A DNA stretch of 64,000 bases from Tubulanus polymorphus (GCF_964204645.1 NC_134026.1:310001-374000), one strand, 5' to 3'. Numbered from the stretch's first letter, positions 1 through 64,000 are shown. Made by a program: numbers and translations. The notes: generated by a model from the sequence alone, not told the origin.

Positions 1-7
1 ATTTATT

Positions 8-2479
8 TCATGGATGGATTTGACTTAGCTGATTCCTTGGAAAAAGTACCCATATTAAAACAGGATTTAAAATCCCCCGTAGGCACGTCGTGCCTTCGGC
101 ACTCGTATTGCACATCTCGTGCCTTCGGCACTCGGTTGCCGAAAATGCGGTAGTCATATTATGCTTCTGGATCCACCACTGCATGGTGGCGTCGCAAGTC
201 AACCCACACCCGCCCTCTATACATGAATACATGGTGACTGTACTGTAAGGGTTAACGATAATTCCTGCATCCCGCGGATTTCGACAGTTAATTTATGACG
301 ATGAACAAAACGGATGTAAAATATATAGTCGCATGCGATGGTTGTACTTAATGGTAACTCACCGATGCCACTACAGGGGGCGTTGCGAATATGAATCTCA
401 TCGAGACCTAAACCATATCTATTATACTTTTTGTATATCTGTCTAAGTTCGAACACAATCTGAAATATTAAATTGAAATCAACATTATATTTCAGTCTCT
501 GAATAGTTACATTGACAAAATGTTGTGAAATACTGATGAAAAATAACTTAGTAAAGTTAAGACCCTCGAAAATGTTTCTACAAAACACACTTTTGATATT
601 AGTTTATCGCTTGTTCGTGACGATAGAAAATATAAGTTTCCAAGAATTAGTTACCAGGAATTGATAAGCGGACGGTACAAAGCTGACAGAAACTTTAATC
701 CAACGTGAATCACTGGAAGGTATTTTCCAATTTGTAAGAAATTTCAGCGACATTTTATCCGCATCATCGCCTCGTGAACCTTCATAGACGCTTAACTTAG
801 TCATCTGATTTCGAATATTCGCATTCGTGAACCAAAAATCTAAACATTTCCAGCCTTTATCCCACGTACGGATGATCGGTGTACTGATGACAATTTCTCG
901 GGGATAGGGACCCATCGTTAACAAATAATGACCCATCTTAGTACCATCTGTAAAATAACAAAACGAACATTAATCTTTTGGACGATTAACTATTTCTTAA
1001 GCCGGTAAATTCAACAAATATAGTTTCAGACTTTTTAGAGATTATGATCTATTTACATTAAGAGTGAACAAGGAAGTGGTTAGATTACGGTATGTCCTAT
1101 ATTTTCTTCATTATTTAAATCATGATTTCAAAAATGCTCTCTATCACGGGACTTTCCATATTTCCTTTATTATTTACATCATGATTTCAAAAATGCTCGC
1201 AATAGAATCGATTTCCTTTTGTAATTCATCTGAATGAATCATGATGCGTGTAGAGCATGGACGATAGATTCATGGTCAAAGCGAACTTACATTTCGTGAC
1301 GTCCTCATTTGGAGAGGAGTACTTTGCCAGCACTACCCGGGTGATATTAGCATGCTCGTAGTAATCCACATTACAGGAGCCCTTTTCAAATCCACAATAA
1401 AATAGATCTATATGAAGTAAAAGAAAAAACAGAATTAAAGAATACACACGTGGATATATAGAAGAACACAGCATGGAATCTTCAGACGTTAGGCCTCCTA
1501 TTACCTGAGTTAGAATAGGGTCACAACGAAATATACCTGTTTGCATACAATAAAAATGTTAAGATTGATAATAGATTTCATTCACAACAACGTTTCAGGC
1601 TACTAGCTAGGGGGTAGTCTTAAAACGGAGAGAATGCAACTGATTTTCAAAATATGATCTATATATTTTTTCCATTTCATTGGTTCGGTGCCAATGCTCA
1701 GGACCTCAAGATCAAATTCTAAATCACGTGTTCTCTTTACATTTGGAGTAAAGTTTAATATATATGAACACACGTATATGTGCACAGATCTATTTCAAAC
1801 AGATTTTTATTGACAATGTAATCGATGTCACACGCGCCCCTAGTTAAATGTAAACCTCGTGGTAGCCTGGTAAATATACCGAAATGTCATCTCTGTAAAT
1901 ACGATCGTATGTGACAAGGCGTGGCACATGTCCAACATGTGTGTACTGGTAGTACATATCCATCACCTCTATCAATGCAGCTGCAATGAATATTTGAAAG
2001 AAATGTGACTAAAATCATTAGTTATATAGTCAGGTAGCAGAGTTTTGGCGGGGGATCAGGGCGGAGGTCTAACCAAAAGTCCAAGATGCCGTTTGAGTAA
2101 GACAGACATTTGGGCCGCGATACAGTAATGGTAAATGTAGACATATTTCCAGGCTTAGTGAAATATACCTAAACGTTTTTGATACTAGATAATACTAGAT
2201 ATAGGACATTAACCATCTGGTTTGAGAATCTGTTTTCCAAGCGCGATCGTGTCGTTATAATGAGTATTCCCAACCACAGTTGTGGGTAACATCGATAGAA
2301 CGATACAAAAAGCGAACCGGAGAGATGTATATACTACAGATACGGTATAGTCGATAGGACAAAAAACCACCATCGATTCTATCCTTACCTTTCACGAGAC
2401 TCTGGGACGGCTCCGATATTTGCAGCACTAAAAGTAACGTGATTACACCACAGGTCACATAACCACAACCTCGAATCAT
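8..2479 (-). CDS. Secreted or membrane protein with divergent MAM domain(s); 3' end probably runs off the window
   Basis: Phase-consistent GT-AG exons: 2479-2389 (signal peptide MIRGCGYVTCGVITLLLVLQISEPSQS), 1407-1291 (DLFYCGFEKGSC, MAM start C-x-FE-x3-C), 947-655 (KCLDFWF...RWIKVSV), 459-363 (GLGLDEIHIRNAPC, MAM end LDDI-like...C). A Cys-rich exon follows from ~237 (MYSCIEGGCGLTC). Intron phases 1,1,0,1. Confidence 0.75.
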
Positions 2480-3441
2480 CGGTAGGAAAACTGCATGGTC
2501 TAGTGTCACCACAACTGCGGGATGCTTACAGGTCACTGTGATGTTATTACACAACAAGCTGTTTCATAGAGAATCTCATGTGTATTACTATACTGGCGTA
2601 CGCGTACGTGTTTCACCAGTACGACACTACAACGGCTGCAAACGAATAAATACGCGGCGTCACAATATATCGAGTGTATGCAAGGTAGCAGGCACTGTCT
2701 TGGCGCGATGTCAACAAATTCAGCCCTTTTAAATTTGAATCACTTCTCGCTTTGTTGTGGTTCCAATGAGGAAATTAAAAGTATGTTAAGTCCCAATGCG
2801 TATGGATTTTATATTTGATTGTAGATTTTGTAAATAGTCATGAAATTAGACGCCCAACAGTTAGAACGTCTTCGTCGTTTTAAAGGAGTTTAATGACCAC
2901 CAAACAAACACGACGAATCACTATATCGTTCTTGACCTATAAGCACATTGTGTGTGATGTCTTGTATATAAAGAAATGTAAATTCACAAATGCACAACGT
3001 AATAAAATACACAAAACACATTACATAATGTATGCGCCATTGATCTAAAATTGAAATTAGGGTTATTATTGGCAGTCGTATCGCAGAATCTAAAATAAAG
3101 CTTCAATCGGCGCAATTCTTTCTTCTTCAACTGCTATTAAACAATATGGCCGACCTGATGTTATAATGTCACAGTCACTGTTCTCTGTTTTTCAATTATC
3201 CTATTCCCTTGTGTTTAATAGAAATCGAATCAGGATTTTTGTTTCATTTCTCCATCATTGGCCGTCATCGTACAATATTCATCAAGCCGTAATTGCGTTT
3301 CCATGGAAACTGCATCCCTGACGGCTGCACAGGAGCGTGTGTTATTAGTGAACGGCAGTCCGCGGTTGATGTACTGCTAGAAGAGACATCGAGTTTATCG
3401 ACGACAACGAAATAAAATGGCGTTTACTGCCTCGTAGCAAA

Positions 3442-6255
3442 ATGCGAGGATTATTCGAATATTTGTCTATTTTTGTTTTACTTAACATCCATGAATGTGA
3501 GTATTTCGTTGTAATTATAATAAGCTAAATATGACGTATAGATTCTGTCTCTATAACTACGTGTTGAACCTAAGTGTCTGATGTACCACAGGTTGGTACA
3601 CTAGGATCGTAGAGCAACGTAGATCACTGCGGAGACAACCTGCCAGGACTTGGTGAAGTAAAATTCTGTGATATAATGAATATTGTATCTATCTACACCT
3701 TTGATTTTCACATGAAGCGGAATATTTGATAAGAATGTAACTGATTTTTACAGTTTAAAAACCGTGGTCCCGTCGTGAGGTTAAACGAACGATCATATAA
3801 ATATGGTTAGGCTTGGGAAACCCAGATCAAAACGACGTAAATAAAGTTGAATGATCATAGCCAAAACTTATGTCTAACAATGAAATGAAAATCACATTTC
3901 AAAGGTTTGAAAAATTGAATCATACAGTTTATATAGTTCTACGCTCGCCTATAAAAATACGTTATATCTAAATAGAACCGATTTTATCGGAGTACTTCCT
4001 GGTAAAAACCATTAATGCATTAACGATTTTTAACGCCGTAAAAACCGTTACAATTATATATACATTGATACCTTAAAAATGCGTTATTCAAGGGGCTCTG
4101 TATGAGTCGATGTTCACTACGTCATCAATATTCGCGTTTCAAAATAACAATTACAAATGTGAATTTTGGCGTTTGAGTTTATAATTAAATGTATTTCATT
4201 TTTGATGAATTTTAATAATAATTTTGAGAGGATGTGCATTACGTCATCGCTCTATCGGGGATAGACTGGTTGCCGGGCAATTCAATTCAATTATCGATAT
4301 ATTCAAATCAAAATAACGATATATGTTTTATTTTTCAAGGGGTCAATAAAGTTTCTTGTTTTTCGATCGAACAGGTTTCGGGGATATCGCGTGGAGATGC
4401 GACTTCGAAAAACCGGGAGAATGTGGACTGACACATAATAAATACTGCGCAGCACGACACGTCAAAGAGTTGAATTATTACAGTAAGATTGCAATACATA
4501 TATGTATATATTGTCACACCACATTTAAGATACTGAAAAAGAAATCATTTTAGTCGTCGTCGGGTTCGTTATAAACACCTCACTGCGCCCAAAGTCTCGC
4601 CGATATTGATATGCATAACGATATTTTCATCAGTTTTGAAAGAATATCAAAGATCTCAAAATTTATATATTTTGAAATTTAATTTATCATGAATTTCTTC
4701 GAATTAGTACGTTTGTCTCACTTAGGAATATCTCAAATAGAAACGTATATGATCTATCAGATTACTATTGTCTATGCCGAAGATCGTTCACATTCGTACT
4801 GGGCACAAATTGCTTGTAAATTACGTTATACCATGGACGTATAATCTAGTTTATACGTCCATGGTTATACACACTAATGGATGACCCAGCGTAATGGATG
4901 TATAAAAATGCATATAAAAGATACCAAAATGTATAGAAGAATTTATTGGGTGTTTCAGTAAAAACCGGCGATGTTGGACCTCGGGGATTCGATCATATAA
5001 TGGAATGTGTGGTAGAGGTACCTATAGACCTAACTATGGACCCGAAAAAATCTGAATCTGCCAGTTCCGTCAAACTACGAAAAGGCAATAAATGTCTGCA
5101 GTTTTGGTACGCGAAATTCGGTCCATCGATGACATACACGTTGACTTTTACGACGAACTACTCGTCAGAATCTCCGGCTAAAAATTGGAAATTCGTCATC
5201 GCGACGCCTTCCGATAATTACGATGGAATGTGGCTGAAAATGACCAAAGAGTTCACGATTCCTGACGATACAAATCTCGCTGCTTTAAAGGTAAATTTGG
5301 GATATGTTTAAGGTGGGATAAGTTGCACACACGTTAACCAGCGGATGAATATGATTGTACTAATCACCATGTCAGTTATCCGCTAGTTTACTCGGGAGTA
5401 GTTTACCCCCGGTTTATGGCTCTGATTCTAAACGATCGTTTTGCAGTTTAAACTACGACCTTCGGTTCGAGGAGTTTCATACACGATATTGCTGGACGAT
5501 TTGGAAATATCAGATTCTTGTAACGACATCGGTATGTATCAATAACATTGAAACATTAGAAAATAAACTATAGTCGACGATGATCTCTAGGATGAGATCG
5601 AAACGTCGTGTATTTTATATATTTTAGATTTTTCGGATAAATAAATTCTTGGTTTTTAAAATTCTTTTAATTTCTAATAGTTGGTTTTTTTATCTTATAA
5701 ACTATAGTCGATTTTTAAGTGCAATCTTACATATACATCGTTATAAATATATTGATTTTATGTTAATTTTCCGATAAACATATAATACTGTGATTAACCG
5801 ATGAGAAAGGATTGTTACAAGTGGAAAACCTAAACTTTGCGCTGCTTTATTTGATAAACTAGAGATTTTTAATGTTCACGTTATATTTTAAATCGTGTCT
5901 CGTTACAGATGAAGAAACTCATGGATCAATTAATTCTTTGATAAGAGATAACACATTCGGCGCGATAATCGGAGCAGTCGTTGGGGTGATGATACTTATA
6001 TCGGCCATTTTTATCGTGAATCATTTTTATCGCCTTAAACCGACCGAAGCGGGCGCGTTGGAAAGTCTGAGAAGGGTTAACGAAGACGTGAATTCCCGTC
6101 GCGGTTCATCTAAGAGGAGATCTTACCGGCGAATTCTCGGATTTAAAGCGGCATTGCCTCAGTATCACGCCGCAAATACAATCAATTCTCAATACAAGTC
6201 GCAGTTTTCATCTAGTAGAAAATTGTACCACGATTTCGGCCCAGAAGACGTCTAA
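3442..6255 (+). CDS. Type I membrane protein with a single divergent MAM domain (~308 aa)
   Basis: Exons 3442-3496, 4375-4482, 4959-5290, 5447-5531, 5909-6255 sum to 927 nt in frame. Signal peptide, CDFEKPGECG, GPRGFDH, KCLQFWY, ILLDDLEISDSC (MAM hallmarks), TM helix FGAIIGAVVGVMILISAIFIV, basic cytoplasmic tail ending PEDV. Confidence 0.8.
3762..3846 (+). mobile_element. SINE 3' fragment, same family as 23918-24110
   Basis: GTGGTCCCGTCRTGAGGTTAAAYGAA...CTTGGGAAACC..GATC is shared with ~24026-24090; lies in intron 1 of the plus-strand MAM gene. Confidence 0.6.
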
Positions 6256-6986
6256 CATCGAAATACTTCACGCATAATGTGGATTACTGCTTCTTCGCGA
6301 CGACATGGGCAGAATAGTACACAGCAAACACTGCAAAACTCTCAGCAAAACTCTCAGCAAAATCCTAATATTTTCTACAATATGTAAAAAGACGCTTCGA
6401 AAAAAATAGAAGTTATTTAAATATGGCGTATTTTCTGGATTAATTCAAAGATTGATAAACTGAAAATATTCTCTCATCCAGATTCATGTGTATATATTAT
6501 TATATATGTTCGTTCTTTTATATTCCGAATGTGCTTCAAATAACATTTCTTGATTTTTCTAAATGACGTGACTATAGTTTACGAGTATAGTTCATTTGTA
6601 TAGATTCTGATCGATAGAATAAAATGAAGAATTTCAGATTTTCAGGTTGTTTTTTTATTGAGGAAGATGATATGAATGCTGTTCATTATGAGATATCCTC
6701 CTAGAATCTCAATAAATGGCCAGCCAGGCGTGACGTCATTGCATAGCTTGTATACACCTCGGATTAATGAGCAATTATCTCGTATTTCTCTCGTTGCCCG
6801 GTTACAAGATGGGAAATAATGCCGCGCTCAAAAAGACGACAGAATGAATATCGTGCTGGTGTAATACATGATCAGTACGATAGAGGTCGCCTGAGTAACA
6901 GGAACAGACTAAAGTACGACAGCGAGATTACCAGGTTATCGTATAACCATGACTCGTCTTTAGTGTAGAAATGGGACGCATCTGTA

Positions 6987-7678
6987 ACTGAGGTGCTGGG
7001 TTGAGGACACTAGCCACTGAGGTGCTGGGTCGAGGACACTAGCCACTGAGGTGCTGGGTCGAGGACACTAGCCACTGAGGTGCTGGGTCGAGGACACTAG
7101 CCACTGAGGTGCTGGGTCGAGGACACTAGCCACTGAGGTGCTGGGTCGAGGACACTAGCCACTGAGGTGCTGGGTCGTGGACACTAGCCACTGAGGTGCT
7201 GGGTCGAGGACACTAGCCACTGAGGTGCTGGGTCGAGGACACTAGCCACTGAGGTGCTGGGTCGAGGACACTAGCCACTGAGGTGCTGGGTTGAGGACAC
7301 TAGCCACTGAGGTGCTGGGTCGAGGACACTAGCCACTGAGGTGCTGGGTCGTGGACACTAGCCACTGAGGTGCTGGGTCGAGGACACTAGCCACTGAGGT
7401 GCTGGGTCGTGGACACTAGCCACTGAGGTGCCAGGTCGAGGACACTAGCCACTGAGGTGCTGGGTCGAGGACACTAGCCACTGAGGTGCTGGGTCGAGGA
7501 CACTAGCCACTGAGGTGCTGGGTCGAGGACACTAGCCACTGAGGTGCTGGGTCGAGGACACTAGCCACTGAGGTGCTGGGTCGAGGACACTAGCCACTGA
7601 GGTGCTGGGTCGAGGACACTAGCCACTGAGGTGCTGGGTCGAGGACACTAGCCACTGAGGTGCTGGGTCGAGGACACT
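6987..7678. repeat. 29-bp minisatellite, ~24 near-identical copies
   Basis: Unit ACTGAGGTGCTGGGTCGAGGACACTAGCC with few substitutions; CGCATCTGTAA occurs on both sides of the array. Confidence 0.97.
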
Positions 7679-9044
7679 TCACCTCTGTTTAAATGGTACA
7701 AATACGTCTTGTGACTGGTCGCATCTGTAATTATTCCCAAGTTACTGGCTAAATGTAACGAATGTACTTAGGATGGAAGAGAGAGATCCAATATGTGTGT
7801 GCGCGCATTTATGAATTTGATTAATGATCCAGTGCGAGGATTAATATCGATGAACAGCAGCATCTACGTATCTAAACCACAGATTCCCTATAAACCACAG
7901 CGCGGCGGAATCCAGTTTATGGATCGATGCCAAAATTTGATCATCGATGACCCGTGATTTTGTAGTGCACTGTGAGCGTCGTGTGGTGAACCACGTTGAG
8001 AAACTCAGGCAAATTTCAGCAGTTCTAATCGGAGTAAAGTGTTAAAAATCCGCCACTTGAGCGGCGCAGCTCGACGAGTACCACGAATTTAGTTTACATT
8101 CCGTGGAATTTGAAACTCTATCAATGCCTAATTAGTATAAGCTTACAGCAACAAAAAACCAGAAATGTTAATCACCTAAACGAATATATCGTAATAGACT
8201 TTGATCTCATGTTTTGAGTTACGCAAACAATGACTGTGTTCAATATTTGCTTACTCCAAAAAATACTGTTTCCAATTTTGCTTTTTGCGTGATGTGCGCC
8301 ATGTATGATCGTACGCCTACACATATTAATCCTATGATAGAATAGCCACACTCTCAAAGATTGAGAATATGATGATAGATGGGGTCGTTACGATGACAGC
8401 ACGAAACGTTGTGTATTTTTATCTTTGAATCAATAAATAGATTTCGTTTCAATCTTTTGACTTTGTAAATAGTTTTATTCTCCGATTCCTCGATGATAAG
8501 ACATTGCGTCACAGCATCCCATTTTGAATTCCTAATTCGACCACCGAGGCGCGCACCTGTTATCATCGTTTTTTGCAGACGATATCAGCAGAACCTAAGG
8601 TTAATTCAGTTCAATTCCGAGAAAGTTACGAAGATCTTTTCTTGGACGATGTTGGTCACAAAACCAAAAATTACGCTAATGCGTGGTTATGCCAAACGGA
8701 GGATTACAGGGGATGAGACTCTTACAACGAGTAGCGATAAAAACTGCATAAAATTCCACGATCATCTCTGCAATTACAACCAGGGATTCCTGCAACTAGT
8801 TTAGTTATCTGATCCTCGTGAGAATGCAGATTTCTACAAACATTAAGACTTTCATCTCGAGAATTGTCTGAATATGGTTTATTTTCAAAACTATAAAGAA
8901 GCCTATTTCGATCATTTTAATGAAATATGTTTTATAAATTCAAAGACACATTTTCACAGTTAAGAACGAACAGATTTACTTAGGTTTCATTAGAAATATG
9001 AGCTTTCGCTTCTAGTGCATAGAGTATATTAGCTTCATTGTACA

Positions 9045-10485
9045 TGAGTCATTTACTTATTTTTCAATTACATTTAACTTCAAATTCATCCCCTTAACTA
9101 AAGAACTGGGTTCCGATATGGCCTATCGTTCTTTATTTGGATTAAATCTAGGAGTGGGCTCTACGGACAATAGAGGGAAGTCTTCGTGACGTCAGCCGAC
9201 CGGGATATTATGTGTGACGTCAACATCTTTTAACTGGTACAATGACCCGCATAGTTATAGTAACAAGTCCGTGTACCACATTCAAAGCGGGATACTCATT
9301 ATTGGTGTCGATTTATGTTCTAATTGTTTGTATATAGGGGAAATGAGATGAATGACACAAATTGTTGGAGGCTGCCGAAGGGACGGACTGCATAGATTTG
9401 TGAACTTTATCGTGTCGAGATTATCAACAAGTGACTATCCAATTCAGTTGAAGAATAAAGCCCACAATCAAAGAATAACTATATGAAAAATTTGTCGTAT
9501 CAAAACTCAAATGCTATGAGCCATTATCGTAAATGGCTCGTAGTGTATGAGTCGAATTGACGATTGTTACTAATTTTAGTGGTCAGATCGGAATTAGTCT
9601 TGTTAATCGAGTTGGCCACTTTTTAAAATCCCAGCACCACGTCCCCGGCCTGTATATTACAGTTCGTAAGCGTTTTACCAACATTATTAGAGTCTTTTGT
9701 CAACAATTCATTAATGATAAATAACATGAGTAACAAATTTCATTCATCAGTTATTTACGAGACTAATTTCTGAAGGAGTGGCTTTCTTGTGGTTGGGTAA
9801 TTGTGGCCCACCGATTGAAGGGGCTTAACCGCATTTTTCAACAACATTTCACTTCGGAAATTCCGAAAAGACACTGAATCGTTACCGCTAGGAAGGAAAA
9901 TAGAGTATGATTCGTCAAGTGGGTTATACGCAATTTTAGAATTCTTCGATTCATTCTTTTTTCATGACACACATTATCCAGGCTGGTGTTATATTTAAAT
10001 TTTGATTTAAAGGTAGATTAGATAATGAAATTTAATTCCGTCGTTCATGATAAATCGGCCTAAGAGGTTTTCAGAGTTACTGGGATTTGACTCTTTTAGG
10101 ATTATAGCTTACATATTCTAAATTCAAACTTCCATATGAAAATATTAAACAAACAAAAAATCAATTTTCCGCTTTACTGAATTCTTTCGCCTTACAACGC
10201 GGTAACGTTTGTTACGTTACGCAGATCATGTTTTTGGTAGCGCGCGACTGATGTATTTACTAAGGTATAAAACCGCACAAATGATGTTCGTAGCTTTTAA
10301 TAAAATGTGGTTAATGAATATATAGCCCTGTAGCACTCTCCGATAGCCACATTTAACTATCGCGTTATGTTTCAACCATATATAGCGCGAGGATTCCCCG
10401 TTGGCCTAAATTCTCGGAATCGTAACGTCACGATAGAGGATATCGGTATAAAACATGATGGTTCCATCAAGGCTCAGCATCAGTT
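9045..10485 (+). promoter_or_regulatory. Putative inducible promoter/enhancer of the cytokine-like gene
   Basis: AP-1 TGAGTCA 9045; CRE TGACGTCA 9187 and 9215; kB-like GGAAATTCC 9856 and GGATTCCCC 10391; STAT/GAS TTCTCGGAA 10411; TATAAAA 10447; Inr-like TCAGCA/TCAGTT 10474-10485; non-coding exon donor AG|GTAAGT at 10595/10596. Confidence 0.55.
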
Positions 10486-11034
10486 TATCAGAGTGCTAAA
10501 ACTAAACAACTCTAATAGATTAGACTCGTACAACGAGACAACACGAAGCACTGGTTGTGGTAATAAATCGTACACATAAACTCAGTAAATAAAAGGTAAG
10601 TGCTAATAGTATTACATAAGGCAATTGTTTTAAATTAAAACCAAAAATGCGTGGGAGGTTTTGAACTAGATATGAAGTGTTGAATATTGCATCATTGAGT
10701 TGTCGCACGAACGTCGAGTCGTGCGACCAATCTGATAATGAATATCCATTAATTTCCCGATAGTAAAAAATTCTAACGGGCTGTGCAAATATTAGTTTCA
10801 ATTCGTTATGCATCGGTAAATAGTATATCTGATGCGAATTTTCGCCATATAAGGAAATGTGACGTCTGATTTCACGCATGTTTTGAGGGATTTAAAACCG
10901 TTTGGATTTTATTTCTTTTGAATATTTTCGCAACAAGACTCAACTGGAGCGAATCGTCGCTGGAGTCCGTGAACAAATTCACAGAATTGCTTATTATCTA
11001 TTTACAGCGTGTACAGAATACTAAACCCGAAACG

Positions 11035-12713
11035 ATGTATTATCTCACAAGTGAAGCAATAATCTTTGCGATGTTGGCGGTGATGATTCTAGTTCAAAGA
11101 AGCGCCGCATTTTCAGTGCGAAGAAGAACTTTTGCGTCATCGCCGGCGTCGGATAGCCAGCTGCGCAGTTTAGGATTTAGTAACAACCTCGTAAATAAAG
11201 ATTATTTTGAAGGCGGATTATCCTCGGCACGCGGTCGACGCGTGATACAAACAGCAAGAAGGAGTAGGAGAAATGCAGTAACAGTTGAAGACGCTATCAT
11301 TCGTAATATAGTCACTCATTCGTGGGATCTACGTAAATTCGCCATCGAAGCTTACGATTTTTATGTAAGTCATAGCTTCGAAATATTTTTGACTCGTAAT
11401 TCATGATTTGCGCTCTGTGTATTTCGAGTGTTTCAGATTCCTTACATTCCCAAACAGACACGAGTCTCATCTATCTAGAGTCTTACCTAGCCGTCATATC
11501 GTCTTATCTCTGTCAGATATTCATATTAGATTTGTTTTCATTTTCAGTGTAGTATAATGAAAGATAATATTCCTAGCGAGATCTATTCGAGCTGCAAACA
11601 ATTATCGATGTCTTACGTGAATGCGGAAGAGTTGAATATACCGAAATTATACGTTTACAAAGTGAATACACTCGGTAGTAAAGCTGAGGACATGGATCGT
11701 TTGGTGAGTTGTTTATACTTACAAAATACTATAATTTCTATATAGAAAATTACTATGCATAATCTGCTTCGTTAACAACGAAAGATAATCGCATCGTTTA
11801 AACCACATCATCCCTATTAACATAACATTTCATCAATTGGTTAATTACAAAAATTACTTCCTTAATTTTCATTGACGCGAAATAACATACATATATTGCT
11901 TATGCAGATAAATCAATGTCAATGTAATTTGTTGTAGTTAGTTGAAGCGTTTGAAACGCTGTCAAAAATGAAATTCGTAGTGGCGAATATAACAACAATG
12001 GAAGAAGATGTAACTTGTCAGAAGAGAGTAAGTGTTGGACTTCCGTGTAAACAATGTCAAGGATCTAGCAAACATTTCTGGTGTTATCTGATGAACGTAG
12101 AAAAACGACTGAACGCTTTAAACGAACATTTACGGCTGAATGTAAGTATCCCCTTGTTCTAGTCACTGCTAAACTTGTTTTAATATTTGATTTGTGTCGC
12201 GCAAACGAGTGATTATAGTTACATCAGTTCACAGGAGCTGAGTACAGACACATAAAACATGATACCAAATGACAAAAATGTCTAGACGAAAGTCAACAAT
12301 TCAATGATTGTAGTTAATCTTAGTCTAAAAGTTATTTTCAATGCTACGAACTAGAAGGCTGATTATTGATGATTGCGTCTGTTTCTAATGTACAAATTTG
12401 GTGTAAAATTTGGTCCAAGTAATTCGTGAGATTATTTTCGAAAAAGTGACCGTTTCGTGGTATCAGAAAGTAACGGTTTACCGATTCTATTGTTGTATAC
12501 TAGAAACGACTGTCAGACTGTTGACTAATCTATTCGATATTATATATCTTTCAGTCTCCGCGATTGTTTCACAAATCTGGACCGACGATCAACATCGACA
12601 ATCCGTCATTGACTGAATCGATGCGGATGGTTTATAACTTCGCAGCTTTACACCGGATAGTCGAGCAGTCCGATCAGACCTACCGAGCATTTCACTTCCT
12701 ATTAAATCTATAA
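11035..12713 (+). CDS. Secreted protein (~282 aa), candidate long-chain four-helix cytokine (IL-6/IL-11/Unpaired-like)
   Basis: Exons 11035-11364, 11548-11703, 11938-12141, 12555-12713, all phase 0 with canonical splice sites. Signal peptide, RRSRR convertase site, four amphipathic helix-like segments, AT-rich 3' UTR with TTATTTATT (12906), AATAAA at 13580. The gene structure is confident; the family call is inference. Confidence 0.7.
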
Positions 12714-12728
12714 CTAACCACAACGCTA

Positions 12729-12732
<4 letters not shown>

Positions 12733-12759
<27 letters not shown>
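12733..12759. repeat. (TA)n microsatellite in 3' UTR
   Basis: Direct reading. Confidence 0.95.
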
Positions 12760-14133
12760 CGGGGAGAGTTCATATCGAGAAAGACTAAATGTTATATTTT
12801 TTCATATCGTAATTCGCTTACATAAAACGGATCTACAAATAACTCTACGCAAGTTTACAGGGTTTTCGCGAGTTTTTTTATGATTACAATACGTACAATT
12901 TTACTTTATTTATTCATCCGTCTAACTGTGATATAAAATGCGTTCATCATATTATAACATATAAACATGTATTAATTGTTACATTCCGAGATGTAAAACT
13001 GCTAATTATGTTTTTTTATTTCTAATGCCGGTGATGTATGTTAACATAAGGCGGTAATCATTTTTGATGCCCTAGACAATTTTAAATGTGTATTTTATTC
13101 GTTTATTTAATGCATTAGTCCGTTTTGGTCTTAATCTCATAATTTCATGATCTCTAATGTGTAGGGATCGCGGGTTTTATTTTTCGATGAAAGTTCCGGG
13201 TTTATTTTAGCGCATTTTTGCAGGAAGCTTTTTCTATTCAAAAATGCGACATTTATTACGAGCATGTACGAGTGTTTCTAATAACAATGTTATCAGGTGA
13301 TTCTTATTCTAACAGTATGAAATGAGTTATCGAAGAATAATTCACATAATTATCATAGCTTTGATCAATAATCTACTGCCAAATATTAGATGATTTATTG
13401 CGAATAATTCATATAATTAATCATTAATTTATTGTATTTTTATTGAACTAACTCGATGCGTATCAATGTCATTATCACTAGTTTACTTATATTTCGATGT
13501 AAACAGCAATATTTATATTATGTATTTATTTGTACTGAACTGAATTTATTTTTTGCAATGTGTTATTTTTACATAGATAAATAAAATCGCCACTGCCAAG
13601 AAAACGATTCCTCCATTTTTACTAATCATGGATTTCAGCAATCGTGATTCGTCGAGGAGAGTTTTTCAATGTTTGAGAAACACTAACAAGATCTATGTAT
13701 TGCTTATAAGATGATGTCTGTTTATTCGATACTAACAAAAAATGCGCGATACTTTAAACTGCAACCGGTTAATATTTCAAATGAACACTTATAATACGGC
13801 TCGAGATAGCTACAACCAACAAACTGTCACTCCAACAGCTTTCAATTGTTTCCCTCTTATTATTGGATTTTCAGCCCAGTTGACGAGAGAATATCCGCAT
13901 AGATACAATCAACGTATAAAAGAGCAATCAGTTTGACGTGTTTCTAATCTTACCGGTCCAGATACCAACAGCCGATCTGTAGGGTTACCCCTAGAACGGA
14001 CTGCAGTGAACCTTCAAACTATCGCCGTCAACCCACTTATTAATAAATAAGAACGAAACAAATAGCTATGTTAAGCATTGGTATCAGATTTCTGGCTTCC
14101 GGCCTTGTCGCGGTACACTCACTCTCATACCAT

Positions 14134-14230
14134 ATAACGAGATAAATCCCACAATAAATTCAGCAAAAAATGAAAAGTTCTAGAGTAAAATGATTCATTT
14201 TTTAATTTATTGTGGGATTTCTCTAGTTAT
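14134..14230. mobile_element. Small fold-back / MITE-like inverted repeat
   Basis: ATAACGAGATAAATCCCACAATAAATT ... AATTTATTGTGGGATTTCTCTAGTTAT are reverse-complementary arms. Confidence 0.55.
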
Positions 14231-14688
14231 TCATCATACACGGATATTGTGATTTCATTATTATACCATATATTGATATGAAAACAGCCCATTTTCATTG
14301 ATTTCCGGTTTTTATCCTGTATCAATAATTCAATATAGCATATATTGGATTCCGTATGATATCAAATCGAGTAATAATGTATCACAATCAGTGAATAGCG
14401 TGTGGGCGATTTCGTTCCGGCATCGTGTGACTAAATCTATAAACTCGAAAGTTCTGAGCTGAATCGATGAATTCAATGTCATTTCGATTATAAAATGCCG
14501 TTTCGATTCTGCCCGTCACTTCTCATAAATATAGATCATTATGACCGTTTAAAGTAGATCAGTGATTATTTAATCGGGCGACTGACATGTGACATCATTA
14601 ATAAAAAGAAACGACACAGAATTTATATTTTGTGATGTACAGCGGTAGAATCACGTGAACACCGGGAACCGCCATTTAACTCACATCA

Positions 14689-14782
14689 CCCGAATCCCCT
14701 CCGAGGTAACCGAATCCCCTCCGAGATACCCGAATCCCCTCCGAGGTAACCGAGTCCCCTCCGAGGTACCCAAATTCCGAGG
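14689..14782. repeat. ~20-bp imperfect tandem repeat, ~4 copies
   Basis: CCGAATCCCCTCCGAGGTAA-like units. Confidence 0.85.
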
Positions 14783-15388
14783 CAGTCGGAGCGAGGATGG
14801 GTGCAGTAGGCGATCAGAGCACGACTATAGTTTCACGATGATTCAGTCGGATATTTTTCCTCAAGTCTCCAATCACGATGTATCATAGCTGCAGCGATTT
14901 CTCCTCTCGACAAGTTGTCAACGTGTATTTTTGCTATCGGTGATATATCAAATGTTATATTTCCTGTAAACGTCACGTCTTGTTTTACGGTAAATCTAAG
15001 CGCGCATTCTGATCACTTCCTTCCATTATATCAAAACGTAGAAAATAATTCTTATACATTTCGCTGTGAGTATCGATGATGCTGATAGAACCGATCACTG
15101 CTTCATTCTTAAAACGAGTATTTCAGTAATGAAGCTAGTGTATATTATATGTACAGTCACGTTTTGTTGCTAATCGTATGCAGAAAATAAAGCCTTATTT
15201 AAAGTGCGTTGTCTAGTAATTAACATCGCAAAATAGAATGTGCAAATATAATGTTTCTAACGTTACATTATTAAGAGGCGGAATTTTTCAATTTACAGAA
15301 ATAATCGTGATAAAGAAAACCATTTATCATACACTAAAAAGAATGGACAGATTTTGAATTGTTTTCCTCATGTTTTTGACGCGATGAT

Positions 15389-16784
15389 TCAGGGCACATA
15401 AGTCGGGTTTTTGAAAGTTTGAACCTCAGTTCGAGTTTCAGTTTCGCTTGATGTCACTGGTTGTTCGATGGATTTGATTTCGGTCCGTTCGATTTTTTCG
15501 CAAACCGTTTCAATCACCGCCGCCGTTTCTTCGTCTTTTTGATTCTTCTTGAAACATGGAATCAGTGTTTTTTCGACAGTCGCGTACGTGCAGTAGAAAC
15601 AAACTATAGCTAATGGAATCGATATCGAAGTTCCGATGATAATCTTCAGTTTGAAATTGGACGGATATTCGTAATATTTACCGCGAGCTCGATACGTATT
15701 CTGGGCTATTACTTTCTTTATAGGTGGCGCTGTGGTGGAACCTGTGGTCATATTAACTGGCGATTCGGTAGAAGTGTTTCTCATTGTTAGAATTCGTCGG
15801 CTTCGTCGTTTGAATATAGGTGGCGCCTTCTGACCCCATGTATACATTCCTTGTTTGGTCGTCCCATTTTCACGTATGATAAGATGGTTGCGAAATTCTT
15901 TACTGACAGTCGCCCCAGCTTCGGTCGCGCGCACCAAATGTACCCCTAAATAAACAAAGGAGAAAACTCAAATTACGCAAACCTCGCATTCAAATCTTTA
16001 ATCAAATAATTTAGAATTACAATTAACCACAAATTATCTTTTTAAATTGAAACAGTACTAAATTTGTAAGTGTCACGATATTCAGTGATAGACGAATTTG
16101 ATATATGAATTTCTGGAGAAATAGAGAAATAAAAAGCTAACAATTAACTGTATTTTGATGATGAGGATTCATCAGATTTTATAGAGTATTCTATTTAATT
16201 AAATTCGTTCCTGATATTAATGAATACATTCCAAAGTTGTGGTGGTTCATGGATGGATCAATACGCCTCGAATCGAGAACTAGACGATGCTGTAGTGTGT
16301 AAAACAGTATCGTAAAAAAAAGTATCGAAATCGGCGAACTTTAAATGTATATGTACGTTATGTTTAAATGCTATCGAATATTGATAATCACTTAAAATGC
16401 ACTGCAGCGCGTTACATATATATATAGACCCAGGGGAAATAGACTGAATTCTGGAATCAAATCCAACCGTACATGTACAGTACTGTGGAATATATTGCAT
16501 CCGGTTGCCAAAATTAAGTTAAATTTTTGTAAACTGGTTTCCATATTCAACCGTTGTATCCAATTGTTTTTGGTATAGACTATGTGTGTAATGAAAATTG
16601 TTCACATCAATGAAAACCTTTTTTAAGAAAATATCAATTTTGTTGTTGTAAATTTTTTGGTTAATATTTTTTGTAACGAACAATTTCATACGTGTATATT
16701 CTAAACCGATTTGCGACACTCACCTACAAATACAAATATCCATAACGATATTCCAGTAACTGACGAGCTGAACGGTTCATTCAT
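15389..16784 (-). CDS. Orphan single-pass membrane protein (~205 aa) with C-terminal FxNPxY motif
   Basis: Exons 16784-16724 and 15945-15389 (phase 1, 618 nt in frame). Signal peptide ...SLWIFVFVGVHLVRA, KRRSRR site, Thr-rich stalk, TM LKIIIGTSISIPLAIVCFYCTYA, tail ending FKNPTYVP. Confidence 0.75.
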
Positions 16785-17611
16785 TTCATAATTGATTCAA
16801 ACTAACATGCGAAACATATATCCTTTATAGAAAACCTCTTCTAAATGTACCGTACTATTTCTTGACATCAAGTACACTTCATTGTAATAATTAGATGGGA
16901 TCCTCGTCAGTAGTTTAAATGGACGACGCTTCAATCACTGAACTATATGATATATATATATATACGTTACGATCGGTTGCTAGTGATTCCACGCGATACT
17001 GCCATAATAATTCATCAAGTTCTATGTTTTGTTGATGCTGCGCCACTTGAATCATTTAGATTACTAAATCATTTATGATCGTTTTAATATCGAACTTAAA
17101 AGCGGCGTACTGTCCGCTTTTCATTTAGCTAATTAATTCTATGTAAGCCGTGCGTTGTTTTGGTATCTAGGCATACAATGTATGTTGTTGCTATTGTTTT
17201 TTTGTATTTTGTTTAAAAGATGTTTTGATAATGGAAATCAACTTATCAAATACCAAGAAAGTTGGCAAGACTCGTGGTAAAAACACTCGAGAAATAATCG
17301 AGATATGTTTGAATCACAGTTTTATTCGTATTTTAGAAATCGTTTTGTATACAAACAAATCTTAATCAATATTGCATGAAAAATAAAACACAAATACATT
17401 TCATTTTACCCGAACACAAGATTAATGAGTATAAAATAAGTTAACATTGTCAATTCAATACTCATTTAAATCCTAAAGAAGTCGTTGATTATTTTTTAGC
17501 ACAATTTGTATTTCCAATTCAATCGACTAAGAGTAAATCATCATTTGGATAACACAATCATCAAGTTTTATATTTATTTCACAGTTGATAAATCTCTATT
17601 ATCACAATCAT

Positions 17612-20600
17612 TCAATCATTTAATGATTTCTCATCATCCTGAGGTTTATTCTTATCGGTGTCATCATCAATCTGTTGAATCATCACCGATTGATCGAGAA
17701 ATTGAGATTTCCATTTCGATAAAACTTTGTCTAATCGTTTAATGAAATCGTCCACTTCGTTGATAGTCATTCCTATAGCAGCAGCAGCGGTTAAATACAC
17801 ACAGGGATATCGACTACTATGAGCTCCAAAACCGTCAAATTTAAATCCACTAATCTCTTTAACTTCCCCATGTGCGACAACCCTAGAAAACAAAATACAC
17901 ATATCCTATAATTCATGATGGTTGGTTAGAAACAGTTCTTGTCAACATAAGCGGTTACTGATCACAATCTGGAAAGATCTGAGCTCCACATTATTTGGCT
18001 TTAAAGGGATTATAATGCCAGACACTTTTCTTGAATTTTTCACAATTTTTTTAACAATTTTAGCAAACATTCACATATTTGACACCCGTGAAATTATGGC
18101 CAAGGAATCTTCATTGATTTGTTCATATGCGAGACTCTCTGACGAGGAGGAAGGTATTTTACCTAGTGCCGGAAACATTGCGTTTGAAGAGCATCGAACC
18201 AAACTGAGTCGCAGCAATAGAATCATCAACAGTTCCCACAGGTATCGTTAGACTCATACCTATTCATTAAAACATCAATTAGTTAATACATCATGTCTAA
18301 AGTTTTAAAACATCGTTTATACTCGATCAATAATGGACCATATTACATTTATCTACATCCTGGAAACAAAATACGTTTCCAATAAATTCAATTAGAAAAT
18401 AAATTTATGATGAAATAATTTTTAAGTCAATCTACAGTATTTAAAACGAAATGTCATCTCTTACCTAATGATATAGTATTACTGGGCGTATGAAGGACTC
18501 TTTCGCCGTGTTTGGCAGCACATTCTGATAATTGCTGTTTCAGATAGGTAAAAACTTCCTTCCTCTGTTTCAGCAAAGCTTTGTAACCGTTAGCGCCGAG
18601 CGATAGTAACGTGATGAATATATCTAGACTAGGTGTCCCTGACGCACGACCTCATTAAATATAAACAACTTAATTAAAACACTTTTTTATCTCTGTTTCT
18701 GATGATAAAACCTAAATTAAATTTCCTGTAAAATTTTTATGTATCTGCGGGGTTCTTAGATCAGCAAATCCAAACTTCCCTCAATTTCCTGACCCTTGAC
18801 GAAAGTTCCCTGATTTTAATTATAAGTCACACTCAGTGAGGACTAGTTCTCACCAAGAGGTTCCTTGTGCCACTCGTCACCAGCAAGAATGACAAGACAC
18901 CAAAAATTCAAATTCCCTATAATATTCTCTAGTTTTCGAGAAAAATATTCAAAATTCCCTGATTTTCCTGATCTGCAGGAACCCCGATCTTTTCGTTTAC
19001 CTGGATAAAATTTTCCAATCTCATCGATAAATTTACTATCGAATCCAGCTATCACAGCACCTCCAACCGGCACTAGAAAGTTCTTATCAGTGCTCTGTAT
19101 AAATGCATCTACACGTCCACATTTATGAGCCTGAAAGATAACAATATATCACAACTCAACTGTAAAATAGCCTCTATGAGTGATCTTAAAAACAGAGTTA
19201 AATACTCCTAAAGTTTCTAAATGTCTTGTCGCTTCATACCTGTTGTATAAGATGCATACATTTAGAGGATTGAATACCATAAGCGTTATTGACTAGGTGT
19301 GGAATGTCATGTGTACTGCATAATCTGCTAATCTCCTCTAACCTGAAATAAACAATCCATAAAAATAAATATTCAAACAAGATAGCCAGAAATATAGCAT
19401 CATCGTCGAACAACACTTTCTTACTTATCAGGCCCCCTCGGAGCAAAACAGCTAGTTGTGGAAAGAATACAAACTATATTTTCTGGACCGAGCTCCGTAA
19501 TTTTTGACTTCAAGTCTTCAACGTGCGTTCTTAATTCATCTCCTTGTAAATCGTTTTCAAGGACGATTGGCACGAAACCTATAGCAAAACATAAGCATCA
19601 TCAAATCTGTAAATAACAGCAATTCAGCGTTTATGATATTTCTATGAACCTGGTCATTTTAACATCATTTTCATGACTTTCCAGGTCTGGAATTTAACAT
19701 TTCAGTGAACAGCAAAAGCAAGATAAAATATTTTTCATACCCGCAGAAATTATAGCCTTGAAACATGATTTTTGGTCGATTCGAGGCCAAATGACGTATT
19801 TCGCTTTTGGTCGTCTAGGACGCAGAGCTAATAAACATAATACCATTGTCATCCCTGTTGCCATGGGGACTATAAAACCAGCCGTTACTGACTGCACACC
19901 TACGTAGAAAATAAAATTCAAAGATTGTGAATTCACAGCAGACACTGAACTAGCGGCATTTAAATACATGCCTGCTAATTTGATAATATCGATAGTTTTA
20001 AATACGTGCCTGCTAATTTGATAATATCGATAGTTTGAAATACATGCCTGCTAATTTGATAATATCGATAGTTTGAAATACATGCCTGCTAATTTGATAA
20101 TATCGAGCACCATTGCATTAGCGAGTTTCATAATTAGACTAGAACCAGCAGCTTTAGGTTGAACAGCTGTTATATCTCCAGAACGACCAATTCCATGACC
20201 TAACCTGAAAATATAACACACCGATCGGTTAATAGATCAATCTCATAGTTTCATTTAACAGGTTCCAAGAACAGCTAACTATCATAACTTGCTATTGATA
20301 TTTCTGATTGGGAAAATATCAAAAAGCACCAAAATCCATTCATAATTTATCAGATACTTAATCTTAAATCCGGCTAGTCTAATTTCTAATATGTTCCTCA
20401 AACAATGGTTGTAGGGGACCGTAACAACGTCTGGTATTCAGACTGGAATCAGGCTTATACCAAGCTCAAACTCTCACTTTCAGTTAAAGATGTTAAAACT
20501 GTTCAAATACCTGAAATGTCTTCTAGCCACTAATTGTGATACAATGCGAGCCTCACGTTCTCCAGCTCCGCAGTTATTCGGGAAATTATTACTGTCCATT

Positions 20601-21215
20601 AGAGATAAATCTTGTAACAACATTTCAATAGTTTCATCATCCCATCCTTCATTTGGTAGTTTTCTCTGAAACAAAAATTTTCAAAATCCCAGTGTGTAGA
20701 TTTGTAAGTACCGGAGTACCACAAAGGTTAAGCTACGGACCCGTGGGGCATTGTCTCGACAAATTATTGACGGAAAACCCGACAATTACATACCTAACTT
20801 ATATGAGTATTCCAGGACTCACTAATCTTACAACAAAAGTCGTAATTACTGTGATTGAAGAGATCACAGACACAAACTGGAGCACAGGGGCTCGTATTTG
20901 AATGAATAATTGAAGTTTGGGGTGAATTGTAGCTTAGATCATCCACAGTAGTACCAGGGTCCAGTTTCACAAAAAAGATTATTGGAGGACCTAAACTACA
21001 GTCCACCCCCAAACTTCAATCAAGTTAACAGTGGTTAAGTACGAGCCCTGGCCTGTGGTGGATGGAGAGTAAGTCGAATGATTATGAACTGAAGGACTTA
21101 CATGTTGCAGAAACACTTTCACGCGATTCTCTCTCGTTTTTAAAGCCTGACTCGCTTGTTCCACGTACGATGAAGGAATTATTTTTTCACACAGAGCAAA
21201 GTTGTTATCATTCAT
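17612..21215 (-). CDS. SEPSECS: O-phosphoseryl-tRNA(Sec) selenium transferase (~495 aa)
   Basis: 10 exons: 21215-21102, 20665-20511, 20204-20086, 19899-19741, 19578-19425, 19342-19240, 19130-19001, 18650-18465, 18259-18163, 17882-17612 = 1488 nt in frame. Motifs [61 protein letters not shown]. Confidence 0.97.
19962..20106. repeat. 38-bp tandem repeat spanning the SEPSECS exon 3 / intron 3 junction, ~3.8 copies
   Basis: Unit AAATACATGCCTGCTAATTTGATAATATCGATAGTTTG; each copy carries the AG|GCATGT donor on the minus strand (one copy reads GCACGT). Confidence 0.95.
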
Positions 21216-21566
21216 TTCAATTTCATCGGTGAAAAACCAAGCAAATCGAAAAATATATTATTCCATATCAGGCGCAACGACCTTGACTTGAAGTGGATAT
21301 CACTAAAATCCGAATAAGAAATTGGATATTGTGAAAACAAGGAGCTAACCTAACCCTAATTTTCGCTAGGTGACCGTACGGTGCTGCCACCAAGTTTGGG
21401 CTGATGAATAGTGCGATTGAGTCGGTGTATCGTTTACTTCCGGGTTCGGAAAAAATCGGAAGCGAAGCCCGAAAAGTCGATTCATCAAGTAACGAAATAA
21501 AATATAGACTCAATATTTACCACAGATAGACAACTAACTGAGGATTATCAGTATTAGTGATTAAAG
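21216..21566. promoter_or_regulatory. Bidirectional promoter region SEPSECS/TTC1, including a probable non-coding TTC1 exon 1
   Basis: Divergent ATGs 726 bp apart; ETS/GABP-type ACTTCCGG 21436 and CGGAAG 21457; donor AG|GTAAGA at 21566/21567; acceptor at 21926. Confidence 0.65.
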
Positions 21567-21940
21567 GTAAGATAAGTTTTCATGAACTTGTTCAAATCTA
21601 GAGGTTTCATTTCCTCGCTGTACTATTTACCAACAGAAACCGATGTCTGTCCTTCGCACTACACGTTATTGAGTGTCTAGTTTGGAACCCAAATTATCTA
21701 AAGCCCGAATCTGAAGTCATAAACGGTGAAATTTTGGCATCTATTTCAGTATTTCAACCTGGGCTTGGTTTTTTCAGTCACAGACTCACCCTCCTGCTGG
21801 ATTACAACCAATGTCCCATTGAAAGATTTCCCCAGTTCTACAATTTGCCTGAAATCATGAAACCCTGCCCCGTGGGTCGTATTTGGTAGGAAATAACCAA
21901 TTTGTATTGGTCTCCTTTATTTTCAGGATATACATTGAAC

Positions 21941-23653
21941 ATGGCTGATGAGTCGTCTTGTAGCACAGTGGATCAACAAACAGTGATTCAAATGATGGAT
22001 AAATTAGAAAATAAATTAGAAATAGTTGAAGATGAGGAATCAGAATTAGAATCCGAGGATTCATTGATGGACGATGATTTTCACGATGCTATCGATAATT
22101 TAGAAATCAAGTCTTCCGATGATCCGTGGCCTGAGGATAAATCTAATGAAACCATTCCTCAGAATTCAGACAATTTAAAAACTCCTGAAAAGTGTTCCGC
22201 TGAGGAATCGAAAAATGTGGATAATTGTGATAAAGACAACTCGAATACGGAATCGAATAAACAATCTTCGATTCCTACTGATACAGACAATCCTAGCGGT
22301 GCTGATGGTTGCGATGAGGCGGTGAAAGAAGCTTTACAAGATTCAGAGCAAGATTCTGAAACCGAGGAAGATGAAGATGGATTAAAGGAGCTGAAACTTC
22401 TCGAAGAAACATTGTCTGAACAAGAAAAAGAGGTAGGCGTGGCCTAAAGCCGAACTCCCATTTTTAATCCCAATTTGTATTTGCAATTCAATATCTGATT
22501 TTTTTTTTCAGGAAAGAAAAGAAAAGGCTCAAGAATTAAAAGCGCATGGAAATGAATTGTTTAAAGACACTCAGATTAACGAGGCTAAAGAAGAATACAC
22601 GAAAGCCTTGAAACTTTGCCCTCTGTGTTTTAAAAAGGAGAGATCAGTGATGTATTCTAATAGAGCAGCTTGTCATATGAGACTCGTAAGTTTGAACTTT
22701 CACATTTTACAGTTTTAGTCATAATGAATACATTGCAAAGGTCCTAAATTTTAAGGAGTCCCTCAGAATATCAGCTTAAATGGTAATAATGTACTGGCAA
22801 TCTTTTACCCAGAAGCCCAGAGAATTTCTTAGCTTGTGCCAAAGTTACATAATCTCCTGGGAAACATCCCGTAACATTCACACATTATACAGGCTCAACA
22901 CAGGCCGTTTTTAAATCAACCACTCGATGCGGAGCTCCCGCGTCGTATTTTCCTGGATGCGACCTTGCTTTACATCACCTGTATTTCTACCTATAGGAAA
23001 ATACCGATACTGCTATCAGCGATTGTTCTAAAGCAATTGAGCTAAATCCTCGTTACACTAAATGCGTCCTGCGTCGAGCGGAACTTTACGACAAAACCGA
23101 CAAATTAGACGAAGCTCTGAAAGATTTCGAAAAAGTCATCGAATTAGAACCGACTAATCAAACGGTTCGGATCGCTTGCATGGTAAGCATTCGTCATTAC
23201 GTGAATCAATTTCTGATATTCTACTTTTAATTTCATGAATATTTTTACAGCAACTTCCAGAGAGGATCAAAGAACGAAATGAAAAAATGAAAGAGGAAAT
23301 GTTAGGTAAGGTTTTGTAACTTTTCTTTGGTAAACTTTCGTCTTCTATTTGATCGTGAGGTCATTTGTAATGTACTTCTCATAATTAAGATTGTTTACAT
23401 GGAGTTTGAAAGGCAACAGTATGCAACCCAGCCGCTGAATTTTAAATCTTCCAAGTTGAAATACGTTTTAAAACATGTTTGGATTCTTTAATCTCGTTAT
23501 TGATGAATGAATACCATTTGTTTTAAAGGCAAACTGAAAGATCTCGGCAATATGATATTGAAACCATTCGGTTTATCAACGAACAACTTCAACCTGCAAC
23601 AAGATCCAAATTCTGGAGGATATTCTGTATCATTCAATAACAACGGAAAATGA
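21941..23653 (+). CDS. TTC1: Tetratricopeptide repeat protein 1 (~343 aa)
   Basis: Exons 21941-22432, 22512-22685, 22997-23182, 23251-23305, 23529-23653 = 1032 nt in frame. Acidic N-terminus, TPR segments ([35 protein letters not shown]), characteristic C-terminus [41 protein letters not shown]. Confidence 0.95.
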
Positions 23654-23917
23654 CGCAATTCAAACTCATTCATTTCATGTGTTGGTGCATAAATATTTGA
23701 CTAGTGGCGGAACGGAGGATTTTGTTTTTCTATCAGTGACTAGAAATAACGCATTTTCGCCAGGAAATCTTGTGCAAAGTGATCATAGGTTCAGCAGATA
23801 CAATGTATAGGTGTTATTTATTTCATAATAAATTATTTTATCATCGATCAATGATTAAATGTGTTGTTTATAGTTTGATGATGCAGTAATCTTTTCATGA
23901 GGTCAAACACACATTGA

Positions 23918-24110
23918 GCGGTCTTGGTAGCTCAGTGAGATATGGCGTGATGCTGTTGCGTTCACTATCAGTGCTGGTCCGAGTCCTGCTGGCTGCTTAC
24001 AGTGTGCGGGCAACACTTCAGAGGCTGTGGTCCCGTCATGAGGTTAAATGAATAATCCAATAGGTTTAGTCTTGGGAAACCACGATCCAAGCAACATAAA
24101 AGCCACACAA
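23918..24110 (+). mobile_element. tRNA-derived SINE (diverged)
   Basis: A-box-like GGTAGCTCAGTG and B-box-like GGTCCGAGTCC, followed by a body also present at 3762-3846. Confidence 0.65.
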
Positions 24111-24511
24111 AATGTATAGAATATAGGACCATCAAGTAAATATTTGGGCATCCGAGAGACAAAGTACCAGCAAAACCAGTTCACGGACTCTGAATAGCAG
24201 ACACATCTGAAACGGGAATTCTAACCACTAGACCATAGATCTGTGGTAATCACTCGTGTGTGTAAGTTTGTCTCGTATGTGATTTTGTATGTGTTCAGTT
24301 TGCTTAAAATCGATTTTCAGAATGCATCTTAAACAGTTTGTCAAACAGATTAAGTTAAACAGATAACTGGGGTAAACTGAGGACACATCAGTGTGGATAA
24401 TAATTGAATTTGCGTGCATTCGAACCAAATGGAATTTTTTGTGGCGTTGATCAGGTTCGAATCCCATCAGATAATTATTTCTTAAACTTGGCGGTAATAT
24501 TGGTACTTTTC

Positions 24512-24594
24512 ATTGGTCAGGATCAGTGACGTCACACTGTCAGTATAAAAACTCAGGTCAGCTGATCCCTCTTTCCAGTTCGGCCATTTCTCAG
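24512..24594 (+). promoter_or_regulatory. Pol II core promoter and short non-coding first exon of the orphan gene
   Basis: ATTGG 24512, CRE TGACGTCA 24527, TATAAAA 24544, Inr-like CCAGTT 24575, donor CAG|GTAAGC at 24594/24595, acceptor at 25212. Confidence 0.6.
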
Positions 24595-25338
24595 GTAAGC
24601 AAACGTCATCCATTTTATTTAATTCTTTCGACCAAATTTATTTATCAATCTTACTTGTAAATTTTATACATATAGACCTTAGGTTTCGCATACGGCTTTA
24701 TGTAAGACAATTTCAAGAGTTCCGAAAGTTCGGATTATATTATATAGGTGTTTAATTATGACATTTCCATTTTGACGTTCCTTTTGCCATAAATTGTCCA
24801 AATGGTGTTTTTAACATTTAGAAACAAGTTGCAACATTTGATTTGCAATTTCGCTCTCGTAATAATGAAGACGTTATTGTGATTTTATTGAGGAAATTTA
24901 TTAATTTTATTTATGAAATTTTCGGAAGCAGTTTTACTGCTGTTCAGATCTACGCGCTAAAGCGGCTAGTTGACATGCCTAGGTGTAATACACAGACAGC
25001 TCAGTCTATTCAACCATGACTCAAATCCATAGAAACCTTTCATTCGAATCGTCGTTCAACTTAATTCTTGTGGCTTCTATATTTAATATCTAGAAAATAA
25101 TAATGCCCAATAATTTAATTATTATTATTTGATATAAACTCGAGCTAGCTATTTCTTAGAATCAATAATTTTCGAATTTCTTGATTTTAATAACATTTGT
25201 TTTACATTGCAGTAACAGCAGCAGTTAATATAACCAGCGGCAGCAGCAAGACAACATCACCGATTGAACATTCCAACTACCAAACTACGAATACCACAAC
25301 TACAACTATATATATATATTACAACTCAACAGGACACC

Positions 25339-28300
25339 ATGTCAACAAACATTTTCTTGGGAGTTCTAAAATTAGTACGCGCCGAGGTCCTGACCCTGGA
25401 CGCTAAATCCCTCGGCGCGTTTTTTGATTTGAGTAAGTACAAACTCTTCTTCATCAAATTCTCGGTTATTTTTGACAAGCATCTCAAATTATTTGATTTC
25501 CAACATCTAAAATATTTGATCTCTAATTCAAAGTTATTTCATCTCAAATCTCCGCATTGTTGGATTTCCTAAATTTCAAAACTCTATTTCGGGAACATCA
25601 ATTTATGTCTCACACTGATTTAATTTATTTTGAAAATATAATTTTATGTTTCTAGTCTCTTATTCTATTTCAAATTTCAAATGTTCGAGTATAAATTTTT
25701 CATTTTGACGAATGATGAAATTTTGTCACCACTCTTAAACTCGATTGAATTTGTTAACATATCTAATGGTGAATAAATTTTGAATTGAATTGTGAGTAGA
25801 GGCTCTGGTGGATGTGAATAAACTTGAGGGAGTAACTTCATTTCCTCATTTCCTGGTTTCTGGTTTCGGTTTCAAATATCATCGAAATTGTGATATATTC
25901 ATCATGTTATTCATGTGAATGCTGTGTCCAGTCAATAGAGATAAGTTACGACATAATTAGTTAAAACTGTCTAGGCCTTCAGACCAATGCACTTCATAGA
26001 AAATCCGGATTTATGTTTGATCGGTTCAGTCCATTTAGTCAGTAAGCAAACTGGAGTTTAATCCATATTTTAATCAGTAACTAGCCCATAGTTTAGCCAA
26101 TAACTGGACTGCAGTTTAGCTGATAGTTTAGTCAAAAACTGGACAGCTGTTTAATCCGTATCCAGATACCTGTCACATAATGGGACCAACTTTTTAGATA
26201 CCGCTGAAAAGTAGCACTAGTACTTTACGGTACTTTCTTTTTTCTCTTTGACTCCAGGATCCGAAAACATGTGATTTTCTTTTTATTAATCATTCATCAA
26301 TCGTCAGGAAATTCAGGATCACTATTTTTGATTTATTTTTCATTCTTCGTATCTGTAGGTAGTTGCTCACAACAGTTTGAGATCCCGAGATTATGGCGGG
26401 AAGGAGGTATATCTCACGACTGCTATCATGAGCTTATCTGTGAACTAGTCTCAAGCCACACCCACTCAATGTTTATACTAGATCTAAACTAGGATATTAT
26501 GTTTGATGAGAATAGCTCGGCTCATAGTCGGAACCTTCATCGTCTAATTTGGTGGCGAATCCTAGATATTGCGGCCTTGCGGTGAATACAGTTTATACAC
26601 GATTTATTTCTAACGGATTCATTATTACGGTCAATGGTTAGCGCCTCGTACTGAGTCACTCTAGTTGTGACCTTCCGCAGGACGTGGTTCTTACTTTAGC
26701 TGAGCAGATCATCCCGTCTGTGCCTACATTTGTTGCCATAATAACGCCCAGCTGCCATAGAATTCTTCAATGATGTATCTGTGAGCTTTTACTAACACCC
26801 AAGATTCCTTGGCGGACGGGTAGTTTGCTAGTAAAATATAAGAGTGCTGCCACTTGACCTATTTATCTAACTTCATATGTCTATGGCGATGAGTAAACAC
26901 AGCACTATCGCACATTGGTGTGGCAACTCTTGTGCTTAGTGTTTTTCAGCCTCTTACATCCTCAATTAAGGCAAACTAATTGACTAATCAGTGAATTAAA
27001 TTATCTCGGGTTATTGGGCGAGCTTTTAGAATTACAGAGGCAAATTGGGATTCTAAATTGCTGATGGTCTTTAGTAAAATGAAATGCTTTTGCTCCAGGT
27101 CTGATTTTTCCAATTTTGAGGCCTGCATTAACTGACACTTATTCATCGATGAATCGTCTACAACATCATTGTTCAGTTTCAATCATCCTTATGTGCGGTC
27201 GTTTGATTGAAGTTTCGGATTGACTATTTCGTCATTTTCATTGTTCTTGTACGGAAGTAGATTGATTTCTGTCCTCAACAGTTGCAGACTGAAGTTCTCA
27301 GTAATTTCTTGTACAAGTTGAAGTTTTCTGCATCGATCATGCAGCAGGTGTCCATTGGCAGATGTCCGTTGGCAGGTGTCTGTTGGCAGGTGTCCATTGG
27401 CAGATGTCCGTTTGCAGTTTCTGCGTGAAATCATTAGACATCTCTTCATTTACTTATAGGAGGTTTACATGTTTGTTATCAGTCAGCATCCCACATTTTT
27501 AATATCTCGGACCAGTTATCCGGTCCAAATCGATGAATTTCACCAACGGCACCCCCTAGAAAGAATTTATGCAATATTTTCAGCTGTTTTGAGGTAATTC
27601 CAATCAGAAACATTTGTTAACGCTTTTATCTTTTCCACTCTATTGTGTACGAATGTTTTCAATATTTGTCGACCAATATTTGTCTATCCAGTGTTTTTAG
27701 TAAGAAATTAAGAAGCCAGGTCCCAAAACAGGAGGATCCCATAATGTCACAGTCCCTGAAACGAAAGTCGGTTTGAAAAAACAGGTGGGTCCTTAAAAAA
27801 CGACAGACGGGTCTGAGACCCGAGACCTGGCTGTTATTGAAAACACTGCTATTGTCCATCGCTATTTCGTTACTACGTTCGAAGGAATTTCTGATTTCGT
27901 CCATTCGCCCGTTTTGACTCTTCATCCCTTTCAATGTTCTCTGTCCATTGCTTAATCATAAGGGCTTTCATGGTGCAACGATCCTGCTAAGCTCCAAAGG
28001 ATCAAATATCGATGATCATTTTGACAGAACGTTTCCTTTCGTTACTTTGTCCTCAATCGACATATCTTTTTTACATGGTGTGTGAATCATGATGTTACTT
28101 TCCATTTCTTTTTGATAGGTTCAGCATCCTTTTGATCGATAAATCAAGTAGCACTGTTCTTGTGGTGGTTCGGTGGTCGACAAATTCTGTCGATTCTTTT
28201 TTATAATCCTCATCGCTTGCGGATTCTAGACTAAAGTTGCTTCAATTCTCTCGATTATCACTAAAATTTTCTTGTACGTTTCTTTAGATTCCTCCAGCAA

Positions 28301-31300
28301 CGATTCGAGAACTGTAACTTGTTTTTCGTCGATATCTTCTTTGAGGAGTGCTCCATTTTTCTCAACATTTTTTTAGATATCGATGATAAACATTGTTGTT
28401 GTTGTTTCTTCAGTTCTGCCCGAATGGCTTCACCTTCAGAGGGCTCACCCATCCATGAAAATAATACTACTGTTGATTGTGACAAGGAATGAAGTTTTGC
28501 AGAGAGCTGACGAAGTGACGATGTGCAATCCATTGATTCTTTACTAAACTGAATTGCTGCTTTATTTCTTTATTAAAAACTACACAAATATCAGCTTATC
28601 ATCTCATGGACGGTGTGCGATCGGACGGTGTGAGTGGAAGTTGCGATTAGCACAGATGTTGCCACTGGATCGGATAAGTGCCAGTAACACTCTAATCTCT
28701 GTACTGAAGGAATCATTAACAAAATCGCTATTTTTGATTTATACTTCCTCTTTTTGTCAGAACGTCAACATTCACTTTATCTTTTAACTTTCCTCTTTAT
28801 ATTCGTCTGATTTTAATTAGGTCGCACCAACTTTGTGTAGGAAAATCAACATGAAATATACCATAAGTACTATATATACAGATCGATCTATCCAAAATTC
28901 TGAAATATTCAATCAAAATAAATATAGCGAAAATCTGAAAAAAATATAGCTACTTTTCAGCTGCATGAAAGCATACGGTCCCATACAGTGGTTTAGTCAG
29001 TATCCAGACCACAGTTTATTCATTACCCGGACCACTGTTTTATCAGTAACTGTGTGATTCATTTGGTTCTGAGAACAGATTTTATCAAATTTACTCTAGC
29101 TGTTCTTCAGATAGGCCTACCCTTTGACTAAATGTTTTATTTTCAGAATTCTTTTATTCTCTTAAAACCATAAAAAGTATTTCCTCTACCGTTATCCAGG
29201 CCTAACATTTATCTAGGTCTATCCTGTTTTACACCTTACAAGTTCAACGTGGACATTCCATATTGTTTTTCTGTAAACCGTTGCAGCTGTATTTATAGTG
29301 AATTATTCCACTGAATGATTCTATATTTGAAGGGTAAGTTGTGACTTATTTGAAATACTTAATAAATTCATGTGAAATAGGCCTAAATTCTAAATATCGT
29401 TTATTGTTCGCTGTTTAATGATGTTTGATTTTTATAGATAAAAATCTTATTATAATTTGTAGTGAATCGATTTAATTGTATGAAGTTGCAGCTGTGGACT
29501 GTGTCGTGTGAAATGGTTTTTACACCTGGTGGTTGTTTCTTAAATTAAAAGTTTTTTGATTGATGATGAAAATACAGAAAATAAAGAAGAAATTTGAATG
29601 AAATTTTTTGTGTCGTTTTTCTGTTTGTCATGAAATGAAAATGAATTAGACTTACTTAGCAGAATCCATAGGGAAATGTGCAGAACTCGAAGGAAATATC
29701 ACCATTTTGGAACTAAAATTTGAACTAAGGTTCGAATCCATGACGACGTGGTTTCCCAGAATGCTTCCCATATCCCGTAAATGTTGACTTCATTTCCGTT
29801 TATTCTCTGCCTGAACCGGTAAACTGTAATGGCTGTTCGCCTATATTATAGAATACATGTATGTACTATCAACCTTCTATCTCTGTTAGCAAAAATACAT
29901 AAAAACATGAGAACATCTTTATTTTTGCTGTTAGTGATTAGGCCTTATGTTCTATTAATGCACACGCATGACTTAAATTGGTCATAATTTCCATTACTCA
30001 AAGAGGACATCACAAATGAACTGAATTGTAGGAAATTGTTGCGGGATAAAGAAACATGAAATGTCCAGTCTATTGAAGGACTTGTGTCTAGTATATTATC
30101 TCTTTCAGTGCCCATGTGTAATAAGAGAAAAACCCTCAGAGTGCCCATCATTGTTACCTAAAAAGTAGGAAAATCAATAGAAACTTTGGAGCTCCGTAGA
30201 GTGAAAACTGTAAGAGATAAAGCTTTATGGTAATTGAAAAGTTTGTAGGGTATGAATGACCCTTGGATAATTTTGGTGGTAATTTTTCTTACTGAAAGTG
30301 ACGTCCTATGCAAATGAGCTAATTTGCATGAATTATAATCGGTGACCTATTTATTTGATAACCCCCTAAATTTCATGTATCAAAATGAACAAATTGGGTA
30401 TGTAGCCTCAGCTAAAAGCTGACAATGGAATATTCTATGTCTACGGTCACAAATATATATTTTATGGGTAATTATAATTAGTAAATGAGCTAATAATTAA
30501 ATCACGTGACCTCCGGATAAGTACCCGCTACTTTCAAACGCAAAAAACTCAAATATTTTGAATAGCAACACCACAAAAACGCAGCATAAAAACTTACTAA
30601 CATTTAATCAAGCCATCTAGCGGCAGGTTTCTCCGCTGAATTCTATGCGACTAAACTGCTATAAGAAATGTCGATAAAAGTCGACAGGGCACTGTACGAC
30701 CTGAAATAATCTGTAGACGAAAGTCGACTGGGCACTGAAAAAGTTAGAGAATCAATTTGGGGATTCACTACATGGTCAGATTGTATACAATACAAAGAAA
30801 TTGATCATTTTGACCGCTATTAGGTTCAAAAAATCTTTTCATCAATTGATTTTTGCAATTCTTAAAAACCGGTAACTGCCTAATTAGGTATGAAAATAAA
30901 GGTGCCAAACTGTAGCGGATTAGGCAGAGTCTACTGCATAATGAATACCACTTTAAAATGGCTGTGCATGGAATTTTGTTGATCTGAATAAATCAATCGT
31001 TGGTGTAAGATGAATTATACATTCTAGGTAAGTTATGCAATGAATATGTGGAGTACCGATAGGCCTATTGCTGACAATGAATGAATTACAGCCATTTGTG
31101 TTGATAGCTAAATATTGTTCTTCAAAATGAATGTATTATATTTGTAGTGAGTGTTGTTTCTGAAGGTGCAGTAGTGGGCAGTGTTGTGTGAAATGGTTTT
31201 TACTGGTTTTAGATTCAGCGAAGTGAAATTATTTATGTCGTTTTTCTGTTTTAATTCATGCTGTAAATAGTTTAAACAATAAAATATTAAAAAATCAGTC

Positions 31301-33163
31301 ATAATTTTATCTTCATTTTTGACAAAATATAATATGTTATACACACTTGCCTCATGTTCAGGGGAAATAAAATGCAAATTCTCCCACTTATCGTGGATGG
31401 AGTGTGGCCCTGTATGCAATCAAAAAGTGTTCTACAAAATGATTGAATAGATTTCTGAAGTGTGGACAAATTTTTCACTCATCCAATTGAAAAGTAATTA
31501 CTGAATAAAAGGGATTATCGATCAATTTTTTGTTTACAGCGTGACATCTGTTTTAAATTAGATCTTTTATCGTTGCAAAGTTTCCATTTCAATCGGTTGA
31601 CAAATGAAAAGTTATCATGCGTGTTATTCCAAAGAGGTTCCCAGATTTTGAAAACAAGGGTCATGGGTAACAATTCCATTGATTATTCATTATAATGTAC
31701 AGTTTTTGTCACCTGGAACCTGGTACGTCATCACCCCCCAGACAAATCAAGTGTATTTTTGATTCATGATTTGCTACCAAAATTGATTGTCGGTAATTGT
31801 AGGATGTAATTTATTACAATCAGTAGTTCCAGTTATGAATTAACAAAAGTGTTAGTCGCCAGCAACTAGCAAAGTACCCGTCCACATACAGCGTTGGTTC
31901 TGAAACATATAAGTATATAAGACATAAAAATACCATTATTAAAAATTGTGTTGAAAGATTCAATTATCAGCTGATGATATACTGTCGACTTATCGTTATT
32001 ATGTAATGGATGATGCAAATTATGAGAGCGGTAAAAAGTGAAGTTACAACAGCGTTAGTCGTACAACCATATCGTACAACCAGTGACATGATCACTTCTC
32101 ACAAAATAAGCTTACGATTGCTTCCAAACATTCAAATGACCCTTCTTACCCAACTTTGTTCGTTCTTCCATCACGTCACATTCACCTATTGGATAACTGC
32201 ATCATTTTATAGGTTAATATCTAGAAATACGATAATTATATGCAAGCATGTCATTTATGTGTAATATGCATGATCCTTAATGTTTTTTTTTTCATTCCAG
32301 ATTTAGACATCATAGACTCTATCAACCACGACCAGTCTGAAGCAGCCCGCAGAGCACTTCAAGAATTTAAAGACATTTATACAAGGTGTGTATCTCTCTG
32401 CGGGCCTAAGGAACCAACTCCTCCAGAAATCATTCCACCTTTTGAGTTGGTTCCTTTGCAGGAGGTGGACCCTGCTTCTCCCGTAAATGTGGAGCAGGAG
32501 GTCGCCCCTGCAGTGGTGACCCCGACAGAGGCGCCACAGCTTCAGACGCCTTCACTGCGTCGGTCGCCCCGTCGAAAGACAAAAGAAATAAATTACTCAA
32601 TAGGTTCGGGGCGTCCGAAACCAAAAAACAAAGGCAAGCGTGCAGCTCGTCCTCCCCCACCTCCGCAACCAAATTTTGAGGAGGCGAGCAGTGATGAGGA
32701 GGAATTCGCCACTCCTGGAGCAACACCACCAGGGCCCGCAACACCACCAACTCGCGATACTCCACCACGACCACCACGACGACCACGACAACCACCTACT
32801 ACTACTACTAATTCTACTACTACTACCACTACTAGCACTACTAAGAAAAGACGACCACGACCACCTACTTCAACTGCGACTAGTACTACTACAACAACTA
32901 GATCAAATAATACAAGAAATAGAAAAAGAAGACTTGAAGATGAAGAAAGTGATGATGATTACGAAAATAATAATACGCCCGCCCAGGCATCGACATCGGG
33001 CGCTCCAGCGGGGCCACCAGCTTCCCCCGCTGTCGAGCTCATCGCGCGCGGCCCTGGTTGGTCACGAAACATCGAATATAAAGATCCTATTAGAATGCTC
33101 CGCGATGTTGAAGGGGCCTTTAAAGGAAAATATCAATTAGTAAAACGTCGGCGAACACAATAG
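25339..33163 (+). CDS. Orphan Pro/Thr-rich, basic-acidic, probably nuclear protein (~318 aa)
   Basis: Exon 25339-25432 (CACCATG, MSTNIFLGVLKLVRAEVLTLDAKSLGAFFDL, phase-1 donor GTAAGT) joins in frame to exon 32301-33163 (acceptor TTTTTTTTCATTCCAG). The large exon is a clean open frame in repeat-rich DNA. The splice junction is inferred and intervening exons cannot be excluded. Confidence 0.55.
26270..28750 (-). mobile_element. Degraded, internally deleted BEL/Pao LTR retrotransposon
   Basis: Minus-strand translation at ~27662-27550 gives LKTFVHNRVEKIKALTNVSDWNYLKTAENIA*ILSRG (BEL RNase H end, FVxNRV...W...NPADxxSRG). ~26757-26680 gives WQLGVIMATNVGTDGMICSAKVRT (BEL C-terminal WxLG...GxDG...VxT). 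Stops and frameshifts present; boundaries approximate. Confidence 0.85.
27689..27848. mobile_element. Short hAT-like MITE nested in the BEL relic
   Basis: Termini CAGTGTTTT ... AAAACACTG; no clean TSD seen. Confidence 0.45.
30100..30743. mobile_element. Non-autonomous piggyBac-like element
   Basis: TIRs CTCTTTCAGTGCCCA / TGGGCACTGAAAAAG; subterminal AGTGCCC/GGGCACT repeats; flanks TTAT and TTAG (decayed TTAA); internal ATGCAAATGAGCTAATTTGCAT palindrome. Confidence 0.7.
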
Positions 33164-33650
33164 TATAATATCAGCCCCTTCACTCGCCATCACCCGGGCA
33201 ACAACATCAGCCCAGCACGTCTGCAGATCGGCACTTCTTGAAACTCCGCTTTCCTTACTCCTTCGTCGATCTGCAGTTCGCGCAGTGTCAAATATCTGTC
33301 AACACTCCTTGAACCAGTGGGCGTGCAGTCCTCCCTTACTTTTATAAAAAAATATAAAAATAAAAAACCAGACCTTTATATAATCATTGCTTTTATGGAG
33401 TTTTTACGGTTTCTCCAAAAAAATTTAAAAAATAAAATAAAAAAAATTCATTATCATTTCATCCCTTTATTTATTTTTTGGACAAAAAAAAATTTTTGTC
33501 CATCATCCCATTCATTAACTTTTTAAATCATTTTATTTTTTTTGACTGTACGTCCCACTGTGTTCCACTCTATTTTCCCCATTTTTGCATTAACTCTTAC
33601 CATACCTTATTAACTAAGGTTCATTGTGCTTCTCACAATGCTGAAGCATC

Positions 33651-33968
33651 AACCATTCTTGCCGCTACTTTGCAGCAGTAACCATCTATACCACCTGATT
33701 GTGGCAGTAGCCTTCTTAGGAGTCATCAATTCTAATACCATGGTCGGCCTTTTCAAATGTCTTTCGGGATATAAACCATCCTTGCAACTACTTTGCAGCA
33801 GTAACCATCTATACCACCTGATTGTGGCAGTAGCCTTCTTAGGAGTCATCAATTCTAATACCATGGTCGGCCTTTTCAAATGTCTTTCGGGATATAAACC
33901 ATCCTTGCCACTACTTTGCAGCAGTAACCATCCATACCACCTGATTGTGGCAGTAGCCTTCTTAGGAG
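33651..33968. repeat. 120-bp tandem repeat, ~2.7 copies
   Basis: Direct reading; explains the repeated ORFs on both strands. Confidence 0.9.
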
Positions 33969-35999
33969 ACAGGGAATCGATTTCTACAATAACTCCTACG
34001 GAGTTTGAAAAAGTGGATTTTTCAAATCAAAAGGAACTGCATTGATTCACATAATGTGATTCCTTATCAAACTATCGGAACATGGAGAAGGAATAGCTAT
34101 GTTTCACACATAATGCGTTTCCTTATGAAGCTGAAAATAACATGGAGAAGGAACAGCTATGTTTCACATAATGCGATTCCTTAGGAAACTACATTGAAAC
34201 ATTGTTCAATGTTCCATGTTGCCCCCTCCCCCCAAATACTATGACGTTTATACGTCAAGTGTAAAACTATTATATCATTATTAACATACTTGTTTTTCTA
34301 ATTACAGAATTAAAGATTAATTTAATATGATGTGAAAACTTGAATGATTGAAATGTTAATATCTAATGCTCAACAACGGAGGGAAATCCTTCACATGTGA
34401 TCGGAAGGATTTAAAATGTTTACTCATAAGGAAAAGGAATATATATTTATATACATGAGATTGCCTGGATTAAAAATTGCACAAGAAAGGAAACCACAGC
34501 AAAGACTACGGTAATCAATTTCATTACATTTCTTGTGTGTGAAACCATCACCATCTGGATCGGTGATCAATGCATGAATTTATGAGTTCATAATTGAACA
34601 TAGGATAGAATAGAAAAATGCAAAAATCTGCAAAAATGCAATGATTAAGAATCTCTGATAAAGAAAGTATAAAATAAAGATCTTGGATTGGAAAGTTTGT
34701 TGTTATCACATCAGTGATTGGCTTTTATAGATTGATATTGATCTCTACTGATTCTAAGGATCACCAGGATCAAGGGTTGAGTTCAAAATTCTTGTTATTA
34801 ATTAGTCTTAATTAATCTCTTGTTGAAATCAATAAGGCATATGAGAGAGGAGATTCAGGGAGGTATGAGAGAGGAGGTTCAGGGAATATGAGAGAGGAGT
34901 TTATGGAGATATGATAGAGGAGTTTAGAGAGATATGAGAGAGAGAGGAGTTTAGAGAGATATGATAGAGGAGATGGTCTAAAAGGAAAATTGTTAAGTTC
35001 ATAACAATCGATCAACTCAGTAATAGACACCGCTCTGATAAAGTAACTCCTAATTGCAGGAATTGCGTTTAGCCATTGAAATATGGTTGATACAGCGTGG
35101 AATTGTTTCCATGTAGGCGAGCAATGCATAAAACACACGTCAGATTAAGGCTGTTGAGAGTGAATTATCAATAGATTTAAGAAATCGAGGATGAAGTTGT
35201 TTTCAAGAGGTCGATCATTCATATGGTTGTTAATCAGATCAGGTTCTCAGGTGCTTCCTTCGTCCCCAAAAACTGCATAAGTTGTATCAAAGTATGTGAT
35301 ATAACCTACTAATTGATTATATGAAAAGAGGCTATTTGTAGTTTCTCAGCCATTTTGCAATTATTGTTGTGAAGAGGTCACAAAATCCAAACTAAAACCA
35401 GCATCATCAATAGATTTCTACTGACTGAGACCCGGTCATACTGCTCATGTCGAACAGTTTGTTGTATTTTTGTGGTACCAGTTTCTCACGTTCCAAGATA
35501 GAACAAAGTTCCTAAATTTTGAGTCCTTCAGTGCTGAAATTCCAATTTACTACAAACTTCCTAATCTTAACTTTCCAAAAGTTTGAATTTTTCCTAATAT
35601 ATCTCTTGTTGAAGATTTCATTCCAGTTCTCAAAATTAATTACGGTTTTTGAATATCTGCGAAATATCATTAATTATTTTCCTGGTTTCATTTTTACTAT
35701 TGCCCAAAATCATATTTTATGTGAATTATTATCGCTATTATTGGATTCTTTCAATGATGTTTTGGTTTGATATTATGATTGATCAAGATCCATCTAAATC
35801 TATTTCATTGGTATGAATTATGAAATATTCATATCTGCAAACATTTCATTGATACTTCTAAACTAGTAATTCTGAAAACACTCTAAAAACTATTTTACCC
35901 GTATTTTTAGGACAATTGTAGAAAGTATTTTAAATTATCTCAATTTTAAAGTATCTATAATATGTAAAACTATTTTATCTCAATTTTAAAAAGATTGAA

Positions 36000-36460
36000 G
36001 AGACTATTTTATATCTGAATTTTAAAACACCTGTGATATCTAAAAAATATTTTATCTGAATTTTAATCTATTAAAGAAACTATTTTATATCTGAATTTTA
36101 AAACACCTGTGATATCTAAAAACTATTTTATCTGTATTTTAATCTATTAAAGAAACTATTTTTATATCTGAATTTTAAAACACCTGTGATATCTTAAAAC
36201 TATTTTATCTGTATTTTAATCTATTAAAGAAACTATTTTATATCTGAATTTTAAAATACCTATGATATCTAAAAACTATTTTATCTGAATTTTATACTAT
36301 TTCATTTGTATGTATTTTATCTCAAAGTATCTTTTTAAACTATTTTATTTGTATATATTTAAAAAACTATTTTTTTGTTTATATTTGAAAACTATTTTAT
36401 TTTTTATATTTAAAAACTATTTTATTTTTTATATTTAAAAACTATTTTATTTGTATATAT
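36000..36460. repeat. AT-rich ~77-bp tandem repeat decaying into shorter AAAACTATTTTAT units
   Basis: Direct reading. Confidence 0.85.
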
Positions 36461-36854
36461 TCCTTTTAGAACAATGATTTATTTGTATTTCAATACTAAC
36501 TAAAAGATCAATTTAATGAAATATTTTATATTTGACTATCACTGTGTATATTCGAACCCCAGTGATTTCATGAGAATGGAATAACTGAAGGTCCAGGTTT
36601 TATCACCGAATACTCTTTGACACAATTACGTGGTCCACAACACAGATATAAATAGTGGTTATATAAAAGGCCCATGCTGTATATAGTGCACGCATAAAGA
36701 GCTTTTACTCGTAGTTGATATAGGCTTAGTAAATATGAAATGTGATTGAGAACGTTTTCTCATACTTTCTTTACCTTTTTTCTTGTAGTTTTTTTCAATT
36801 TTTATTAATTCAGTGAATTATCTACTCATTTTCAGTTGGTGTTTCACTATCATG

Positions 36855-37020
36855 GAATGCGATGAATAAAAAACAGTCTGAGTGTATTTTTCATATGATA
36901 TTTTCAGCGTCCCGTCGTATGAAATTTTTAATTTTTAATTTGATGTCATATCATGAAAATGTATGACTGAAAACATCATATGAAAAATACACTCAGATTG
37001 TTTTTCATTTATCTCGTTCC
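36855..37020. mobile_element. Fold-back MITE-like element
   Basis: AAAAACAGTCTGAGTGTATTTTTCATATGATATTTTCAG ... CTGAAAACATCATATGAAAAATACACTCAGATTGTTTTT are long reverse-complementary arms. Confidence 0.7.
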
Positions 37021-37493
37021 ATACAATACAGGACTCAGTTCCACAGATTGATTTGGATACAAGAATTTAAATACATATTTGTTGCATAACTGTGGAACTG
37101 GGACTTGTTAAATTGTGAGCATGATGTTTATGATTAATCACTAGTGCGTTTTGAACTAGATATTAAAACTTTGGTTTCAAGTTAACCTTAGTTTAGATTA
37201 GTTGGTTTTTGTTTAGTTATTTTAGTAATTTTCGCTGTTTATGAATTTGATTCGTTCCAGTTGATTTAAGTCTAATTTAGTTAAAGTTTTAGTTCATTTA
37301 GGTCAAGTTGATTAAGTTTTAACTATAGCTGTTAACTTAAATAAAGTGTAAACCTCTGATAAACTGAGGGTCAATTTATCTTATGATAAGTTACACTCGG
37401 GTATATTAATCAATAATCCCGTTTAAGATCTCCTTTTTTTATGTGGTTCGGAGATTTTCACTGAATAAAATAGTAACATCTTCTTAGAATGTG

Positions 37494-38093
37494 ATGAACT
37501 GAGGGTAAATTCATCATTGTTGAAATTACTCTCAGGATCATCATTAAAACAATGAATGAACTGAGGGTATATTTCATCATTGTTGAAATTACTCTCAGGA
37601 TCATCATTAACACAATGAATGAACTGAGGGTAAATTCATCATTGTTGAAATAAGTCTCAGGATCATCATTAAAACAATGAATGAACTGAGGGTAAATTCA
37701 TCATTGTTGAAATTACTCTCAGGATCATCATTAAAACAATGAATGAACTGAGGGTGAATTCATCATTGTTGAAATCACTCTCAGGATCATCATTAAAACA
37801 ATGAATGAACTGAGGGTAAATTCATCATTGTTGAAATCACTCTCAGGATCATCATTAAACAATGAATGAACTGAGGGTAAATTCATCATTGTTGAAATCA
37901 CTCTCAGGATCAGCATTAAAACAATGAATGAACTGAGGGTAAATTCACCATTGTTGAAATTACTCTCAGGATCATCATTAAAACAATGAATGAACTGAGG
38001 GTAAATTCATCATTGTTGAAATCACTCTCAGGATCATCATTAAAACAATGAATGAACTGAGGGTAAATTCATCATTGTTGAAATCACTCTCAG
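37494..38093. repeat. 62-bp minisatellite, ~9.5 copies, each with an internal hairpin
   Basis: Unit ATGAACTGAGGGTAAATTCATCATTGTTGAAATYACTCTCAGGATCATCATTAAAACAATGA. Confidence 0.95.
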
Positions 38094-39068
38094 TTCATTG
38101 AGGATATTTTAGCGTTAACACCAGTTTTAATTACCCCACTGTTTTCTTGTTATTGAAAGTAACATCACTAGTTGTAGAATAGATGATTAGGTTTTTTATT
38201 GTTCGATGAACTTGCAGTTAATTAGATTGATTAATAATACAATACTCTCAGGTCATTGAAACATAATCTTTAATGTTATCTTAATTTTAGGGATCTAGGG
38301 TTTTACGCTGAAATAGATTATAAATGAATGAAACAATGGAATTTTAAATCAGTATTTTTTCGTTACTGTCAGAGAACTTTTATTTAATTTTTAGGCTTTT
38401 CACTTTTTGGTGTCTCTAGATTCTAGTTTTTTTCTAAAATATTGTTGAAATTTTGTTGTGTTTTTTAATCGATTTTAAGCTTAAGTCCCAGCAGGCTAGT
38501 GTATTCGCTTTTTATCCGTTATTCGACTGGCAGAATAGTATTAAGATGGCTGACTGGTAGCTATTCTTGTTCGGCACTTTTACACAGTTTAGAAGTTTTT
38601 AAGGGAGGTTTCAAAGATTTCTCCAACATTTGATGTTTGATACCGATATTTATCCCCATCATTATTAGAAATATTGGGTTGCTTTAACTTAGTCATGATG
38701 TTTGATAATTGTTAGCATTGTCATAGGACACCACTTACATGGAATCATTCTTACCCCATTTTCTATTCTTCTCATCAGAGGTATTGAATTCATACAATTT
38801 TTCCATTAGTTTAATTATTGGTATTTATGCATATAACCGCAATCAATTGCATATTTGTAGCATTGGTTTTTGTTATGTTTACCGGGGGGGGGGGGGGGGC
38901 ATTAAATATCTAAATTGTCAGATTGTCAAGCATTTCACCGAGTGGGCAAGGTGTCCCTGCACCTCTAGTTTATATCTTATTTCACTGCTTTCAAGGTTCT
39001 CGTACACATTTCATATTTACATGCAGCTTTTTCATTCAATATATATCAATGCCATCCTCACTTGCCAG

Positions 39069-39569
39069 GTTTTAATTGTCGTCTGCCGAAGCTCATGCCA
39101 AGACAAACCCCGGTCGCAAACTCTTCATTGGTCTATTACGTTGTTCAAGATTGCTTGGGTAGTCAGGTTGCCACTGAGAGGCCACCAGTCTATATATCTA
39201 GCCAATCAGATGCATTGTTTTTCGCCGGCAGATTTGCTACACATCTGATTGACTAGATGTAAAGACTAGTGGCTGCTTAGCATCAACCCGTCAACCGAAG
39301 ATATCTTGGACAACGTAAGATACCAATTAAGGGTTTGCCACCAGGGTTTGTTTAAGCGTGAAATTCGGTGGGCGACAATAAAACCCTGGTGATTGAGGAT
39401 GTACATATGAACACACAAGAAGCCAAACTTAATAGGCAGCATTATTATTGGGAGGTGCACCTGGCCTAATATATCGCGCGGTAAAAACCACTCTATCCGT
39501 GGTTGTGTAGTACCAGTAATTGATGATCATCGAGTGAGTGATTGGCCTGGCCCAGTTATTCCATTCTGA
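39069..39569 (+). pseudogene. Decayed coding-like exon of unknown family
   Basis: GC-richer island after the acceptor CTTGCCAG; one frame reads protein-like through several in-frame stops (VLIVVCRSS...EDILDNVRYQLRVCHQGLFKREIRWATIKPW...DWPGPVIPF). No family recognised. Confidence 0.3.
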
Positions 39570-40489
39570 AATCACTTGGGTTCCGATTATGATTAACAAA
39601 TAATATAAAATATTTCATCAAATTGATCGACACATTTTATCCGTGCTTGTACATGTTGTAAATTTATGAATAGCTTTTTATTTGTATATATTATTATTTG
39701 TATATATTATATTTCTTTTATATTATATTTTTTTTATTGATTTTGATTTCTACTTGTAAATATTTTTAGATATCTTTTTAACTTAAGATTTTAATGATTA
39801 TTTAAACATTTCAAATATAATCTTAAATTTTTAATTTTCTAAACTTCATAATATCTATACATCAAATCTATTTTAGTGCAAATTTTGATAAAGATTTAAT
39901 TGATAATTAATATTTTTAATTCTATTGAATAATTTTAATATTCAAAACAACAGAATGAATGCATTCAATCTTAGTTTAATACTGATATCACTTGTTGCCT
40001 CTATTGTTTTAACGAGATTTTAACCTATAAGTTTGGAGCATTGATATTATTTCATTGCATTAGTCCCGCCTCCTCATTTATGGCTGATGGTTGATTTCAG
40101 ATTTTCAGCTTCTGATAACATTAATATTAATTCAATGCTACGTTATGTTTTGTTGTTTTATTTCTTACGAACGTTTTCAAAGATGACTTTTTGTCGAATT
40201 GATATTTGGTAGTGCAGAGGTTGAGATAATTATACAATTTTATAGAATTGTCTAAAATACTGTACCTAGTAACATATAAGTAGTATTGCTAGTTTACCTC
40301 TATTTTCAAGTTGTCCTGTGGTACGACGTTAAACTGCCTCATTTTAACAATACGTTTTATCCATACATTTTATCAGTGATTTTTATCTATTTGTCCTGTG
40401 GTATGACGTTAAACTGCCTCTTTTTAACCGTTTTTATCCATATGTTTTATTGTTTTTACCCATATGTTTTATTGTTTTTATCGCCCCTT

Positions 40490-40970
40490 CTTTTTCTACC
40501 TTTCTCTATCCTTTCCCTCTCTGTCTCTATCCTTTCCCTCTCTGTCTCTATCCTTTCCCTCTCTCTATCCTTTCCCTCTCTCTCTCTAACCCACTAACTC
40601 TCTTCCTCTTTCTCTAACCCACTAACTCTCTCCCTCTTTCTCTAACCCACTAACTCTCTCTTCCTCTTTCTTTAACCCACTAACTCTCTCATCTCTCTCC
40701 TTTCTTCCTCTCACCCCTCTCCTTCATCCTTCCTCCTCTCTCCCTCCTCTCTCTCTCTCCTCACTCTCCTCTCTCTCTTTCGCTCTCTTTCTCTCTATCT
40801 TGTAAATATTGTAAATTTGTAAATAGTAGTTTTTATTTCTCTTGTAAATATTGTAAATTTGTAAATAGTAGTTTTTATTTCTCTTGTAAATATTGTAAAT
40901 TTGTAAATAGTCGTTTTTATTTCTCTTTTTAATTTTCTTGTAGATATTGTAAATTTGTAGATAGTAGTTT
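40490..40970. repeat. CT-rich low-complexity tract followed by a 42-bp tandem repeat (~4 copies)
   Basis: Direct reading; TCTTGTAAATATTGTAAATTTGTAAATAGTAGTTTTTATTTC units from ~40798. Confidence 0.9.
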
Positions 40971-41349
40971 GTTTTTTTCTTTTTTCATAATTTTCATCGG
41001 ATCTCACTTTATTCAATACAACAGAATGAATGCATTCAATCTTGGTTTCAAACTATTACTTGTCACATGCATTCGTAGCATTGATACCATTACGTTAGAT
41101 AAGTCCCTCCTCCTTTTGAATTAATATTTGAGAGAAGACTCGTTAAGCATGTAGTAATAAGCGTATTACATCGAAGACATTTTGTCACAGGTTGAAGAGC
41201 ATTTTATATCATATGTCAAGAAATAAGGATTGGATTGACGTTGCTTCCTGTGATCTCTGATCTGTAAGCTTGCAAATCTATTTAACCATCACTTGTTTGT
41301 AAAGGATTGAGTGTACTTTACCATTACTGGTTTGCAATATGCTTTACCA

Positions 41350-42225
41350 TCATTGGTTGCAGTTGTGAAAAATCATCTCATTGATTGTGCATACTTCCCC
41401 CTCACTGGTTGTCACTTCATTGGTTGCAGCTGAACAATCATCTCAATGATTGAGCTAATTTCCCCTCACTGGTTTGAAATATAATTCCCCCTCACTGGTT
41501 GCAGTTCTCTCCATTGGTTGCAGCTATGAACAATCATCTCATCGATTGTGCATACTTCCCCCTCACTGGTTGTCACTTCATTGGTTGCAGCTGAACAATC
41601 ATCTCAATGATTGAGCTAATTTCCCCTCACTGGTTTGAAATATAATTCCCCCTCACTGGTTGCAGTTCTCTCCATTGGTTGCAGCTATGAACAATCGTCT
41701 CATTGATTGTGCATACTTCCTCTCACTGGTTGCAGTTCACTCCATTGGTTGCAACTATGAACAATCATCTCATTGATTGTGCATACTTTCCCCTCACTGG
41801 TTGCAGTTCACTTGATTGGTTGCAGCTATGAACAATCATCTCATTGATTGTGCATACTTTCCTCTCACTGGTTGCAGTTCACTTGATCGGTTGCAGCTAT
41901 GAACAATCATCTCATCGATTGTGCATACTTTCCCCTCACTGGTTGCAGTTCACTTGATCGGTTGCAGCTATGAACAATCATCTCATTGATTGTGCATACT
42001 TTCCCCTCACTGGTTGCAGTTCACTCCATTGGTTGCAGCTATGAACAATCATCTCATTGATTGTGCATACTTTCCTCTCACTGGTTGCAGTTCACTCCAT
42101 TGGTTGCAGCTATGAACAATCATCTCATTGATTGTGCATACTTTCCCCTCACTGGTTGCAGTTCACTCCATTGGTTGCAGCTATGAACAATCATCTCATC
42201 GATTGTGCATACTTCCTCTCACTGC
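41350..42225. repeat. ~71-bp minisatellite with variant subunits
   Basis: Unit TCCCCTCACTGGTTGCAGTTCACTCCATTGGTTGCAGCTATGAACAATCATCTCATTGATTGTGCATACTT. Confidence 0.92.
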
Positions 42226-43224
42226 TGGTTTGCAGTTTTCAGTTTACATGATGTGTTTGATGATGATAAATGCTGGTTTTATCATTGGCTCTACGCGAAC
42301 AGTTATCAAAATGTTTGAAGCCTTTGCCAGACGTTTTGTGGGTTCGATCTCTCTAAGAAAAAGCTAAAAGGGATAAGGGTTTCAATTTGGAATACAGTTT
42401 GTCTCCTCCAGCAACAAACGTCCATAGTCTAGAATAAACTGATTTGCATTTGTAAAAAGCTTTGATAGGTGTATCGCTGCATTTCCTACTAGACTCCTCT
42501 CTCTCATCACGAAATATGAATTACTGCCAAATCAATTGGTGGTAATGAAAGTAAATTGTTACAAAACACTGCAAGTGGGTGTCTTGAAACAATGATACAT
42601 GTAATGAAACATTGATAGATGTACTGATCTTGCGGTTTGTTCTACCTCCTTCCTCTGCTACGAGGTGATATATCGTGCCATTTTTATATACAATATCAAA
42701 ATCATAGACAATTAAAATCGTGTGGTGGCATGGCTTCTCCTTTTGTTCTCTATAACCCCCGGTAATGGCCTTGCTATGACATCAAACGAGTATCAAATAC
42801 AGAAGATACTCCGTTATTCTCCTTTAAAAATGGAAAATACTGTTGTTTGCTACTACGGCAAATACTGTTGTTTGCTACTGCATGTTGCTCATTCCACTCT
42901 GTTCTAGGGGTGATATTGAGTTTTGGGGTCTCTTCTCCTTCCCTTGCCTTCTTGAATTGTTAAATAGTTGTGATTTACAATACTGATTACTTCCTTATTT
43001 GAAAACTACATGTTGCTGATGCTTGCTATCATTCAACTCTGTTTTGGTTGTGATATTGAGTTTTAAACGTTGTGTTAGGTGTACATGCCTCCTCTCCTCT
43101 CTCTCCTCTCTCATCAACAATTAAATAAGACACTCCTTGTTTATATACATTTAGTTCTTTGCTGTGGTTTCCTGAATAGAAAAGTTTGAAATTGCTCATT
43201 GATTGCAGCGCATTTCAAACTATG

Positions 43225-43420
43225 GATCAATTACTGCTAAATCAATTGATGGTGATGAAAGTTAAGTGTTACAAAACACTGTGGGTAAATTACTGGTAAA
43301 TCAATCGGTAGTGATGAAAGTTGGGTGTTACAAAACACTGAGGGTGAATTACTGGTAAATCAATCGGTAGTGATGAAAGTTAAGTGTTACAAAACACTGT
43401 GGGTAAATTACTGCTAAATC
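43225..43420. repeat. ~60-bp tandem repeat, ~3 copies
   Basis: AATTACTGGTAAATCAATCGGTAGTGATGAAAGTTAAGTGTTACAAAACACTG units; an older copy lies at ~42519-42572. Confidence 0.85.
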
Positions 43421-43424
43421 ATAA

Positions 43425-46400
43425 CTGATGGGCTCCTTTAATACTGCTGCTTGCTGCTGGGTGTTAATTGATACACTCTGTTTTGGGGTGATATTGAGTG
43501 CAGGAGTCTCCTCCTTCCTGCTTCAGCTGTCATGTAGAAACGTGACAAACAAACTGAATTGTCAGTGCGTTACAACACTGATGGGCTCCTTTAATACTGC
43601 TGCTTGCTGCCGGGTGTTAATTGATACACTCTGTTTTGGGGTGATATTGAGTGCAGGAGTCTCCTCCTTCCTGCTTCAGCTGTCATGTAGAAACGTGACA
43701 AACGAACTGAATTGTCAGTGCGTTACAACACTGATGACCTCCTTTAATACTGCTGCTTGCTGCTGGGTGTTAATTCTTACCACCTTTCATGAACTTCTTG
43801 AATTATTACATTAAACATTATTACAATAAGAATTATTACATTAAACATTATAACATCATGAATCATCCTCCTTAAATACTGCTGCTTGCTGCTGGCTCTG
43901 TTTTGGGGTGATATTGATCGCAGGAGTCTTCTCCTCCCTTCTTCAACTGTCATGTGGAAACGTGACAAACGAACTGAATTGTCAGTGCGTTACAACACTG
44001 ATGACCTCCTTTAATACTGCTGCTTGCTGCTGCGTGTTAATTAATACATTCTGTTTTGGGGTGATATTGAGTTCAGGAGTCTCCTCCTTCCTTCTTCAAC
44101 TGTCATGTAGAAACGTGACTAACAAACTGAATTGTCAGTGTGTTACAACACTGATGACCTCCCTTAATACTGCTGCTTGCTGCTGGGTGTTAATAAATAC
44201 ACTCTGTTCAGGGGTGATATTGAGTGCAGGAGTCTCCTCCTTCCTTCTTCAACTGTCATGTAGAAATGTGACAAACAAACTGAATTTTTAGTGTGGTACA
44301 ACACTGATGACCTCCTTAAATACTGCTGCTTGCTGCTGCGTGTTAATTAATACACTCTGTTATGGGGTGATATTGAGTTTTGGCGAGTTTTGCTCCCTGA
44401 TTATCTTTATTGCGACTTTACATTTTAAATGTATAAATATTCACAGCAGCTATCCATCGATAGCTTTGTGGTGGTTGAATCATTGAAATGTTACTGGTGT
44501 TGGTACATTGTATATATTGTAATATATGTCGGTGAAATGGGATTGATTATGTTTCCTGATCGTCCTTATTGCGACTTTACGTTTTAAATGTATAATATTC
44601 AAAACAGCTATCCATCGATAGCTTTGTGGTGGTTGAATCATTGAAATGTTACTGGTGTTGGTACATTGTATATATTGTAATATATGTCGGTGAAATGGGA
44701 TTGATCATGTTTCCTGATCATCCTTATTGCGACTTTACGTTTTAAATGTATAAATATTCAAAACAGCTATCCATCGATAGCTTTGTGGTGGTTGAATCTT
44801 TGAAATGTCGCTGGTGTTGGTACATTGTATAGATTGTAATATATGTCGGTGAAATGGGATTGATCATGTTTTGTGATCATCCTTATTGCGACTTAACGTT
44901 TTAAATGTATAAATATTCAAAACAGCTATCCATCGATAGCTTTGTGGTGGTTGAATCTTTGAAATGTCGCTGGTGTTGGTACATTGTATAGATTGTAATA
45001 TATGTCGGTGAAATTGGATTGATCATGTTTTGTGATCGTCCTTTTTGCGACTTTACGTTTTAAATGTATAAATATTCAAAACAGCTATCCATCGATAGCT
45101 TTGTGGTGGTTGAATCATTGAAATAATGCTGGTGTTGATTCTCTGTGTATACTGTATCAGCAAATATTATCACATAACGCATTTTAAAAGTGTTATACTC
45201 AAAGATGCTATATTTTGATAGCTTCACTTTGCTTCCTTGCACCTGAAGGTTGTTAACTGTCATATAGAAACGTGACAAACAAACTGAATTGTCAGAGTGT
45301 TACAAGACTGATGACCTCCTTTAATACTGCTGCTTGCTGCTGCGTGTTAATTAATACACTCTGTTTTGGGGTGATATTGAGTTCAAGAGTCTCCTCTTTC
45401 CTTCTTCAACTGTCATGTAGAAACGTGACAAAGGAACTGAATTGTCAGTGTGTTACATCACTGATGGCCTCCTTTAATACTGCTGCTTGCTGGTGGTGTT
45501 AATTCTTACCACCTTCCATGAACTTCTTGAATTATTATATTAAACATTATTACAATAAGAATTATTACATTAAACATTATAACATCATGAATCATCCTCC
45601 TTAAATACTGCTGCTTGCTGCTGGCTCTGTTTTGGGGTGATATTGATCGCAGGAGTCTTCTCCTTCCTTCTTCAACTGTCATGTAGAAACGTGACTAACA
45701 AACTGAATTTTCAGTGCGTTACAACACTGATGGGCTCCTTTAATACTGCTGCTTGCTGCTGGGTGTTAATTCTTACCACCTTCCATGAACTTCTTGAATT
45801 ATTACATTAAACATTATTACAATAAGAATTATTACATTAAACATTATAACATCATGAATCATCCTCCTTAAATACCGCTGCTTGCTGCTGGCTCTGTTTT
45901 GGGGTGATATTGAGTTCAGGAGTCTCCTCCTTCCTTCTTCAACTGTCATGTGGAAACGTGACAAACGAACTGAATTGTCAGTGCGTTACAACACTGATGA
46001 CCTCCTTTAATACTGCTGCTTGGTGCTGGGTGTTAATAAATACACTCTGTTCAGGGGGTGATATTGAGTGCAGGAGTCTCCTCCTTCCTTCTTCAACTGT
46101 CATGTAGAAACGTGACTAACAAACTGAATTGTCAGTGTGTTACAGCACTGATGACCTCCTTTAATACTGCTGCTTGCTGCTGGGTGTTAATAAATACACT
46201 CTGTTCAGGGGGTGATATTGAGTGCAGGAGTCTCCTCCTTCCTTCTTCAACTGTCATGTAGAAACGTGACTAACAAACTGAATTGTCAGTGTGTTACAGC
46301 ACTGATGACCTCCTTTAATACTGCTGCTTGCTGCTGGGTGTTAATAAATACACTCTGTTCAGGGGGTGATATTGAGTGCAGGAGTCTCCTCCTTCCTTCT

Positions 46401-49400
46401 TCAACTGTCATGTAGAAACGTGACAAACAAACTGAATTTTCAGTGTGGTACAACACTGATGACCTCCTTAAATACTGCTGCTTGCTGCTGCGTGTTAATT
46501 AATACACTCTGTTATGGGGTGATATTGAGTTTTGGTGAGTTTTGCTCCCTGATCATCTTTATTGCGACTTTACATTTTAAATGTATGAATATTCAAAACA
46601 GCTATCCATCGATAGCTTTGTGGTGGTTGAATCATTGAAATTTTACTGGTGTTGGTACATTGTATATATTGTAATATATGTCGGTGAAATGGGATTGATC
46701 ATGTTTCCTGATCATCCGTATTGCGACTTTACGTTTTAAATGTATAAATATTCAAAATAGCTATCCATCGATAGCTTTGTGGTGGTTGAATCATTGAAAT
46801 GTTACTGGTGTTGGTACATTGTATATATTGTAATATATGTCGGTGAAATGGGATTGATCATGTTTCCTGATCATCCTTATTGCGACTTTACGTTTTAAAT
46901 GTATAAATATTCAAAATAGCTATCCATCGATAGCTTTGTGGTGGTTGAATCATTGAAATGTTACTGGTGTTGGTACATTGTATATATTGTAATATATGTC
47001 GGTGAAATGGGATTGATCATGTTTCCTGATCGTCCTTATGCGACTTTACGTTTTAAATGTATAAATATTCAAAACAGCTATCCATCGATAGCTTTGTGGT
47101 GGTTGAATCATTGAAATGTTACTGGTGTTGGTACATTGTATATATTGTAATATATGTCGGTGAAATGGGATTGATCATGTTTTGTGATCATCCTTATTGC
47201 GACTTAACGTTTTAAATGTATAAATATTCAAAACAGCTATCCATCGATAGCTTTGTGGTGGTTGAATCTTTGAAATGTCGCTGGTGTTGGTACATTGTAT
47301 AGATTGTAATATATGTCGGTGAAATGGGATTGATCATGTTTTGTGATCATCCTTATTGCGACTTAACTTTTTAAATGTATAAATATTCAAAACAGCTATC
47401 CATCGATAGCTTTGTGGTGGTTGAATCTTTGAAATGTCGCTGGTGTTGGTACATTGTATAGATTGTAATATATGTCAGTGAAATGGGATTGATCATGTTT
47501 TGTGATCATCCTTATTGCGACTTTACGTTTTAAATGTATAAATATTCAAAACAGCTATCCATCGATAGCTTTGTGGTGGTTGAATCATTGAAATAATGCT
47601 GGTGTTGGTTCTGTGTATATATTTTGTAATATATGTCGGTGAAATGGGATTGATCATGTTTCCTGATCGTCCTTATGCGACTTTACGTTTTAAATGTATA
47701 AATATTCAAAACAGCTATCCATCGATAGCTTTGTGGTGGTTGAATCATTGAAATGTTACTGGTGTTGGTACATTGTATATATTGTAATATATGTCGGTGA
47801 AATGGGATTGATCATGTTTTGTGATCATCCTTATTGCGACTTAACGTTTTAAATGTATAAATATTCAAAACAGCTATCCATCGATAGCTTTGTGGTGGTT
47901 GAATCTTTGAAATGTCGCTGGTGTTGGTACATTGTATAGATTGTAATATATGTCGGTGAAATGGGATTGATCATGTTTTGTGATCATCCTTATTGCGACT
48001 TAACTTTTTAAATGTATAAATATTCAAAACAGCTATCCATCGATAGCTTTGTGGTGGTTGAATCTTTGAAATGTCGCTGGTGTTGGTACATTGTATAGAT
48101 TGTAATATATGTCAGTGAAATGGGATTGATCATGTTTTGTGATCATCCTTATTGCGACTTTACGTTTTAAATGTATAAATATTCAAAACAGCTATCCATC
48201 GATAGCTTTGTGGTGGTTGAATCATTGAAATAATGCTGGTGTTGGTTCTCTGTGTATACTGTATCAGCAAATATTATCACATTACGCATTTTAAAAGTGT
48301 TATACTCAAAGATGCTATTGTTTGATTGCTTCACTTTGGTTCCTTGCACCTGAAGGTTGTTAACTGTCATATAGAAACGTGACAAACAAACTGATTTGTC
48401 AGTGTGTTACAAGACTGATGACCTCCTTTAATACTGCTGCTTGCTGCTGCGTGTTAATTAATACACTCTGTTTTGGGGTGATATTAAGTTCAGGAGTCTC
48501 CTCTTTCCTTCTTCAACTGTCATGTAGAAACGTGACAAACAAACTGAATTGTCAGTGTGTTACATCACTGATGGCCTCCTTTAATACTGCTGCTTGCTGC
48601 TGGGTGTTAATTCTTACCACCTTCCATGAACTTCTTGAATTATTACATTAAACATTATTACAATAAGAATTATTACATTAAACATTATAACATCATGAAT
48701 CATCCTCCTTAAATACTGCTGCTTGCTGCTGGCTCTGTATTGAGGTGATATTGATCACAGGAGTCTTCTCCTTCCTTCTTCAACTGTCATGTGGAAACGT
48801 GACAAATGAACTGAATTGTCAGTGCGTTACAACACTGATGACCTCCTTTAATACTGCTGCTTGCTGCTGGGTGTAAATTCTTACCACCTTCCATGAACTT
48901 CTTGAATTATTACATCAAACATTATTACAATAAGAATTATTACATTAAACATTATAACATCATGAATCATCCTCCTCAAATACTGCTGCTTGCTGCTGGC
49001 TCTGTTTTGGGGTGATATTGAGTTCAGGAGTCTCCTCCTTCCTTCTTCAACTGTCATGTAGAAACATGACAAACGAACTGAATTGTCAGTGTGTTACAAC
49101 ACTGATGGACTCCTTTAATACTGCTGCTTGCTGCTGGGTGTAAATTCTTACCACCTTCCATGAACTTCTTGAATTATTACATCAAACATTATTACAATAA
49201 GAATTATTACATTAAACATTATAACATCATGAATCATCCTCCTCAAATACTGCTGCTTGCTGCTGGCTCTGTTTTGGGGTGATATTGAGTTCAGGAGTCT
49301 CCTCCTTCCTTCTTCAACTGTCATGTAGAAATGTGACTAACAATCTGAATTTTCAGTGTGGTACAACACTGATGACCTCCTTAAATACTGCTGCTTGGTG

Positions 49401-50230
49401 CTGGGTGTTAATTAATACACTCTGTTATGGGGTGATATTGAGTTTTGGCGAGTTTGCTCCCTGATCGTCCTTATTGCGACTTTACGTTTTAAATGTATAA
49501 ATATTCAAAACAGCTATCCATCGATAGCTTTGTGGTGGTTGAATCTTTGAAATTTCGCTGGTGTTGGTACATTGTATATATTGTAATATATGTCGGTGAA
49601 ATGGGATTGATCATGTTTCCTGATCGTCCTTATTGCGACTTAACGTTTTAAATGTATAAATATTCAAAGCAGCTATCCATCGATAGCTTTGTGGTTTTTG
49701 AATCTTTGAAATGTCGCTGGTGTTGGTTCTGTGTATATATTGTAATATATGCCGGTGAATTGGGATTGATTATGTTTCCTGATCGTCCTTATTGCGACTT
49801 ATTACGTTTTAAATGTATAAATATTCAAAACAGCTATCCATCGATAGCTTTGTGGTGGTTGAATCATTGAAATGCTACTGGTGTTGGTACATTGTATATA
49901 TTGTAATATATGTCGGTGAAATGGGATTGATCATGTTTCCTGATCATCCTTATTGCGACTTTACGTTTTAAATGTATAAATATTCAAAACAGCTATCCAT
50001 CGATAGCTTTGTGGTGGTTGAATCATTGAAATAATGCTGGTGTGGTTCTCTGTATATATTGTATCAGCAAATTATTATCACATTACTCATTTTAAAAGTG
50101 TTATACTCAAAGATGCTATTGTTTGATAGCTTCACTTTGGTTCCTTGCACCTGAAGGTTGTTATCTGTCATATAGAAACGTGACTAATGAACACAATTGT
50201 CAGTGTGTTACAACACTGATGACCTCCTTC
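43425..50230. repeat. Composite higher-order satellite: blocks of a 153/154-bp monomer and a 159-bp monomer plus linker, repeated three times
   Basis: A monomer period 153 (43428 to 43581); B monomer period 159 (46564 to 46723); linker at ~45140, ~48248, ~50047. B copy number is about 5, 11 and 4 in the three blocks. Confidence 0.95.
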
Positions 50231-50634
50231 AATAGGTGTTGATGGAAGTTACATGTTACAAAACACTGTCGGTAAATCACTGCTAAACAATTGTTTGTGA
50301 TAAAATTGAAATTTAGTGATCCCTCCCCCTCTTGAATTGTCAAGTTAATTGTGACATAAACTGAATTGTAAGTGACTTAAGGCTGGGGTGATATTGAGGT
50401 TTAATGCCTTCCCCTCCTTTCCCTTCTTGAATTGACAAGACTGAATTGTTAGTGACTTGATCATATTACTCCACTTAAGGAGTGATAAAATTGTGGGCGT
50501 CTTAACTCTGATGATGAGGTAAACCAGTTTCTAAATCTGTGAGCCGACAGTGTAAAAAACTGTTAGAATTCAAATTGCTTTAAACATCTTCAGAAAGATG
50601 GTTGATCATCGTAAACACTGGTGAAAACAATTTA

Positions 50635-50765
50635 CATCCCAATTTGCACCTGACGTCCCAATTTACACTTGACATCCCATTTTGCACTTGACGTCCCACT
50701 TTGCATTTGACGTCCAAATTTGCACTTGACGTCCCACTTTGCACTTGACGTCCCACTTTGCAGTT
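50635..50765. repeat. 19-bp tandem repeat, ~6.5 copies
   Basis: TTTGCACTTGACGTCCCAC units. Confidence 0.92.
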
Positions 50766-51079
50766 GCACCGACGCATCGATTGCACTAAACACTGGCACA
50801 CCCGCGGGTCCATGCGCATGGTTAACAAATTGATCAGCATGCAGCATGCCATCTTTGTGTGTGGAAATAATTTACAAACAGCTGTGAGTTTAAAATTAAA
50901 GAAGGTATGTTTGTGTCATTTCTTGTACAATCTCCAACAACGATGATGTAAAGAAAAACATAATGTCCATTTTATTATGTTGTAAAAATGAAAAGTGTTG
51001 CATAGTTAAATATTAATGAGTAAAATGAGAGAAAAGAGGAAGAAAGAGAGTCCCAGAGAGAGAAGCGTTGAATTGGTGT

Positions 51080-52360
51080 CTGTTGTCAGCAGAGATCGTA
51101 GGAAATCTCCACCCCTCAAACAGAAAGTTCAAGATGATACCGAAAGTTTCTGAGGTTCTGAGAAATTTCGCTAAGTCAAGACTATAAATCAGGTAAAATA
51201 TATATTGCTATAAATTGTTTTGTAGATAAGAATTGAAATTTCTTTTTTTAAGAATTATTCATTTTTTGTGTACATTATAGTATTGAGCTTGTGGTTGGCT
51301 GTACAATATCAGATGACGGGAAGATCAGATCAGAGATGCTGAACAATTTCTTCTTTCAGTGTTTGTCTGTAGAAATCGAAGGTATCTGAGGAATCTCCAC
51401 ATCAAACAGAAAGTTCAAGAATTACTAAAAGTTGCTGGAGTTCTGAGCACTTTCTTTTTTAAGTCATAAGTCTGAATTGACTATAATCAGGTATAATTGA
51501 ACTTGATATGAATTTCATTGTAGGAACAGCAGACTTAATGAAGCTGGTTACTTTTATTCTATGTATTTCTGTTGTAGCCAGTGGTTTGTCTGTTTGTTGG
51601 TTGTTGGTAGAGAGGAAAGGAACACATCGGAGTTCACAAAGCGTTCAGCAAATTTCTCAAGGTCCAAGTCATGAGTCTGAATTGACTATAAATCAGGTAT
51701 AATTAAACCCGATATGAATTTCATGGTAGGAACAGCAGACTCAATGAAGCTGGTTACTTTTATTTCATGTATTTCTGTTGTAGCCAGTGGTTTGTCTGTT
51801 TGTTGTGGTCGTTGTTGGTAAAGACATGTAATACTAGAGGAAAGGGAAACATCAAAGTTCTGGAAGTGTTGAGCAAATTTCTCCAGGTCGATGTCGTGAC
51901 TCTGAATTGACTATAAATCAGGTATAGTTGAAATTTATCTTTGGTGAAGAGTCTTAAAAATGATATCATTATTCATATTTTGTGTTTTGTCATTGTAGTA
52001 TTGAGCTTGTGGTTGGCTGTAGAACATCAAACGGCAGGAAAAGATCAGATCAGAGATGCCGACCAATATCTCCATCAATTCGGGACTTTCAGTGATTGTT
52101 ACCCTCGAGTTAGCGCAGTTCCGTAGATGCTGACCAGTTTCTCCGTCAAATTTGGACTTTCAGTGTTTGTTACCGCTAGTTATCGTAGTTCCAGAGATGC
52201 CGACCAATTTCTCCGCCAAATTGGGACTTTCAGTGTTTGTTACCACGAGTTATCATAGTTCCAGAAATGCCGAACAATGTCTCCGTCAAATCAGGACTTT
52301 CAGTGTTTGTTACTGCGAGTTAGCCTAGTTCCAGAGATGCCAAACAATTTCTCTGAGGCT
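51080..52360. repeat. Nested local duplications (~205-bp duplicate, ~73-bp x4, GACTATAAATCAGGT x4)
   Basis: Repeated blocks at 51180, 51479, 51684, 51909 and 52050-52350. Confidence 0.8.
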
Positions 52361-53322
52361 GATGGCTTCAGGGATAGGTTGAATGTAAATACACATTGTA
52401 CATCTATTGGAAAATAAATATGAACTGATGGTTTGATTGGCTGGTTTGTTGTTGAATCTGATTGTGGGTTATTAATTACTGATGTGCTGCGACTTAGCGT
52501 TTTATATGCATACATTTCAAAGGGCTTCTCTTGTTTTTGTTGTGCTGGTTAAATTATTTTGTAAATGATAATTGAGGATGTCAAACTTTGGTTTAGAGTT
52601 TTGTTACAGTGATGAATGAATGCACTGTATATGTGGAGATTATGTACTTGTGACTGCGTTTGTTTTTGTAAATACATTTATTTTTTTTTAAATGATTGTT
52701 TTTATGTTGCATCTCATTCTGAGGATGTTAAACTCTTAACTCAAGATACTCGGTTTGCTCTGGACTTTGATTATTATATTGATGAATACATTGATTTTAT
52801 GGTGTTTGATTATCTGTTGAACTATTGTTTATGAATACCATTTGAACTACTAACCACTAGTTGTTTTAACATCAGTATCATTAATGGTCAGTTGTTCTCT
52901 ACAAATTATATGTGTTATTATTTCTTTATATAATGTACGGTGGACTCTCTTAACTAGAATCATTTCAAGTCCAGTCACTTGGAGTAATGATTTTCCAAGC
53001 TTACATCAACTTGGACATAAAGACATTGAACTATTGCATTGAAATTCTTTTATCTGCAGGTGACAATTATCACCTTGTCTTTATTGATTCGAGTTAGTCA
53101 AGTCTATTGTACATGGATTCTTTTTTCTCTGGAAGTGAATTAAATGAAACGAGACGACAGTTGAACCCCATTAGTACGATTGTGTTTAGGACGAAAACCG
53201 TTTATTACGATCAGATTTTCGGCATGTCCCGGCTAATTTACATCGATCCATATTTTGATAATACGACAATTTCACTTTCAACAATAAGATTTGTATTTAA
53301 CTAAGGATCCACTGTAAAACTG

Positions 53323-56300
53323 GAGTATCCCGGGTTCAAACCCATCAATTGCTGTGATTCAGAGTGGTCCTGATGGATAAAGGATGAACAGGGGTATCCC
53401 GGGTTCAAACCCATCAATTGCTGTGATTCAGAGTGGTCCTGATGGATAAAGGGTGAACAGGGGTATCCCGGGTTCAAACCCATCAATTGCTGTGATTCAG
53501 AGTGGTCCTGATGGATAAAGGATGAACAGGGGTGTACCGACCGTACAGTGCTGCCGCTATGCTCATCGTTAGCGGGATTTCCATACACTAACTAAAGTCA
53601 ACTCTGGCAATCGACGTACTGTCCAGTTGTACTCCGTGACCTTAGCTTGCCAGAGTTGACTAACGTTAGTGTATAAAAATTCCGCTAACGATGAGCATAG
53701 AGGCAGCACCGTACGGTAAAATGTTGATATCTTAACAAAAGTAATTACTGATACTGATTCAGAGAGGTCCTGATGCTGAATAGAGGATGTACAGGGGTGT
53801 CTCGATTTTTAACCCATCAATTGCTGTGATTCAGAGTGGTCCTGATGCTGAATAGAGGATGTACGGGGGTGTCTCGATTTTTAACACATCAATTGCTGTG
53901 ATTCAGAGTGGTCCTGATGCTGAATAGAGGATGTGCAGGGGTATCCCGGGTTCAAACCCATCAATTGCTGTGATTCAGAGTGGTCCTGAGGCTGAATAGA
54001 GGATGTACAGGGGTATCCCGGGTTCAAACCCATCAATTGCTGTGATTCAGAGTGGTCCTGATGAATAAAGGATGAACAGGGGTGTACCGACCGTACAGTG
54101 CTGCCGCTATGCTGATCGTTAGCGGGATTTTCATACACTAACTAAAGTCAACTTTGGCAATCGACGTGCTGTCCAGTTATACTCCGTGACCTTAGCTTGC
54201 CAGAGTTGACTAACGTAAGTGTATAAAAATTCCGCTAACGATGAGCATAGAGGCAGCACCGTACGGTAAAATGTTGATGTCTTAACAAAAGTAATTACTG
54301 ATACTGATTCAGAGCGGTCCTGATGCTGAATAGAGGATGTACAGGGGTGTCTCGATTTCTAACCCATCAATTGCTGTGATTCAGAGTGGTCCTGGTGGAT
54401 AACGGATGTACAGGGGTATCCCGGGTTCAAACCCATCAATTGCTGTGATTCAGAGTGGTCCTGATGCTGAATAGAGGATGAACAGGGGTATCGCGTGTTC
54501 AAACCCATCAATTGCTGTGATTCAGAGTGGTCCTGGTGGATAAAAGATGTACAGGGGTGTCCCGGGTTCAAACCCATCAATTGCTATGATTCAGAGTGGT
54601 CCTGATGCTGAATAGAGGATGTACGGGGGTGTCTCGGGTTCAAACCCAGTAATTACTGATACTGATTCAGAGTGGTCCTGATGCTGAATAGAGGATGAAC
54701 AGGGGTGTCTCGATTTCTAACCCATCAATTGCTATGATTCAGAGTGGTCCTGGTTGATAACGGATGTGCAAGGGTATCCCGTGTTCAAACCCATAAATTG
54801 CTGTGATTCAGAGTTGTCCTGATGGATAAAGGATGTACAGGGGTATCCCGGGTTCAAACCCATCAATTGCTGTGATTCAGAGTGGTCTTGATGGATAAAG
54901 GATGAATAGGGGTGTACCGACCGTACAGTGCTGCCGCTATGCTCATCGTTAGCGGGATTTTCATACACTAACTAAAGTCAACTCTTGCAATCGACGTGCT
55001 GCCGAGTTGTACTCCGTGACCTTAGCTTGCCAGGGTTGACTAACGTTAGTGTATAAAAATTCCGCTAACGATGAGTATAGAGGCAGCACCGTACGGTAAA
55101 ATGTTGATAACTGATTCAGAGCGGTACTGATGCTGAATAGAGGATGTACAGGGGTGTCCCGTGTTCAAACCCATCAATTGCTGTGATTCAGAGTGGTCCT
55201 GATGGATAGAGGATGTACAGGGTTATCCCGGGTTCAAACCCATCAATCGCTGTGATTAAGAGTGGTCCTGATGGATAAAGGATTAACAGGGGTATCCCAG
55301 GTTCAAACCCATCAATTGCTGTGATTCAGAGTGGTCCTGATGCTGAATAGAGGATGTACGGGGGTATCCCGGGTTCAAACCCATCAATTGCTGTGATTCA
55401 GAGTTGTCCTGATGGATAAAGGATGTACAGGGTTATCATGGGTTCAAACCCATCAATTGATGTGATTCAGAGTGGTCCTGATGCTGAATAGAGGATGTAC
55501 GGGGGTATCCCGGGTTCAAACTCATCAATTGATGTGATTCAGAGTGGTCCTGATGCTGAATAGAGGATGTACGGGGGTATCCCGGGTTCAAACCCATCAA
55601 TGGCTGTGATTCAGAGTGGTCCTGATGGATAAGGGTTTAACAGGGGTATCCCAGGTTCAAACCCATCAATTGCTGTGATTCAGAGTGGTCCTGATGCTGA
55701 ATAGAGGATGTACGGGGGTATCCCGGGTTCAAACCCATCAATTGCTGTGATTCAGAGTTGTCCTGATGGATAAAGGATGTACAGGGGTATCTCGGGTTCA
55801 AACCCATCAATTTCTGTGATTCAGAGTGGTCCTGATGCTGAATAGAGGATGAACAGGGGTATCCCGGGTTCAAACCCATCAATTGCTGTGATTCAGAGTG
55901 GTCCTGAGGCTGAATAGAGGATGTGCAGGGGTATCCCGTGTTCAAACCCATCAATTGCTGTGATTCAGAGTTGTCCTGATGGATAAAGGATGAACAGGGG
56001 TGTACCGACCGTACAGTGCTGCCGCTATGCTCATCGTTAGCGGGATTTTCATACACTGACTAAAGTCAACTCTGGCAATCGACGTGCTGTCCAGTTATAC
56101 TTCCGTGACCTTAGCTTGCCAGAGTTGACTAACGTTAGTGTATAAAAATTCCTCTAACGATGAGCATAGAGGCAGCACCATACGGTAAAATGTTGATAAC
56201 TGATTCAGAGTGGTCCTGATGCTGAATAGAGGATGTACGGGGGTGTCTCTGGTTCAAACCCTTCAATTGCTGTGATTCAGAGTGGACCTGATGCTGAATA

Positions 56301-59300
56301 GAGGATGTACGGGGGTGTCTCGGGTTCAAACCCATCAATTGCTGTGATTCAGAGTGGTCCTGATGGATAAAGGATGTACAGGGGTGTCCCGACCGTACAG
56401 TGCTGCCGCTATGCTCATCGTTAGCGGGATTTTCATACACTAACTAAAGTCAACTCTTGCAATCGACGTGCTGCCGAGTTGTACTCCGTGACCTTAGCTT
56501 GCCAGGGTTGACTAACGTTAGTGTATAAAAATTCCGCTAACGATGAGTATAGAGGCAGCACCGTACGGTAAAATGTTGATAACTGATTCAGAGCGGTACT
56601 GATGCTGAATAGAGGATGTACAGGGGTGTCCCGTGTTCAAACCCATCAATTGCTGTGATTCAGAGTGGTCCTGATGGATAGAGGATGTACGAGGGTGTCC
56701 CGTGTTCAAACCCATCAATTGCTATGATTCAGAGTGGTCCTGATGCTGAATAGAGGATGTACAGGGGTGTCTCGGGTTTAAACCCAGTAATTACTGATAC
56801 TGATTCAGAGAGGTCCTGATGTTGAATAGAGGATGTACAGGGTTATCCCGGGTTCAAACCCATCAATTGCTGTGATTCAGAGTGGTCCTGATGCTGAATA
56901 GAGGATGTACGGGGGTATCCCGGGTTCAAACCCATCAATTGCTGTGATTCAGAGTTGTCCTGATGGATAAAGGATGTACAGGGGGTATCTCGGGTTCAAA
57001 CCCATCAATTGCTGTGATTCAGAGTGGTCCTGATGCTGAATAGAGGATGTACGGGGGTGTCCCGGGTTCAAACCCATCAATTGCTTTGATTCAGAGTTGT
57101 CCTGATGGATAAAGGATGTACAGGGGTATCCCGGGTTCAAACCCATCAATTTCTGTGATTCAGAGTGGTCCTGATGCTGAATAGAGGATGAACAGGGGTA
57201 TCCCGGGTTCAAACCCATCAATTGCTGTGATTCAGAGTGGTCCTGAGGCTGAATAGAGGATGTGCAGGGGTATCCCGTGTTCAAACCCATCAATTGCTGT
57301 GATTTAGAGTGGTCCTGATGGATAAAGGATGAACAGGGGTGTACCGACCGTACAGTGCTGCCGCTATGCTCATCGTTAGCGGGATTTCCATACACTAACT
57401 AAAGTCAACTCTGGCAATCGACGTGCTGTCCAGTTGTACTCCGTGACCTTAGCTTGCCAGAGTTGACTAACGTTAGTGTATAAAAATTCCTCTAACGATG
57501 AGCATAGAGGCAGCACCGTACGGTAAAATGTTGATAACTGATTCAGAGCGGTACTGATGCTGAATAGAGGATGTACAGGGGTATCCCGTGTTCAAACCCA
57601 TCAATTGCTGTGATTCAGAGTGGTCCTGATGCTGAATAGAGGATGTACAGGGGTATCCCGGGTTCAAACCCATCAATTTCTGTGATTCAGAGTGGTCCTG
57701 ATGCTGAATAGAGGATGAACAGGGGTATCCCGGGTTCAAACCCATCAATTGCTGTGATTCAGAGTGGTCCTGAGGCTGAATAGAGGATGTGCAGGGGTAT
57801 CCCGTGTTCAAACCCATCAATTGCTGTGATTTAGAGTGGTCCTGATGGATAAAGGATGAACAGGGGTGTACCGACCGTACAGTGCTGCCGCTATGCTCAT
57901 CGTTAGCGGGATTTCCATACACTAACTAAAGTCAACTCTGGCAATCGACGTGCTGTCCAGTTGTACTCCGTGACCTTAGCTTGCCAGAGTTGACTAACGT
58001 TAGTGTATAAAAATTCCTCTAACGATGAGCATAGAGGCAGCACCGTACGGTAAAATGTTGATAACTGATTCAGAGCGGTACTGATGCTGAATAGAGGATG
58101 TACAGGGGTATCCCGTGTTCAAACCCATCAATTGCTGTGATTCAGAGTGGTCCTGATGCTGAATAGAGGATGTACAGGGGTATCCCGGGTTCAAACCCAT
58201 CAATTGCTGTGATTCAGAGTGGTCCTGATGGATAAAGGATTAACAGGGGTATCCCAGGTTCAAACCCATCAATTGCTGTGATTCAGAGTGGTCCTGATGC
58301 TGAATAGAGGATGTACGGGGGTATCCCGGGTTCAAACCCATCAATTGCTGTGATTCAGAGTGGTCCTGATGGATAAAGGATTAACAGGGGTATCCCAGGT
58401 TCAAACCCATCAATTGCTGTGATTCAGAGTGGTTCTGATGCTGAATAGAGGATGAACAGGGGTATCCCGGGTTCAAACCCATCAATTGCTGTGATTTAGA
58501 GTGGTCCTGATGGATAAAGGATGAACAGGGGTGTACCGACCGTACAGTGCTGCCGCTATGCTCATCGTTAGCGGGATTTCCATACACTAACTAAAGTCAA
58601 CTCTGGCAATCGACGTGCTGTCCAGTTGTACTCCGTGACCTTAGCTTGCCAGAGTTGACTAACGTTAGTGTATAAAAATTCCTCTAACGATGAGCATAGA
58701 GGCAGCACCGTACGGTAAAATGTTGATAACTGATTCAGAGCGGTACTGATGCTGAATAGAGGATGTACAGGGGTATCCCGTGTTCAAACCCATCAATTGC
58801 TGTGATTCAGAGTGGTCCTGATGCTGAATAGAGGATGTACAGGGGTATCCCGGGTTCAAACCCATCAATTGCTGTGATTCAGAGTGGTCCTGGTGCTGAA
58901 TAGAGGATGTACAGGGGTGTCCCGTGTTCAAACCCATCAATTGCTGTGATTCAGATTGGTCCTGATGGATAGAGGATGTACGGGGGTGTCCCGTGTTCAA
59001 ACCCATCAATTGCTGTGATTCAGAGTGGACCTGATGCTGAATAGAGGATGTACGGGGGTGTCTCGGGTTCAAACCTATCAATTGCTGTGATTCAGAGTGG
59101 TCCTGATGGATAAAGGATGTACAGGGGTTTCCCGACCGTACAGTGCTGCCGCTATGCTCATCGTTAGCGGGATTTTCATACACTAACTAAAGTCAACTCT
59201 TGCAATCGACGTGCTGCCGAGTTGTACTCCGTGACCTTAGCTTGCCAGGGTTGACTAACGTTAGTGTATAAAAATTCCGCTAACGATGAGTATAGAGGCA

Positions 59301-62300
59301 GCACCGTACGGTAAAATGTTAATAACTGATTCAGAGCGGTACTGATGCTGAATAGAGGATGTACAGGGGTGTCCCGTGTTCAAACCCATCAATTGCTGTG
59401 ATTCAGAGTGGTCCTGATGGATAAAGGATGAACAGGGGTGTACCGACCGTACAGTGCTGCCGCAATGCTCATCGTTAGCGGGATTTTCATACACTAACTA
59501 AAGTCAACTCTGGCAATCGACGTGCTGTCCAGTTATACTCCGTGACCTTTGCTTGCCAGAGTTGACTAACGTTAGTGTATAAAAATTCCTCTAACGATGA
59601 GTTTAGAGGCAGCACCATACGGTAAAATGTTGATAACTGATTCAGAGTGGTCCTGATGCTGAATAGAGGATGTACGGGATGTCTCTGGTTCAAACCCTTC
59701 AATTGCTGTGATTCAGAGTGGACCTGATGCTGAATAGAGGATGTACGGGGGTGTCTCGGGTTCAAACCCATCAATTGCTGTGATTCAGAGTGGTCCTGAT
59801 GGATAAAGGATGTACAGGGGTGTCCCGACCGTACAGTGCTGCCGCTATGCTCATCGTTAGCGGGATTTTCATACACTAACTAAAGTCAACTCTGGCAATC
59901 GACGTGCTGCCGAGTTGTACTCCGTGACCTTAGCTTGCCAGGGTTGACTAACGTTAGTGTATAAAAATTCCGCTAACGATGAGTATAGAGGCAGCACCGT
60001 ACGGTAAAATGTTGATAACTGATTCAGAGTGGTCCTGATGCTGAATAGAGGATGTACAGGGGTGTCCCGTGTTCAAACCCATCAATTGCTATGATTCAGA
60101 GTGGTCCTGATGCTGAATAGAGGATGTACAGGGGTGTCTCGGGTTTAAACCCAGTAATTACTGATACTGATTCAGAGTCGTCCTGATGCTGAATAGAGGA
60201 TGAACAGGGGTGTCTCGGGTTTAAACCCAGTAATTACTGATACTGATTCAGAGTGGTCCTGATGCTGAATAGAGGATGTACAGGGTTATCCCGGGTTCAA
60301 ACCCATCAATTGCTGTGATTCAGAGTGGTCCTGATGGATAAAGGATTAACAGGGGTATCCCAGGTTCAAACCCATCAATTGCTGTGATTCAGAGTGGTCC
60401 TGATGCTGAATAGAGGATGTACGGGGGTATCCCGGGTTCAAACCCATCAATTGCTGTGATTCAGAGTGGTCCTGATGGATAAAGGATTAACAGGGGTATC
60501 CCAGGTTCAAACCCATCAATTGCTGTGATTCAGAGTGGTCCTGATGGATAAAGGATGAACAGGGGTATCCCGGGTTCAAACCCATCAATTGCTGTGATTC
60601 AGAGTGGTCCTGATGGATAAAGGATGAACAGGGGTGTACCGACCGTACAGTGCTGCCGCTATGCTGATCGTTAGCGGGATTTTCATACACTAACTAAAGT
60701 CAACTCTGGCAATCGACGTGCTGTCCAGTTGTACTCCGTGACCTTAGCTTGCCAGAGTTGACAAACGTTAGTGTATAAAAATTCCTCTAACGATGAGCAT
60801 AGAGGCAGCACCGTACGGTAAAATGTTGATAACTGATTCAGAGCGGTACTGATGCTGAATAGAGGATGTACAGGCGTATCCCGTGTTCAAATCCATCAAT
60901 TGCTGTGATTCAGAGTGGTCCTGATGCTGAATAGAGGATGAACAGGGGTATCCCGGGTTCAAACCCATCAATTGCTGTGATTTAGAGTGGTCCTGATGGA
61001 TAAAGGATGAACAGGGGTGTACCGACCGTACAGTGCTGCCGCTATGCTCATCGTTAGCGGGATTTCCATACACTAACTAAAGTCAACTCTGGCAATCGAC
61101 GTGCTGTCCAGTTGTACTCCGTGACCTTAGCTTGCCAGAGTTGACTAACGTTAGTGTATAAAAATTCCTCTAACGATGAGCATAGAGGCAGCACCGTACG
61201 GTAAAATGTTGATAACTGATTCAGAGCGGTACTGATGCTGAATAGAGGATGTACAGGGGTATCCCGTGTTCAAACCCATCAATTGCTGTGATTCAGAGTG
61301 GTCCTGATGCTGAATAGAGGATGTACAGGGGTATCCCGGGTTCAAACCCATCAATTGCTGTGATTCAGAGTGGTCCTGATGGATAAAGGATTAACAGGGG
61401 TATCCCAGGTTCAAACCCATCAATTGCTGTGATTCAGAGTGGTCCTGATGCTGAATAGAGGATGTACGGGGGTATCCCGGGTTCAAACCCATCAATTGCT
61501 GTGATTCAGAGTGGTCCTGATGGATAAAGGATTAACAGGGGTATCCCAGGTTCAAACCCATCAATTGCTGTGATTCAGAGTGGTCCTGATGGATAAAGGA
61601 TGAACAGGGGTATCCCGGGTTCAAACCCATCAATTGCTGTGATTCAGAGTGGTCCTGATGGATAAAGGATGAACAGGGGTGTACCGACCGTACAGTGCTG
61701 CCGCTATGCTGATCGTTAGCGGGATTTTCATACACTAACTAAAGTCAACTCTGGCAATCGACGTGCTGTCCAGTTGTACTCCGTGACCTTAGCTTGCCAG
61801 AGTTGACAAACGTTAGTGTATAAAAATTCCTCTAACGATGAGCATAGAGGCAGCACCGTACGGTAAAATGTTGATAACTGATTCAGAGCGGTACTGATGC
61901 TGAATAGAGGATGTACAGGCGTATCCCGTGTTCAAATCCATCAATTGCTGTGATTCAGAGTGGTCCTGATGCTGAATAGAGGATGTACGGGGGTATCCCG
62001 GGTTCAAACCCATCAATTGCTGTGATTCAGAGTGGTCCTGAGGCTGAATAGAGGATGTGCAGGGGTATCCCGTGTTCAAACCCATCAATTGCTGTGATTC
62101 CGAGTTGTCCTGATGGATAAAGGATGTACAGGGGTGTCCCGGGTTCAAACCCATCAATTGCTGTGATTCAGAGTGGTCCTGAGGCTGAATAGAGGATGTG
62201 CAGGGGTATCCCGGGTTCAAACCCATCAATTGCTGTGATTCAGAGTGGTCCTGATGGATAAAGGATGAACAGGGGTGTACCGACCGTACAGTGCTGCCGC

Positions 62301-62353
62301 TATGCTCATCGTTAGCGGGATTTTCATACACTAACTAAAGTCAACTCTGGCAA
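53323..62353. repeat. 9-kb composite array of 69/72-bp tRNA-like units interleaved with a ~178-bp fold-back element
   Basis: Unit TCAGAGTGGTCCTGATG(GATAA|CTGAATAG)AGGATGWACAGGGGTRTCCCGGGTTCAAACCCATCAATTGCTGTGAT, roughly 85-90 copies by length estimate. Fold-backs start at 53540, 54090, 54920, 56008, 56392, 57347, 57874, 58539, 59135, 59446, 59828, 60642, 61025, 61687, with a half copy at 62283. Confidence 0.97.
53540..53717. mobile_element. MITE-like fold-back element (first of 14 full copies)
   Basis: ~71-bp arms ACCGTACAGTGCTGCCGCTATGCTCATCGTTAGCGG...GTCAACTCTGGCAA and TTGCCAGAGTTGAC...CCGCTAACGATGAGCATAGAGGCAGCACCGTACGGT around a ~36-nt loop. CCGTA...TACGG|TA ends resemble Tc1/mariner-pogo termini. 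Confidence 0.75.
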
Positions 62354-62467
62354 CTTCCAATAAAATACTATCTGAGAAGAGCAACAGAATTCCATTATTG
62401 AATTTTGAATTTTTTTATTATTCATTTAAGAAATGATAAGTGACTAATATAGTCACATACACACTGA

Positions 62468-62621
<154 letters not shown>

Positions 62622-62958
62622 CTTTCCAAATCCACGAAGATTGATAGAGAAAATGACTATTGAAATAAGATCTTTTACAACGACGACAAATGCTTCATTC
62701 TTACTAACAAGAATTATGAATATATCTATCCCTCTTTCTCATTTACATAAATATACTAAATTATACAGTGTAGCATATACATAGATTGAAGCTTTCAGAT
62801 TCCACATATGTATATACTTAACTGTTGTTTTCAGATCATTCCAGCATTTACTTAAACATCAACAATAATTCAATTGATTTCCCTATTTTGAACCATCCAA
62901 TATGAAAACTATGATATGCATTATAATCTACAGAACTGTACTTGCATTTTTGATAATA

Positions 62959-63117
62959 CAGTTAACCTCGCCTTACTCAGATTTTCCAAGAACTCGCAAA
63001 AAATGAAATCATTTTTCTGACCTACGAACGCATTTCCTATCCTTAACTTGAACTTTTGCTAAGCTCGGACAAATTTTGCTGGTCCCAGTTCGTCCCGAGT
63101 TAGGGCGAGGTTTACTG
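62959..63117. mobile_element. Tc1/mariner-pogo-type MITE
   Basis: TA|CAGTTAACCTCGCCTTACTC ... GAGTTAGGGCGAGGTTTACTG|CA. Confidence 0.7.
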
Positions 63118-63494
63118 CATCTCTAAAACGATTTGGCTCGGTGATTTGGAATTTCATTCAATTCGTGGGACCTGAATTAGTTCATTTGAATCAGATTCAT
63201 TAAACGGAACTGGCCTCAGAATATGTCAATAATCCCTCTTTCTATGTGGGTCGATAAGAACACGAAGGCCAATCCTTGGATGATGTAGAGTTTCGAGAAA
63301 AAGGTGAAATCAAGAAAATATACATTTGAATTTGGATGCACTTTTTTTAGAGAAATATTGTCAATATCGCTGATTGCTGATCCACTGTCTAGAGCGACCT
63401 CAATGGGATAGCAGAGATCCAAACTACCCCCCCCCCCCCCCCCCCCCGCCCTCCCTGACTATCAACTGGTACAGATATTATCAATTTAACAGTA

Positions 63495-63609
63495 CAGTAG
63501 ACTCTGCTTGCTTCAGATCTTGTAGGTGTAAATTCCAAGGCAGTCTGAACAGGGATGGAGGGTTAAGAAAATCTGTAGTATATTGTCCGGGGCTAAACAG
63601 AGTCTACTG
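63495..63609. mobile_element. Tc1/mariner-pogo-type MITE with intact TA TSD
   Basis: TA|CAGTAGACTCTG ... CAGAGTCTACTG|TA, a perfect 12-bp TIR; the same right end recurs at ~30925-30936. Confidence 0.8.
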
Positions 63610-64000
63610 TAGTAGCTATTTTACTCCTATTACATCAACCCATCACACATCGATGAACTGTATTTTTCTCATACATGCATTTATATAGAAACTATCACTT
63701 CACTAAACAACAGTAAAGATTTGAGCTTCCATAAACAACATTCAATTATACAACACATTATCATATTACACATTTACTGACAATTTATAAGACAACATTT
63801 TCACAACACTAAACTCTTTACTCCATGCACGCACATGATACAAACGTATTTCTAAATTTAAATGGACAGAATCTGATTTTTACATTTTCGCCATCGTGAA
63901 ATTTTACTGTAAAAATATTGCGAAATATGCGAAGTATCTATGACTACAACAAACGAACGATGGATGAACCTCCGATCCTGCTACAACTATAATACATTCA

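Follow-up and report, generated by a model that had tools for sequence, protein, structure and literature searches.

A composite satellite of B-box-bearing units and periodic long foldbacks in a Tubulanus ribbon worm

Satellite DNA derived from SINEs is built of monomers of about 70-290 nt that may carry the promoter box B, and in snakes one such satellite, sSat3, is found at many loci, with between a few and hundreds of units at each (PMC10702118). The same source reports that the amphibian tandem repeat PolIII/TAN is transcribed in vitro. Among inverted-repeat elements, a transposon of the mariner family has been connected with the ant MITE IRE-130 (Palomeque et al. 2006, according to PMC2581405), and non-autonomous TcMar families of Anolis begin with CCGTA or CYGTA and have TA duplications, one family being likened to a Tc2-related frog element (PMC3014272). 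The array analyzed here belongs to a composite satellite that is spread through the genome of a Tubulanus ribbon worm and numbers hundreds of hairpins. Its probable origin is the capture of one foldback MITE, resembling Tc1/mariner elements, by a B-box-bearing satellite, after which both were amplified together in irregular higher-order repeats.

The stretch of DNA analyzed (the window, 64,000 nucleotides) holds the array at 53323-62353 on the plus strand. Parsing of this irregular higher-order repeat gave 77 full units and one leading partial unit, 14 foldbacks and a left arm standing alone; every part has the same orientation, and 15 segments bear a hairpin. Full units measure 72 bp (n=48; for example 53899-53970), 69 bp (n=23; 53355-53423), 76 bp (n=4; 54587-54662), 70 bp (n=1) or 71 bp (n=1). 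A preliminary description had reported tRNA-length units of 69 and 72 bp in runs of 2 to 12; these two lengths do dominate, but runs range from 1 to 12, with 2, 4, 8, 12, 2, 10, 4, 6, 5, 1, 2, 8, 2, 6 and 5 full units preceding the successive hairpins. Its statement that the foldback sits at a fixed unit position was borne out, as 15 of 15 hairpins are placed identically after a 69-type 5' half-unit. Exact duplications of 654, 628, 566, 458 and 422 bp occur within the array, and one hairpin segment is present in five identical copies. The right end is the lone left arm (62283-62353, plus strand), which terminates exactly at the arm/loop border; the left end falls inside a unit and has no arm. 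Open frames in the array are repeat-derived only, and the long head-to-tail succession of non-coding monomers is satellite DNA. No similarity was found between the unit sequence and the foldback arms.

Each foldback consists of 71-bp arms and a 36-bp loop. The 14 full fold-backs of about 178 bp, with arms of about 71 bp in one orientation, and the partial copy announced earlier were all recovered: 14 copies of 178 bp (one of them 179 bp) and the lone left arm. In copy 1 the left arm (53540-53610) begins A-CCGTA, the loop occupies 53611-53646, and the right arm (53647-53717) ends TACGG-T followed by A, which places a TA on the right side. A 22-bp tail (53718-53739) then leads from the foldback into the 3' part of a 76-bp unit; it has its long form in copies 1 and 2 and is shortened in the remaining 12. 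Copies 2 to 14, likewise on the plus strand, lie at 54090-54267, 54920-55097, 56008-56186 (copy 4, with one extra base in the loop), 56392-56569, 57347-57524, 57874-58051, 58539-58716, 59135-59312, 59446-59623, 59828-60005, 60642-60819, 61025-61202 and 61687-61864. These hairpins are 94-100% alike (mean 97%), and one copy gave a folding energy of -106.5 kcal/mol (z -15.7), with 0 of 200 shuffles equally stable. Arm pairing reaches 63 of 71 positions in the majority sequence and 59-63 in individual copies, and this short, non-coding, 178-bp inverted repeat is MITE-like in structure.

The ends of the foldback read CCGTA...TACGG, and every array copy is flanked by TA at the right and GA at the left. 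A TA target-site duplication on both sides is not visible in the array, which samples one ancestral junction; there, 11 nt were lost and the 22-bp tail was gained. The terminal motif common to the foldback and Anolis TcMar-N4, -N6 and -N13 comprises five bases only. Long loose ends were present at the outer arm end in 23 contigs of set X1 (median 255 nt, agreement 0.42), diverse flanks as solo foldback copies would give, and the outer arm shows extra read depth. Neither a solo foldback with both flanks nor an autonomous partner was seen, and the window contains a lone 17-bp match to the arm tip at 21372-21388.

The layout was then compared with read set X5, which comprises 1,934 Mb of raw DNA reads from another sample and study than the window. 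The structure first described held in this independent sample, where the same junctions are present: unit-to-left-arm joints in 685 reads (three listed joints), left-arm-to-loop joints in 758 reads, unit-to-unit joints, and unbroken depth across right arm, tail and unit. Since raw reads of another sample show the same layout, it is not an assembly artefact. The joint 53801 -> 53740, with about 14 letters between, is carried by 1,864 reads and makes the 76-bp form the commonest unit in the reads. Summed depth was at most 2,013 for the loop, 2,480-2,844 for the tail, at most 5,911 for the arm (pooling both arms, which map to one place) and at most 15,621 for the unit; the unit-to-tail ratio of 6.3 compares with 6.1 in the window (92 unit 5' halves for 15 hairpins). 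Scaled by the published genome size (1C of 313-358 Mb; PMC8468679) rather than by measured single-copy depth, the family amounts to about 330-530 hairpins and 2,500-2,900 units per genome, or roughly 0.08% of the genome. Of 19,804 reads on the family, 211 are 99% or more alike and 9,551 are 90-95% alike; set against window hairpins that are 94-100% alike, this argues for many arrays, each locally homogenized. High copy number and local homogenization are those of a satellite. The reads also lean to the paired state at three mismatches fixed in the array, the other letter accounting for 14% at 53710, 80% at 53681 and 77% at 53675 (sums over X5 reads, with 50% expected if the mismatch were general), so this array goes back to a copy that had decayed further from a foldback with fuller pairing. 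The fixed mismatches at 53701 and 53662-53664 are frequent in the reads too.

The preliminary description proposed a possible Pol III hairpin-RNA cassette as a source of siRNAs against dispersed MITEs. In such a cassette the unit upstream of each hairpin would recruit TFIIIC and Pol III, and the transcript would run via the half-unit into the foldback, to be diced into small RNAs. Its B box stood up in part. The 11-nt consensus GGTTCRANNCC is found in 49 of 77 units (GGTTCAAACCC at 53402-53412, plus strand, is an example) and the 9-nt core in 69 of 77, and the motif exceeds chance, arising in 33-57 of 20,000 shuffles per monomer (0.2-0.3% each). The core is intact in the unit just upstream of the hairpin, 69 nt before the arm, in 15 of 15 cases, which speaks for a cassette; the B box is absent from all 15 hairpin-bearing half-units. 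The A-box-like motif said to occur in most units did not hold: the exact form TGGTCCTGATGG (for example at 53365-53376, plus strand) is confined to 15 of 77 full units, is conserved no better than background, and fails two strict A-box patterns, which matched 0 of 77 units. A third, lax pattern (like the strict ones, a consensus) was matched by 23 of the 77 units and by 14 of the 15 half-units. Nor do the units form the cloverleaf of a tRNA gene. ARAGORN made no tRNA call at its default threshold, and at -ps80 it made none for two real monomers, compared with 136-187 of 400 shuffles in which the B box was kept; at relaxed thresholds shuffles keeping only the B box match or beat the monomers, and the tRNA-likeness reduces to those 11 nt. 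Rfam searches returned no tRNA at the gathering score in the whole window or at E<=10 in 53300-54400. Outside the array the window holds two lone B-box matches (24454 and 29729), unrelated to the unit, and a window search found no parent SINE or tRNA. Furthermore, a variant common in the reads, GGGTTCGAACCC, is simply palindromic, and the motif may therefore have a source other than tRNA.

Termination signals and conservation bear on the same proposal. As described earlier, most units lack T4 on the plus strand (75 of 77, with T4 in two), and the left arm is polymorphic, with GATTTTC in 10 of 15 and GATTTCC in 5 of 15. The five arms without T4 would favor a cassette; in the other ten, TTTT lies 37 nt inside the arm, ahead of any possible fold (for example at 54128-54131, plus strand), and TTTT lowers Pol III read-through (PMC8223928). 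No plus-strand T run follows the right arm to end a cassette, and the T3 allele breaks a pair, four of its five carriers being identical recent duplicates. Among 13 arm alleles in 14 copies, 12 break the majority pair and one is the pairing allele kept by 6 copies, leaving 0 compensatory changes. Conservation of the boxes does not exceed that elsewhere in the unit, one of the outcomes that the preliminary description took to count against it (variable columns 14 of 23 in the boxes and 25 of 46 outside them; Fisher p=0.80, at low power). An intact core is present in 69 of 77 units where random columns would give 53.5 (P=0.12), and in 41 of 48 distinct units (P=0.15), which is non-significant yet leans towards constraint. 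All these conservation tests are of low power, as the array copies are recent duplicates; within that limit, neither unit nor hairpin appears, from its sequence, to show signs of retention for an RNA-making job. The cassette could still draw on a hairpin predicted to be very stable as RNA and on the canonical B-box forms among the read variants, where B-box-breaking forms occur as well. Some amphibian tRNA-related tandem repeats are transcribed (PMC10702118), and a natural tRNA promoter is joined to a hairpin in gammaherpesvirus TMERs (PMC8223928). With its B box above chance and the A box, the hairpin unit's B box, conservation, compensation and the left-arm TTTT all against it, the cassette is a weakly supported reading, and we regard it as improbable. 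About as improbable is that the arrays serve as TFIIIC-bound boundary or clustering elements with the hairpin as a passenger. Extra-TFIIIC sites, which bind TFIIIC but not Pol III, have a B box without a valid A box, as these units do; the abundance of the units in the genome and the somewhat raised retention of the core would suit such a role. However, 4 of the 7 invariant B-box positions are variable, and the B box is not where the unit is best preserved: of 60 windows of the same shape, 9 are intact as often or more often (the best of them overlaps in part the parsing anchor, which missed no unit).

Two further readings in the preliminary description agree best with the data: its third option, in which a unit with a Pol III motif and a MITE amplify in tandem as a composite, and its own refuting case of a neutral satellite with a captured MITE. 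In the history that we favor, the 69-76-bp monomer would go back to the region of a tRNA, or of a tRNA-type SINE head, that contains box B, as judged from one motif, and the foldback would be a Tc1/mariner (Tc2-like) non-autonomous element, as its CCGTA...TACGG ends and right-hand TA suggest. A single capture event, in which a 76-bp unit exchanged its 11-nt B box for the foldback and the 22-bp tail, would account for the one hairpin position in 15 of 15 cases and for the reads that join the arm ends to the same loop and unit. Slippage and unequal exchange then probably drove the joint multiplication of the two, with no selection for an RNA product; the exact internal duplications and the five identical hairpin segments point to such tandem turnover. 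Later spread as irregular higher-order repeats would have been accompanied by local homogenization within each array. The hairpin may also be prone to breakage. That would account for the array's end at the arm/loop border, which is equally compatible with the end of a mobile element. Alternatively, the repeating module of right arm, tail, units and left arm could itself be a non-autonomous mobile element and the array its head-to-tail concatemer, the units being the element's central tandem repeats and the hairpin either two element ends meeting or a stem-loop origin nicked by a rolling-circle enzyme of Helitron/Helentron type. The right end of the array, precisely at the inner edge of an arm, agrees with this, as do two contigs from one sample (record 11 of X2 and record 19 of X3) whose match starts at exactly that point, next to 74 nt of other sequence. 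The 936 loose ends at the inner arm end in X5 lead to one and the same loop, with an agreement of 0.79 that allows a minority of unique flanks, but most reads join the arms by the identical 36-bp loop, and it is at the outer end of the arm that the X1 contigs have their long, diverse flanks. The armless left end of the array and the variable number of units between hairpins also speak against a mobile module. Helitron-type elements have A/T-flanked TC...CTRR ends and short subterminal repeats, neither of which we recognized by eye. The literature describes elements whose conserved ends enclose central tandem arrays, as well as tandem arrays of truncated Helitrons and composites of MITEs with arrays (PMC12628747; PMC4079207), but on balance we consider a mobile module unlikely and capture of a foldback MITE by a satellite the probable origin.

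Measured against described systems, a 69-76-bp monomer with box B resembles that of a SINE-derived satellite, and a close counterpart is snake sSat3 (Vassetzky et al. 2023, PMC10702118), a tandem monomer of about 67-70 nt with the promoter box B. The parent SINE of sSat3 is known, whereas none was found for the present unit, and the account of sSat3 mentions no foldback insert, the word "inverted" having 0 occurrences in the main text of PMC10702118. The amphibian repeats PolIII/TAN, OAX/satellite I, Rana/polIII and Hy/polIII are also tandem repeats with tRNA-related sequence; as described in PMC10702118, they differ in measuring about 200-360 nt where a length is given and in having mostly recognizable tRNA similarity, and that account does not mention a periodic long hairpin. 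TMERs of gammaherpesvirus 68, in which an internal Pol III promoter precedes a hairpin RNA, would be the analogue of a cassette, but in them A boxes and a B box accompany a tRNA-like fold (PMC8223928), in contrast to an array with no valid A box or cloverleaf and with TTTT in its arm. On the foldback side, Anolis TcMar-N4, -N6 and -N13 share the CCGTA or CYGTA ends, the adjoining TA, a non-coding sequence and a length of 168-661 bp, although their inverted repeats span 22-25 bp (PMC3014272) rather than 70-71 bp, the similarity ends after five bases, and the array has no left TA. Many copies of the 130-bp MITE IRE-130 lie inside Messor ant satellite DNA, much as the foldback lies inside this array, but the account in PMC2581405 does not mention a Pol III motif in that satellite. 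Finally, inverted-repeat elements and tandem repeats have been co-amplified, as here, in Xenopus (Xstir-Xmix and miDNA4), in Drosophila virilis (Tetris/TIR-220) and in the Helentron-borne repeats of oyster; as those composites are described, the element either contains the tandem repeats or is their source, whereas in this ribbon worm the foldback lies inside the repeat.

Parsing of the array at 53323-62353 (+ strand) yielded 77 full units of 69-76 bp and one leading partial unit, among which are set 14 foldbacks of 178 bp each (one of 179 bp), with 71-bp arms and a 36-bp loop. The array closes with a solitary left arm, cut precisely where its loop would have started, and all parts share one orientation. 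The 14 hairpins and half copy in a single orientation reported in the preliminary description were thus reproduced, as was the fixed position of the hairpin within the unit: all 15 copies stand behind a half-unit of the 69-bp type, which points to a single capture event. The runs of units are irregular, as had been described, but their range was corrected from 2-12 to 1-12 full units ahead of each hairpin. Relative to the 76-bp monomer, the foldback and a 22-bp tail occupy the exact place of the 11-nt B box. In the majority sequence 63 of the 71 arm positions pair, and folding of one hairpin copy gave z = -15.7. Scarcity of TTTT in the units (2/77 on the + strand) and polymorphism of the left arm, where 10 of the 15 copies read GATTTTC and the other 5 GATTTCC, also held. 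A (TA)74 microsatellite lies at 62471-62619, 117 bp past the right end of the array.

The units had been called tRNA-like, and of this description only the B box survived. Its 11-nt consensus is present in 49 of 77 units and its 9-nt core in 69, and the 11-mer occurred in 33 and 57 of 20,000 shuffled monomers. The claimed A box was found in none of the 77 units by two strict consensus patterns, while a lax pattern matched 23. Over the whole window, ARAGORN at its default threshold detected no tRNA gene and Rfam gave no match at gathering score; two Rfam matches at E<=10 within 53300-54400, to CRISPR-DR61 and SCARNA7, were both at chance level and were dismissed. Relaxed ARAGORN returned 9 calls on the array at -ps80 and 87 at -ps70. 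We rejected these as tRNA evidence because shuffles that kept only the B box were called equally or more often: at -ps80 two real monomers gave no call, against 136 and 187 of 400 such shuffles. The relaxed search also calls the window's 159-bp array 8-10 times. Folding of the monomer gave no signal (z -1.8 and +0.4), and the array units do not classify as tRNA genes. A tRNA or SINE ancestry of the monomer is likely but falls short of proof, because a common read variant, GGGTTCGAACCC, is a perfect palindrome as well as a perfect B box. The window yielded no parent of the monomer; two isolated B-box matches, at 24454 and 29729, were discarded as relatives, being devoid of an A box and dissimilar both to the unit and to each other.

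The foldback arms start with CCGTA and finish with TACGG, flanked by TA on the right and GA on the left. In Anolis (PMC3014272), non-autonomous Tc1/mariner families begin with CCGTA or CYGTA and carry TA duplications, and one such family is compared to a Tc2-related element. Since the likeness amounts to just five bases and half a target site, the Tc1/mariner superfamily may be taken as a lead only; no double TA is seen in the array, so the foldback stays short of formal Tc1/mariner MITE status. Signs of solo foldback copies came from 23 contigs of sequencing run X1 whose loose ends at the outer arm end are long (median 255 nt) and agree poorly (0.42), from an arm read depth that is higher in the outer than in the inner part, and from the outer 17 bp of the arm, found alone at 21372-21388 (0 matches in 100 shuffles). 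This lone tip lies between two divergent genes, some 160 bp ahead of where SepSecS starts, and its likeness does not extend further; it is the leftover tip of an element or, alternatively, a promoter motif to which the end of the arm bears a resemblance. A 26-nt arm pattern had no match in metagenome contigs, a result uninformative for an animal repeat.

The SepSecS gene itself occupies 17615-21215 (-). A 58-residue stretch of it has 93% identity to Tubulanus polymorphus P0001, and none of the other 119 matches listed, of 141, exceeds 76%; seven single-exon matches to P0001 reach 89-100% identity, and an eighth spans an intron. T. polymorphus or a near palaeonemertean relative is accordingly the likely host, and a bivalve origin was set aside. 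Nested short inverted repeats of 14 and 30 bp occur at 20909-21020 (first SepSecS intron), and a gene at 21890-22447 (+), whose first long frame is acidic, stands head to head with SepSecS.

Four of the ten sequencing runs listed (the contig sets X1, X2 and X3, and X5, raw DNA reads from another sample and study) were aligned to 53611-53826, which comprises loop, right arm, tail and unit. X5 holds 12.9 million reads (1,934 Mb), 19,804 of which aligned, with summed depths of up to 2,013 over the loop, 2,480-2,844 over the tail, up to 5,911 over the arm (both arms map to one place) and up to 15,621 over the unit. Given the 1C values of 313 and 358 Mb reported for T. polymorphus (PMC8468679), these depths correspond to approximately 330-530 hairpins and 2,500-2,900 units per genome, a family of about 0.08% of the genome, although the copy numbers depend on those 1C values; a genome of 850 Mb would raise them about 2.5-fold. 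The window holds about 3-4% of the family. The unit-to-hairpin ratio was 6.3 in X5 versus 6.1 in the window, and all window junctions were recovered in X5, in agreement with the structure first described. The unit-to-left-arm junction was found in at least 685 reads (three joints among those listed) and the left-arm-to-loop junction in at least 758 joints, while 936 loose ends at the inner arm end have the loop as their majority sequence (agreement 0.79); these counts cover the best-supported rows, with, for example, 451 further loose-end rows outside them. The most frequent unit-to-unit joint among those listed runs from 53801 back to 53740 (1,864 reads, about 14 letters between), which indicates that the main monomer of the family is the 76-bp form, rare in the window (4/77). 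Only 211 aligned reads have at least 99% identity and 9,551 fall at 90-95%, whereas the window hairpins average 97%, suggesting that the family consists of many arrays, each locally homogenised.

The boxes are no more conserved than the rest of the unit (14/23 box versus 25/46 other columns variable, p = 0.80), the pattern that the preliminary description had associated with a neutral satellite. Across the 77 units the B-box core is variable in 4 of its 7 columns; the 69 units with an intact core, against 53.5 expected for random columns, lean to constraint without reaching significance (P = 0.12). The 14 hairpins carry 13 arm alleles, 12 of which break a majority pair (4 of these leave a G-U pair in the + strand RNA), and the remaining one is a pairing allele retained in 6 copies; none of the 13 represents a compensatory change. 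At three of the eight majority mismatches in the window arms (53710, 53681, 53675) the reads lean paired, implying that the window array derives from a more decayed copy; asymmetry at 53701 and 53662-53664 is also frequent in the reads. Suffix comparison revealed exact internal repeats of 654, 628, 566, 458 and 422 bp, with one hairpin segment occurring five times unchanged. Because the copies are recent duplicates, the selection tests have low power.

By the tests run, the feature is a satellite. We consider it reasonably probable that a box-B satellite first took up a single foldback MITE and that the resulting composite then multiplied as irregular higher-order repeats, a spread that slippage and unequal exchange would have driven, as nested exact duplications and general knowledge of satellites suggest. 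The main rival, which takes the module itself for a mobile element and the array for a concatemer of it, appears unlikely to us. It accords with the array end falling exactly on the inner arm end and with two contigs from one sample (X2 record 11, 430 nt; X3 record 19, 481 nt) whose match starts exactly there. In these contigs the arm match (53647-53722) reaches 5 bases past the outer end and 74 nt lie beside the inner end; they may represent solo copies whose loop differs, or else genuine ends of an element. A version in which every hairpin marks two element ends meeting is lowered by the loop common to most reads.

The preliminary interpretation as a whole was partly supported, its headline claim of a natural Pol III hairpin-RNA cassette array weakly so. 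In favour of the cassette are an intact B-box core 69 nt ahead of each of the 15 hairpins, the lack of terminators in the units and the stability of the hairpin. Nevertheless, we judge the reading quite improbable: a valid A box is absent, the hairpin-bearing unit is missing its B box, no T run follows the right arm, and in 10 of 15 copies TTTT, which reduces Pol III read-through (PMC8223928), stands 37 nt into the left arm. There is likewise no sign of maintained arm pairing, and the allele with only three Ts disrupts a pair and is carried in 4 of 5 cases by identical duplicates; its distinguishing letter (53676) appears in 16% of X5 arm reads, which puts it in no more than roughly one third of left arms. 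In the boldest form, equally improbable, the captured foldback MITE downstream of tandem B-box units would have turned into several hundred Pol III hairpin cassettes that amplify themselves across the genome, a natural shRNA array producing small RNAs against its own transposon family, in which the four-T and three-T alleles of the left arm would switch single cassettes off and on. That the array might act as a TFIIIC boundary seems, if anything, slightly more remote; neither this nor the cassette has positive functional evidence.

Mixed arrays seem to have been built more than once by this genome, as a second composite tandem region at 43424-50063 alternates 153-, 267- and 159-bp repeat blocks over 6.6 kb. 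Short satellites occur at 6987-7678, 37494-38093, 41351-42224 and 52051-52353, with units of 29, 62 (partly palindromic), 65-71 and 70 bp. By eye, two small inverted-repeat elements (62959-63117 and about 63495-63609), which start with CAGT and have TA on at least one side, look like ordinary MITE-like insertions. Unrelated foldbacks lie at 39053-39401 (160-bp arms, 77%) and 36852-37022 (56-bp arms, 89%), and weak MAM-domain matches under the Pfam cut-off at 604-969 (-) and 4937-5311 (+).

On the most likely reading, capture of a MITE by a box-B satellite, the array would be a clear case of two-part satellite birth. Listings of the open-access literature, together with the papers cited here, showed neither this family nor its exact layout, and included no paper describing satellites from the phylum Nemertea. 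Box-B satellites, known from snakes, would be extended to a spiralian, and the roughly 400 inverted repeats of 71 bp that a genome carries, almost identical to one another, offer a natural test of hairpin decay, breakage and homogenisation. Should small RNAs be found, the array would count as endogenous Pol III hairpin DNA of a sort that, within that literature, is new to cellular genomes. The array works like several published systems. Snake sSat3 is a tandem 67-nt unit that includes box B from a SINE head (PMC10702118); the present array is at most a candidate sSat, no parent SINE having been found in the window. IRE-130 is a MITE-like element of 130 bp with many copies within ant satellite DNA (PMC2581405), and further parallels are Tetris (PMC4079207) and the MITE-array composites and Helitron-borne repeats reviewed in PMC12628747 and PMC9659126.
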